A stretch of DNA of 59,957 nt, counting the filler, from Jimgerdemannia flammicorona (Eukaryota), in NCBI GenBank assembly GCA_003990765.1. It is 3 parts of 3 records of this genome, joined end to end, with 100 filler letters (N's around TTAATTAATTAA, not from the genome) between each part and the next. Parts side by side here need not be neighbours in the genome. Positions count along the whole stretch, not along the records: positions 40,041 to 59,957 come from RBNJ01001806.1; 2 more parts are not named here. One strand, 5' to 3'. The first letter of the stretch is position 1, and every line of letters begins with the position of its first letter. Position numbers and translations under genes: made by a program. The notes under the pieces are model-generated. The model was not told the DNA's origin. It saw only the letters and a list, made by a program, of their open reading frames with translations, and did not search any database. Below, piece by piece: positions 1 through 59,957 of the stretch.

Positions 1-439
1 TGCCATACTTCTCTGCCACTCGCCTTGGTTTCATATTATGAAGACGAAGGTCTTCGAGTATAGCAATTTTGTCCTTAAGGCTGAGAGCTTTGCGGGGCTT
101 GCGATCTGGCATTGGCAAGGGTGTGAACGAGGAATGGTGTAAGCACGTGATTTTTATTTATAACACAACTCGAGTTATAACACGATTTTGGTCTGGTCCC
201 AATGGGGTTGTTATAACTCGAGTTACACTGTATTTGAGATTAAGTATTATCAGACCATCCTTTCTAGGTAAGCTATGTTTCACGACCCACAATTTATGCC
301 CGCCATTTCAATGTTTTCATTCCTGGCTTTACGCAGTTTGGATTTGGCTGACACTTTTGATAGCTTGGTCTGCCTTTCCCATCAAGGCACTCAAGCTAAC
401 GACTCAGAATTCTAGTTGACCTAAACCCCACTTACGCTG

Positions 440-1356
440 AGAAGTTTAAAGCAACTATCCGCTTTGACTTCAGCAAGCTGAATCTTAACCGTACTTACAT
501 CATCTAGGAGTTTGAAGTGATTAACGACTGGCTCAAGGCGAAGGAGTGAAACTCGACCAAAAATCAGCCGAGCAATATAAACATCAACCACTTTGAACTC
601 GATCCAAACGGAAAGCTCATCCCCATACTGCAAACACCTATTTTCAAAGAATCTGCTATCGCTGAGATGTGGTGCAATTCAGAAATTGGAATGTTCTCAT
701 TTCGTCGCAAGGAGGGTTCAATTTCAACGCGCACATAATCAGGACCTCGGATGTCGCATTCAATCACAAGAACACGTATCGCCACCATCAACTTGGAACT
801 TTCGGGGCGATCCTTTCACTCCCGATTTCGTTGTGGAGGTTGAGGACGCTGCGAATTAAAAGAGAAATTCAGGAATATGTACATCGCGGCGGGATCATCC
901 GTTCGCTTAGGGTGATTGGTCGATCCGACGAACATATCTATTCATGTATATATGTATATACAAAAGGGATCAAAACGACATTGTGCGCCGCCGTGAACTT
1001 ACCTGGAATGACATCGATGGTGGAGATGTTTTGCCGAGTTTCACGGAGGTAGAGATGATTGATGAAGCCCTCTCGCAGGTGTGTTGTGGTTGTTATTTCA
1101 TCCTATTAATTCTGTTACAAATTCTCTAATATAATCTTGTGTGTCTGCTACAGGAATTATCGGAATCGTCGTCATCTAGAAGCGAAGAAGAACTGCACAG
1201 CTATGTTAAATGCGGTGCAACTTTCCAAACTGCTCACACTTAAGAACCTTGAAGTTCAGCATATACGCAAGTATCGGACAACGTTAGTTCTAGTAGATGA
1301 AGAACTACCAGAAACAGCTCAAAGATGTCCCATTCTTGGTATCCCAATGACTAGAT
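440..1356 (+). pseudogene. Uma2/DUF820-like PD-(D/E)XK endonuclease-fold gene, frameshifted
   Basis: Stitching frames gives FELDPNGKLIPILQTP...QFRNWN...SSQGGFNF...IRTSDVAF...FRGDPFTPDFVVEV...IYKR...DGGDVLPSF, the motif order of Uma2-family proteins. There are several frameshifts and stops; ends are approximate. Confidence 0.65.
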
Positions 1357-2060
1357 AACTATAGAGAACTGTTGGGTGATGGTTTGTCAGTTTGCAATTT
1401 CTACTTGTATTTTTTTCGCTTTGGCAAATTGGTATATGAAGTTTCATAAAGTATTCTGAAAGCATCATAGTTGACAATTCGAAATCTTCGGTTCGGTTCC
1501 AGTTGGCCAATAAGATTGCGCTTAGGATATCTTGAAGGTCAAAGGAGCTCCACCTAGACACGGTTAACTGCAGAAACGTTTACACGAACTCTGATTTCTA
1601 TGGGATTGTGTCGATTAATAAGGGATTTGCATGCTTGCAAATATGTGGATGTTGGCTTGACTATATGAGGTCGAGGCGATTAAAATGTGACTTAAGAGTA
1701 TTATAATACTTAATAACCAAGTTCTTTTTTAATTGCGAACCCCAAACTGCGCTGGTCACGCGCTTCTACCTCCTTTTTCAGGGGTTTAAGCTGTGAATGC
1801 AGCAACCCCTTTGCAGCACCTGTCAAGTTCTATTTTTTCCTCTCAGGTAACTATCTACCTTTCATTCCTGTATACCATCTTGACTTGAATAGTATACTGA
1901 GCCATCCTATGTATATACTCAATTAAAATACAGTAAAACTAAATATTAAAAATCTAATAATAAATTATATACATACAAAAACTCTAATAAAGGAAAAGAG
2001 AAGAATTTGAATGTTGAACAGGGTAGCATGTGGTGTCATCGCTTTATCGTGAACAAAAAT

Positions 2061-2143
2061 TGAAGAGAGTGGGATTCGAACCCACGCCTCCGAAGAGACC
2101 ACGGCCTTAACGTGGCGCCTTAGACCAACTCGGCCATCTCTCC
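2061..2143 (-). tRNA. tRNA-Leu (anticodon AAG)
   Basis: Reverse complement folds as GGAGAGA/TCTCTTC acceptor, D-arm TGGCCGAGTTGGTCTAAGGC, anticodon stem CCACG-TTAAGGC-CGTGG, long variable arm and GGTTCGAATCC T-loop. A TTTTT Pol III terminator follows. Confidence 0.96.
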
Positions 2144-2409
2144 ATAATGTTTTGGTACAATAGCAATATATAAAATTATAAAAATTATCGTATTCCGAAT
2201 ACATAATCAACATATGTTCATGTGCATATACATTGCTCTTATGAGCAATTTTCAATTTCACCAAAGTTACAGGACAAAGAACTTCTGTTCATTATACGTA
2301 ATTATGCATGGCATGTGCAAAAGTAATTGCATTCTTTCCATGTCGCATAAGAAATCATGACGGGTTTCCATTCGCGAAAGACTCCTGTCATACCCACCAC
2401 TTCGCCTCC

Positions 2410-3021
2410 CTACTTCCTATACCACATGGTCGTCGTCTTCATCCTCCTCATCTTCTTTTGCAGCTGCATCACGCCATATAACAGTGCCTCGGCGGTGGGC
2501 GGGCACCCGGGGACATAGATATCAACCGGCACGATGCGATCGCACCCCCTGACGACCGAGTACGAGTAGTGGTAGTATCCGCCAGAGTTTGCGCACGAAC
2601 CCATGGAGATGACCCACTTCGGCTCGGGCATTTGATCGTACAACTTCCTTAGGGCCGGAGCCATCTTATTAGTCAGCGTGCCCGCGACGATCATGACATC
2701 GGACTGGCGCGGAGTAGCCCGGAAGTGCAGTCCGAGCCGGTCCTGGTCATACCGCGGCATCGCCATGTGCATCATCTCCACCCCACAGCACGCCAGCGCG
2801 AACGTCACAGGCCACACCGACCCGGCCCGGGCCCAATTCACAACCTCGTCAAGGCTAGTTGTCACGTACTCCGCCGCGTTCGAGGGCACCGGGCTACGCA
2901 TACCCACCTCGCCGAACTGGTTTGGCTGCATGGATGTTGAGTGGGCCCGGCGCGGAACCAGAGTGCGCGTGGCTGCCGGGACGGATTTAATGAGTTGGAG
3001 GCCGAGCTTGGTGGATGTCAT
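2410..3021 (-). CDS. NDUFS7: NADH:ubiquinone oxidoreductase 20-kDa PSST subunit with mitochondrial presequence, intronless
   Basis: Motifs [68 protein letters not shown]; basic Ser/Thr-rich N-terminus. Confidence 0.95.
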
Positions 3022-4038
3022 AGTTGTTCTTTGCGATGCGTGGGGTGGATCATGGGAGTGTGCAGGAGTATTTTATGGGCGGTGAACCTAATTTCGGAGG
3101 AGCTCGGAAGCGCGAATTCCAGCGTCGTGAGTCAAGTCGAACCGTTCGATATTTCCGTCCGCCGTCGTCCTGGAAACTCGGACGGGCAGCGTTATATTTA
3201 CATCAAACTCTACCAAAGTAATCCAATCTGGGTATTGGGGCCCGTGCTCGCCGACTTTGCGCCGAATTCCACCTGAGCGCTACAACTAGTAAACTGATTT
3301 GCCAAAAAAAAGGGGGGGCAGGGGTCTGTTTACCGCAAGAATTTGCTAGGCATGCTACGATACCAGCAAGAGTTCATTTCACTGCAACGCAGTGTTTGGA
3401 TAGACAACATCAATGCTCACAGCATACATACAGTGTCTTATGTTCACAAAGCTCACCTCAATCAAATAGTACTATCTAACGGTCATCCTCGCCAGAATGC
3501 ATACCATTTGTTATGGTAGTTGGTAGGTTGTACTAAAAACGAGGGTTTCATGGTTGGACGTTAGGCGGACGGCCCTGATTCAAGGTTTATCTGGAACGGC
3601 TGTTCGATTAACAAAATAAAAACCATTGACGAAACAAAAGTGTACAAAAACGTCCAACGTTTAATTGGATTGATCGAATCCGCACCACCGCATGTGTATC
3701 ATTGAAGGATCATGGTCTACCATTTGCAATGGTAGAGTTACCGTACCATAACTTGGTTGACGATTTTCAAGGCAGTTTCTTTCGTCGACGTGAAGGCAAA
3801 GTTGCAGGCTTTTATAATAATAAAAACCTGGAGTTCCGGACAAAGTCTTCGGTACCGAAACAATATACGCGTCTTGAGAGAATCAAACCGCCCATGTCGA
3901 GAGGAGAATGTAGGGATCAAATACTCCGACGTTGACGATAAACTAAGTTGTAACCAAACTAAAAATCATCTCTTTATTGAGGACAACTCTCGAGCATCTT
4001 TTGTTCATATCGGACCATCATCCAATACAACAGGAGAA

Positions 4039-5946
4039 TTAACGGGCACAGATGTACATGACGAGCTTTTCGGGGCGAAGCAAGCTGTTAGAGTTGGGAG
4101 TTACAGGAAAGTCAGGGGCTTGACCAGTACTCAATGCTAACGTGGGAATGAGAGAGAAAGAGAGGCGAAAAAAGAAAAAAAAAACCCCCCACCTCGAATC
4201 GTCATTGATCTCGGCGTTTCCCTCTACCCCTTCCTTCATTTCAAACCTGACACGCCTGAACAAGGGATACGCCAGGGTCGCCGCAACGGCGAACGCGAAC
4301 CCCTTGCCGATGCAAACCTTCGGTCCATACGAGAAAGCACAAAAGGCGAGCGGCTCCTTTAAATCGGCCGTGTCTACCACTCCAGATTCAGCTCGATATC
4401 CCCAGGGCTGGCCTCTGATCGGTGACATATGTATCCAACACAACGTTCATGAAAATCATGTTGAAAGGAAGGGCGAACCACGGAAGCTTTCGGAGATGGA
4501 GAATGTTGCACCTCCGGCGAATATCTAGAAAATCCTCCAGACCGACTTCCTTCCCAAGGGCATGCCGATCAAGGAGATGGGAAGGTTCTGGTCCCAAAGG
4601 CCTGTTGACGGCCGAGCATCACAAAGATAGGACGTGGAAGAAGCAGAGGTTCTTGATGAACCAGGTTTTCAAAGTGAGTGAATACATCCCTCCAAGAGAT
4701 TTTTTTCGCGGCACGCCGAAGCCCTGGCCGACCGCCTCGCGTTCAGGAGGTTGACATGGCGAACGAATTTCAGCGAACAATGCTGGACATTGTGGCCGAT
4801 GTGATCGGTGCTCGGAGCGCACCGGAAGAATTTATGAGGAGTCTGACGGTGCTGTTGCTCGCGCTAAGGACGCTCTTGGTAATGGTCTCATTTGGGGGAT
4901 ACTTTCTGCGCTACGTCTACTATCGCAGGCACATCAAGATGATGGACGCATTCGTCTACCAGAATATCTGCGAACGGAAGAGTGCAAAGGTGGAGATGGG
5001 AGCAGCGGGCCGAGTGAAGGACGAGGGCAAGAACGAGTCGACCAAGACGATGCTTGATATTTTGCTGGACGTACGGGATGTCGACGAGAATAGACTCTCG
5101 GATGACGAAGTCAGGGACCAGCTGTTCACCTTCTTTCTGGTAGGTGAGGCTCTCGTGTATCGTGATCGTAACAGCCTGCAAGTCGAATGTTTTGTTCTTT
5201 GTTTGCGCAATTGACTAAATTCCCTGAATGTTCGACATTCCTTAGGTAGTGATACGACAGCAAATACTGCAAGCGTAAGTTTCTAGCTACTTTACATCAG
5301 GCTTTGTGACATCCCGAAAGCGCAAATACGAAACTGCCTTACTAATTCAATTGCAATTATATACATTCACTGTTGAAGTGACTTGAATATTTGCTTACGA
5401 AGCACCCAGAACTAGAAAAACGGGTGTCTGCCGAGGTCGACAGCATCTACAGCCAGATGATATACATGCACTCCATTTCACTCAAAACTGTTTAGCGGAA
5501 CTTTGCGTCTCTACCCGATTGGTGGGCCAATATATTATTGATAGTAAAAGAAACCCCCACATGTACACATTCTTCAAGAACCTACCTAAAATTACCGACC
5601 AAAAATTTCGCTTCGCCTCGCCGATTTCCAAGCTCCCTTCATTCTCCGCAGCACATACGAACCCATGATTTTCCCGTCGCACCCCGACGTCGTGGTTCCA
5701 GCCAATATGCAGATAGTGACCTTTGTCTAGGGATGCACCGCGACCCGCGTTTCTGGGACTCGCCCGAGGAGTTCCTCCCCGACCGGTGGGAGCGAGAGAT
5801 GAATGGTAGTGGATATAAGTACAAAGGATGTGTGCTCACGTGATACGGTTTCGGACATCATGGTAAGCGAAAAAGCAAACAGGGATGATAATTGGCGTTG
5901 CTGCAAGGATTGCAAGTCCCTCTATGGCGTAAAGAAGGGCAGGCAT
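4039..5946. pseudogene. Cytochrome P450 pseudogene with internal inversion (N- and C-termini on minus, core 4396-5816 on plus)
   Basis: Minus 5946-5840 reads MPALLYAIEGLAILAATPIIIPVCFF (membrane anchor). Plus core reads PQGWPLIGD, WKKQR, DQLFTFFLVG/SDTTA (I-helix), a damaged ETLR-like segment and MHRDPRFWDSPEEFLPDRW (PERF). Minus 4400-4039 reads FSYGPKVCIG (heme Cys) and ends at the stop at 4039. The core contains stops and frameshifts. Confidence 0.9.
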
Positions 5947-6306
5947 ATTTTGGGGGAGGGGGGGGGGGGCACAATCGGATTCAACCGTTTGGTGCAACTC
6001 GTTCGTTGGTCTTTAATATTCCTAATGTTGGTCTTTATTATATAGCTAGAGGATCCTAATTTCGGCGCTTTGACAATTAAAGTTGTAATTCCGCTCACCA
6101 GCGATCCTTTCAGCATGATTCTACAAAACTTCATGAACATACCTTGGGCCCCTGTCTCATATGTTCATGCGACCAACCACACTATGCTCCCGACCGTGGG
6201 ATTGTTTATGCATTATGAACTTTTGGGATTATGCATTCTGCAGTTGCTACTGCTCAAGGGAACGATCAACCCATCACATAAAGTATACTTTAAAAAGGAA
6301 GTTCTA

Positions 6307-6407
6307 TCCTGCCTAAATATAGTATACCTCCTCACCCCCCTGTATATAAATGTATCCATACACGGGGTATCCCGTTCCCGAGCGAAGCCGAGGCTGTTCG
6401 CGACTAG
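6307..6407 (+). mobile_element. Possible miniature non-autonomous Helitron
   Basis: A|TC start at 6307, subterminal CCCGAGCGAAGCCGAGG motif, CTAG|T end, no TSD. Confidence 0.4.
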
Positions 6408-6482
6408 TACGACATTACAGTCGCTCGCTCCCCGGTGAAGAGGATGATAGTGTACCCGGAGGTAATAGTATGTTGTGATTAC

Positions 6483-6930
6483 CGCTGTCTGTCTGAATGA
6501 ACCGAGTAGGTGGATTATTGAGAATCTTATCTGAGATTGAATTGCCTGGGAAAGTCTTAACCGCAGGATGCCACAGCCTCCTAGAATATACATGAAGTAC
6601 AATTATATATGAAATATAACAAGATGAGGGCAAAAGGCAATATGTTTTAATTGGCTATATGTTTTAATTGGCTATATGTCTTAAACTGGATTATTGAGAA
6701 TCTCAGCTGAGATCGAACTGCCAGTAAGTCTTGACTGCAGGATGCCACAGCCTCCTAGAATATACATGAGATACAATTATACATGAAATATAACAAGGAT
6801 GAGGACAAAAGACAATAGCTATCTGTCTGAATGAACTGGATTCATCTTCTCAACCGCAGAGTGCCACAGCCTCCTAGATTATACATGAAATACAAGAAAG
6901 ATGAGGGCAAAAGTCAAAATGCTTTAATTG
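6483..6930. repeat. Imperfect tandem repeat, about 3 copies of a 130-180 bp unit
   Basis: GCCACAGCCTCCTAGA..ATACATGA and GATGAGG(G/A)CAAAA recur near 6570, 6745 and 6865; an internal TATGTTTTAATTGGC doublet is present. Confidence 0.8.
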
Positions 6931-7236
6931 GGGCATGGAGCCAATTATACATAGTGTAAGGGATAGCAATGAAAGTAGGATGTATCAGCAACAATATAGT
7001 ACACTATGCGAAGAAAAGGAAGACACACGGGTAATATGTGGGACTAAGGGTAGGTCGGATTAGCTTGAGATGAGTTGCTAATCGCGTCATTGCTCCTGCC
7101 TTATATAGATCTTTCAACGATTCTTCTGGGTAGATATGGAAAGTACGCTTAGTCATCTGGTTCAGGTGTATTAGAGTATTGAGCGCTGCGGGCTGATCCG
7201 GTTCGAGACTATTGACATTGAGAGACGTGGAATAGC

Positions 7237-7372
7237 CCTATCTCAAGAAGGATGTTAGGGAAGCCTGAGCTCAAGAGTATTTTTGCTTGTTAGAGCAGTC
7301 CGAGCTCAAACGTATTTTTGCTTGCTAGGGCAGCCCTAGCTCAAGACGTATTTTTCACTTGTCAAGACAGCT
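7237..7372. repeat. ~35-bp tandem repeat, 3-4 copies, upstream of the SDR gene
   Basis: Recurring GCTCAA..GTATTTTTGCTTG.TAG.GCAG unit. Confidence 0.7.
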
Positions 7373-7449
7373 TTGCCTATTAGAGAATGTGACGCGTCCC
7401 TCACGTGATTGTCCATAATGTCGGTTTGTATACATTTCCTGGTATCGCC

Positions 7450-8501
7450 ATGGCTATTCTTTTAACACTCCTGATTTCAATTATTGTCGCCATCATTTGG
7501 CACTACTATTTGGGGAATGCCAAAACAAAGGCGTGCCTATCTGAGTTCAACGGGAAGCGCATCATTATCACTGGGCCAAGCAAGGGGATAGCTCATTTCT
7601 CGTCATTGCAGTCTTATTTTCGATTTAACAAAGCTTACGTTCGATATTTTTTGTTCTTCCTCACAAAAGGTAAGAAAATGGCGCACACCTGCGCAAAACA
7701 AGGTGCCCACCTAATCCTAGCCTCTCGCGACGTCGACCGGCTCTCCAAAGTATCCGAAGAATGCATCCGCCTGGGTGCTGCGAGCGCCAGAGTCATTGCC
7801 TTCGATGCAAGTGTGACCGACGACTGCGAACGGCTTGTCGAGGAGGCTTTTCCAGATGGTATAGACCTGCTCATCCTCAACCACGCATGGAGCCTGTGGC
7901 AGCACATGGATTTCGGGAACCCTCGTGCCAACGTTGATCTAGTGAAGGCCCTGGCGGCCACCAACTACTTCGGCTACGTGGCGATCGCGCAGTTTGCCCT
8001 CCCGCGCATGACAAACGTTCCTGGGTCCAAGCTACTCGCCGTCTCCTCCGCTGCTTCCTTTGTACCCATCCCGAGCAAGACCCACGCCTATAGCGCGTCC
8101 AAGGGCGCTATCAACAATTATTTCACGGCCCTGCGCTCTCAGCTCCGCATCGCCGGATATCGTTCGCCCAGTGTCACCCTCGCCTTCTTGGGGGCTATCA
8201 ACACGGAGGATTTCAGCGTCGTCGTTAAGGACTCCCTCATTAACAAAAGCACCGTCAGTGCTGAATCTACCGGTTAGTTAATATTCTGTTCATTCATTGT
8301 TTAAGAATATACTCGTGCCATACACATTCCTGATAAAATGGTATACGACGTTGTTTAGGAGAAGCCATGCTACTTGCTACCTTGCAGGGCAGAGAGGAGA
8401 TTTGTTTCCCTGGTTATGTTTTCTGGGTACGGTTAGTGAACGGCCTCGCGCCCGGGCTTTTGAGAAAACTCATTGAGGCAACTGGGTTGGGAATGGAATG
8501 A
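7450..8501 (+). CDS. Membrane-anchored short-chain dehydrogenase/reductase (11beta-HSD/DHRS7-like), probably 3 exons
   Basis: N-terminal TM segment; IIITGPSKGI/GKKMA Rossmann motif split by a 78-nt intron-like insert (7592-7669); DLLILNH, NYFGYV, VSS and YSASK catalytic motif; GT-AG intron after ~8272; TGA at 8499-8501. Confidence 0.85.
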
Positions 8502-8929
8502 TTCTCCTCACTGTAAGACATACTCCGTTCTATTGTGGAATTCGGATGTATCCGTCTCTTACTACGAATAGGCAACTGTACGCATATTAATAATATATTA
8601 AAATGGATTGATAATACGAATCCTTGAAAAGGTAGCGCGTAACCGCGACCGAATAGTTTGTGCGCTCGCAGAACTCGACACTGTTTATCGATTAGAGAAA
8701 AGAAACCATAAAATCCCTTATACAAATAGATCTCGGTGCCACGGAAATCTGTAAGCTAGGATTAATACTTGGGGATTGAATTCTCCACTTTGTTCCGTGA
8801 AGGTTTTTGAGTGAGACAAAGCACGATTCCTAACTCGAAGTAAATAGTGTCCTTGTAAAACATAATCGCGATATTTTTTTGGCCTTCTCGCCTTATGTAT
8901 TCTGGTTCTAGGCATTCTGGGTACATTTT

Positions 8930-9070
8930 TGTTCTACGGCATTTTGAATTGAGGCAATCGTCTTCTGCAGCATTCGGCGTGGAGGCATCGTTTTCTACGG
9001 CATTGCATTCTGCTTCTACAGCATTCCGAACCCACACTCAGGGTACATCTGCTTCTACAGCATTCCATTT
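8930..9070. repeat. Short minisatellite (TTCTAC(A/G)GCATT units)
   Basis: About five imperfect copies of TTCTACRGCATT. Confidence 0.6.
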
Positions 9071-9179
9071 CGGATTCATTCCAGATCGATGTTGACTGGC
9101 AGAAAAATACAAACGGTATTTATCTAACGGACTTAAAAGGACCATCACGTGGCAACGCGACATCACCATCTTGGCCTAC

Positions 9180-11810
9180 TGCTCCACTCTACACTTTTCT
9201 TCATCCTCCCCTCCTTCAAATACACACTCTACACTCTACTGTAATGACAAACTGCTGTAATCCTCCCTCCCCCCACCCTCAAAGAAACTAGTAAGTCTGT
9301 CTTCAAACTTTTATAAATACTACAATACTTTATTCTATTAAATTTTATATATAGCAAATTGTCTTCATGCTATATTAGCAGCAAACTATCTCACACAAAG
9401 AAGATGTAGACTAGCAACCTCAAGAGAGGCTATTAGTCAATACCTTTTTTCTATCTCACCTCTTAGTTATCTAATACTAAGTCATTCTGATTTTTCAGTA
9501 TAATCTTTTATATCTTTTTTAGAGCTCTTAATTAATTTTACTTCTCCTGATACTACCACCCCTGTACCACTTCTTGGAGTAATCACTATCACCTTTCTAC
9601 TAACTTCTCAATCTCTATCCATTACCTCTCATTAAAGATCAATCATTAATAGATAGTTATCAGAACTTAGATATCTAGAATTTGTCCAATACTACTCTAT
9701 ATATCACTAGTCTCTCCTACCAACCTCCTCCTTACCACTATCCTGATGATATTCCCCAGCCTTCTATCTCCAGAGCTTTAATATTCCTCCAGGCTCAGCT
9801 AATAATCTTCTATCTTAAAGTAGACTACTAAGATATATTCTAATATCTATATTATTCTATTCTAAAGCTCTATATACTATTTATACTCATAATAGCTACC
9901 TATTATCATCCAGTCTATACAATAACCCAGTATCACATTTTTTCTCAAAAATTACTACTATATTATCTAAATCTAAAAAGTATCATTTTATACAAAGAGT
10001 CTACCTAGCTCTAAGTTTCTCTCTACTCCCAAGTACTACTAATCTCTGCCTTCTGCCAATCAACTAGCCATCTCTTAAGAGAGTCTACCCTCATCTATTT
10101 TATTATCTCTTCTAATGAGTACTTCTCTAAGCTCTTATCTTCAACTTAGAGTAATTTCAACTTTTACTAATTTCTCTCAGAGTTCTCTCTATCTTCTACC
10201 TCTGGCCCAGTTAGGCCCTTAATCAATTAGACCTTAATTATACCCCAGAATTCCTTATACTGCAACCTACTGATACTATTTATATAGAGCAGTTTTCTTA
10301 AATTCTTTCAATTTATATTATAGAGATAGAATCTGATCTTTCAATTATCTATAACTAGTCTACTTTATTCTTTCTCACTCAAGTCTATCAACCTATACTC
10401 TTACCAGTTTTGAAGAACCTTCAGTCTCCTCTGAAAGTCCATCAGATCTAAGTTCTTATCTATTACTCATATTACTAGTATCTTCTAACTAATCTGTAGC
10501 TACTTCTCTTATTATAGCTATCCTTTAATAATCTTTTTCAGTCTCCTCACCACTTATTTAGAAAAGTTCAAATGATAACTTAGATGCTATAGCTTTGGCA
10601 ACTAGTAAATATTCAAAACCATTACTCTTCTTACTAAGAAGAAGTTTCTTCTAAACTATCTGATTAGTATCTCTTTTTATTTCAATACTATCTCTTACCA
10701 CTACTCCTCTGGCAGAACTGTCTTATATATCAAGAACCAAATTTTCAAATAATGAACAGTCTCTCTTATAGCTATAGTATGACTGAACCTTCTGTTCTCC
10801 TTTAGACCAGTACTAATCTCTATTATCTTACACTTTCTTCAATTTAACTTTATTCCCACTATTCTCTCATACTTCTTAACTCTTTCTTATAAAATATTCA
10901 CATTCTTTTTATATTTTAATCCAACTATTATATTATTTGCAAAAGCCTCCAGCTATTATATTACTTCTCTTCATCCTCAATTCAGTTAGCTGCTCTCTCA
11001 GCCAAGCTAGTATAGATTTCAAGATAAGTATATAAAGAAGAAAAGAGAGTGGATCTCTTTATAGAATATATCTTTCCAATATAAACTCTGGCCCACTCTA
11101 TCTATTTATCAAAACTGCTGCTTGATAGCTCTATATCAGATCTATCAGTCTTCTAGTCTCTATAATACTAAATCTAACTCTTCTCAGTACTGCTTCTAGA
11201 TAATTCTATCTCACTCTATTATAGGCTTTCTCTTGATCCAAAAAGACCATCTGCCTGTTCACTTAATAGCTTCTACAGCTCTCTAGAACATTCTGAACCC
11301 AAGTAGTACTATTCTTAATCTGCCTCTCCTTGACAAATCTATACTACTCCTCATCAATTAGTCTATTAATCTACTACTATATCCTCTCTGTTAAGATTTT
11401 TGAGACCAACTTCTGATCAATATTTAGCAGTATAATCAGCTTCTAGTTACACTATACCCTTTTATCATTTTTCTTCTTATATAGTAAAAAAACTAACTCT
11501 AAGGATCTATTACTAATTCAGCTATCCTTTTCCAATATATAGTTTATTATCTCAATCAGTTATTCTTCAAATTTTATCCAGAACTTCTTCCAAAACTCCT
11601 ATAGTAGTTTATCTTCTCCAGATGATAAACTAATCTATATCTTTCTCAATATCTCAAGTATTTTCTCCAGAAATACTTTGCTTATTACCATAGTACTCAT
11701 TTTTAACAATACTACCACTAGCTATTTTCTCACTAGATCATCATCTATATCCACTATTCTCTCACCTTCCTCAGACTCAATATTATCCTATCAGAGAGTC
11801 TGCTCTGTGG
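9180..11810 (-). mobile_element. Heavily mutated LINE ORF2 (reverse transcriptase) remnant
   Basis: Minus strand near 11250-11100 reads MVFLDQEKAYNRVR*, matching LVFLDQEKAYDQVR of the LINE at 17970. CpG is essentially absent. Ends are approximate. Confidence 0.75.
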
Positions 11811-11811
11811 A

Positions 11812-12930
11812 ATATAAGATCTCAAGAGTAAATGGGATGCTAGAAGAAGAAGAGGACTTGCTGGAGGTAATAGAAGATTTGGCTGGAGTTGTGGAGAGGA
11901 GAAGATTGATCTGAAAGAAGTATGAGACCAAGATAGTTGTAGAGATTGTAAATGGCAGGAAGGTGCAGCTGGATCAGGCAGCCTGAGAGAGAATACAGAG
12001 AAGGTGTATTCAGAAAGAGTTGCTGGCTAAGTTGGGAGGGAGAGCAGTCAGGAGGACCACTACTGGTGAAGCTGGATTGAAGATAAGTGTCTGGGCAAGA
12101 GAAAAGGAAGCAGTGCCAGAGGGGATCCTAGGAGAGAGGAAAGGTGCAGGGCTGAGTATTATTGTGGAGAATGCCAAGATGGTGGAGGAGGAGTGCCCTC
12201 AGTAGTGCTCCGAACGAGTCAATCCGGATGGGATTCGGATGGATTCGAATCAGATTCGAATCAACCATTGTTTTGATTTCCAAATTAGACAATTAAATAT
12301 TTACATCAATAACTTGATGAATAATCATCTAAATTTGATGATCCTGGTGTTATTTGAAAGCCCTTAATAAGGCCTTTCTAATGATACCAAGAACATTAAA
12401 ATCAGATTACGTGTTGCCGAGATATTAAGGAAAACATTCCATTTGACGAAATTTCCAAAATCGGCAAATCAAAGAATTTCCAAAATCGGCGATTCAGACG
12501 TTTTCCTTCATAACTCAGCAACGCATGATCCGATTTCAATGTTCTTGATATCATTAGATAGGCCTTATTAAGGGCATTCAAATGACACCAAGATAATCAA
12601 ATTTGGATGATTATTCATCAAGTTATTGATGTAAACATTTAATTGTCTAATTTGGAAATCAAAACAATGGTTGATTCGAATCCGATTCGAATCCCATCCG
12701 AGTTGATCCGGATGGGATTCAATCCGAATCAATCCGAATCCAATCCGGATTAAATTGACTTGTTAGGAGCACTAGCCCTCAGTATAGGGTGCCAGATAAG
12801 ATTAAAGGTAATACTAAATTGCAGGATATGCTAGAAGAGGATTGAGATGAATCAGCAAGAAGAAATGCAGAGAGCAGACAGATAAAAGGGGGGAAGAGAG
12901 TAGCCCAGAGAGTGGTGGATCCCCACTTGA
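11812..12930 (+). mobile_element. LINE ORF1 remnant interrupted by a MITE
   Basis: LEEEEDLLEVIEDLAGVVERR...KELLAKLGG matches EEEEEDLLEALEELDGAVEQR...KDLLAKLGG of ORF1 at 15080-15280. Confidence 0.8.
12203..12774. mobile_element. hAT-type MITE / foldback element, 572 bp, 8-bp TSD GCCCTCAG
   Basis: Ends TAGTGCTCC...GGAGCACTA; perfect 8-bp TSD at 12195-12202 and 12775-12782; ~200-bp internal inverted arms; subterminal GGATT/AATCC repeats. Confidence 0.92.
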
Positions 12931-12939
12931 GAACCACTG

Positions 12940-13919
12940 ATCAGTCTCTTACCTTTCTTATATTCTTCTTGTCTGCTAGCTATACCCTGATATCTACATC
13001 TTCTGTTCTGAATTGAGTATCTTCCCAGATCTAAAATCCAACATCTACAATATCCTCATACTTCTTGATGGCCACTATAATCAATCTCTTAGTCATTTCC
13101 TTTAATACTATAGGAATATCCAGCACTGTCAGCTACACCACTTAGGGGTCCCAGTATAAATACTGGGTCATAGAGATTGCTACCTCTCCTACCACCACTT
13201 CTTTCTCTATTGCTTTCAATAATATCTCCTCCTTCTTGAAGTCTATCTCCACTTCTTTCAGACCCTTCAAAAACTTTACTAATGCTACTCCCTTTATCTC
13301 TTGGGCCAGAAGCCCTAGAATTATCCTTACTGTCACTATCAAGCCTCAGAAACACAATATGATAGCAAATTCTGATCTCAATTTCTTGAGTAACAGTGCT
13401 ACTACCAGATCTATTATACCATCTGCCAAATCTCTGAGTCTCATATCTACCCCCTGTCTAGCCTTACTATCAACTATCATATCTAGATTTTTTTTCCAGA
13501 TTAGTAGTCTTCTTGTTATCAGCAGTCTCACTCTCCCTAGCTACTACTCCCTTAGCTCTATTGCTCTTACTGCTATAGACCACTCCACCAGACCCTATAG
13601 CCCTTGCCATCTCCTTACTCTTTCTCAGCCAGCTCTTCAGTCCAGTTATCAAATAACCCTCCTTCACTTTATCTGTAAAGCTCACTCTTCCAGTTCTCTA
13701 TCCCCTAGCACTATCTTCTCTCCTTCTATATCCACCAGCCAGTAAGTCCCTCATGCTTCCCTCTAAGCCATAACTCTTCTCCATATACTGCCAGTTGAAT
13801 ACACTAGGGCTACCCTGCTCAGCATGTACTTTGAAATACTCATCTGTTACTATAATGTTAGTACCTTTTCTCTAAAAAAAATGTCTTGAATATTGTCAGA
13901 AGTTTGTATAATCCAAATA
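12940..13919 (-). mobile_element. Decayed 5' part and ORF1 of the same LINE family, divergent from the adjacent copy
   Basis: RDLADGIIDLVVALLLKKL and VALVKFLKGLKEVEIDF match RDLADGVTGLAVAPLLKKL and AASVKFLKGLEGVEVGF; the 5'UTR aligns with 14043-14110. Confidence 0.85.
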
Positions 13920-14108
13920 GTACTAGAGAAAAGTTTGGTCTTGTAGATATCTGACTATCTAGTATTACTGGACATAAGTGATCTTTTATACTAAATTCTA
14001 GACTACTAGTAATGAGTAAATAGCTACATCTTTCTCCAGTAACATTCAGGTTACACAACCCTTTGGCAATACTTTCGACACAGTTTCTGGAGAAAAGCTA
14101 CTAGTATC

Positions 14109-16137
14109 ATGGCGACCAATGAGCATCCGGAGGTGCGTACTAGGCAGGGTGGCCCTGGAGCATTTGACTGGCAGCAAGTGGGGAGAGGCCCCAGCTTGGG
14201 GGGAAGTATGAGGGGCCTGCTGGTGGGGGGCCGCAGTGGAAGAGGGGGTGGAGCTGGAGGTCAAGGGTCCGGCAGGGTGAGCTTTGCGGAGAAGGTGAAG
14301 GGGGGTCGACAGGGAGCTGGACGGGAGAGCTGGCTGAGAGGAGAGAAGGTACCGGTGGCGGCTTCCAGGCAGCAATCGCTTGGAGGTGCCTCTCTGGAGG
14401 GCCATAGGAGTGGAGCTGGGGGGGTAGCGGCTGGGGCGGGGACTGCTGATGGGGTGTGACGGGTGATCTGGAAAAAAATCTAGATGGGACTGCTGATGGT
14501 GAGCCGAGCAGTGGGAAGGGCACAAGGCCCAGGGACCTGGCGGATGGTGTAACAGGACTGGCGGTGGCTCCGTTACTCAAGAAGTTGATCTCGGCATTCG
14601 CAGTCACGCTGTGCTTCAGGGGCTTAGCAGTAATGGCAAAAATGGTGTTGGGGCTTATCACTAAGCAGGTGGTAGGAGCGGCTTCGGTGAAGTTTCTGAA
14701 GGGACTGGAGGGGGTGGAGGTGGGATTTGAGGAGGTGGAACCACTGGAGGAGGCGCTGAAGATTGGGTTAGTGGTTGGGGAGGTGTATGTTCTATGGCGA
14801 GGTGTTTGAAATGGGATCTGAGGGTGGTCCAACTGCTGGTGAAAGGAGTACCCACGGTGACAGCAATGGAGACAAGGAAGAGAGTGGAGGATGTCATGGC
14901 AGAGTATGGCAAGGTGGTGGATATCGGATTCAGGGTCTGGGAAGGAACCGCACTCAGGACTGGAGATGTGGATGTGAGGATTCGGCTAGCTGGGAAAGAG
15001 GCTACCAGGAAGACAAGGGACTGGCCTTCGGTGTTGGTCTGGGGGACTTTTCTATGCAAGGTGATGCAGGTGAAAGGGAGTGAAGAAGAGGAGGAAGATT
15101 TATTGGAAGCACTGGAGGAGCTGGATGGGGCTGTGGAACAGCGAGCTAAGGCCTGGAAGACTTTTGAGAAGTCGACGCTCCTGAAGGTGGTGGATGGAAA
15201 GAGGATTCGAGTGGACAAGGTGCAGTGGGAAAGGGCTCAAGGGCGGAAGAGGCAGAAGGATTTGCTGGCCAAGCTAGGGGGTGGTCATCAGATGGATATA
15301 AGCATGAAGACGGATACAGAAGGGGCCGGAGCGAGTGTCTGGACTGGTGAGAGGAGTGGGAACAAAGGGGCAGGGACTGGAAAGGCTAAGGAGGTGGAGA
15401 TTAGAGACCTATATGCCGACGGCACCTTGGAGATTTGGGATGCCGGCTGGGAGAACTCCCCCACTCCTTCTCCTCTAATCAGGTGTGGCCCGGCTTCCAG
15501 GAACAAGCCTGGGGAGGACGTGACGATGCTGGGAACCCAGCAGGTGAAATTCAGTGTTCCGGAGGTGTTGGATGGAGACCAAGTGGGGGCAGCAGGGGAG
15601 GAGGAACTGGTAGATGTCCCAGAGGTGTGGGATGAGGACGCGAGTGCGGGAGCAGACACCACGATGCTGGATGGAGGGAGGCCGGTGACCCCGGGTGGTA
15701 AGGAGGTGGGGAACCTACTCTGGATGTGCCGGATGATGAATAACCTGGTGGCAGACGAGCTGGGGGAGGTGGACTTGCATGGGATAGGTGATGAGCACTG
15801 GACGAGAATTTTGCAGGGGGAAGGAGTGGTGATGGCACTGAAGACGGAAATTCTCACGGTGTACCTGGCGGAGGAAGGGTATGAGGTGGATAAGGAGAGG
15901 GAGGCAGAGTTGGCAGTGGTCATGGGGGAGAAGGCTGAATACTGTTGGAACAGGCATCATGGGTTGCAACTTTGGTAGGAGGCTTGCATCGAGTACCGTG
16001 AGGAGTTTGAGGAGAAGGCTGATGAGGAGATGAATGAGCTGTTGGCTGGACTGGAGGCTCAGAGGACCGAAGAGGAGGAGGTGATGGCTGAATGTAATCT
16101 GGACACAGCACGGGAGGAGAGGGGCATGGAGCAGTAG
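14109..16137 (+). pseudogene. LINE ORF1 (Gly-rich N-terminus, RRM-like core, acidic coiled-coil), disrupted
   Basis: YGKVVDIGFRVWEGTALRTGDVDVRIRL resembles the ORF1 RNA-binding region; it contains internal stops and a frameshift near 14795. Confidence 0.8.
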
Positions 16138-16167
16138 GGATTGATCGAGAACAAACCATATTTTATT

Positions 16168-19100
16168 ATGAATAGTACAACCAACATTTTTTCTTTGAAC
16201 GTGAATGGGCTTAGGGGTGCAGCTAGATGCAGGAACATTTTTCTTTGGTTGAAGAGATTGGAGGCCGATCTCTTCCTCTTGCAGGATATCAGGTGCGAGG
16301 ATGATGCTGATAGGATGGAATGGACTAAGGAATGGGGTAGCATGGCGATTTGGAACAGCAAGATTGGGATTCTGGTTCAGAAAGGCAGAGGGGAGATAAA
16401 GGATGTGAGGAGCTGGGGGGAGAGACTGGTCTGGGGGGAGTGGATTCGAGCAGGTTGGGAGCCGGTCACAGTTGGCTCCTGTTACTGCCCTGCGGTGCAG
16501 GGGGAGCGTGTGGAATGGGTGAAAGGGCTACTGGAGAGTGGGATCCTTGCTGAAGCTGGGTTGGATATGCTTGGAGGAGATTTCAATATGGTTCGGGATG
16601 TATGACTGGATAGAACTGATGAAGGACGGGGTGCAGAGAGCAGGAGTGGGGGGTTAGCGATGTGGGAGGAGGTTGAAAGGCTAGGAGCACTGGTGGATGC
16701 TGGTAGGGAGCACTGGGGGGACAGGAGAGTATATATGCATTGGGCTGGAGATCTGGGGACAAGGATTGACTGGATTCTGATGGCCGACTGTTGGGGCCAT
16801 GATGTCTGGAAGATGTTAGAGGTTGAATGGTGCCTGTGGTCGGATCACTGAGGTCTCTTGGGACAGGGGTTTTTTGGGAGAAGTAGAGATGGGCCTGGAC
16901 ATTGGCGCCTGAACTCCTCCTTGTTGGATGATGAGGTCCGGTGGGAGGAGTGGGCGAACAACATTCAGCTAAAGGTGGCGAATTGGTGGCAGGAAGGGGC
17001 AGTGATTGGGGTTCGGTGGATGAGGATGAAAGAGATGGCCAGGATGTATTGGAGCAAGGTTAGCAGAGTGGCTGGGAAGCAGTGAAGGCAGAAAGTACAT
17101 TGGGCTTCTACTAGGTTGGCTAGGCTCCTGGAGGAATGGGTGAGACTGGCTGCAGTGGAGAGAGAAGAGGATTGGAGAATTACGAGGGTGAGGATGGAGG
17201 TTGGGGAACTGCAACAGATGCTGCGGGAAGAGGAAGAGTCAAGGGTGCGAGGCCTGGTGGCTCGGCTTCGTTGGCAGGGGGTGGAGGAGGGGGAGAGGCC
17301 TTCCAAGTTTCTCACAAGGACACTTCGGGCGAGAAGGGTACAGCAGTGGTGGGAAGGGGTACTTGACTCAGATGATGTACTAGTGCATGGTGTACAGGAC
17401 ATCCTTGGAATGCTGAAGGCACGATGGAGTGGATTGTGGAGTGAGGAGGAGGGTGGGGCAGATGCTACAGCCATTGACCAAACATTAGAAGATTGGCACC
17501 CACCGCAAGCTGAGGAACTAGGTGATCTGGTGATGCCAGTAAAGGAGGACAAGATCCACCAGGTTCTTGCCGCGACAGCCTCAGGTATGGCGCCTGGGGA
17601 GGATGGCCTCCCCTGGGATTTCTGGAAGCGAATGGTTGGAGTCCCGGGTATATTGGGGGAGTTGACAGCACTGTGTGACTCTATATTGCAGTCAGGGAGA
17701 TGGGTGGGGGAGCAAGACCTTGGCCTGGTAACACTGCTCTATAAGAACAAGGGAAGGCGAGAGGATTGGAGGAACTGGCGGCCGATAATGCTGTTAGATA
17801 TGGATAGGAAGTTGGTGACTAAGGTGGTGGTAGCAAGGCTATAGAAGGTGGCCCAGCAGATTGTGGGTGTTGAACAGAGGGGCTTTATCGGGGGTCGGCT
17901 CATTAGAGATGGCATGGCCTGGGTGCATGGAGTTATTGAAGGTGCTCGAGCCTGTGGACTAGATGGGCATCTTGTCTTCTTGGATCAGGAGAAGGCTTAT
18001 GACCAGGTACGGCGGGTCTGGCTGGCGAAAGTATTGGATAGAATTGGAGTTCCGGCCTCATTTCGGTCGGCAATGGTCAGCCTACTAGAAAGGAGTAGGG
18101 CTGCGCTGATGTGCAATGAACATCGAGGGTTGGCTTTCCCTCTGGGCAGGGGGGTGCCCCAGGGGGACCCACTGTCCCCCATTTTGTATGCTCTTTCTTT
18201 GGAACCTCTCATAGACAGGATTCAGTGGAGGATTGTAGGGCTATCTATCTATGGAGTTGGCTGGAAGGTTGGAGCCTTTGCGAACAACATAGTGGTTGGT
18301 TTGGGGGTGACTGCGGATGTCGAAGAGCTCCAGAAGACAGTGGAGTGGTATGAGGCAAACTCTGGGGCAAAGCTGAATTGGTACAAGTGTGAGACAATAG
18401 TGCTGGGCAATGGCTTAGTGGGTGGGGAAGTTATTGAAACAATTGTCCCCACTGGAGAGGCAGTGCGGTACTTGGGCATCTATCTGTTGGTCTATGGGTC
18501 TGTTTTGCCCAGGCTGTAGTGGGAGCAGAGGATTGGAATTTGGGAGGAAGACCTGCGGGGTTGGGGAGGTAGACACTTCTCTCTGGCAGGAAGGATCTCG
18601 ATTTTGAATGTTTACTGGCTGCCGAAGCTGTAGTATTTGGCCTATCATCTGGACTTCCCAGCCTGGGTGGTGAAGAGATTGGTGAAGGTGGCCAAGGGAT
18701 GGATTTGGGCTGACAGACGGAGTCAGATTGGTTGGGAGACTCTGTCCCTACCAGTGACAAGAGGTGGTCTTGGGCTGGTGGACTTCCCCAAAAGACTACA
18801 CTGCTTGCGGGCGTAGTGGCTGAGGAGGGCGGTGGAGTTGCATGGAGGGGGCTGGGTCCCCTTGCTGCAGAAGATATGGGAGGGGAGGACATCACCTAGA
18901 GGCTTGACTGGCGATCTTCTTTCATTGGTTGGGCTTCAGAATACTGCACAACTGAGATATAAAGGCTTCTGGTGGGGTATAGCTGAGGGGGCACACCGCA
19001 TTGGTATTTGCTGGTGAGGGGATGAGGGGGAGAGGGCTTGGGGTCCGGCAATGTGGAGGTGGGATTGTATTCTTCTGGGGGGGCATACCTTTACTGGAGT

Positions 19101-19826
19101 TCAACATTAGTAATGGCATCGAATGCCAAAGGGAACCAGGCCAGGATCTGTGGCCTAGCGGTTGGCAAGGAGTTGGAATTGGTGAGGAGTGGGACTGGTA
19201 TGGGGTTTGGACCTGGAGTGCCACGGTGAAAAATTGGATGCCGCCGAAGTACTGGATAGTCTGGTGGCATGTGCTGAGGAGGAATGTGATGCTTAACTTC
19301 TGCTCAAGACACCTTGTGATCAGAGGCTGCTTTGACTGCGAGGAATGCCATAATGTAGGGCAGGAAGGGGGATTGGTACAGACGCCAGAACATTGGCTTG
19401 GGGAGTGTGAGGTGTTGGGAGACTTTTGGCAGGCCATTGGGGACCGCTTGGGGGTAAGGCGTAGGGGTGATGATATACGGGGGAGGTGGGAGGACCTGAG
19501 GGATCGATTGATAGGAGGGGTAGGGGAAGAGTGGATTACATTAGGCTGGGGCATTGGCTATTTGGGTTGGGCTGGCCGGACACTGGCTATTTGTATTTGA
19601 GGAGGAGAAGTGACAGAGCTTGGGGAGCAGGTTAGCAAGGTGGCAGTTCCTTATAGAGGATATCTTGACGGGATGGTGGCTTGGCTGGGGGCTGCAGGGG
19701 GGTCGGAGGTGCCGCTTAGTGGTGAAAATCTGTGATCAGAGTGGTGGGAGAGTTGGAGTTGTTGGTGAGAGAGTGGTCTTTATATGTGAGGAGGTAGGGT
19801 GGGGCCCCCTGATGGGGATTGGTTAG
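16168..19826 (+). pseudogene. LINE ORF2: APE endonuclease, reverse transcriptase and C-terminal Cys/His motif
   Basis: SLNVNGL, GGDFN, RIDWIL, SDH (APE); APGEDGLP, NWRPIMLL, DQEKAYD, GVPQGDPLSP, FANNI (from FADDI), YLGI (RT); CFDC...TPEHWLGEC. In-frame stops are consistent with CGA>TGA, CAG>TAG and TGG>TAG. Confidence 0.95.
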
Positions 19827-19885
19827 TGGGTGGTTATATTGTATACTTATTTATAGACTGGTAATAAAGACGGAGTCCAAGAGAC

Positions 19886-19922
<37 letters not shown>

Positions 19923-20022
19923 NNNNNNNNNNNNNNNNNNNNNNNNNNNNNNNNNNNNNNNNNNNNTTAATTAATTAANNNNNNNNNNNNNNNNNNNNNN
20001 NNNNNNNNNNNNNNNNNNNNNN
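19923..20022. other. Artificial contig-joining linker
   Basis: 44 N + TTAATTAATTAA (stops in all six frames) + 44 N. Confidence 0.97.
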
Positions 20023-20942
20023 TGATATTAACCAAATCAGTTTTTGTTATTCTATAAATATTTTGTAATTGATTTGAGATCAGTTGGGTAGTAATATTAT
20101 ATATTTTGTATATATTCTAAATATACTTATTTATCTAAGATAAGGTAATACCAATTGGACTAGTTTAACAATAGCTTACTCTCATCTTAAATCTATTTCT
20201 TCTTGTCTCTGTTTATATTTATCTCAGTGTAAGACTTTTTCAAAAATATGGTAATTTTTGAGTATATCTTCAGCAGTGGTATTGGTGATCTAGAGGTATA
20301 AATCTTTATATAATATAATAGATTCTGAAGATTGTACTATAACTACTTCTTGGGCTTTGTATAGAACTGTACTGATTTGTTTAGGTATTTTAATATATAT
20401 CTTTGGCTTTCTTTGAGACTTATTCAATATCCTCTTCAGTTTTTTATTTAATTGTTTTTTGACCTTACTGTAGAGCAGTAGATACTTTTGAAGCTTTCTT
20501 CCAGACTTATTGATTGTAGTATATTTCAGCATTTTGTATGGCACTAGCTTTGGCTTTTTACTTTATCTAAGTATATTCATCATCATCAGAAGTATTCTCA
20601 TTATTGGCTGAAGATAGTGAAGGAGTGACTCCAGTTTTTGATATATAAAATATTTCTTCATTAAGGGTAATTTACACTTCTTTTAATATTGATTTGATAA
20701 GGAAAGTTTTTATTTTATAAATATGGTTTAGAATTTTAGATAAAAGTTTGAATCAGATATATGGAATGCTCATCTTTTGGTTATTGATAATAATTGTTAA
20801 GTTTTATCTATTTAGTTATCTTTTATAAACTCTTAATTATAAGTAATCTCAGCCATATTAATCAGGACTTCAGCCAAGGTTTCACTATCACAGTAAAGGT
20901 TTTACTATCATAGTAACTTTAGATAAATACTCTAACTCTTAT

Positions 20943-21065
20943 AGCAGACCAAATCAAAGCAGTAAATCAGATCAAATTAAAGCAGTAAATTAGACTAAAC
21001 TAAAGCAGTGAATCAGACCAAACCAAAGTAATAAATCAGACCAAACTGAAGTAGTGAAGCAGACT
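20943..21065. repeat. ~23-bp tandem repeat
   Basis: CAGACCAAA(T/C)(C/T)AAAGCAGT(A/G)AAT, 5-6 copies. Confidence 0.75.
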
Positions 21066-21974
21066 TAATAGTCACTTTTCTATATATATATCACTCTTCT
21101 ATACCCTCTTCTTATTTTATAATACTAATTTTCCACAACCTTTTTTATAATATTTCTATCTGTACCACTAGATCTATATCTGATATATATTATATATATA
21201 TATATTGAAATAAATATATATATTATTATAATACTAATTATTTATCATTCTATAGATTTTTATAAAATATTAAAAGTAGTTATAGAATATTTTAGAGGAA
21301 AATATTCAAAGGATCTTCATTACTATTAAATAATACATTTTCTTACTATAAATTTAAATAGTGAGAAGTATAAATCTGCTATTAAATAGTATATTTATAT
21401 CATTTATTCTCAATAGATTTTTGAGTATCTTGAGTAAAAAAAGATATATATTATTTTTATAAAATAAAACTAGTATAATTTCTTATTATTAATATTAATT
21501 TTTAGATATTATCAGTAATTATATTTCTATCACTATATGTCTGTATGTATATTTTATAATATTATTAATAATAATCATATTAGAATTATAACCAATATAA
21601 TTTTTATTTTTTAAAATACTTAGTAGATATCAAATATATTGATAAATATCTATTACTTTACTATAATATATATATAAATACTCAAAAATCTATAATAACT
21701 AATATAGCAGTTTCTGAAATAATATTTCAGTAAGATAAAAACTTAAGATATTTAAGCAAATATATCTAGTAAAAAAAAGAATCTAAAATTTATAAAAAAT
21801 TAAAAATAAATTCTATATACATATGAAGCCAGAATATATTATCTTAATTAATTATCATATCATATTAGAAATATAAATACTTTATACAAACTGAGAAATT
21901 TCTCATAAAATATATTTTATATTATAAAATAAAAATAAAAAATTTATACTTATATTGTAATATCTCCTTTATTG

Positions 21975-22385
21975 AAGTCTCTTCTATCATAGTTCTCTCT
22001 ACCAAAGTCTCTGCTGAAGTCTCTGCTGAGGTCTCCTCTGCTGAGTATCTGCCAAGTTCTCCTCTGCTGAGTTTCTTTCTACTAAGTTTCTCTCTACCAA
22101 GTTCTCTTCTGCCAAGTTCTCCTCTATCAAGTTTCTCTCTACTAAGTTTCCCTCTACTAAGTTCTCCTCTATTGAGTTCCTTTTCACTAAGCTCCTCACT
22201 ACTAAGTTCTCTTTACTCTACTAAGTTCTCTCTACTCTACTGAGTTCCCCTCTACTGAGTTCCTCTCTATAAAGTTCCTCTCTACTGAGATCTCCTCTGC
22301 TAAGTTCTTCTCTACTAAAGTTCTCTCTGCTGAATTCTCCTTCTCTCTGTCAAATTTCTCTCTACTAGATTCCCCTATACTGAAT
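21975..22385. repeat. 15-bp minisatellite (reads ENLVE/RNLVE on minus)
   Basis: More than 20 imperfect copies of CTCTACTAAGTTC(C/T)C. Confidence 0.8.
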
Positions 22386-23399
22386 ATTTATAAAATCAAA
22401 CTTCTTAAATACAAGTAGTGAGTTGGAATGTAAAATTGAGTAGTGAGATAGACTGTCCTATTGCTAGAATTGGACTAGACTACTCATACTATATATGTTA
22501 ATTATTAGGCTAAGAATTTTCATTCTTATTTCATTCTGCTAAAGAAGATACATACAAATATATATTATATTTAAAAAAAATATAATAGTAATATTTTTAA
22601 TTTTGTATTAGTTAAAAGATATATTAGTAAATATAATTATAATTTTTAGAGAATTTTTTCTATATACATAATAAAGACTATTTATCAGTGTAAGAAGTAA
22701 TTTCCAAGAGAGTATAAAAAACATTTTTTTGGTAGAACTTTCTCTGTATCCTTAGGTAGAAACAAAGAGAAAGATTATTAAGACTGTTGAAAATTATCTA
22801 AAATTAGCTATATTAGCAATTTATAATACATGCTTTATTATCAATACTAAGAAATAGAGCAACTACATATGTTCAGGTATTCTTATTTTAAATAAGTAGG
22901 GTCAATAACTAGTTATATTTGATAGGGTACCTATAGTGAAAAACATAGATTGTAATACTAAAAAACTTGATAGCAAAATGCTAAATATCTCAATGAAAGA
23001 AGTCAGATAAGATAAATAGTAAGATAGATGGCAAAGATGATAGAGAGGTAGAGAAAGAAGACCAACTAGTCTATATAGATAAAAAAAATACTAAGTAATA
23101 TCTGTTTCTGATCTATATAATTTCTGATTTATTTCTATAATCTGTCTAATTTGTTTCTATAATCTATGCAGTTTCTGAGTTATTTCTAATTTATATATCT
23201 CTAATCTGATTTATATAGTTATATAGTTTCTAATTTTATTTTTGATTCATATATAGTTTTCTCCTCTAATATATTTCCAATTTGTTTCTGATTTACTTGA
23301 TATAAATACAGATTGGGTTTCCTAATCAGATTTCTGATTAGGTTTTGGTTGGATCAGGTTTTTGAGTTGGGTTTCTGATTGAGTCATAGGTCAGGTTTC

Positions 23400-24300
23400 A
23401 GAATGGGTCAGATATATTGTTAGCTCAGCTATTTCTGAATCAGATATATTTCTGGCTTAACTATTTTCTAGATCAGGTATGTTGCTGGCTCAGCTATTTT
23501 CTGGGTTAGATATATTCTCAGCTTGACTATTATCTAGACTAGATATACTGCTAGTTCAGCTATTTTTTGGGTTAGGTTTTGGGTTCACTAGATTGAGTTT
23601 ACATAGTTTTAATCATAGGGTCCTTATCCTTAGATCTTTTCTAATAATTATCTAGAGATAGTATTAAAGAAGTATACTACTCTAGTTATATTCACAGTTT
23701 GTCCTTATTAGCTATATTTTACTCCTGTAGTATTCAGAAGGATTTCTAATCTTATTGTAAATACTTCTAAGTCTTCTTTTTCATTATTGTAGAATTAGAG
23801 ATTCTTGAGCTTAGTTTTGGTTTTAGTAGTGTAGGCAGAGCTATAGAACTATTGGATAATTAGCTCCTTTAGATCTATAGTAGCTGGGTAGACTTTATAG
23901 TTAGAGTGATCATTATCTTCTTTATTTATATTAATTTCAGCACAGGCTTCTCAGATGAGAGGGTATATTGGTAGATTATACTACTACTGAGCAGCTATAT
24001 CTATAAAATAGAAAGTAATTTTCTCTACTTGTGAGTCTATAGTTATATAGAGATCTTCAATCTTATAGTACTTATTATTATTGAGAGTACTATCAGAGTT
24101 CTGATTGTCATTCTATCTATTAGTATAATAATTGGTATCAATTTATCTTATAAATATTATTACTTGGTCTGTCTTACCTTCAAATAATATAAGTTAGAGA
24201 CCTTTTATAGATTTGTTTATTTTGATGCTAAGATAGAGAGCTTGAGCAAGTATGACTACTTGGTCAGTAACTTTTTATCAGCTGATATCATTATATCACT
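23400..24300 (-). mobile_element. Decayed gag related to the element at 40041, with ~33-bp coding tandem repeats at 23400-23580
   Basis: Minus strand reads KTKTKLKNL*FYNNEKEDLEVFTIRLEILLNTTG...YFFNTISR*LLEKI, against AKSRVKLHNLKFDVHGKEEFETFCTKLESLLNTVG...LFDALPEWLTRKI at 40225-40420. Confidence 0.7.
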
Positions 24301-25330
24301 TATATAGTAAGATAGTAGTAGTCTTTCTTCAGATACTATAGTTTAATATATAATTATTTCTTCTATAATATTACTAAAGTGAATGAATTTAGTAACTAGT
24401 TTATCATAGATTGGTGGTTTTGATAGAGTTATTACTAGGTCTTTTGTAGTAATATTTGGTAGACTTGATGTTCTAAATAGTAGATCTATAGTAGTACTAA
24501 AACTATTAGTATTAGGTTCAGATATTTCTTTAACTATTCTTCTAGGTCAAGATAATATAGTAGAGGCTTTTTTAGGTCTAGTAGTTTGTAATCCTCACTG
24601 TTAGATTATTTTTACTTATATGTATATAGAGAACTCAGTAGTAGAGGTGGAATTTTCTTTGATTGGTATAATATCTCTTATAGTTTAGAAAGATCTTAAC
24701 TTTGTAGTAGTAATTGTTAGAGAAAAGATTCAGAAAATATTTACTTACAATTTTGATTGATTCTCTTATATTTCTTATAAAAGTAACTATCAATTAATCT
24801 TTCTAATTTCTTAAGTATAATAAATATGTCAAATACTTCTTAGATGGTTTCATTATTAAGTCTATCAAATTCCTCTTAGCTAGTATGGGTCTTAGTCTAC
24901 TTAGTGATGATTTTGTTAGCTTTATTGACTTAGTTCTGAGAAATAGCCAGAGTAAAGGTATTCTTTAATTATTACTAATAATATTGGTAATATTAACTGA
25001 GTTGTCTATATTTATAGTAGATTTCTTAAGAGAAGTTTGTTTATAAGTAGAGATAACTTCTATGTTATCAAATTATAATAAAACTATATACTAATAGAAT
25101 TAATATTTTGTAGATAATTAAGATTAACTATTAACCCTAAGTTCTGAGTTCTTATAAGGAAGTACTGAGTTCTAATTATCTATTATAATAGTATAGTTCA
25201 AGTATTACTTTTGAGTTTTTATATAGGGAAAGATATATATTATACTTATATCTTAAGTAATTAGACTCAGAATTATTAACAAGTCAGATCTGAGAGTTCT
25301 GTGATAAGAATATTACTTTATTTTTATATA

Positions 25331-26915
25331 TATTATAATAGTGATCTTAGAATGGTGATATTATTATAGGAGACAGTCTTTCCTTACAAGCTATCAGATT
25401 GGAGTATAAGAAGATTATATGGTATAACTCACTCAGGCTACAAGATGAGCAATGATAACAAATCATAAGTCATAATAACCATAAGATAGATATCTTAAGG
25501 AATATAAGAAGAACTAAGAAACTACAGCAGTAACTCAAACAAGACTTACAAAATTCTGAAATAGTTCAAAAGACTCACTATAAATAAATATCTACCACTT
25601 GCCAAACCTCAAGATTCAAGAGCCACTAAGGATTCTTAGTCTAAGAGAAAATGTTCCAAGATATCAGAAGAGCTATAAAGACCTATACTAGAAGAATTCC
25701 TAGTCTTAACCTGAGTACTGGTAACTCTTACTACTTTATCCTCTACCACTATAAAATAGAGACAAGGATTACTATCACTATCAAATACCTCTAGATATAG
25801 CAGAAATATGAAATAGAAAACCTCCTCTGCTAGGAATTCTCTCAAACCAGTCTCCAGGAGATATAAGATACTACTTCTATAGATATATGTAAATTGAGAG
25901 TAGCCAAAAGATCCATCAGATCTTCAGATATATACCTTGGTCAATCCCTAACTTGGAGTATACCAGAGTCTCAGACTTTAAGGAATTATCAGTCCACTAT
26001 ATAGATATACTAGAGGCTATAGTAGCCACAGAAGCCCAATTCATCATTACTCTTAAAAGTAATAAGGTAGAAGAGTTCTGGAATCTCATCCTCCAGAATA
26101 ATCTATATAAGAATTAATCTTAGTATTCTAAGGCCCCAGTATCTAGATTAGACCCTCTCAAGATTCTACTTTTATCTCTTACTTTGTAGAGAAAAATATT
26201 ATAGATTAGAGAGCCTCTGATCTTCTTATTTCTACTACTACTAAATATGATGATATCATTTTGCTAATTGATATGTATAAAATATACAAAATATACAAAA
26301 TAGATAAGATACTTACAGAAATGTTTGCTGACCTTATTTCCTTCAAAGATATCCTGTCTCTGATCTTTAGCCTTGATAATAGTGATAAAGATGAAGTCTC
26401 CAGAATTCTGAACATTTTGCTCTAAGTTCTTTATATAACTGTCAGAAATTATTCTAGTATTCTGATCTTATATAACTATTAGAAATTATTTCAACATTCT
26501 GATCTTATACAACCAATTATACAGATACTCAAATTTGTACTTATAATATGAAGTTTTTTATATTCAAATATCTTACTTAGTTATTGGGATTTATATTTAG
26601 TTTTATAACTTAGCAACTATTGATTGTATTTTATATAAATACTCCTTTTATTTCCTTTGAAATAAAGTCAGTATTCAAATACTTAAGCATTCAAGTATCT
26701 AACTACTCAAGAAGTATAGAAGTTCTAGTTCTCTACTTAATTCTAAACAAGCAAATTCAGAAGACAACAGAATAGTTTAAAGAAGTTTGAGGACTATAAG
26801 ACCTTGAGAAGGTACTCTAATAGAACTTGCTTATAAGAAACTTATAGTTGATCTAAGAGATATATCTTGAAGAAAATCTGATATACTTAGAGAACTTAGT
26901 ATCTACTATGTGACA
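25331..26915 (+). mobile_element. 5' LTR (~1.6 kb) of a Ty3/gypsy element, containing a decayed ORF at ~25650-26425
   Basis: Ends TGTGACA and is followed by a PBS-like TGGTACC at 26919; start TATTATA equals TGTCACA after transitions; colinear with 45245-46403. Confidence 0.75.
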
Positions 26916-29900
26916 ACTTGGTACCTATTGGCTGGTGATATCATTAAGATCTCTCACTTTCAAGCTGAATAACAAATAACTACCACAATAACTACTCTGA
27001 CTACAAGAGTTTCCCCCTGCAAGAATTCAAGATAAGATAAAAATACATTTCCCTATATTCTATGAATTTACTACTAAAGAGTTAATTCTAATCTTTATTG
27101 AAGACTTTGAACAATTTACTGCTGTATGAGCTCTCAATATTGAAGCACAATTGGTCCTTCTATCTGTCAGCCTCAGAGGACCTATCAGAGATAAGTTCAA
27201 TATAGCCACTATTACTGAAAATAGTGCAACCAAACTCACTAATATGAAGAACTTCCTCAGAACTATATACTATACTGAAGAGATCAAGCAAGCTCTCAAA
27301 GATCAACTCAACACTATCTACCAAGAACTCAATAAAGACCCCAACTCATTCTACACCTAAATCTGCTATCAGATTATCTTGGCTAACTATAATAATGCTC
27401 TCAAGGAACAGATAACTGATTCAATCTTCCTAAAAGGAGTCTACTATGAAATCACCCTAGCAATCCAGTCTATTTCAGCTGCTCTGACTCTTGACTAGAA
27501 AGTGGTCTTTGTATAGAGATATTGGACTATCAGACACTCTGCTGAACACTCAATAGAAAGGATAACTGGCATCAAGATGGAGCCAGCAAAGCCAACTAGT
27601 ATCATATCCACTATAGCCATCAATAGATAACTATTCCCACCTACCCCCAAGATGACCAAAGCTGACCCAGTAGAGGAACTTACTCAGTAGTTTGCCAAAA
27701 TAACTGCACACCTTAGTGATATTGTTAGAGAAGTACAAAGTACCAACAGGAGATCAGTGTAGAAGTTTATAGCTACTATAGAGAAATATATCATTAAATA
27801 TTTCAAATATAGAGAAGAAAACCACTATACAAAAAATTATATAATCAAAACAAGACATAGAGCCCAATCAAGTGATATTACTAGAATTAGATAGTAAACC
27901 AATATTGTAGTCATTGAGGAGATTAGTGATACTAATGATGAAGAATACTATAAGAAGTTTAAATTTTACTCTATTACTAAAGGTATCAGAATCCAGTCCA
28001 AGCTCTATGACAAGAAGGATAATAGTAAGTCAGTTAGAAGACCAAAAAGAACTCTAACTATTACTATTCAAAGTAAGACCTAACTTGAGGAGATTGATTA
28101 AGACATAGAGTTAGATGAAGCTACTTACCAAATTATTGAAGGCACTACTTTAGTCTCAGGAGAAAGTGAAAGCAAGAAAGAATAGAAGCTGTATAAGACC
28201 AAGATCTACTAATATAATATCTATAAGGATCTCAAGGAACAGAAGGTCAATGCTACTTTTGGACAACTAGCAGAAGTCCCTGCCTTCAGATAGTAGTTGA
28301 GAGTAGGACTTACAACTACTATCAAAAACTAAGAGTATAAGATCATATGTAGAAGCTCACAATATATAAGAAGATAAATAAGAAGACTCAGATAAAGAAT
28401 CTAAAAATCAGCACAAGACCTCAGCCTATATCTAATATCAGATTGAAGATTGTATCTTTAATGCTATCATTGATACCAGTGCTGGAGAATGTCTTATAAA
28501 TAAGAAGACAATTGACCACCTAGGCTAAGATATTGAAGAATTCACCAAAATGATCTATATTATAGTAGATAATATATAAGCTACCCCTCTAGACAAGATC
28601 TGAGAAGTCTCTATCAAGATTGGAAGAACTACTATCTCAGTAGATATGATCATTATAAGTATCACTAACTATGACATCCTTATTGGTAACCAATGGCTTT
28701 ACAAGACCAAGGCTATTATTGACCTTAATATCTAGAAGATACAGATCAACTATAGAGGAAGAAAGGTATGAGTCTCTATCAATATCTACAAAAAAGTACT
28801 ACTAGACATGGAGGAAGGAGATAAAGAGGATATAGAAGTCTTCATATACTTGGTATATAAGAACAAGAGTAAGACAACCAAGCTTATAGATGAGCAGTAG
28901 TACAATAAGATTATCAATGGCTATACTTCTTAAGAAATATGCCTCTATGGTGCTAGGATGTACTGCTCTAAACACCTAAATGACTACTGGTCCTATATCA
29001 GTGAAGTTAGAAAAATCCATCAATAAAGATATAAGTAAGAAGTAGCTAAAGCAAAAAAGAAAGCTGAAGAAGATGACCAGCCCTCAGAGCTTCAAGTTAA
29101 TAGTAATGATAAAGAGAAATAAGAACCAAACATCACTCTCTAGGTCAAGAAGTTTTACTCCAAAGTCAAGATCTCAGAATATAAGACTGAAGGAGTCATA
29201 GGAATAGACCTTGTCAGTATCTAAGATACTATTCTCAAAACACAGATCACTACTCTACTTGGTACTGAAATTGGAGTCAAGTTACCAGAGAACTATGTCA
29301 GAATTATCAAGACCAGGAGTAGTCTGGCCAAGAGCAAAATCTCAGTTAAAGGAGGAGTCATTGACCCTGATTACATAAGTGAGATTTTTCTTATAGTTAG
29401 AAATCACAACCCCACCACTCCATTCAAAGTCAAGAAGTATGATAGGATTGACCAGATGCTGATCTATAAAGTTAAGAAGCTTAAGATCACTGAAACCATT
29501 AAACTTAACAAGACTAAGAGAGAAGAACAAGACTTTAGATCTACTGGAAGAGAAGTCTATACTGCTACTAAGATTACTGAACTTAAGTATAAGAAAGATA
29601 AGAACTAGAATAAGCATATATATATTATTAGAGAAAACTTTCCCCTAGAAGAACAACTTCTCAAGATTCTATACCAGAATGAAGGAGTACTTGCCACAGA
29701 CTTCAGAGACATCTACAACCAAGAATCTAAGTATGTACTACTATAAAGTTGACACTAGTAATATCAAGCATATCTATCAGAAAGCCAGACCTATACTATC
29801 TGTCTACAGAGAATAGCTGTAAGTAGAACTCAAGGAAATAGAAGAAGCTAGTATCATCAAGCAAGCTATCAGTCTCTGGACTTCACTCATTGTTCTCACC

Positions 29901-30002
29901 CCAAAGAAAGGAAGCAAGCCTAGAGAGTTTGCTCTAAGACTTTATATTAATTATAGAAAGCTCAATACAATCACTAAGAAGGATAGGCAGCTCTTGCTAA
30001 AT
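26916..30002 (+). mobile_element. Decayed Ty3/gypsy internal region: gag - protease - dUTPase - RT start
   Basis: gag LSVSLRGPIRDKF; mutated knuckle YFKYREENHYTKNY (~27795); protease AIIDTSAG (~28465); dUTPase GIDL/RSSLA/GGVIDPDY/RIDQ/FRSTG (29140-29548); RT SLWTSLIVLTPKK...RLYINYRKLN. It is cut at 30003 by another LTR. Confidence 0.9.
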
Positions 30003-30720
30003 TGTAAGAAAGTTACTTATAAAAGTACCATTATGTAGTTCTGGAAGGGTTTTCTAGAAGTTTTGAATATTCTGAAAGACTGTTTTCTTTAGATCAAGAT
30101 TAATTTTATATAGAGTATATTCTCTATGCTTATTGATTTCAAGAGTCTTTTTTTGAACTTATTTTGGATATTCAGGATTTTCTATATTTCAGGAAGTTTA
30201 AGAAACTAAGACCAGCTTAGTTAAATTGGTATATTACTACAGACAATACCCAATTAGGAAATTTTGTGATATGGTTAGGAGTGAGATCTAATAGAGTGTA
30301 GATTTACTTAAGAGTAGTTTGTAGATTATTAAATAGATTTATTTACTATTTATGATATTGCTATACTAGGAGTAGTGTGTAAAGAGATATTGTGGAGAAG
30401 TGTTCAGAAGTTCTTATATATTTGAATTATTCAAGTCTGAGATTCTAAGATCTGGGAGAGGAGATATTTATACTAATAGGAGACTATCTGAACTATGCTA
30501 AATATGGATGTAGTACTTAGTGCCTTACTGAGTCAGAATGCAGTCATATAGTACAAGTGTAAACTGATATATCAAGAGATTATCTGACTACTGAGTTAGT
30601 ATACAGTCATATCATATAAAGCTAATCTAACTATACTAATGACTACTAAGCTATCTATAGATTTAGATACTGTCTGAGTAGTCTTTGATGATATCTCTAT
30701 TGATGATATTATCTCTAATA
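30003..30720 (-). mobile_element. Older LTR fragment homologous to 42940-43670, abutting the truncated RT gene
   Basis: Reverse complement aligns base by base with 42940-43670 and ends in CTTACA; differences are almost all C>T or G>A. Confidence 0.85.
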
Positions 30721-30883
30721 AAGTAGTCATCTATAGTACTCCAATTAAGTCAGAGAAATTTGAACTTAATTTAAATTTACTAACTATATATCTGATTTGA
30801 GCCAGTTGAATTCATTATATGATATAGAAGTACCTAATTGCTAAATATATACAATTACTGGATACATTATATCAGATATATCT

Positions 30884-32105
30884 GAGAAGGCAATAGTGAT
30901 GAGTTGCCCCTTTATTAGTATCAAATTGGTGTCTTCTCCACTTTTTTGTAGTTTTTAGTACCTTTGGCTATGTCTAGAGTATATCTATTTTGGTATAGTA
31001 CCTTCTATCTTTTGCCATTGCCAATAAGGTACTGTCTCAGTATGTTATAGGCTATATAGAAAGTTGGCTGACCTTGGACATCAAGTGCTTAGTATAGGTT
31101 ATCTGCAGATTCTCAGTGTCTATAGTGGGGCTCTCTGGCTTTGGTGAGCTTCTTGGTGAGTACAGTTCTGATATAGGTGACTGCTTTTTGGATATTATCA
31201 GAATGAGAGAGGAGATGGCCATCACAAATAGGAGAAAGAGTGATAACAGTGAACCAATAGGGTGCTAGGCTGAGGGTGGTCATTAGGACTAGAGCAGATA
31301 CTGCTTTAGTAGAGCCTTTTGATTGGTACAGAGTAATTAGGTAATAGGTATCACTCTCAGCTTCTTTTGGCAATTTGGCAAGTTGGACTCCAGTCATTGG
31401 GAGAGATTGGGAGGTCTGAGACTATATCTTAGCTATACTTAACTAGAACTGAGAGTTGATATGGCAATATGATCAAGGCCCATAGACTTGAGTAGTAGGG
31501 TATTGGGGGTCTTCTCTCACCTCATATATAAGTCCTTTACTTATCTCAACTGGGAGAACTAGGCCCTACTCACTATGATATACTTTGATGAGAGTTTTTC
31601 TTTGTCTGTCATTCTCTTTAGGGTGGCAGAGGCTATTCTATTCAGCTTGGGCATGACCTTGTATATACATTGGGGTCTTGGGCATATACTTTTGATTATT
31701 GATATATAGCTAGATTTCTCTTGGTAGTAGGGAGAGCATAGTATATAGAATGAGATATAGACTAACATAGGCCCTACTGTGCCTGGCATAGTCAAACTAC
31801 TGGACAATAGCTAGTCTAGGTTAATGGAGGGGTAGTGCTTGATGGGTGGTGGAGGAGGATTTTTAGCTTATATAGTCTAGGTTCTCTTCTAATAAAAATC
31901 TATAGGACATTGAGTCTATTAAAAAAAATAAAATAAAATAAAATAAAATAAAGAGACAACTCATCACTATTGCCTCTCTCTCACTGTTCTGCAATAGATA
32001 CAGCAAACTAACCCAAGATAGAGGGGATAAAAGTTAGAGAAAGAAGACTTAGAAGATTATCTACCAAAATCTTATAACTAGTATAGTAATAAAAAAAGAA
32101 CTTAT
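30884..32105. mobile_element. Older, rearranged copy of the 1.2-kb poly(A) element
   Basis: 30884-31952 (plus, A-rich tail 31921-31952) and 31953-32105 (minus, 5' part) both align with 54150-55351. Confidence 0.85.
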
Positions 32106-32669
32106 ATATAAATATCTCTTTTATTTACTTAAAATATTTTCTTCAGAAATTTTTTAATAACTACTTAAATCTATAATATCTCTTCAAGCTATTTAGATCT
32201 ACTAAAATCTTCTAAAATTAACTATTTTTTTTTTTTTTATAAAAACTAAAACTATTATATTCTTTAATTTATATTTTTATATAATTATTATTATTAAACT
32301 TCTCTATTATTATTTAAAGTCTTTATTTGATATAGTATAATATAGATACATGTGGGCAGTATATGTACATATCTTATAGTGATAGTTACACACTGTAATT
32401 GTTAGTGACGTAAGCAATTTCGTATAAGTAATAGATCTCTTGAAGTAGAATGGCCCATAAAGTTTCTGCCAGTCTAAATTTGGAAATTTGCCAGTCGCGA
32501 AAAAATAAAATAAAATAACCAAGTCAAGATGCGTCATTCTGAACTCACACCTCTTATCGGGGCGGAGACCAAAAGACATTACATAACCCATCCGTTACAT
32601 AACTCATCAGATCGGATTGAACCTCCATCCAGCATTTCCCTTTCATTCCAATTGTTGCGTCGAGAAAAG

Positions 32670-35095
32670 ATGGCGGAAAAAACACACGACGCAGTCTCAA
32701 TCCAATTGGAAAAGACACACGACGCAGTCTCAATTCAGTTGGAAAAGACCCTCCCGCAACTCGAACACTGGGAGGCAGACGCGGCGACGCCGGCAGCTTG
32801 GGACATCGTCCCCGTAAGATCCGCCCACGACGGATGGCGTGAAACCATGACAGCGTTTTTGCTTGGGCGGGACGGCGGGAGAGACCCCAAGTCGTATGAT
32901 ACTAGGAGTAAGAATTGGATCATGTTCACCATCGCGGCCGCGGGCCTAATGGCGCCCATAACCTCGACAATCTATGTAGGTTTTTCCTTCTGCGGGGAGG
33001 GGGGTAGTGATTGATATTGATGGTTCGTGGTTCATTCCGATCTAAATTCACGATTGTTCGTGTGCTCTTATTCTTCGTAACGCCAAGCTGTCTTCCCTGT
33101 TGACGGTCCAGAAGGACCTCCAAACCTCGGAGATTCTCGTCAACGCCTCACGTAAGTCCCCCTTCTTTTTCAGCATCTTTTATCGTCTCGTTCTCACGCT
33201 AACTCTCAATTTCCAATCTACCACATTCACACGGCATGCAGTTTCTAGCTACACATACATCATGGGCTTCGTGGTTTGCATCCTTATCCTTTCTTCTCTT
33301 TCAGCTTTATGATGGCCATCGTTTGCCGCACAACTCACCGAAGCCTTCCGACCATCCAAACCAGCCACTATTCTGGGCAAGTGTCTCGGACGTGTACGGG
33401 CGTCGTGCAATATACCTTCTATCGACGCTCATCTACGTGGGCGCTTCGGTTGGGTGTGCGCTATCGGGAAATATATACGTTCTGCTGGTATTCCGAGCAC
33501 TACAAGCGGGTGAATACCTTGTACTTGTTTACTTGTTTGACCGCTTCGTGATGGTCCCATTGCCTTGTTACTCAGTTTATTTTTATTGCCACCGTTCTCG
33601 CACTAAAGTCGGCGCATCAGCGGTGATGTCTATGGGTACGTCGACCACGATATATATATATTCATCGTCATTCTGTCTGAAACCATCACCCGTTTGACAC
33701 CTTTGTTAAATTCCACACTCGCGAACAGGTGCAGGGACGATATCCGACATTTACGTGTCTACAGAGCGTGGGACGGCATTCGGGTGGTATAACATGGTAA
33801 GCAGAACCTATCAGTTATTTATGATTGCGAGAGAGTTTCAAAGGGTAATGATTTGACAGCCTCCTAATCCATCTTCGTTTTACTAAGGGACCTATGCTCG
33901 GACCGGCGATAGGTAAGCCTTTAGTTATTCTCTTTTGATATATTAACAAAATCTGAACACATCCACAATAATCATCATTGCAGGTTCAATCATTGGCGGG
34001 TTCATGAACCAGACGTGGGGCTGGCGATCTATCTTTTGGCAAGACATGAACTACTAAAATTATCTCCTTTCCTTGTCGTCGTCGTCAGCCTGCATCCCTC
34101 TACTCTAAATTGACTCCGCCCACTCTCTCTTTCTTAAATCTCCTTACGTAGGTTTCTAGCCGCCTATGGCTTCGCCGTTTTCCTCCTCCTCCTCCTCCGT
34201 CTCCCTGAAACCTGGCGACATAACCCGCTCGGGCCCCAACCAACGCTCAACCTGTTCGCGGCGCTCGCTCTTTTCCGCCACATGGCCATGACCTTGACCG
34301 TGACTTTCGTGGGTGTCACCTTCGGCTGCTATTTCCTCTCCAGCACCACCCTCTCCCGCACTTTTAGCGTGCAGTACGGGCTCGGACCCGCCGCCGTGGG
34401 ACTGTCCTATGTCGCTCCCGCCGTGGGGTCTCTAGTCGGTAGCAGATTCGGTGGCTGGTACAGCGATTACGTCGTGAGGAAGTGGAAGGAGGTGAACAAA
34501 GGCGAAGCACCGCCGGAGGCGAGATTTGCGAGCGTGTGGGTCGGGTGTGCGGTCGTGCCCGTGGGGTTTCTGGCGTACGGATGGCTCGTGCAGAAGGATA
34601 CGCATTTCGCGTGGCCATTGGTCGCGCAGTTTGCCAGTGAGTTTCTTGTAAATGTGATTTGTTTTCGCAGCTTTCCATATTTCAATGCTCAATACCTCGC
34701 TTAGATCTGACCCACCTCCATCACACTACATTCTCTACCCAGTTGGTTTCGCCATGTGCACCGTCTTCGTCAGCATCGGCGCCTATCTCGTCGACTCGAT
34801 CAAGGCGAGGCCAGCCTCGGCTACCGGTAAACCACTATCAACTATTTTTCTCCATTCTACCAACGCGTCTACCTCTTACTTCTACTCAACTGGTCCCCAT
34901 CTCTCAGCATGCCAAAGCCTCCTCCGCGGGCTCGGCTCCGGCACCGGTGCCCTTGTGGCCGCCCAGGCCGAGACGTTGAGTGAAGGCGTGTTGTACAGCA
35001 TCGTGGCCGGAATAACTGCGGTGTCGGTTGGGATGCTGGTGGTGACAGCGAGGTACGGGGAAAAATGGAGGTCGGCGGCATCGGTCACGGTTTGA
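32670..35095 (+). CDS. MFS drug:H+ antiporter (DHA1/QDR-like), multi-exon
   Basis: DPKSY...KNWIMFTIAAAGLMAPITSTIY, PLFWASVSDVYGRRAIYL (motif A), FRALQA, GAGTISDIY..ERGTAFG, GPMLGPAI, GWRSIFW, LPET, PPEARF; many GT-AG introns; TGA at 35093-35095. Confidence 0.92.
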
Positions 35096-37897
35096 AGATT
35101 GAAGCAGTCGCTCGGCGGATCGCGGTTATCGTTTCTTTTCATGTATATACGCGGTTTTGAATATCAACTATGTGCCCGTACAGCTCGGCCATCATGTATA
35201 TCTCTTCAATTATGCGCCCAAATATACCATTTTTTATCTATCATCATCATAATCGAGTGCATACGCGCGTCTTTCGTCCTTTGTTGCTGTGACGTCATGA
35301 CCGCCAGTGCTGCGTTGTGAGATGTTCGGCGCATCGATAGACTGTATGGCGATCCCGCGTTTTGATTATTTAAATCCAAAAGTTCCTGTACGATAAACAG
35401 AAACAGATGAGGTTTAGTGTATTCATGGCATGCATATTCACCGAGGCGCCCACCTAGTCCTGTCTGCCCGTTCGGCCAAAAAAGTCGGATCGAATCCACA
35501 AGACGACCTGACGACCTGACGACGATTCCGATGATTATGTTTGTTTGTTTGCACCATCCAGCCACAGTGTTCCCGCGTCTCGCACAAGCCAGCCCGGCTA
35601 ACTGTTCCCCCTTCCCCTGCGTGCCCGAAATTGGCCAGGCTCCAGCGGCGACCCCACCTCTACCACGCAAAGGTTTCGTGGCCTGCTCTCGCCTCCATGA
35701 CGTGTCTCGTGGTTTTAAAATCGGTGTGGTTGCGCCGAAAGACGGAGCCGCGGAGTTGAAAGAGGACAAGCATTGATGATCGTCAGAAATTTAGCCATTT
35801 TGTAAATCCCCGTTTCGCAGACAGTGTAGCCATAACTCCGGAGACGGTTGATAAGGCTGGCGAGTCGGGCGGTTCAGCGATCGATGGGTTTATTCGGCCT
35901 TTACAAAGTCAAAATCAATACAGGCACAAAGTTTGAGGTAAAAGAGCTCAAGACGATACAAACACAATTTTTCATTTTCATTTTCATTTTTTTTCTCTCT
36001 CTCGTCTTTTGACGAGTGCCTTCACCGGAGGTCTCCACAGACGTCCAAACCTTCCGATCCTGCCGAAACCGGTAAATTACGTCGAGAAAAACAGTCACAA
36101 AATACTAAACTTGTGTCACCGTCACCCAAACGAAGCCTTTGTGCAGCTTCGAAAGAAAAAAAAAAAAATCCCCACCCCCCTTTGGATAAATCACATAGAG
36201 GTTGTGTGATGGGATGATAAGGGCCGAACGAGACTTGGCACGAACTGACGTCATATTAAAAATCTCAGCAACCGTGATCAAAAGGTACAGGAAAAAAAAA
36301 AAAAAAAAAAAAAACTGGCCCGGGTCTGCTTATCTGAGCGAGTGATAGCGCGCGATAATGCAGGCCTAGGCTTTGTGAACATTTTCTGTCTTTGCGAGGA
36401 GCGCTTTCTTAAATATTCAATTTCTCAGTCTCGTCCATAATTGATCTTTCCGAGCTGTAAGGGGACCGTGAGAGAGTAGTATTGATCATTTTCCTCCGTG
36501 GATTAGATTTTGATTTTCCCTCCACGTCACTCACATCGGCATAATTTTTAGGTTAGCTACCAAAATGAATCACGGCGTTAGAGATCTTCCGTAACAAGGT
36601 CTGCTCTGCGCGGTTTTAATCAACGAGTTCCCATCTCGAGCAACCGTTGTCCGCTCATTGCGGCGACCGAAACGAAAATGGATAGGCTCTACTTTCTGAC
36701 CTTCCACATGGCCTCAATCATTATTACTATTTGTTTTTGACGTACCCAAGAAGGATGGATTTTTACAATGTCATCAAAAAAAAGCGTTCACGTGCGCAGT
36801 GAGAAAAACTGAATCCCTGGCTGGCAATATTGCACACGGGAGGAGTCCACTAAAGTTGTATTCGTATTGAAATATACTAACTGCTAGTATCCTCCATAGG
36901 TGGTTTCTTTCCGTTGAGATCAGGCAAGTCTTAGTGTGCACAAGTCATTCTTGTCAACTAGAACCCTGAAGACGTTCCGGGTCGTCTTCCATAATAATAA
37001 GGGATAGATATTTCCAAGAATGGAACGTCGGTCGTGATTACAGACGAAAAATTCGGGGATCGCCGTCATAGCCGATAAATCCGAGGTATGTCGGACTTAT
37101 TATTGCCAAGATGGGTAAAGGCCCAGATACACCTTCTTGAGCTCAAAATGGTGGATGAACATTTCACCGCTTACGAGAAAACTGCGACACGCAACACTTA
37201 GAACGACGTACCGTGTAACGAGCAAAGAGCTTTGTGCCAAAAATTCAAAGAATGGAGATCTCTGCCCTAAAAGAACCATTTTGTCATGTCACCTCATGTA
37301 GAACCAATGACGATTGACAGACCGACCAACCGGCTCCAATGTCATTTAATGGCAACGAGCATAGCCGGATCTAATGTGAAACATTATTGGTTGCCGGGTT
37401 TGGGCGGCGGCAAACCAAACCGCCAGCGCTTACCTACACCCTCTGCAGCTGCACGGTATGGAAGTCGGGTATCCCGGGTATGGATGCTTAGCCGCTTCAT
37501 GCGGATTTGGATGATGGTCTGGAAGGAATGACTTTGTGACAGGTTGTCTTCTCGGCATTTCACGGTCTCGCTGGCCAGTGATAATCGTTTGATCTGAGTG
37601 AAAATTCGGATTAATACAGGGCACATGTCGAAGCAAGCGACAGGCTGTGAACACGTTTGTGAGTTAATTATCACGCGGATCCGCTTCCATTGTTCCAAAA
37701 AAAACTTGGGGGAAACGATTCACGCAATCGATCTAAATTCAGGTGCCTCATGTCCGGCCTCCCGCGCTTCCCTTTATCTACCTCCATCCTCCTTGGTTAG
37801 CTCTTTATTCTTCTTCACCAGAATCTTCCGGCCTCTCAATAGCCTTCTCGCTTCTCTTCCATTAACGATACCCCCGTTTTTCAACGAACGCACAAAC

Positions 37898-39470
37898 ATG
37901 CCCGTCAATCCCGATTCCTATGTTGAGGAGAAGGAGAGGATGAAGAAGTTTCACGGTAGCATCGTCGAGGAAAAAAGCGGCCTCGTCACCTCATTCAAGA
38001 AAGTCACCCAGAAGAACGAGGAGTTGAACGCCAAGGCCGTCGACACCTACTACAGCAACTGGGAAGACAGGAAAGACATCAAGAACACCGAGGAGGGTGT
38101 CCAGAAGAGGCGCGCCAACGCCCAGATCATGACCAACGCCTTCTACGACTTGGTTACTGACTTCTACGAGTATGGTAAGTAAGATCGCAACTGCACTGGT
38201 TTGCATCGGCTGGCAACATGGTGACGAAGCAATATCGCCCCTTCTCTTGTCTCACGCGCGCTTGTGTACCCTTGTTCTGTTTATAGGTTGGGGCCAATCA
38301 TTCCACTTTTGCCAATTGTACAAAGGTAAGCATCAGAAATTTAAGAAATTTATGTAACACCGAGAAATCACGTGCCGTCGCGTGGCTGCGGAAGAAGGGA
38401 AAAAAAAAATTACAGTTCCTAAAATTGTCTCTCGGCAACTCTTTCCAGGTGATACCTTCGAGGAGAACACCAACCGCCACGAAGCCTACCTCTCCGTAAA
38501 GCTTGGCTTGAAGAGGGGCATGAAGGTTTTGGTACGTGTTTGAAGTCGGACTATTGTGTGGGCTTTTTCAGGGCAGAAAAATCTAGGTCTGGATGACATG
38601 TTAACTTTAATCCTCGTCGTTTATTTCCAAAAGGATGTTGGGTGCGGTGTCGGTGGTCCCCTCCGCGAGGTCGTCAAATCATCTGGTGGTGCCCACGTCA
38701 CCGGTCTCAACAACAACGCTTACCAGATCGAGCGTTGCGAAGCCTACTCGCGCAAGTACGGTCTTACCGACTTCACCGCCTTCATCAAGGGCGACTTCAC
38801 CAAGATGCCCATCGCCGACGCCACCTTCGACGCCGTCTTCTCCGTTGAAGCCACCGTCCACGCCCCCAAGCTGGAGATGGTCTACGGTGAGATCTTCCGT
38901 GTCCTCAAGCCCGGAGGCAAGTACGCCTGTTACGAGTGGTGCGTGACCGAGAAATACGACGAGAACGATCTCTTCCAAAAGAAGATCGTCCACGGTATCG
39001 AAGTTAGTAGTGTTGGGTTTTCTGGGTATCTGCGGTACGGTCTGATTGTATTTATCCAGGTACTCTGACGCATACAAATCGGCTGACCCAATATCACCTT
39101 CCCAAACGCACAGGAGGGCAATTCGATCTCCAAGATGTACAAGACTACTGCTTGCCTCAACGCCGCCAAGTCCGTCGGCTTTATTGTCCTCGAGGAAGGC
39201 GACGTCGCGCCCGTGACGAGCGCCACCGAGCCCTGGTACTATGCTCTGAGCAACGCGTCCGGCCTACGCGGCTTTGCTCGTTCGCCCATCGGCCGCGTCG
39301 TCACGCACACCACCGTTACTATCCTCCAGGCTCTCTACATCCTTCCGGCGGGCGTCAAGGAGACCTCCGCGCTCCTCAACGACGCCGCCGACAAGCTGAT
39401 CCAGGGCGGCGAGCTTGGGATCTTCACCCCCATGTACTTCTTCTTGGTGCAGAAGCCCCATGCTGCTTAA
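37898..39470 (+). CDS. ERG6: Sterol 24-C-methyltransferase; exons 37898-38174, 38287-38325, 38449-38531, 38634-39002, 39114-39470
   Basis: FYDLVTDFYEYGWGQSFHF, RHEAYL, VLDVGCGVGGPLRE, GLNNNAYQI, EATVHAP, YGEIFRVLKPGG, YEWC, IFTPMYFF; canonical splice sites keep the frame. Confidence 0.96.
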
Positions 39471-39940
39471 GCCATGTGCGCCATGCTTGGGCGTTGGGTG
39501 GGTTTCTGTTGGATGGGTGCATAATGGTAGTGTGCCGTGCGTAATGTAATAGTTCTCTTGGGCCCGTCTTGAACCTGAATGCCTGGGGTGTTCAGTGAGT
39601 GACGGGGGACAATGTCCTTTTTGGGCTATTCGGGATCCCTCCCCCGGCTTTGTATAGAGATCTTGTAACCTAGTACTTCCTCTTGAAGATATCCATGTGC
39701 CAAATTTGTGATCTTACATCTTGGCTTTTTTCATGTTGATATATATATATTACATCATTTTAAATGCTCTTACATGATGCTTTTTGTGTGGAATATGCGT
39801 TTAGGCTGGGCCGGGGTGATTCTGCTGCGATATCATTTTAAACAGAGAAGTGCATCCGGTCTTTTGTGCGAATCCCACGGACTTTGCAAGCCAAAAGAAG
39901 CGGTTTACCTATATCGCGGGATTTTCATGCATCAAAAAAA

Positions 39941-40040
39941 NNNNNNNNNNNNNNNNNNNNNNNNNNNNNNNNNNNNNNNNNNNNTTAATTAATTAANNNN
40001 NNNNNNNNNNNNNNNNNNNNNNNNNNNNNNNNNNNNNNNN
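39941..40040. other. Artificial contig-joining linker
   Basis: Same N-TTAATTAATTAA-N 100-bp spacer. Confidence 0.97.
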
Positions 40041-42189
40041 ACATTCTTCCGAGGACCTGCCGAAGAATGGTGGCGAACCCTTCCTGAAAAACCCCTCACA
40101 TGGGATACCTGACCTGCAGTAGTTGCTCAGAATGCAGCAAACAATGCCCAAGGATATGGAGCCCATCCTGCAGCCTCTGGACTCAAACAACTCATGATTG
40201 CTCAATATTGCAGCGAAACAATGATTGCCAAATCCCGAGTAAAACTCCACAACCTCAAATTTGATGTACATGGCAAAGAAGAATTCGAAACCTTCTGTAC
40301 AAAACTCGAGTCACTCCTGAACACTGTTGGCCTAGGATATATTGCCAATGATGAAGCACGAAATGGTATAAGAGCAGACCATTTATTCGATGCACTGCCT
40401 GAATGGCTTACTAGAAAAATCTGAGAACAAGGCCGCCCAGTTGGTTGCGACCACCAACAATGGTGCCTGGCAAGAATCAAGACCATGGTCAAGCGAATCC
40501 TAACAGCTGGACCAATTCTGCCCCGAAGGCAATTCAACAACAAGGAAAGGACTTGGACTAAGAAAGAAGAACCCAAGCACAAAGCATCCCGAGCTCCCTC
40601 CACATCCACCTCTTGGACACCCAGAAATCATGAACCCACCCAACCAAGTACCTTCAAGAAACTTACTGAAGGCGAAAGAAATAAACTTCGAAGAAGCGGA
40701 GCATGCTTCTACTGCCGAAAGACAGGACACATGGCCAGTGCCTGCCCCAACCAAAAACCCCAAACAGCAACACGAGCAACTGTTACCACTCTGCACCACC
40801 TCAACAACCTGACCACCAGAATACTAGACTTTGTCAAGTTAAGACAAACTGCTAAGGCCCCAACCAAAGGAAGTCAAAAAGCAGCCGGATATGACCTATA
40901 TGCCGCCAAAGAAGCTACAGTCTCCAACCGAGAAGTCAAACAAATCTACACAGGAATCAGTATCCAAATCCCTGAAGGACATATTGGAAGAATATGCTGT
41001 CGCAGTAGCCTAGCATTAAAAGGACTCTCAGTAGAAGGAGGAGTCATTGACGAGGATTACACAGGCGAAATTATTGTCCTCATCTGAAACCACAGTTGGA
41101 CACCCTTCAAAATCCCTATTGACTTCTGCATCGCCCAGATCCTGTTCGAAAAAATTGAGTCAACCTTGACAGTCAAGGAAGTCCCTGAACTACTACCCAC
41201 CATCCGAGGATCCAAAGGATTTGGCTCATCAAACAAGGCCCCAACCCAACCTACTGTAAGCAAAGAAGAATAATTCTACAAGAAGATAGAAGATGGATAT
41301 GTACCAAGTGGCCGATGCCCTCATGGTATTGGAATGTACTCTTCCCGAATGATTGATGATTGCTTCTCTTATATCAATGAACTGGCTCAAAGAAGAACTA
41401 ACAGAAGAAAAGCTCCTACAATGGAAATCACCACTATTGGATCAGACAAACTGCTCACCCTTAAAGCTTTTGTCAACGGAGCACCTGTCAAGATTATGAT
41501 AGACAGTGGTGCCTCAGGCAATTTCATCAATGAGGAGACAGCCAATAGACTCAAGGTCTTCACCTCTCCAGTACAGCAAACTCAAGCAGTTGCTACAGCC
41601 GATGGAACCTCACATGTTATTAGCAAAGAAGTCCGCAATCTACCCTTCCGAATTGGCGACTACCAAGTACATGTTACCCTCCAAATTGTACCACTTTCTG
41701 ACAATGAAATCATCCTTGGGACTCCATGGTTAAAACAAGAGAACCCCATGATCGATTGGGTAAACCATTCTCTGACCATCAAGAAAGGACACCACAACTT
41801 CAAACTACAAGGTAAAAAGGACTCACTCAACTCTAGTAACCCTGGACTGAAGATCACCCACATCAACAAACTACAACTCAAGAAATTGGCCAAGAAATGC
41901 CCTCTCTTCGCCATCTCCATCCGACCATCCAAAGGAGAACCCGAGAACTCTGAAGAAGACTTTTCCAAAGTTGACAGCCATGTCAGACCACTACTCCAGA
42001 AAGTCCGAGACACATTTCTGAACCGAACCACTAAACCACCTGCACCTGTTATTATTAATGACCAAGAAGAATACAAAGTTGAACAAATCCTCAACAAACA
42101 CAGCCACAAGAACCACCCAAATGGTACAACAACACCAGAGCAAATTAGAAGGCCCCGACGAGGACGTCGAAAGCTAAGAAGGGGAGAGT
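40041..42189 (+). mobile_element. Ty3/gypsy (chromovirus-like) internal region: gag - CCHC - dUTPase - protease - chromodomain stub; RT/RH/IN deleted
   Basis: GPAEEWW; CFYCRKTGHMASAC; AAGYDL/RSSLA/GGVIDEDYTGEI/IAQ/RGSKGFGSS; IDSGASGNF and ILGTPWL; then PPAPVIINDQEEYKVEQIL. PPT AAGAAGGGGAGAG lies immediately before the LTR. Confidence 0.93.
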
Positions 42190-43670
42190 TGTAAGCGCAC
42201 AACCTCCAAGCCACCAAAATTGCATGGTATCCTCAGAACTAATTCGGAAACCACATGCGAGACTACAAAACAAGAGATCATCTGGTTACACAAATACACC
42301 AGCAAGCACGAGAACCCACTGCCAAGATACAAGAATACTAAAAGAAGTACTACAACCATAAGACTGACTCTGAACCACTATAGCTAGTTTGGTGTACTAT
42401 ACTATTACAAAAGAAACCAAAAGTACCAAACTCAAATCAAGACAAGAAGAACCCTATCTCACCCATCAAAAGGTTCATGAACTGCACTTATCAACTCAAG
42501 ACCAAGATATACCACGACTATACAAGACCTCATTACTTAGCAGAAGCAAAACGCATTTGAACAACTCTGTTCGCTTTATCTGTATCACCTCCGTTGGAGA
42601 GTGACGGACACTTCATCTGAACTCAAGAAAGCCGACAACATCGAAACCAATCTCAAGCCATCCATGTGACAGATATTACTACTAGAAATTGCCTCGGATT
42701 ACAGAAAATATCATTTCCGAGAGGTTCGAACCCCCAGCCGTGACATTGGGAGCCCTCGCCCTAGACGAGAATGGCCAGTCCTCGCAAATGCACCAGCAGA
42801 TCAAAAAAAAAGAGAACCAAGACCTGTTATCCTTGTACAACCACTGCCACTAAGGACAGTCTTAATCTTACAAGAGATAGAAGTGACGACATCTTGAAAA
42901 CTGATGATGTCAGAAGTCAGAAAACTGCTCAGACTTTGGCAGTGATGATGTCATCAATAGTGATGTCATCAAAGACTAACCAGACAGTGCCTAAACCTAT
43001 AAATAGCTTAGCAGTCATAGTATAGTTAGATTAGTCTTGTATGACGTGACTGTGAACTGACTCAGCAGTCAGACAATCTCTTGATATGTCAGATCACACT
43101 TGTACTACATGACTGCATTCCGACTCAGCAAGGCACTTAGTGCTACATCCATATCTAGCATAGTCCAGATAGCCCCTCACTAGTATAAATACCCCCTCCC
43201 CCAGACCTCAGAATCTCAGACTCGAACAGACAAGAACATTCCTGAATACTTCCCCACAATACCTCTTTACACAAATACTCCTAGTATAGCAATATCATGA
43301 ATAGCAAATAAACCTATTCCATAACCCACAAACCACTCTTAAGTAAATCTGCTCTCTGTTAGGTCCTACTCCTAACCCTGTCACGAAATTTCCTAATTGG
43401 GTATTGTCTGCAGCGATACGCCGATTCAACTAAGCTGGTCTTAGTTTCTTGAACTTCCTGAAATATGGAAAATCCTGAACATTCAGAACTAGTCCGAAAA
43501 AGTACTTTGGTTGAGACGTCAACCCGATCTTGAAATCAATAAGCGTAGAGGACATACTCCATACGAAATTGATCTTGACCATAAGAAAACGGTCTTCCAG
43601 AACATCCAGAATATCCAGAAAACCCTTCTAGAACTACGTAATGGTCACCCTAAAAAGTAACCCTCTTACA
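42190..43670 (+). mobile_element. 3' LTR (~1.5 kb, possibly composite)
   Basis: Begins TGTAAG right after the PPT and ends CTTACA (6-bp terminal inverted repeat); TATAAA near 43185; abuts LINE ORF1 sequence. Confidence 0.7.
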
Positions 43671-45244
43671 GGAGGCCACATCCACCAGATCATCCTCCTC
43701 AGTGCCCTTCTCCAGCTGAACCACTTCGCCTGCCTCTGGGCATTCTCAATACATATTCGCTGCTCCCGCCATGCAAACATCCTCTACCTGGGTCTCTGGT
43801 ACTACCTCAACAACCTCCTTAAAGCCTCCAGTGGTTGCCTCCTCCTTATCCACCCACTTCCCTGTCACTAGTGCATGAGTAGAATCCTCCACACTCTCCA
43901 GTTGTGAGAAGGACACCTCAGCCATCTCCACCTCTTCCATTTGACTTTTGGCCATCTCTGCTTTTTCCTCCTCCTCCCTTTTCGAGCCCTGGAGGACTGT
44001 CTGCAGATGCTCCCAGTTTGCTCTTCGCCACCTCTTCCTCTTCCTATCAGTCAGAATCCAGATCCAATTCTTGGCAAACTCCTCCCATTTCCTCTTCCGC
44101 AATTCCTTCACAGCCTCTCTCTCCTCTAGGGTGACTAGCAATTCCTCCTCCTCCTGTTCCAAGCCCTTCCTTCTCCACACCTTGCACTCCTGCCCTCCGA
44201 TGCAAACTACTTCTGGCCAGTCTCTCCCTTGCCCCGTAGCCTCCTTGTCTTCCAGCCTCACCATTACCTCACAGTTGCCATTCCTCAACTTGGTCTCCTC
44301 CCAAAACATGAACCTGAAGTCAACCATCTTGCCAAATGCCCCCAGTGCCTCCACCACCATTCCTTTGGTCTCCTGTCTCCCCAACGTCAGCAGCCCTTCA
44401 ATCACCAGTCGCACTGCCCACGGGTCCCACCTCAGGCACCTCGCCATGCCAACCTTGATGCTCTTGATGACCAGTCCTTTCTCCAAGGCCTTCACCATCT
44501 CCTCCTCCTCGATGAATCCTATCTCAACCACCTCAGCTGATGGGATGAACTTCAGCAACTCCGCCCCTGCAATCTCCTCTCCAACTAGCCTCAGGACCTC
44601 CCTTGCGGACATCCCCAGCCCCAAAAAATTCGCCGATATGGCCCATGTCAACACCGATTTGTGGAAGAAGGGATGCACCACCAGTTCACCAGATCCAGCT
44701 GCCATCGTCACCTTCTTCTTGTTCTCCGATACTCCAGCAGTCACCCCAGCCACCGGCCCAGCCCCAGGAATACCAGTCTCAGCCACACCACTTCCGGACC
44801 CCTGGCCCCTAGCAGGCACCTGACCAGTCACCTGACCCGTCACCTGGCTGGTCACCTGACCCCTACCCCTGTCAACACTACACCCCCCCTGCCCTACCCC
44901 CATGGGCCTAGTAGCCACCCTCCTGCCCCCCATCACTGTGTGCCAACCCGCAATGCCAGTCTGCCCCCCCTGACCACCTACTTCTCCTGCCCCTACATCT
45001 GCCCCAACTGTCACCACAAAACTCTTGGGGAGACCCAGACCAGGCCTCCTCCTCTCCAAATGCTCAGAGCTTGATGAACCCTGGGTTGCCATCTGACGGA
45101 AACTCCACCAAAATCGATGAGACTCATTGTATACTGTAGCTAGACTCCTGCCGCACCTTGTATACCAGAATAGATGACGGGAAAACTTGAAAACGTGTTG
45201 CTTATCACGAAAAGATGTCCGTGTAGCTTAGCTTACTCTGAATG
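43671..45244 (-). mobile_element. 5' half of a related LINE with a 448-aa open ORF1 stretch (43746-45092)
   Basis: MARCLRWDP...FGKMVDFRFMFWEETKLRNGNCEVMVRL...RDWPEV aligns with ORF1 at 14794; the 5' end is CATTC at 45244. Confidence 0.88.
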
Positions 45245-46403
45245 GTTCGAGCAAAAGGAGTTGAGAGTACCCCTCAAGAAGGACTCCTAGCATCAACCTG
45301 GGTACTGCAGACCCTTATCACTTTATCCTCTACCGCCATGAAATGGAAACAAGGATCACCATTGCCACCGAATGCCTCCAAATATAGCAGGAGTACGAAA
45401 TAGGAAACCTCCTCTGCCGGGAGTTCCCACAGGCCAGCCCTCAAGAGCTACAAGATGCCACCCCCATGGACCTATGTGAGGCAAGGACAGCAAAGAAGAT
45501 CCATCAGATCTTCAGGCATGCACCATGGTCAATCCCCAACTTGGAGTATATTAGAGTCTCAGACTTCAGAGACCTGTCATCCCGCCATATCAATACACTA
45601 GAAGCCAGAGTAGCCACAGAAGCCCAGTCCACCATCACCCTCAACAGCAAAGAAGTAGAAGACTTCTGGCACCCTATCCATTAGGACAACCCAGACCAAT
45701 TCCTGCAAGGATTGATCTCAGTATTCCAAGGTCCAAGCATCCAGGTTAGATCTCCTCAAGACCCCACATTTGTCCCCTATTTTGTGAAAGAGAACCTCAT
45801 AGACTGGAGAGCTCCAGACCTTGTTCCCGATTTCCCCGCCACAGCTGAACGTGATGACGTCATCGATGACGTTATCCCGCGCGACATACCTGAAGTATGC
45901 AAAACGCATGACCTACATGACGAATTCGCGGACCTCATCTCCTTCAGTGATGATGATGATGATGATGATGAAACTCCCATGATCCTGAACTTTCTGCTCT
46001 AAAAAGTTCTTTGTTACACTGGATAATGCTAGCACCAGTATTCTGAGGTGATGCGAAATTGTTCCAGCACTAGCATTTTGATGTGATACTAAATAATGCT
46101 AGCCCTGAAACTCAGTAGTTTTAGTTATTGGAATTTATATTTAGCTTTATATCTTACCAACCATTGAATTATATTTTATATAAATACCTTCTGAAATAAA
46201 GTCAGTCAAGTTCACTTACACACACTTCCTTGCAAGCAATCTAAGAGATAACAAGACAGTTAAAGATAAGAAGTTTGAGGACTATAAGACCTTGGGAAGG
46301 CACTCCAATAAGAACTTGCTTATAACAAACTTGAGTTAGTCTAAGAGATATACCTTGAAGAGAATCTGGTGTATTTGAAGGACTCAGCGACCACTACATG
46401 ATA
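45245..46403 (+). mobile_element. LTR of the 25331-26915 family (solo or 3' LTR), 5' part cut by the LINE
   Basis: Colinear with 25660-26915 through AAGTTTGAGGACTATAAGACCTTG to the terminus CATGATA (from CGTGACA); no PBS follows. Confidence 0.8.
45265..46002 (+). pseudogene. LTR-internal ORF of unknown function, acidic C-terminus, two in-frame TAG stops
   Basis: Single frame RRTPSINLGTADPYHFILY...QIFRHAPWSIPNLEY...DNPDQFLQGLISVFQGP...YFVKENLIDW...DDDDDDDETPMILNFLL*; homologues at 25650-26425 (+) and ~51250-51990 (-). Confidence 0.75.
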
Positions 46404-49400
46404 CTAGTAATATCAATAAATGATAGCAAGAATTTCTAGTGATATATCCTAGATAAAGGTCTTGTTCTTGGCTTTACAGTCTCCTTCATGATTGATCTCT
46501 TTGTATTTTCAGCAGGTCTAGCAAATTTGGAATTCTTGTAAGGTGGGATTTTTTCTCTTAACCTGGCTCTTGAGGTATCTTTGCTGAGGTAAACTTCAAT
46601 ATTTGTACCAGTAACAGGCAAAGGTCTTTTCACAATCACAGTATCCTTGCTTTATAAATTCCTCATTCTGTTATTTTATTTCCTTAATTATTGGATATCT
46701 TTTTCAATATTTATTATAGGTAGGTAGAGTGATCTATAGAGTCTAGGTAATGGTGTAGAAACTGTTGTTTTTATCTTCAATTATGAGGGTCTCTAAAGGT
46801 TAGTAGAAGAGGATCTTATGTTCTTCCTTATAGGTCTTCTTGAAAGCCTTTGAGGTGGGTGGTGATATTTATATAAGAACTGGAACTCATTTTAACTCAT
46901 TCTTATCTTCAATTACTGGTATTGAAATCTTTTTGAGATTAAGAATTCAGCAGTTGCTACAATCATCTCTTGGTGAGTGAAAACAGTTATAGTATTCATA
47001 TATATATACCTAGGTGGAAGGCTCATATAATTCAGTTTTCCTTTAAAGATAGTAGTAGTTATGTATATAGATAGTTCTGCAAATCTAAGTACTTCTTCTT
47101 TACTAATGTTCTATTAGGTACTTTCCTCCAGACTTTTAGTATATAAAAAGGTCTTCTTGGCTACTTTTAGGACCTCTGGTAGTATCAAAATCACTTTCTA
47201 GTTCTTGCAGAAAATTTGCTTTGCTTTCATTCTCTGTAGTAGTGGATATATCTCTACATTCTTACTATCTCAGAAGCCTGATCTGCTTTTCTTGGTGATC
47301 TCTTTGACTTAATTGGTATCTTGTGATTTTGACCATAGAAGGTGAAGACTAGGAGTTGTTTCCTGATGTCCACATTGGCTCCAACTTAGTGTAACCAAAA
47401 TTAAATTATAGGAGGTTATCAGAGTTACAACAGCTTGAGGTATATTGAGACAGGCTTTTTCAACTTGAATAGATATGTCTCTGACTAGTCTAAAGAGGGT
47501 AAATGCTGATCTATCTTATAATAACTCTTGCTTTGATTCCTTCATCAATTCTCCATTTAATCTTTTCTAGTATTTACTGGGTAATAATACAGACTACTAC
47601 TCTAGTGTCAATAAGGATTCTAGTATTTTCATCATATACTTTCCCATTAGCCAGTCTGTGAATTGATATTCTTGATACTAGTATCCTTGAACTGCATAAA
47701 TAGTGCTAGACTCCAGAGTGTGTGGTTCTTGGACAGAAACTCTCTTAGTGTCTTTCTTGACTTCTTTGAGAAATTTTCATCTAACTTCTACAGCATTCTG
47801 AGTATAGAGATATTCCTAAAGTGATGCTGCTTTATGGGACTTACTACTCCTTCAATATCTAGATCTCTTAGAGTAAATCCTCTCATTTCTATTAGGTATT
47901 TAATCAGCTGAAAATTCTATACTTATATACTCATCTTCTTCAAGATCAGGTAGAGAGGTACTCCTTAATACTCTTAATAGACTGGCTTCTGGTTCAGAGG
48001 TATCTCTTCTGACTCTTTTATCATTTTTCTAAGGAGTATCTAAGGAGGAATGGCCATATCTTAAATGTTTGCCTATAGATATAGTTACTGGCAATAGTGG
48101 TGGAAGTGGGTTTTTGGAGGTCTTCCTCATCCTCTGATCTATGTGGATGCTGCATCCCAAGTCACCTTAGAGGGAAAGGCTTTATAGTATGGATAGATAT
48201 CCTCTTGACTATAAAACCAGACAGTTTCTTCTTCTATTTCTCAAGTCTTTTTATCCATTTGAATGAGGTTGACATTTCAGTCATTGGACAGAGTTTGTTT
48301 CTTCAGAAAAAACCTCTGAATGTAACCTTAGTTTCTATAGTTAAAGTAAGTTATAATATAGGGACCTGTTGCTGGAAAACCTATAATTACAGCTGGTGGG
48401 GCCTGAGTGAAACTCCTGTTGTCTTGTTATTGATAGTTTGATCTATTATCTCAATGATAATCTTGTTGCCTTCCTCTTTAGTTCTTTAACTAAGCAACTG
48501 CAATGGCTATATCTTTTATTTATTTGGTGAGTATTATTATAGAGTTCTCTTGAATCCTTAGTAGTAGCTGTTTTGCCACTTTTGTTATCTATATTGGCTC
48601 AGAGTTGGGAGCAGGGGTCTGGTCTCATAGTTAACTAACTGAGCTCTTAAGTAGGTATTCTCTTATTTTATAGTTGTGCTATAGGTCCTTAGACTTTCAA
48701 TCTGAGCTTATTCTCAATATTCTTGTACTTGCTGAGATAATCTATAGTCTGCTTTCCAACATTCTTGTGTTCCAGCAACTTATTGCTTAATACTTTGATT
48801 GCTCATTCTAATGACTTGCCTTCTAAGCTCAGAAAATATTCTATTGAGAAAAATAGTAAAGGTCAGAGCTAGTTGGGCTGCAGGTTATAAGTTTGTCTTG
48901 ATCATTTGAGCTTGAATTCAGTGATAGAAACTTTTTGGAGTTTCATTAGTAGCTTGGCTCATATAGGTTAAAGCTTCTTGTACTTCTTATTGGTACTCAA
49001 GACTATTGAACTGAGTGCAGAACCAGGTCTTATAGATATTATATCTGTCCACATAGTCTCCATTTGCTTGAAGATTGTTGGCTTTTTCTACTCTATGGAT
49101 TTCTCCTCTAACTTGCTTTGCTTGATTGTACTTTTGTAGGACAGGGCCTCTCAGGAGTGATTCCATAATTCTGAACTTTCTCTAGGCATCTTACTGCTTA
49201 ATAGCTACTTATACTTCAATTTCTCTAAGGAATTCCTTAATATCTTCACTGTCTGCACTATGGAATTTCTGAAGATAACTCATGTCTGATTCATCTTCAC
49301 TATCTGAGTCTGGTTCTGGGGTAGGGTTTCTTGATGATCCTTGAGATAGGAATGGTAGAGATGCTTGATGAACTAGGGATACTGGCAGAGAGTGGTGTTT

Positions 49401-50203
49401 TAGTGGGGGTATAGAGAATCTGGCTCTTCTAATTTAAGTTGGGGTAGAGATTCTTGATGGTAGAGGTTCTTTAATTGAGCAGTAGTAATCACTAAATACT
49501 GAGGTTAGCATTATATATATCTCTTGAGGATAATACTAGAGTGTGAAGAACCAGAGTACTGGAGTTCTGACAACTAGGATAGGACTGATGTAGCTAATAC
49601 TCAGTTCATCTGCTCCTTACTATTGTGAAGTAGTAGAGTTCTGTTCATCTTGTCAAGAGTCTATATTTCTGTCTAAATAGTAATAAAGGTTGAATTTATC
49701 ACTTAAATAATCTGAGTAATTTCTTCAATTATTGTCTTCCTCTAGTTCTGAAAGATAAGAATGATAGTCTTCTTCTCCTTCAGATGTTTCAAAGTATACT
49801 TGGTCTAGTAGAGTGGCTTGAGTAATAATAGTAGTAATATAATCACTTCTGTCTGAATCTCTTCTATAGATTAGAGTCTGATATTTTTCAGAAAAATCTT
49901 CTTCTTGTTCTGGGCCCTGGGTCTGGATGGGTTCAGATTATCCTCTGAGATACTTTTCTTTCTTTAAGGTCAAATTATAGTCTGTATTACTTCTTTCTTC
50001 TGATTCAGTTTTCTGACTACTGGTCCTGAAGAGAGTGAGAGCTGTCCTGACAATAATGTGAGCTTCTTTTTCTGAGTTGAGCTATTGCTGGCTCTGATCT
50101 TGTTGCTGGCTAGTTTCTTCTGATTCTCCACTATAGATGGCTGCTGGGTTCTTGAGCCAAATGGCCAAGTCTTTAGAAAACTTTCCCAGTTAAGCCACCA
50201 AAA
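46404..50203 (-). mobile_element. Decayed Ty3/gypsy internal region (gag, protease) of a second family
   Basis: PBS-like TGGTGGC just after the LTR end; gag LQKFHSADSEDIKEFLREIE (~49280-49220); protease RILIDTR (~47620) and FWLH*VGANVDI. No RT was recognised before the truncation. Confidence 0.75.
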
Positions 50204-52328
50204 TGTAGCATATAATTTATATAGATCTAATTGCTAATAGATACTGATATATATAGCTCAATGGTGCCACTAATTATATATGTAGGCTATCAATATCTTT
50301 ACTAATAATATTATGGCTCAATGTTCAGTTAAACTGCTATTTAATTTGTTTGCATTTCTTACATTAGGTTGGAATTTACATATTATAAATCATTGGTCAC
50401 ATGACTAGGTATTTAGAATGGCAGAATGTTGGAACAGTCAAAGAATATTTTCTGTGAGTTTTCTAAGCTTCCTAGTAGTTAGCAATTGTTTCCTAGTATC
50501 TCTGATGAGTTTTCTGATAAGTTTTCCTAGGTCTGATACTCTGATTTTTATAGTGGCAGTAGTTCTTGGTATTCTAAGTGATAGTCATTTCCTTATCTGA
50601 CTGTAGCAGTGATTCTTAATAGTTCTTAATATTCAAATTTCTGTGGCAGCATTTAGAGTTTTTTTCCAAAGTTCTTATACTTGACTTTTCTTGACTTTCA
50701 GAACTTAAGTTGGTAAAACTAATTGACTTGTATCTTTGAACATATAGTCTTATATGTATCTTAAATCTTGAATTTTAGGATCTTATATCTAATTTCTGTA
50801 GCAGTGATAGTAAGAGTGATTTTCTTTGGCTTTTGGAGTATTTTTTCAAAGTTCTTATACTTGACTTTCCTTGTCTTTCAGAACTTAAGTTGGTATTGTC
50901 TTGTGTTATATATCAATTGACTGAGATTTATTTACTACAGATCAGAGAGATATTTTTACAGATTTCAGGCTATATATATAACTGGGTATTTGGTTAAAAC
51001 TCATAATTACTAGAAGATACTATTTAGTACACTTTTGGAATTCAGGTGACTAACTAACTAAAAAAGACTAGTTTTATATTTGTGATAAATTTGGCTAGTT
51101 AATATATAGTCACTGTTTATATAATTAACTAATTAACCTGAATATGACTAGTTAAATATACAATTACTAACTTACTCAAATTTGGCTAATAGAGTTATCT
51201 TTATATATTTTAAAGTTCAATATGATAGAGATTATATCATTCTTATCTTTCTTCTCATTTTCTTCAGAGAGTCTGGCTAAATTATTTTCTATATTTTTCA
51301 CAGTTGTGTTAGAGTCAGTAAGAGGGTCTTAAAAGGGGGAAAGGAAGTTGTAGGTATCATCTTCTAGTAAAATAAGTGAGTTGTCATTATTCTCCAAGTT
51401 GTCTGAAATAATATCATTCTGCTCTTAAGGTCTTTAGTCAATAGTGAGGTCATCTACAAAGTAGGAAACATCTGTAGAGTTCTGAGAGTAGTGGACTCTC
51501 AGGGGAGAGCCTTGAAATAGTGCAATCAGACTATAGAGAAATTGGTCTAGATTATCCTCTAGAATAGAGTTCCAAAGATCTTGAACTTTATTACTCTTAA
51601 CTATGATAGTAGATTGGATCTCCTTAGCAACTATTTCCTTAAGATAGTCTATATAATAGCTTGTCAATTCTTGAATATTAGAGATCTTGATATACTTGAG
51701 ATTGGAAATAGCCCAGAGTATATGTCTGAAGATCTGATAGACTCTTCTGATCAGTTTTTACTTATATCTGTTTAATCTTTAATTTCTTGAGAGCTGGTCT
51801 GTAAGAACTTCTAGTAGAGGTGAGATCTCATTTCATATTCTTGCTAAATCCAGAGGTACTTAGTAATAGTTGTAATTCTTATCTCCATTTTCTGGTAGTT
51901 GAGGATATAGTGATAGGTGTCTCTTGTATAGAGGTTTAAATTAGGGATCCTTCTTGTATACTGTCTTATTATCCTCTTTATATCAGTAAATATTTATTCT
52001 TAAACTGATGAATCTGAATAGCCCCTTGATCTTGCTGTTTGGCAGATGACAGATATCTTATTTTGTAATGAGTTTGTAATTAATGCCTTACCCTCCTTCT
52101 CTTAATATTTCTTTTATATCTTGAGAGTCTGCTCCTTTGATCTAAAGTATAGAGTTATCTGACTTAAGTAATATACTGCTGGAGTCATTATGAGTTATCA
52201 TGAGTTTGGTTATAGATTATCTTATAATCAAGATGAGTCACAGTTAAGTTATAACTTGTAACTGATAGCTTGCTAAGCCTAAGTAGTCTTCAGATTCTGA
52301 TATCACTAGTTTCAAAGGTATTGTTATA
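50204..52328 (-). mobile_element. 5' LTR (~2.1 kb) containing the third copy of the LTR ORF
   Basis: Ends TGCTACA before the PBS; starts TATAACA (from TGTAGCA); its first ~150 bp resemble 25331-25480; internal direct repeat at 50640-50720 and 50790-50895. Confidence 0.72.
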
Positions 52329-53304
52329 ATATATATAATAATCTTAAATAATATATAGATATATAAGCCAAAATATAAGTATACTAAGTATAAGTATAGC
52401 TCTATAATAAAAAAAAACTCAGTTTCTACTATTATAAGTATAATAAAAAATATAACTAGTAAAATAAATATAGTTATTAGTATTTGAGATAATAAATAAT
52501 TCTCAGAGTAAATAAAATTGAAGTCTAACTTAATTTAAGCTTTAATTTAAACCTTCATTTTTAAAATTTAATAACTTATCTTATTTAGAAAAATCTAATA
52601 TAATAAAGATCATTAAATTTGGATATATTTTGGTTTAGTTATTGGATTTTAAATTTGTCTCTTAATTTAAATTGAATTGAATCAGATTTTAATTTATGTA
52701 ATTTAAATCTAATTTGATTTGGAAATATTAGTAATAAAGAAGTTCTCACTAGTAATAGAGATAATTGTAAGTTCTTTTTGATAATAGAAATGACTATAAT
52801 AAAGTTCTCTTAGTAATAGAGATATTTATAATAAAGATATTATAACATATCTGGCTCAATAGAGATAAATTACAAGATTGAGGATTGATGTAGTTTGGCT
52901 TGAGCCCCCAGTTACTTTATTAAAAGCAAAAAAATATTCTTAGTATTTAGTGATATAATAGTCAATTTGAATATAATGGTAATTCCTCTAGTTGTATAGT
53001 AGTTGATTTGTATATTGATTTTCTTATTGAGACAGTTCTCTGGATATAGTGATAATTTGTGAATGGGTTTCCTTCTTGGGTCAACTGGGAATTGATAGAA
53101 TTTTATATGTAGTGCAACAATCTCCTTATGTGTGATGGTCTGGTAATTTAGCAGTTTTCCTTCTTGGGTAACAGTAATCTCCAAAGGTAGGCAGTTTCTG
53201 GGAGATGATCTTTATATAGCATAGTGGTTTCCTAAAACAGTGGCTTACTGGAAATTATTCTGGTAGCAGGTTCTTCTATATTGGCTCACTAGAAATAAAC
53301 TAAT

Positions 53305-53520
53305 AACTCAGATATCTCAGATATCATGGATAACTTGGATAACTCAAATAACTCAGATATCATGGATTCTTTCTAAATTGATGGACTCTCTGAGAATATT
53401 ACTCAGATGACATGGATAGCTCAGATGACTCAGATAATATAGATTCTTCCTGAATTGGCAGGGTTCTTCTGGAAATGTGGTGAATAACTTAAAAATGGTA
53501 GATAATGTAGATTCTTTCTA
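53305..53520. repeat. 9-bp tandem repeat (AACTCAGAT-like) in decayed repeat DNA
   Basis: Recurring TAACTCAGA / CATGGAT units in three blocks. Confidence 0.65.
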
Positions 53521-54143
53521 ATTCAGTAGCTTTAACTGAGAAATATATATAACTAGCAGCTTTGGGAAAGGGTCTCTTGGCAAAGTTGTGTCAAAGACTA
53601 GCTTTATTTGTATGAATGGATTCACTGCAAAGTTATATTAGAAACTGGCTTAAGTAAGACAGCTTTCTCTTAGATGGTAAAAAAGATAGAAATCTGTAGG
53701 CTTATCTAGTAAGTGAACCAAAACAGACTTGTTCTTTGTATTGAAAAGTGGACTAGAGTGGGAAAGAGGTAAAGCTCACAATCTCCTAATAGTGGCTGTA
53801 GAGCAGGCATTTCTATTAAGTGTTATAATTCTTCCTAGATCAAGTGGCTTTTGGCAGATATATCTCTCAAAGTGTAGTAGGCAGACTTGTCTTTTACTTT
53901 GTGTTTTGGAACTAAGGTTTATTCACTCTTGTCTCTGGGATATTTTATACTATTGTGATTGCTACTGGTTACTATATTGCTAACTATAGATTGCTAACTA
54001 TGGTAAGTATTCCTTGAGAGTACAGTATACCTTGAGGATATAGTATATCTTGAGAGTATGGTATACCTGGAGGATATAGATAAATATACTGTTTCTGGTA
54101 TTTCTGGCTAAATATATAAGTTGGCACAATAAAGCAGTCTTGG

Positions 54144-54149
<6 letters not shown>

Positions 54150-54182
<33 letters not shown>

Positions 54183-55351
54183 GGACTCTATGTTCCATGG
54201 AATTTTATTGGAAGAGAACCTAGACTGTATAGGCCAAAACTCTCCCCCACCACCCACCAAGCACTGCCCCCCCATTAGCCTAGGCTAGCTATTGTCCAGC
54301 AGCTTGACCATGCTAGGCACAGCAGGGCAAAAAGAAGCCTGCACCTCATTCTACACACCATGCTCTCCCTACCACCAGGGGAAACCCAGCCATATGCCAA
54401 TGACCAAAAGCGCATGCCTGAGAACCCAACGTATGTACAAGGCTATGCCCAAGCTGAATAGAATAGCCCCTACCACTCCAAAGAGAATGACAGGCAAAGA
54501 AAAAACTCTCATCAAAGCACAATATGGTGGGTAGGGCCTGGTTCTCCCAGTCGAGGTGAGTAAAGAACTTACATGTGAGGTAGGAGGAAACCCCCAATAC
54601 CCCACTACTCAAGCCTGTGGGCCTCGATCACATTGCCATGTCAGCTCCCGGTTCCAGTTGAGTGCAGCCAAGACGCCTGAAATGGGTAGCCTCAGGCCCC
54701 CCGACCCCCCCTGATGACTGGGGCCTCACCCCACTACCCGCCAAAAGAAGCCAAGAGTGACACCTACCACCTAACTACGCCGCACCAATCAAAAGGCTCC
54801 ACCGAAGCAGCACCTGCCCCAGCCCTGATGACTGCCCCCAGCCTGGCACCCTACTGATCCACCATTATCACCCTTCCTCCTATCTGTGATGGCCATCTCC
54901 CCTTCCAACCCAACAACACCTGAAAAGCAGTCACCTATGCCAGAACTGTGCTCGCCGGGAAGCTTGCCAAAGCCAGAGGGCCCCACCACAGGCACCAAAG
55001 ACCTGCAGGTAACCTACACTGGGCACTTGACGCCCAAGATCGGCCGACTCTCTACATAGCCCGAGACACACCGAGACAACACCTTGTTGGCGATGGCAAA
55101 AGGAAGAAGGCGCTGCACCAAAACGGGTATATCCCAGATGCAGCTGAAGGCACTAGAATCTGCAAAAAAGTGGAGAAAGCACCGATCCGACACCAATAAA
55201 GGGGCAACTCAACACCATTGCCCTCCTCCCACCATGCCCCTACAGGCACAGCAAACCAACCCGAGGTAGAGGGGGTAATAATAGAAGAAAGGGGACTCAG
55301 AAGGTCACCTACCAAACCTTGTGACCGGTAAGGTAGCGGAGAAAGGGAATG
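54150..55351 (-). mobile_element. 1.2-kb non-autonomous poly(A) retroelement with 16-bp TSD
   Basis: Poly(T) at ~54148-54179 with AATAAA upstream on minus; TSD GCAGTCTT(G/A)GTTACTT at 54134-54149 and 55352-55367; 5' end CATTCCC; second copy at 30884-32105. Confidence 0.88.
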
Positions 55352-56473
55352 GCAGTCTTAGTTACTTAGTACACTAGATATAGTATATGGCTAATTTATA
55401 ATTTTGGCAATACAATTCTGTTGCTTGTAATTTGATAATAGAGATAATTATGATAATAAAGTTCTCTTAAATAGTAGAGATAATTATAGTAATGAAAAAG
55501 TCTTTTATAGCTTATATAGTAAATATAATAAATTAGTTCAATGAGATTTATAATATAATTAGTAATAAGATTAGTATATATAAGTATCTATATCTAATAA
55601 TGATAAGTGTAATAACAAAAATCTTCTACAGCTCTTATAGATAAAATAAAAAATACTAACTATTGAAATTCTCATTATTATATATCTTAATGATATGGCT
55701 TAAATATATAATTCTTTATAACTATATCATCTTTGAGCTATATCACTTAATGTATAAAAATGTAAGTAATTAATAAATAATACTATTGCTCTTCTCCCTA
55801 CTCTATATTCTCATCATATTCATATCAAAGATTATAAGTCCTACTTAGTAGCTAAAAAGAAATACCTCTCTAAGACTATATATTACTCTATATTAAGATA
55901 TTATAAAAGATAAATCAAGGAGCCAGTATAAGTATATCAAATATAATAGATATAAATACTTCTGAAATAGATTTCAATCTCTATAGCTAGTATAAATACA
56001 GCCAAGTGATCAATTTCTATCTTTGATAATAAGAATTATACTATTTGAATATTCTATATAAGTAATCTTCTAGAAGAATATAACTTAGTAGAGTATACAA
56101 AACTACAGAGATAGATTCAAGATTACAATATTATAAATAATTACTAAGTATTATATGAGATCACATTTATATTATCAAATTCATAAATAAAGTATATAAT
56201 ATATACAATGACTACTTATAAAGTATGAGATATTATGTAATTATTATATATAAACATTTACATTGTATCAGTTTGTCCTGAAATCTCAGCTATTCAATTT
56301 ATAAATGAAGCCTAAGAAAAGTATCTGTAAATATACTAATTATATTAATAATCTGATAAATCAATTGAATTTTTTAAGTATATCAGCAGACTGTAGAGAT
56401 GATAAAGATAAGGTTCTGGTCTTAATATGAAGTCTCTTTGAGATATATAATATTTAGTACCTTTTTCTGGTAT

Positions 56474-59400
56474 AATTTATATTATACAAACTTTAAGCAA
56501 TATCTTTCAATACAACTCAGAAAAAAGATACTAATAATATAACATCAAGTAAGAGTTCTAATAGATATACTAGATCAGGAGGACTTGAGACATTTAGCTG
56601 ATAGTATATAGAGAGAAGTTATGGCCTGGTGATGGGCCCTTTTAGAGGTACAAATAGTGGTGAAGAATCTGGAGAAGAGTTAGTGTCAGGTGGAAATAGG
56701 GGCAGATCTGGGTCTATAAGTTTTGCTGATAAGATGAAAGAGAGTAGATAGCTGGTAAGTACTTAGGCTAGTATAGCTGAAAGGAAATGTATGGCTTACC
56801 TGGAGAGGGCAGAAGGTCCTATGCTCAGGGGAGTGGGTGTAGGAGTAGGAGGGGCTGTGGCTGAGAGCAGTAGTATAACTGCTGATAGAGATATAAAAGA
56901 GTATCTGGAAAAATAAACAAAAAAAAAAAAAAAAAAAAGAGATGTGATAGCTGATAATAGAGCTATACTGGGGGATAGACAGAGGTAGGGAGACATAGCT
57001 GATGATATAACAGACCTGGTAGTAGCTCTATTATTCAAGAAATTTATCTCAGAGTTTATAGTCACATTATACTTCCAGAGCTTAGCAGTAATGGCAAAGG
57101 TGGTACTGGAGCTGATCTTGAAGAAGATAGCTAGAGCTACCTCAGTAAAGTTCCTGAAGAGGTTTTAGAGAGTTGAAGTGGGCTTTGAGGAGGCTGTCTC
57201 CTTGTAGGAGGCATCAAAGACTAGATTGACTATAGGAGAGATAGTGGTTCTAATAGCTTGCTATCTAAGGTGAGACTTCAGGGTGGTCCAGCTATTAGTG
57301 AAAGGTGTGCCCATGGTGACAATGGTTGAGATAAGGAAGAGGATAGAGAAAGTTATGGCTGAGTATAGTGAGGTTGCTGACATTGGTTTGCAGGTCTGAG
57401 AGGGGACTTTATTCAGAATAGAGAATGTAGATATCAGACTCCAGCTGGCTGGAAAGGAGGCTATAGAGAAGCTGCAGAACTAGTCCTCAGTATTGATGTG
57501 GAGTACATCTATCTACAAGGTGATAAGAGTAAAGAAGAGTATAGAGGAGGAGAAAGATCTGGTGAAGATATTGGAGGAGCTTAGTGGAGTGATGGAGCAG
57601 TGGACCAAGGTGTGGTAGGTATATATAGACTTAATATACCTAGAAGTAGTAGATAAAAAGTACATTCAAGTGGATAAGAGGCAGTGGAAGAGGGCTTAGA
57701 GGTATAAGTGATAGAAGGAGTTACTGGCAAGTTTGAAGGAGAAGGAGAAAGTATCACCTAGTTCTAATAGAGTCTCAGGGAGTATAAAAAAGAGTGTCTG
57801 GATGGATGATGATATAGGGAGGAGTGTGAAGACTGTGGGTGAGAGCCAGAAGATAAGGGATCAGATTCTCTATGATAATAGTATACTAGAGATATGAGAG
57901 GAGGGTAAGATTATGAGAGAGTAGTCTGAAGTTATACAGTTAAAGGTTGGTGAGGATATAGAGATATTGAGAACTCACTATATTCAATTTGAAGTATCTG
58001 ACATATATAGCAAGTGGGGGGCAGATGGTTGGGATTGGGAGAATGAGCTGGTAGATATTCCTAAGGAGAAGTGGGATAAGTCTGCAAGTACTGGGGCTGA
58101 TACTATAATGCTAGAGAATGGCAGACCAGTGACCCCTAAAGGCAAGGAGATTGGTAACCTATAGTGGATGTACCAGGTGATAAACAACTTAGTAGCTGAG
58201 AAGTTAGAGAATATAGACCTGTGAGTTATAAGTGAGAAGCACTGAATAAGAGCACTGCAGAGAAATAATATTGTAGAGACCCTGATAACTGAGATGCTGG
58301 TAGTATTCCTGGATGAGAAAAGATATGCAGTAGATGATATAAGAGAGACTAAGTTGGTGGTGGCTGCTAGGAAGTATACAGTCTTTTGGTGGAAACAGAG
58401 GCATAGACTAGAGATCTAATAAGAGATATGCTTGAAATACTAAGAGGAGATGGAGAAGAAGGATGGTACAGCATTGGCCAAGCTTTTGATTAGGTAAGAG
58501 ATTAAGTAGGTTGAGAGAAAGGAGGCTACTGTGGAATATAGATTAGACTTAACTAGAGAGGAGATAAATATTATGCTATAAAGAGGATATATCTATTGGG
58601 ACTTCTTTCTCTTGAACCATACTGGTCAAAAGGCCTGAGTGGAAATTAGATCCCTATGGTTTAGGAAAAGGAAGGCCATCAGTACCCCAAGGTTAAGTAT
58701 ACCTGAAGCAGCAAGAGAAGAGGAGTCTGATAGTATCAAGTTGCTCCAATCTCAAGGCTATAGTTTTTAAGAACCCAAGGTTTTAATGCTTCAGAGATCA
58801 GATGGTATAATGTAGGCTCTGGGAGCTATTAGCAACAATGCAAGGAGATGAGAAGCTATTCTTCTGATAGCATGGCCAGCTTCATAGTGAGTGTCTAACT
58901 TATTAGTATACTCTGGTAAGCTGGGGGATATGGGTCAGGCCCTTAGACTTGCTTTCATACTGGGGGGACTTTTACTGCTTCTTTAAGACATAGAGGTGTC
59001 TTGGGTGATTTTAGAAGATGCCTAGAGGATTTTGAAAGGTATAGCTGATGATTGGCCAAGATAGATGAGGTGAATTCAATATATGGTACAATGGTGGCAG
59101 ATGATTAGTAAATATTGAATAGTGCAATATAAGATAGTGGAACAATTAGACCAGGAGATTGGCTAGTGATGGAATGATAATTAGCAAGATTATTAGTAGG
59201 GTGACTACTTCACTGCTTTGGAGAGAGGGAAGCTAGTAGACTGGGTGCAGTACTGCAGGGGTACTGGAGGTACTGGAGTCACATCCAGTGACCCTTTGGA
59301 GCAAGGCCAGATATGATAGCAGTGCCACTTGAGATGCTGGTGTCACAAGCCAAACAGTGACTTCTGACTCAGAGCTAGACAGAGAGAGTAGTAGTCAGAT

Positions 59401-59949
59401 GGCAGACCCATTTGTTAGATATATAGGCTAGTATAGAGTAGCTAAAGAGGGGTGGAGTTACTTATTATTGGGGTTTATTCCTGGAGATGATATTAGGTAA
59501 GGGGTGTCCTGAGACTACCCCTTAGAGAGAACCAGGTCTCTACTACCTAGCATTGGTCAGATTAGATATAGAGTATCTCAAGGCTACTCTAATAGAGAGA
59601 ACCAGACCCTCTTTATCTCAAACCTGGGGACTGAGCCTATATACCACTTTATTTTTTTATTTTACAATCAATATGTAATATTTGTATGAGGGGGTCAGTT
59701 GTGGCCTTAGTGGGGACATTGTTACCAACAGGAAGAGAGAAGTGAGAGTGGCCCAGAATGGAGAGAACTAGGTCCTGGCCACCTTGGCTCTACTAAGGTT
59801 AGGTGCTAAGTAGCTCAAGACTACTCTGTTATATAGTCTGATCTCACTTACTTCTTGTCAGGAAATCTGGAGAATGTTTTCCTGCTGTTTGCTATATTAT
59901 TGTGTTTTGAATAAATAAGTATAGAAAAAAAAAAAAAAAAAAAAAAAAA
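56474..59949 (+). mobile_element. ORF1-only (HAL1-like) non-LTR element: decayed ORF1, 1.35-kb non-RT tail, poly(A)
   Basis: 56474-58580 is colinear with 14043-16137; after it no APE or RT motifs are seen; AATAAA near 59910 and poly(A) at ~59925-59949. Confidence 0.8.
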
Positions 59950-59957
59950 TTTATTTT

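What the first reader, a model, noticed from the sequence alone, without database searches (positions are those of the whole stretch)
20023..32330. Repeat-restricted RIP-like C>T hypermutation that goes beyond CpG
Seen: repeat blocks (9200-12200, 20023-32330, 46400-54100, 55400-59900) have essentially no CpG and a visible excess of TpA, whereas the gene islands and their pseudogenes keep CpG, with abrupt borders near 9180 and 32350. Old versus young copies differ almost only by directional transitions, e.g. CATTCCGACTCAGCAAGG..GTGCTAC (43115) vs CATTCTGACTCAGTAAGG..GTACTAC (30530, minus). The gag knuckle Cys codons appear as TAT, and TGG/CAG codons as TAG, which CpG deamination alone cannot explain. 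Established: RIP is characterised in ascomycetes (CpA bias, RID-dependent), with CpG-biased signatures reported in some basidiomycetes. Inference: a homology- or heterochromatin-directed mutator with preference CpG > CpA > CpC/CpT in what looks like a non-Dikarya fungus.
Basis: partly seen in the sequence, partly recalled or inferred. Interest (0 to 1): 0.8.

Follow-up and report, generated by a model that had tools for sequence, protein, structure and literature searches.

The report
Transposon relics stripped of CpG
In a root-associated early-diverging fungus (Endogonales), old transposon remnants have lost every CG dinucleotide and about half of their CA and CC cytosines through one-directional C-to-T changes while neighbouring genes are untouched, a RIP-like genome-defence scar in a lineage where the papers I could read report none.

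Summary
The window is three contigs joined by N-spacers, so 20023 is a contig start and not a biological border.

- **CpG loss.** Five transposon-relic blocks (29,409 bp) hold 0 CpG against about 737 expected. AT-rich non-coding parts of the adjacent gene islands keep CpG at o/e 0.95-1.0. Younger TE copies sit at o/e 0.37-0.40.
- **Direction and context.** Relics differ from younger copies of the same families almost only by C>T/G>A: 468 GC>AT transitions against 27 GC>TA transversions. The 3' base sets the rate: CpG all destroyed, CpA 0.49, CpC 0.33, CpT 0.17. There is no 5'-base effect, no CHG effect, and the two strands behave alike.
- **Organism.** An ERG6 exon is 100% identical to a protein annotated Jimgerdemannia flammicorona (Endogonales, Mucoromycotina).

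My best reading is a DNA-methyltransferase-type, repeat-restricted cytosine mutator: persistent at CpG, weaker and possibly front-loaded at CpA and CpC. Whether it is triggered by homology (true RIP) or by methylated heterochromatin is unresolved. Passages I read say RIP signatures were not detected in Mucoromycotina. I rate it a new variant of a known kind, interest about 0.65.

The parts
1..9158 (.). Gene island 1: tRNA-Leu 2060-2144 (-), NDUFS7 2410-3021 (-), short-chain dehydrogenase ORF 7393-8277 (+). CpG o/e about 1.
9159..12210 (-). CpG-free relic block: 0 CpG against 80 expected. A degenerate LINE copy homologous to 17422-19776.
12211..12746 (.). Foldback MITE-like insertion with long terminal inverted repeats. 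It keeps 22 CpG (o/e 1.37) inside the relic block.
12747..14075 (.). CpG-free relic block: 0 CpG against 47 expected.
14076..19922 (+). Younger LINE-like element: RVT_1 at 17845-18519, poly(A) at the contig end. GC 0.55, CpG o/e 0.39, TpG/CpA 1.24. Reference copy for pairs D and E.
19923..20022 (.). Artificial spacer N44-TTAATTAATTAA-N44 between contig 1 and contig 2.
20023..32408 (.). The finding's block: 12,386 bp, GC 0.29, 0 CpG against about 265 expected, TpA o/e 1.13. It is a mosaic of retrotransposon relics.
25320..26351 (+). Relic copy O1, homologous to younger 45254-45952 (pair C) and to relic 51423-52342 (-).
27799..27840 (+). Gag zinc-knuckle relic YFKYREENHYTKNY. All three Cys codons read TAT.
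28424..28747 (+). Aspartyl-protease relic (RVP_2, E 1.8e-5), read through stops as X.
29165..29548 (+). dUTPase relic (PF00692, E 3.4e-19), read through stops as X.
30002..30724 (-). Relic copy homologous to younger 42933-43671 (pair B: 83% identity, 104 transitions, 18 transversions).
30884..31957 (-). Relic copy homologous to younger 54143-55227 (pair A: 78% identity, 209 transitions, 26 transversions).
32409..39940 (.). Gene island 2: MFS transporter pieces 33203-34704 (+), ERG6 37772-39467 (+). CpG o/e 1.0-1.09.
39941..40040 (.). Artificial spacer between contig 2 and contig 3.
40041..46388 (.). Younger TE composite: gypsy gag (zf-CCHC)-dUTPase 40425-41087 and protease 41274-42194 (+); 42933-43671; a 493-aa ORF 43746-45227 (-); 45254-45952. 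CpG o/e 0.40, TpG/CpA 1.24.
46389..54142 (.). CpG-free relic block, including relic O2 at 51423-52342 (-).
54143..55337 (+). Younger repeat copy, reference of pair A. CpG o/e 0.37 over 54411-55337.
55338..59957 (.). CpG-free relic block: 0 CpG against 131 expected. LINE relic at 56228-58584, homologous to 13797-16140 (pair D).

Best explanation
Transposon DNA in this Endogonales genome is subject to a repeat-restricted cytosine-to-thymine mutator that works through cytosine-5 methylation.

The proposed steps are inferred, not shown:
1. TE chromatin is methylated almost completely at CpG by maintenance enzymes of the DNMT1/DNMT5 type.
2. It is methylated more weakly at CpA, then CpC, then CpT, by a DNMT1-superfamily enzyme of the Dim-2 kind.
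3. The methylated cytosines are converted to thymine.
4. The CpG component persists for as long as the relic exists, and removes even CpGs re-created by later mutation.
5. The CpA/CpC component seems to act mainly early in a copy's life.
6. Genes and their AT-rich flanks are not methylated and are spared.

What is shown: the pattern, its direction, its 3'-neighbour rule, its restriction to repeats, and the lineage.
For: - **Total CpG loss.** 0 CpG in 29,409 bp against about 737 expected, with one-base-sharp borders to CpG-normal DNA.
- **Persistence.** Applying the measured non-C>T substitution rates to the relic blocks re-creates on average 29-117 CpGs, and at least 13 in every one of 200 runs. 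None is present. CpG removal therefore continued after the copies had diverged; the two relic copies O1 and O2 are only 62% identical.
- **Deamination-type spectrum (pairs A-C pooled).** GC>AT transitions 468 of 1,356 GC sites; AT>GC transitions 105 of 1,604 AT sites; GC>TA transversions 27; GC>CG 11.
- **The 3' neighbour decides.** CpG 31/31 strict, CpA 0.49, CpC 0.33, CpT 0.17. The 5' base has little effect (ACA .61, GCA .56, CCA .46, TCA .39). CHG 0.30 against CHH 0.33. Top and bottom strands have similar rates. That DNMT-type enzymes read the 3' base and AID/APOBEC enzymes the 5' base is recalled knowledge.
- **An earlier stage in younger copies.** CpG o/e 0.37-0.40, TpG/CpA excess 1.24-1.34, TpA not raised. 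A soil-metagenome relative, L001, is intermediate at CpG o/e 0.10.
- **Other copies in public runs.** Across runs X1, X2 and X5 they differ from the window by transitions to transversions of about 6-7:1. Only 40 rows were shown, with a further 1,457 not shown. Of those 40, 22 are sites where the window has T/A and the other copies C/G: CpA 10, CpC 7, CpG 4, CpT 1.
- **No strand-coherent tracts** of C>T against G>A in any of the five pairs.
- **Enzymes in the subphylum.** Passages of PMC7862722 and PMC13297926 report a DNMT1 and a Dim-2 homologue, with CG methylation above non-CG methylation, in Phycomyces (Mucoromycotina).
Against: - No methylation data and no DNMT inventory could be obtained for this genome: none is held and no DNMT gene lies in the window.
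- Complete CpG loss is far beyond the roughly five-fold depletion usual for methylated genomes (figure from a passage of PMC13297926).
- The CpA and CpC fractions do not grow with background divergence. CpA is 0.47, 0.42, 0.55, 0.50, 0.54 across pairs A-E, while CpT goes 0.12, 0.08, 0.18, 0.34, 0.46 and transversions rise from 0.022 to 0.097 per site. That fits a self-limiting, homology-dependent burst better than clock-like decay.
- The borders are one base sharp, with no gradient into the flanks, which spreading heterochromatin would not obviously produce.
- All spectra rest on five pairwise alignments and one three-way alignment from three contigs. Pairs D and E are only 55-61% identical.
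- The 'young' copies are not true ancestors.
Confidence: 0.45

Rival explanations
1. True RIP-like defence. A homology-triggered, probably premeiotic, DNMT-family (RID-like) enzyme mutates duplicated DNA at CpG, CpA and CpC until the copies have diverged too far to be recognised. Ordinary CpG methylation then finishes off the CpGs.
For: - The CpA/CpC mutated fractions plateau at about 0.42-0.55 whatever the background divergence.
- The CpA-minus-CpT difference is about constant at 0.43-0.53 in pairs A-C, while the ratio falls from 5.7 and 6.4 to 2.9.
- The least-diverged pairs stand at 78-83% identity. That this is near where RIP stops recognising repeats is recalled.
- The borders are one base sharp.
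- The composite RIP index is above 0 in 37 of 57 relic windows, against 3 of 33 gene-island windows and 1 of 24 young-TE windows.
- Near-exclusive C>T/G>A changes create stops: TGG>TAG 14, TGG>TGA 6, CAG>TAG 5.
Against: - Present-day multi-copy families keep long ORFs and show no TpA excess. Hundreds of contigs 90-99% alike are laid on them.
- A passage of PMC10386755 reports the species as about 77% repeats.
- No strand-coherent mutation tracts.
- CpG, not CpA, is the first target.
- CpG removal went on long after homology was lost.
- The confidence intervals of the ratio test overlap, and pairs D and E are poorly aligned.
- RID is described as restricted to Ascomycota (abstract of PMC4352252).
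Confidence: 0.3
2. Nothing beyond CpG is targeted. Repeats lose CpG through ordinary methyl-CpG decay, and the rest is neutral relaxation of GC-rich transposons towards an AT-rich equilibrium under the genome's ordinary mutation bias.
For: - Non-coding windows of the gene islands are also AT-rich (GC 0.35), not far from the relics at 0.29-0.39.
- C>T is the commonest spontaneous change in most organisms (recalled).
- No single-copy neutral control is available in the window.
- The pair window-versus-L001 shows an ordinary ratio: 123 transitions to 63 transversions.
Against: - GC>AT transitions outnumber GC>TA transversions 468:27.
- CpA and CpC mutate 5.0 and 2.6 times more often (odds ratios) than CpT (p=2e-23 and 7e-8).
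- The measured rates imply an equilibrium GC near 0.15 (my arithmetic from the rates), far below the 0.35 of AT-rich gene-island DNA.
- That gene-island DNA shows TpA o/e 0.63-0.89 and TpG/CpA 1.08-1.14, so no CpA>TpA flux, against 1.02-1.20 and 0.79-0.95 in the relics.
Confidence: 0.15
3. Cytidine-deaminase (AID/APOBEC-like) editing of retroelement cDNA, or of exposed single-stranded DNA, before or after integration.
For: The relics are retroelements and the changes are pure C>T/G>A.
Against: - Both strands are hit at similar rates: pair A CpA 0.44 top, 0.52 bottom; pair D 0.46 and 0.45.
- No 5'-neighbour rule.
- No strand tracts.
- CpGs re-created after integration are also gone.
- The CpG-free state covers whole mosaics of different elements.
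Confidence: 0.03

Closest known systems
Repeat-induced point mutation (RIP) of Neurospora crassa and other Pezizomycotina (RID-dependent)
   Same: Repeat-restricted, near-exclusive C:G>T:A transitions. Stops are created from TGG, CAG and CAA codons. The result is AT-rich relic blocks beside intact genes, with a positive composite RIP index in most relic windows.
   Different: The lineage is Mucoromycotina. CpG is the first target, followed by CpA, CpC and CpT, rather than CpA first. No strand tracts are seen. Current multi-copy families are not inactivated. Dependence on homology, meiosis and RID is untested.
RIP-like TpCpG hypermutation in Pucciniomycotina (Horns et al. 2012, PMC3318451, abstract read)
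   Same: C>T hypermutation of TE copies outside the Ascomycota, centred on CpG.
   Different: No 5'-T requirement here: TCG 0.67, ACG 0.75, CCG 0.62, GCG 0.65. There is also a strong additional component at CpA and CpC.
Dim2-dependent C>T at CpA during mitosis in Zymoseptoria tritici (PMC8016269, abstract read)
   Same: A DNA-methyltransferase-dependent, TE-focused mutator acting at non-CpG sites without any need for meiosis. This is the closest mechanistic analogue of my best explanation.
   Different: That system is in an ascomycete, is CpA-specific and is experimentally shown. Here CpG dominates, CpC is also hit, and nothing has been tested.
Methyl-CpG decay of transposons in CG-methylating fungi (Rhizophagus irregularis, PMC8647823 passages; Basidiomycota, PMC13297926 passages)
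   Same: The younger TE copies show exactly this: CpG o/e 0.37-0.40 with TpG/CpA excess, beside unmethylated-looking genes.
   Different: The relics show complete CpG loss (0 of about 737 expected) plus loss of a third to a half of CpA and CpC cytosines, which CpG decay cannot produce.
Composite-RIP-index signal in Entomophthorales (PMC11105155, passages read)
   Same: A proposal that RIP may act outside Dikarya in a TE-inflated zygomycete genome.
   Different: That work concerns another phylum (Zoopagomycota) and rests on dinucleotide indices only, with caveats stated by its authors. Here the evidence is alignment-based, polarised and context-resolved, but comes from three contigs.

Membership tests
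Canonical RIP (RID-dependent, Pezizomycotina) | C:G>T:A transitions dominate the differences between repeat copies | tested here: met
   468 GC>AT transitions against 105 AT>GC transitions and 104 transversions of all kinds, pairs A-C.
Canonical RIP (RID-dependent, Pezizomycotina) | CpA is the preferred target dinucleotide | tested here: not met
   CpG comes first (31/31 strict; 0 CpG left). CpA is second at 0.49, then CpC 0.33 and CpT 0.17.
Canonical RIP (RID-dependent, Pezizomycotina) | Positive composite RIP index (TpA/ApT minus (CpA+TpG)/(ApC+GpT) above 0) | tested here: met
   37 of 57 relic 500-bp windows are above 0 (median 0.08), against 3 of 33 gene-island and 1 of 24 young-TE windows. 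The signal is weak in size.
Canonical RIP (RID-dependent, Pezizomycotina) | Triggered by sequence duplication, before meiosis | not testable with these tools
   Only indirect hints exist: the plateau of the CpA/CpC fractions speaks for it; intact multi-copy young families speak against.
Canonical RIP (RID-dependent, Pezizomycotina) | RID/Masc1-type DNMT present in the genome | not testable with these tools
   No genome is held for this window and no DNMT gene lies in the window (one search covered 22 ORFs).
Canonical RIP (RID-dependent, Pezizomycotina) | Strand-coherent runs of C>T or G>A (feature recalled) | tested here: not met
   The runs test shows no deficit of runs in any of pairs A-E: z = -0.49, 0.05, 2.43, 1.58, 2.09. 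Many rounds of mutation would erase such tracts, so this is weak evidence.
Methyl-CpG deamination decay | CpG deficit matched by TpG/CpA excess, confined to methylated compartments | tested here: met
   Young TEs have CpG o/e 0.37-0.40 and TpG/CpA 1.24-1.34. Gene islands have CpG o/e 0.95-1.09.
Methyl-CpG deamination decay | Mutation excess limited to CpG | tested here: not met
   CpA and CpC exceed CpT with odds ratios 5.0 and 2.6. Relics have TpA o/e 1.02-1.20 and TpG/CpA below 1.
Methyl-CpG deamination decay | 5-methylcytosine present on the affected DNA | not testable with these tools
   No bisulfite or nanopore signal data could be reached.
Pucciniomycotina TpCpG hypermutation | 5' T preference at the mutated CpG | tested here: not met
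   TCG 20/30, ACG 15/20, CCG 16/26, GCG 15/23.
AID/APOBEC-type editing | 5'-neighbour specificity and strand asymmetry (features recalled) | tested here: not met
   The 5' base has little effect and the two strands have similar rates. No strand tracts.
Plant-type CHG (chromomethylase) methylation decay | CHG mutated more than CHH | tested here: not met
   CHG 72/242 = 0.30; CHH 297/904 = 0.33.

The most novel reading that the evidence does not exclude
Endogonales possess a genuine RIP-type genome defence: a homology-triggered, DNMT-family mutator with specificity CpG > CpA > CpC. It acts in a burst on new repeat copies. This would place RIP-like defence outside Dikarya, either as an older origin or as an independent invention, in a fungus whose genome is nevertheless about three-quarters repeats.
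Probability: 0.3. Interest if true: 0.85.

Novelty: new variant of a known kind. Interest (0 to 1): 0.65.

Why it matters
RIP and RIP-like hypermutation are treated as a trait of Dikarya, and mostly of Ascomycota.

- A 2025 kingdom-wide screen found repeat-enriched mutation signatures only in ascomycete classes (PMC12543289, abstract and section 9 read).
- A passage of PMC8647823 states that RIP signatures were not detected in Mucoromycotina.

An alignment-based, polarised, context-resolved C>T signature in an Endogonales genome challenges that picture. It suggests that k-mer or index screens miss CpG-led variants.

It also makes a long-standing question testable. Endogonales have very large, repeat-rich genomes, and the data here offer relics, intermediate copies and active copies of the same families side by side. 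One can ask whether DNMT-driven mutagenesis of repeats is ancestral to terrestrial fungi, and whether it needs homology sensing or only methylated chromatin.

In practice, relics this diverged are invisible to ordinary nucleotide searches. Only 12 self-hits were found with blastn, against 212 with a purine/pyrimidine alphabet, part of which is noise. Repeat content in such genomes is therefore probably underestimated.

Tried and rejected
- **Whole-genome search.** No genome is held for the window, so a DNMT/RID inventory and family-wide consensus spectra could not be made.
- **Earlier notes.** Four look-ups of the scan's earlier notes gave nothing on this genome or topic.
- **NDUFS7 for taxonomy.** The PDB hits were too conserved to help. 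The 47-row tree left the window protein in an unresolved polytomy with Mucorales, Calcarisporiella and ascomycetes. I rejected it as evidence; the ERG6 exon gave the placement.
- **DNA alignment of the gypsy relic to the younger gypsy.** Aligning 26500-29950 to 40041-42900 gave only 230 aligned bases at 65% identity. These are different families.
- **Protein alignment of the same two elements.** It could not show which codons became stops.
- **Metagenome scan for more copies of the protease ORF.** 7 loci were returned and only 1 (L001) was usable, too few for a consensus-polarised spectrum.
- **Cover of the relic blocks by public runs.** X1, X2 and X5 show almost no cover there at 80% likeness. 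This is not interpretable as silence or absence. X12 gave 1 laid contig.
- **Burst versus clock.** The ratio and difference test on pairs A-C has overlapping confidence intervals. I keep it only as a hint.
- **Papers not held.** The Endogonaceae genome paper and the Gigaspora margarita genome paper, looked up by DOIs I recalled, are not held. What they say about RIP is known to me only through a citing passage.
- **Literature searches.** Searches for RIP or methylation in Endogonales or Mucoromycota found no report of this signature. Subscription papers and supplements were not seen.

Full report
**What the window is**

The 59,957 bases are three separate contigs: 1-19922, 20023-39940 and 40041-59957. 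They are joined by artificial spacers of the form N44-TTAATTAATTAA-N44. The piece lengths of 19,922 and 19,918 bases equal the contig lengths on record for the two window proteins I searched with. The start of the finding, 20023, is therefore a contig end and not a biological border. The 'old' and 'young' repeat copies compared below lie partly on different contigs, which I take to come from one assembly.

**Organism**

The ERG6 exon at 38544-39068 is 100% identical, over the 71% of the query that aligns, to an NCBI protein named 'Delta(24)-sterol C-methyltransferase, partial [Jimgerdemannia flammicorona]' (P0121). Its first 135 residues map at 100% identity to 37772-38176.

The next named hits are all Mucoromycotina at 74-80% identity. 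Glomeromycotina, chytrids and Dikarya score about 55-68%. NDUFS7 gave no resolved placement. The organism is thus an Endogonales fungus (Mucoromycotina), a non-Dikarya lineage. Passages I read describe it as root-associated, with a genome of about 240 Mb and more than 77% repeats (PMC10386755, PMC7928374).

**The observation**

The window holds 1,314 CpGs, and five runs hold none:

| Run | Length (bp) |
|---|---|
| 9159-12210 | 3,052 |
| 12747-14075 | 1,329 |
| 20023-32408 | 12,386 |
| 46389-54410 | 8,022 |
| 55338-59957 | 4,620 |

Together they are 29,409 bp with 0 CpG, where base composition predicts about 737.

The borders that lie inside contigs are one base sharp. CpGs stand at 9148, 9156 and 9158, and then none for 3 kb. 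After 12.4 kb without one, CpGs resume at 32409 and 32421.

Low GC does not explain this. In the gene islands, the 100-bp windows with GC below 0.40 (mean 0.35) hold 84 CpGs in 2,800 bp. Their CpG o/e is 0.95-1.0, TpA o/e 0.63-0.89 and TpG/CpA 1.08-1.14. The relic blocks have GC 0.29-0.39, TpA o/e 1.02-1.20 and TpG/CpA 0.79-0.95.

A third compartment consists of younger TE segments at 14076-19871, 40041-46388 and 54411-55337. They are strikingly uniform: GC 0.47-0.55, CpG o/e 0.37-0.40, TpG/CpA 1.24-1.34 and TpA 0.66-0.89.

The classical composite RIP index is above 0 in 37 of 57 relic windows, 3 of 33 gene-island windows and 1 of 24 young-TE windows.

**Relics and younger copies belong to the same families**

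Ordinary blastn found 12 self-matches. A purine/pyrimidine alphabet found many more, part of them noise. For example, 30884-31957 (-) against 54143-55227 is 77.5% identical in four letters but 96.4% in two letters.

I aligned five relic/young pairs, A to E:

| Pair | Aligned bases | Identity | Transitions | Transversions | C>T | G>A | T>C | A>G |
|---|---|---|---|---|---|---|---|---|
| A | 1,073 | 78% | 209 | 26 | 107 | 70 | 18 | 14 |
| B | 737 | 83% | 104 | 18 | - | - | - | - |
| C | 1,150 | 72% | 260 | 60 | - | - | - | - |

Pairs D and E are LINE copies at 61% and 55% identity, and I use them with caution.

The spectrum pooled over pairs A-C is as follows:

| Class | Count |
|---|---|
| GC>AT transitions | 468 of 1,356 GC sites |
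| AT>GC transitions | 105 of 1,604 AT sites |
| GC>TA transversions | 27 |
| GC>CG transversions | 11 |
| AT>TA transversions | 52 |
| AT>CG transversions | 14 |

A three-way alignment (young copy, relic O1, relic O2; 583 ungapped columns) polarises the O1-specific changes as C>T 21, G>A 17, T>C 8, A>G 6 and transversions 6.

**Context**

The chance that a young-copy C is T in the relic depends on the 3' base:

| Context | All sites | Only where the neighbour is unchanged |
|---|---|---|
| CpG | 66/99 per cytosine | 31/31 |
| CpA | 197/403 = 0.49 | 177/369 |
| CpC | 120/367 = 0.33 | 99/236 |
| CpT | 71/419 = 0.17 | 48/374 |

Other context tests:
- The reverse change (young T, relic C) is 0.05-0.08 in every context.
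- CpA vs CpT has odds ratio 5.0 (p=2e-23). CpC vs CpT has 2.6 (p=7e-8). CpA vs CpC has 2.0 (p=8e-6).
- The 5' base matters little.
- CHG 0.30 equals CHH 0.33.
- Both strands show similar rates.
- C>T and G>A changes are not clustered in strand tracts in any pair.
- Re-aligning with transitions penalised like transversions gave the same picture: CpA 0.42-0.49, CpC 0.26-0.41, CpT 0.08-0.21.

- The gag zinc-knuckle relic at 27799-27840 reads YFKYREENHYTKNY, with TAT at all three Cys positions.
- In pairs D and E, 22 of 41 TGG codons became TAG, TGA or TAA.
- CAG>TAG occurs 5 times.
- 6 of 15 Cys codons became TAT or TAC.

**Evidence from outside the window**

I laid contigs of four public runs on contig 3 at 80% likeness or more.
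- In three of the runs, hundreds of contigs 80-99% alike covered the younger TE parts.
- Their differences from the window are dominated by transitions. X1 shows C>T 174, G>A 124, T>C 91, A>G 81 and 64 transversions. X2 shows 494 transitions to 79 transversions, and X5 shows 954 to 140.
- Only 40 rows were shown, with a further 1,457 not shown.
- Of those 40, 22 are places where the window has T/A and all other copies C/G. Their contexts are CpA 10, CpC 7, CpG 4 and CpT 1.

This is the same hierarchy, polarised independently. The sample is small and consists of the best-supported rows only.

One soil-metagenome contig, L001, carries a related gypsy copy with CpG o/e 0.10, an intermediate state. 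That pair shows an ordinary 123 transitions to 63 transversions.

**How it most likely works**

The spectrum is one of cytosine deamination. A rule set by the 3' neighbour, symmetry between strands and restriction to repeats point to a process run through cytosine-5 methyltransferases rather than AID/APOBEC-type deaminases. The enzyme preferences behind that inference are recalled, not tested here.

Two features argue for a persistent, homology-independent component at CpG.
- Applying the measured non-C>T rates to the relic blocks re-creates 29-117 CpGs on average, and at least 13 in every one of 200 runs. None exists.
- The relics are now far too diverged for homology sensing: O1 and O2 are 62% identical.

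Present multi-copy families are only CpG-depleted and keep ORFs of 415-493 codons. An efficient RIP is therefore not acting on them now.

On the other side, the CpA and CpC fractions do not scale with background divergence across pairs A-E:

| Measure | A | B | C | D | E |
|---|---|---|---|---|---|
| CpA | 0.47 | 0.42 | 0.55 | 0.50 | 0.54 |
| CpT | 0.12 | 0.08 | 0.18 | 0.34 | 0.46 |

Transversions per site rise from 0.022 to 0.097 over the same pairs. This suggests a front-loaded, self-limiting non-CpG component, as in RIP. The sharp borders fit that too. The plateau could also come from imperfect polarity, because the young copies are not ancestors, and from the weak alignments of pairs D and E.

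My weights are:

| Reading | Probability |
|---|---|
| Methylation-dependent deamination in TE chromatin | 0.45 |
| Homology-triggered RIP-type mutator | 0.30 |
| CpG decay plus ordinary AT-biased relaxation | 0.15 |
| Deaminase editing of cDNA | 0.03 |
| Something else | remainder |

The ordinary-decay reading is weakened in three ways:
- the 468:27 transition to transversion ratio at GC sites;
- the context effect;
- the absence of any CpA>TpA signature in AT-rich gene-island DNA.

**Comparison with what is known**

| Known system | How this case compares |
|---|---|
| RIP of Pezizomycotina | Closest in outcome, but the CpA-first rule is not met. RID, homology dependence and meiotic timing are untested. 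|
| Pucciniomycotina TpCpG pattern (PMC3318451, abstract) | Not matched; there is no 5' T preference. |
| Dim2-dependent mitotic C>T at CpA in Zymoseptoria (PMC8016269, abstract) | The nearest mechanistic analogue. |
| Index-based hint of RIP in Entomophthorales (PMC11105155, passages) | Concerns another phylum. |

For Mucoromycotina, a passage of PMC8647823 says RIP signatures were not detected. The 2025 kingdom-wide k-mer screen found repeat-directed signatures only in ascomycete classes (PMC12543289, abstract and section 9). My searches found no report of this signature in Endogonales. The two primary genome papers are not held, and I saw no supplements.

**Verdict**

The trigger and the enzyme remain inferred.

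It is a new variant of a known kind of system. Interest is about 0.65. It is limited by the small sample of three contigs and five copy pairs, and by the lack of methylation and gene-inventory data.

Noticed in passing
window 19923-20022 and 39941-40040: The window is three contigs (19,922, 19,918 and 19,917 bases) joined by N44-TTAATTAATTAA-N44 spacers. Features that touch 19922/20023 or 39940/40041 are contig ends, not biology.
   Followed up: yes
window 12211-12746: A 536-bp foldback, MITE-like element. It has long terminal inverted repeats and CpG-rich subterminal GATTCGAATC-type repeats. It sits inside a CpG-free relic block and keeps 22 CpGs (o/e 1.37). It is either very young or not targeted by the mutator.
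   Followed up: partly
window 40425-42194 versus 28424-29548: Both gypsy-type elements carry a dUTPase, but in different places. The younger element has it between the gag zinc knuckle and the protease; the relic has it after the protease. These are two distinct dUTPase-bearing families.
   Followed up: partly
window 2410-3021 (-), proteins P0001 and P0037: The window's NDUFS7 is only 74% identical to another protein annotated as NADH-ubiquinone oxidoreductase of Jimgerdemannia flammicorona. Either the genome has two divergent copies or the assemblies under that name hold more than one fungus.
   Followed up: no
window 14076-19922: The younger LINE-like element ends in a poly(A) run of about 33 bases exactly at the contig end. 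The assembly probably broke in this repeat.
   Followed up: no
window 6435-6989: A tandem repeat of about 172-175 bp units (about 88% identical) lies inside gene island 1 and keeps CpGs. This short local repeat has not been hypermutated.
   Followed up: no
window 21963-22406 and 23101-23577: Degenerate tandem repeats sit in the most AT-rich part (GC 0.17-0.30) of the focus block. No TE homology was found for 20023-25300.
   Followed up: no
L001 (soil metagenome contig), 1-1049: A related gypsy protease region, 82% identical to window 40976-42018, has CpG o/e 0.10. This is an intermediate stage of CpG loss in an unnamed relative or another copy.
   Followed up: partly
window 42697-46680 and 53985-55976: The younger TE parts are covered at high summed depth by contigs of two runs of the coded organism A and of a soil metagenome. 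The families are abundant or expressed outside this assembly. The kind of the runs (RNA or DNA) is only a guess.
   Followed up: partly
window 2060-2144 (-): A tRNA-Leu (anticodon AAG) gene lies about 270 bp from the stop codon of the NDUFS7 gene, on the same strand.
   Followed up: no

Follow-up and report, generated by a model that had tools for sequence, protein, structure and literature searches.

A putative accessory gene within the long terminal repeats of gypsy-like retrotransposons of Jimgerdemannia flammicorona

Three homologous copies of one open reading frame (ORF) are present in the window, that is, in the whole stretch of 59,957 nucleotides of the Jimgerdemannia flammicorona assembly GCA_003990765.1 that was analysed here. 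The ORF is probably a genuine accessory gene, lying in sense orientation in the U3 region of the long terminal repeat (LTR) in a dUTPase-carrying, gypsy-like lineage of fungal elements. As far as sequence comparison goes, an accessory gene that is borne by the LTR and kept under selection is well supported.

RESULTS

Three copies of the same ORF

The window consists of three ~19.9-kb pieces. The joins between them are artificial (N runs around the TTAATTAATTAA linker, at 19923-20022 and 39941-40040), and adjacency across these two joins is meaningless. Self-comparison with blastn revealed three homologous ORF copies, one (A) in the second piece and two (B and C) in the third:

25588-26425 (+): ORF copy A, strongly degraded (many C>T/G>A changes, frameshifts); start codon now ATA
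45273-46002 (+): ORF copy B, the most intact of the three; 5' part cut off, with the first ~35 codons missing
52056-51176 (-): ORF copy C, decayed, with one frameshift; start codon now ATA, TGA at 51178-51176

In that comparison, A matched B over 549 nt (25690-26227 against 45277-45825, 72% identity, E 2e-79) and C over 541 nt (25573-26105 against 52073-51548, 68%, E 2e-33). A and B also matched 3' of the ORF, in two blocks that were both 80% identical (26577-26672 against 46121-46206, and 26748-26899 against 46233-46387). A first-pass annotation of this DNA had claimed that the same ORF occurs three times, and this was borne out by the blastn matches and by tblastn, which, used with six family proteins, found no fourth copy in the window. 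All the protein blocks which that annotation had listed, namely RRTPSINL, QIFRH, WSIPNL, DNPDQFL, FQGP and YFV..ID, were seen on translating A, B and C. As to coordinates, its three places were correct, but its start was 21 codons too far 3', C extends to 51176, and B begins at 45273. Positions 25588 (A) and 52056 (C) were taken as the start because the N-termini of four relatives that begin MP..R..QT (P0005, P0012, P0013 and P0015) align just inside them, from 25594-25603 in A and from 52041-52044 in C. Incidentally, TATAAATA at 25581-25588 was considered as a promoter of the ORF and dropped, since it sits directly 5' of the degraded start codon and overlaps it.

Reading the frames gave 25 in-frame stops in A and nine in C. 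B had only two, both TAG, at 45385-45387 and 45682-45684. Counted by depth, related contigs read the stop at 45386 as a sense codon in 832/932 in run X1, 31/36 in X2 and 844/844 in X15; for the stop at 45682, the corresponding figures were 893/910, 53/53 and 745/745. Contigs of two runs extend 5' of 45273, with codons for the N-terminus that B is missing. B was 85% identical to the relative P0004 over 249 aligned positions, and the nearest relative of C was P0016, with 46% identity over 239 aligned positions.

A protein family under coding constraint

Relatives of the ORF product were retrieved in three protein searches: six among 208 candidates in the first search, five among 1.84 billion representatives in an exhaustive search, and 13 among 6234 candidates (5.8 billion protein clusters) in a profile search. 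These 13 were about 30-100% identical to the reference member, and some of them were apparently full-length. Every relative was on a short JGI or ENA contig (567-4848 nt), and because protein databases are built from predicted ORFs, open frames are over-represented in them. Identity to P0004 ranged from 28 to 98% in the alignment and from 30 to 85% by best local match. Neither a name nor a Pfam family was attached to any relative. At least four diverged subfamilies were recognised, that is, the A/B type (P0004, P0005), the C type (P0016), P0012/P0013 and P0014/P0015/P0018, and conserved motifs run along their shared core. The existence of intact relatives elsewhere suggests that selection keeps the gene.

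Coding constraint was also visible in the copies of the window. In B, the correct frame had three stops in 243 codons, the terminal one included, and the other five frames had 9-20. To compare these decayed copies, we counted transversions only, thereby avoiding the transition bias; the underlying DNA alignment, made with MAFFT, is poor over the C-terminal third. Transversions at codon positions 1/2/3 numbered 14/10/21 for A-B, 44/33/57 for B-C and 36/28/48 for A-C, showing an excess at position 3 in each pair (21/45, P = 0.043; 57/134, P = 0.016; and 48/112, P = 0.022, respectively). The transversion pN/pS was 0.65 for A-B (P = 0.21), 0.55 for B-C (P = 0.0013) and 0.49 for A-C (P = 0.0004), all of these being upper bounds because the copies kept decaying after inactivation. 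It was significant for the two cross-family pairs and not for A-B. The first-pass annotation had proposed a real coding gene under selection and had set a dN/dS near 1 against that proposal. With a transversion pN/pS of 0.49-0.65, at least four subfamilies and the stops of B read as sense in three runs, the proposal is supported.

Properties of the predicted product

The predicted product is an acidic protein of ~270 aa (pI about 4.5), with HQIFRH.PW and DNPDQ[FW]LQ..F[QE]GP as core motifs. Its first 45 residues are basic, with a pI of 11-12 in P0004 and P0005 and less in the other subfamilies; the core is acidic, and the tail is very acidic (pI about 4.05) and contains the conserved hydrophobic motifs DLISF and LNFLL. 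Such an acidic, hydrophobic-studded tail would be compatible with a tail of the activation type. No hydrophobic span was evident on reading the product sequence. Two AlphaFold models were poor (pLDDT 51.6 and 53.7), and they agreed on a helical core and disordered ends.

Searches for a known family or fold were negative. Pfam gave no family for B at E up to 10; for 10 members at E up to 1 it gave only ATG5_HBR, in 2/10 members and with a best E of 0.088. A sequence profile search of the PDB returned 0 matches. Along with the relatives, which carry no Pfam family, these results agree with the first-pass annotation, which had recognised no family. The comparison with Foldseek that it had proposed found nothing in PDB or BFVD at E <= 0.001. 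The best score in ESM Atlas was 0.86, below the trusted level, and a wide structure search with VIA-align reached at best Z 4.5 (TetR-type helices) and 3.6 for the Arc C-lobe, within the noise range. No fused form was found among proteins of 600-2000 aa, a result that the search tool rates as weak evidence. Judged by its sequence, the product is a new protein family.

Location of the ORF within the probable LTR

The boundaries of the repeats, the PBS-like sites and the patterns downstream of the ORF were as follows:

25300-26915 (+): LTR of element A, ~1.6 kb, with a 5' edge uncertain within 25300-25334; 3' end ...TGTGACA (26909-26915), then a PBS-like site
26916-26933 (+): PBS-like site and leader start of A, AC TTGGTACCTATTGGCT
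45273-46403 (+): LTR fragment B, of the A family; 5' end cut, 3' end ...CATGATA
50204-52354 (-): LTR of element C, ~2.15 kb; ends ...TGCTACA at 50210-50204
50185-50203 (-): PBS-like site of C, TT TTGGTGGCTTAACTGGG
26632-26641 and 26661-26666 (+): TATATAAATA and AATAAA of A, conserved with B in the 80% block 26577-26672 against 46121-46206
46177-46186 and 46195-46200 (+): TATATAAATA and AATAAA of B, conserved with A

In A, the terminus TGTGACA is followed by AC and then TTGGTACC; in C, the terminus TGCTACA is followed by TT and then TTGGTGGC. A PBS-like TTGGTG... thus lies two bases past the terminus in both elements, the call being made on the TGG-start pattern only, and gag comes next. TGCTACA occurs three times in C, at 50803, 50608 and 50210, and it is the one at 50210 that precedes TT TTGGTGGCTTAACTGGG. 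The distance from the ORF to the terminus is 490 nt in A and about 970 nt in C. LTR A matches B at 72-80% in blastn, and related contigs read ...CATGACA where the 3' end of B reads ...CATGATA.

Contigs of public runs gave a further view of the unit. Those of four runs cover 45273-46401 exactly; in 4/4 runs (1329, 122, 32 and 8 contigs) they pile up on 45256-46431 and are sparse or absent in the flanks. The three listed continuations past 46401 all start with CA: the one from X2 is the A-type PBS/leader, and those from X15 and X3 are unrelated DNA. The 3' flank of B itself is unrelated DNA as well, B adjoining the cut-off interior of C at 46404, which fits nested insertions. Among the continuations listed and the two window copies, 2/5 junctions at the fixed end lead into a PBS (A, X2) and 3/5 into other DNA (B, X15, X3), a split to be read as a sample, with 133 further loose-end entries beside it. 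A single fixed end with PBS/gag next to some copies and other DNA next to others is the behaviour of an LTR and not of an internal region. The unit is therefore very probably an LTR. The termini of A and C and the contig junctions together support the earlier view that the ORF sits inside a repeat ending at an LTR terminus and a PBS. Fragment B could represent either a 3' LTR or a solo LTR.

At the 5' side, colinear similarity between A and C begins near 25310/52354, and TGTGATAAG is found at 25300 in A. The LTR termini named in the first-pass annotation were recovered in part: the TGTGACA and TGCTACA ends are there, with PBS-like sites, whereas the exact 5' strings TGTCACA and TGTAGCA gave 0 matches. 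Transition-degraded look-alikes of these strings occur at 25331 and 52328, in AT-rich DNA. Nested insertions or the ends of the pieces interrupt each of the three elements, and blastn self-comparison found no LTR pair flanking one element within the window, so neither target-site duplications nor the two ORF copies per element proposed in the first-pass annotation were seen.

Downstream of the ORF, AATAAA lies 9-20 nt past TATATAAATA, and a conserved 150-nt stretch, common to A and B, then runs to the terminus. TATATAAATA and AATAAA are candidates for the LTR core promoter and the poly(A) signal, respectively, at the level of patterns that sit in AT-rich DNA. The 3' part of LTR C contains a 67-nt direct repeat (91%) at a spacing of 180 nt, 50649-50715 and 50829-50895, and TRF found only short periods among the tandem repeats of the LTR tails. 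The ORF is the only part that aligns between the A/B and C types of LTR.

DNA relatives were also looked for by pattern. Peptide patterns gave 593 matches in metagenome contigs and 21 in viral contigs, with 0 relatives in either set, and a 22-mer common to A and B had 0 matches in a scan of the DNA collection.

The host elements

Three element interiors were delimited in the window:

27013-29548 (+): interior of A; gag-like 27013-27453, RVP_2 protease 28460-28747, dUTPase 29165-29548
48825-49313 (-): gag-like core of C, homologous to the gag of A
40041-42900 (+): element D; gag with a CCHC knuckle (by eye), dUTPase 40851-41231, protease 41442-41792

The sense orientation of the ORF upstream of gag, proposed in the first-pass annotation, was found again in both A and C, gag-like regions following downstream in the same sense. 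The Pfam matches of A (RVP_2, E 5e-6; dUTPase, E 9e-20) are on the same strand as the ORF, and its interior is cut off near 30000. Pfam gave nothing at E <= 0.01 for the interior of C, and within the window neither A nor C has an RT or an integrase. The gag of A and that of C were related at E 1.6e-7 in blastp, with 23% identity over 163 positions. The host elements do differ, as had been claimed: their LTRs end in TGTGACA and TGCTACA and measure ~1.6 kb and ~2.15 kb, respectively, and the gag is 23% identical. The assignment to gypsy rests on gag, RVP_2 and dUTPase in A, and we call the elements gypsy-like.

Element D, within which the third piece begins, has strong matches to dUTPase (E 1.5e-32) and to a protease (E 6e-13). 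As judged by eye, its protease leads directly into an end resembling a chromodomain, and no RT, RNase H or integrase lies between them; D is an internally deleted derivative. The domain order is protease then dUTPase in A and dUTPase then protease in D, and the two elements are only about 22-35% identical in these domains. We considered B as the 3' LTR of the upstream D and rejected this, given that low identity, the fact that B shares the LTR family of A, and the cut of B at 45273.

Other repeats surround these elements. After D, on the plus strand, 42802-43385 looks like a short LTR, with a purine run at 42802-42816, then TGTTATCC..., TATAAATA at 43185-43192, AATAAA near 43309-43314 and ...CCCTGTCA near 43385. 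Between D and B, in non-hypermutated DNA, lies an intact 448-codon ORF (43746-45092, -). It has no Pfam family (best match PspC, E 0.32) and weak leads in ESM Atlas (best 0.89; CCHC and DUF4780 clusters at 0.83). Runs X1 and X2 contain contigs related to this ORF, which may belong to a further element as its gag- or ORF1-like gene. A repeat shared between pieces (30003-30724 against 43670-42933, 80%) cuts off the interior of A, and two more are shared at 30886-31953 against 55225-54147 (78%) and at 14534-15269 against 56992-57728 (66%).

Mutation spectrum and wider window

Gene-like DNA of the window has 45-57% G+C, and repeat blocks have 17-35%. Among 375 changes from B to A, 115 were C>T and 87 were G>A. 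Comparing 25300-26915 with 45273-46403, the decay rate was 26/41 at CpG (0.63), 47/94 at CpA (0.50), 0.36 at CpC and 0.27 at CpT. This is the mark of RIP-like hypermutation or deamination, although it extends further than the CpA-only pattern of classic RIP.

Elsewhere, G/C skew is -0.47 to -0.49 at 9000-11000, -0.42 at 13000-14000 and +0.31 to +0.51 at 14000-20000, a stretch across which G+C is 47-57%. A sterol methyltransferase gene at 38600-39460 (+; Sterol_MT_C, E 2e-20; Methyltransf_11, E 2.5e-18) fits a fungal host. The only tRNA gene in the window is a tRNA-Leu(AAG) gene at 2060-2144 (-).

DISCUSSION

The layout that we propose is like that of sag in MMTV and unrelated to it in sequence. 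Apart from the elements described here, genes placed in this way are known mainly from a small number of retroviruses. In both cases, a sense ORF of several hundred codons would lie in the U3 of a long LTR, upstream of the LTR promoter; for MMTV, PMC2118998 speaks of an ORF region of the 3' LTR. The position of our ORF relative to TATATAAATA and AATAAA fits this Sag-like layout, again at the level of patterns in AT-rich DNA. The differences are plain, however, since no Pfam family was matched by the product and hence no sequence relation was seen, and since MMTV is a mammalian retrovirus, whereas the elements here are fungal retrotransposons. Sag is, moreover, a membrane glycoprotein, in contrast with the acidic product found here, in which no hydrophobic span is evident. 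Accessory genes also occur at U3 in nef of HIV/SIV and bet of foamy viruses, which overlap the U3 of the 3' LTR and begin in the internal region; these only overlap it, they start internally, and they have no sequence relation to the ORF.

Among retrotransposons, the closest comparison is with additional ORFs (aORFs), which PMC7264820 describes as conserved extras of LTR retrotransposons, present in most copies of a family and of a function that is not known. Like them, our ORF is a conserved extra. Yet that review assigns aORFs to the internal region, where most of them follow pol and precede the 3' LTR, and brtn in BcGypsy1/Boty of Botrytis and Sclerotinia is presented as internal and antisense (10.1101/2021.04.13.439636), whereas the ORF here is within the LTR and in sense. 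Fungal chromoviruses bearing a dUTPase (PosPlaTy3 of Postia, Phanerochaete elements, Tmt1 of Tuber) carry it beside the protease in variable order according to PMC2864245, as do A and D, in which the order differs. Unlike what we describe, no LTR-borne ORF is reported in the accessible part of that paper, where a figure legend mentions an 'add. ORF' whose position is not visible. Retrozymes, with hammerhead ribozymes in their LTRs (PMC9695139), also show that an LTR can hold more than a promoter and a terminator, but their modules are RNAs and not protein genes. Our searches of the open-access literature brought up no fungal or other non-retroviral element described as having a protein gene in its LTR.

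Could the unit be something other than an LTR, with a true LTR that is short and an internal ORF placed between it and gag, as in plant elements that have an additional ORF on the 5' side? The window has no LTR pair and the 5' edge is ill-defined, and PMC7264820 describes LTR retrotransposons with an additional ORF ahead of gag. Against this, the ORF unit ends at one fixed nucleotide, with unrelated DNA at 3/5 listed junctions and PBS/leader at 2/5; the PBS-like TTGGTG comes after the unit in A and C, not before the ORF; and the ORF ends ahead of the LTR terminus and the PBS in both elements, which is not the place of an aORF between LTRs. We consider this alternative unlikely. It also seems improbable that the ORF is a passenger, that is, a captured host gene or a relic without a role for the element. 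No function is assigned to its product, and PMC7264820 does allow that LTR retrotransposons transduce host sequences, but it adds that transduced genes occur in one or few copies, whereas the ORF is shared by four or more diverged subfamilies and by two types of LTR that can no longer be aligned outside the coding part. Its pN/pS is below 1, and the matches, five among 1.84 billion representatives and 13 with the profile, include none that is named and none in Pfam.

Two further readings concern the protein itself. A chance open frame in a repeat, never translated, is very hard to credit in view of the relatives in protein databases, the conservation of motifs, the frame and pN/pS results, and the sense codons that nearly all the depth of related contigs has in place of both stops of B. 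A dose-dependent inhibitor serving copy-number control, made in amounts that scale with the number of LTRs, solo LTRs included, is rather doubtful. Location is what would favour it, as every LTR would be a gene copy, and Ty1 reportedly has a precedent in its self-encoded inhibitor p22; similarity to gag-derived inhibitors did not, however, appear in the Pfam searches.

We thus return to an accessory gene in U3 as the preferred reading. The ORF would begin ~250-290 nt from the 5' edge of the LTR and end 0.4-1 kb before its 3' edge, and it is placed in U3 because short repeats, a conserved TATA box and AATAAA would lie downstream of it. During reverse transcription, both LTRs obtain their U3 from a template at the 3' end of the genomic RNA. 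For this reason, the ORF would travel as the 3'-most cistron, and each LTR, even a solo one, would contain it. Its expression might follow one of two routes: a subgenomic or spliced RNA that draws on the copy in the 3' LTR, or a transcript that starts at a promoter within the first ~250 nt of the LTR and ends at the LTR's own AATAAA.

As for its role, we tentatively suggest that the protein may be a trans-acting regulator that favours the element, by activation of the LTR or by counter-silencing. The idea of a transactivator or anti-silencing factor, already raised in the first-pass annotation, is a guess, prompted by the acidic, hydrophobic-studded tail. The full scheme, a speculative one, would be that of a retrovirus-style U3 gene in a fungal lineage, of which every LTR, solo ones included, might be a working copy, with a dose that tracks the number of LTRs and a product acting in trans on transcription or silencing, as an activator or as a copy-number sensor.

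LTRs are treated as non-coding control regions and are masked by annotation pipelines. The ORF described here defines an orphan protein family, of which 13 members were found and which lends itself to simple tests. If our reading is true, solo LTRs could stay genetically active and gene dose would be tied to repeat number. It would also mean that the retroviral habit of placing accessory genes in U3 arose in a fungal retroelement as well, which would constitute a new regulatory layout for non-viral retroelements.
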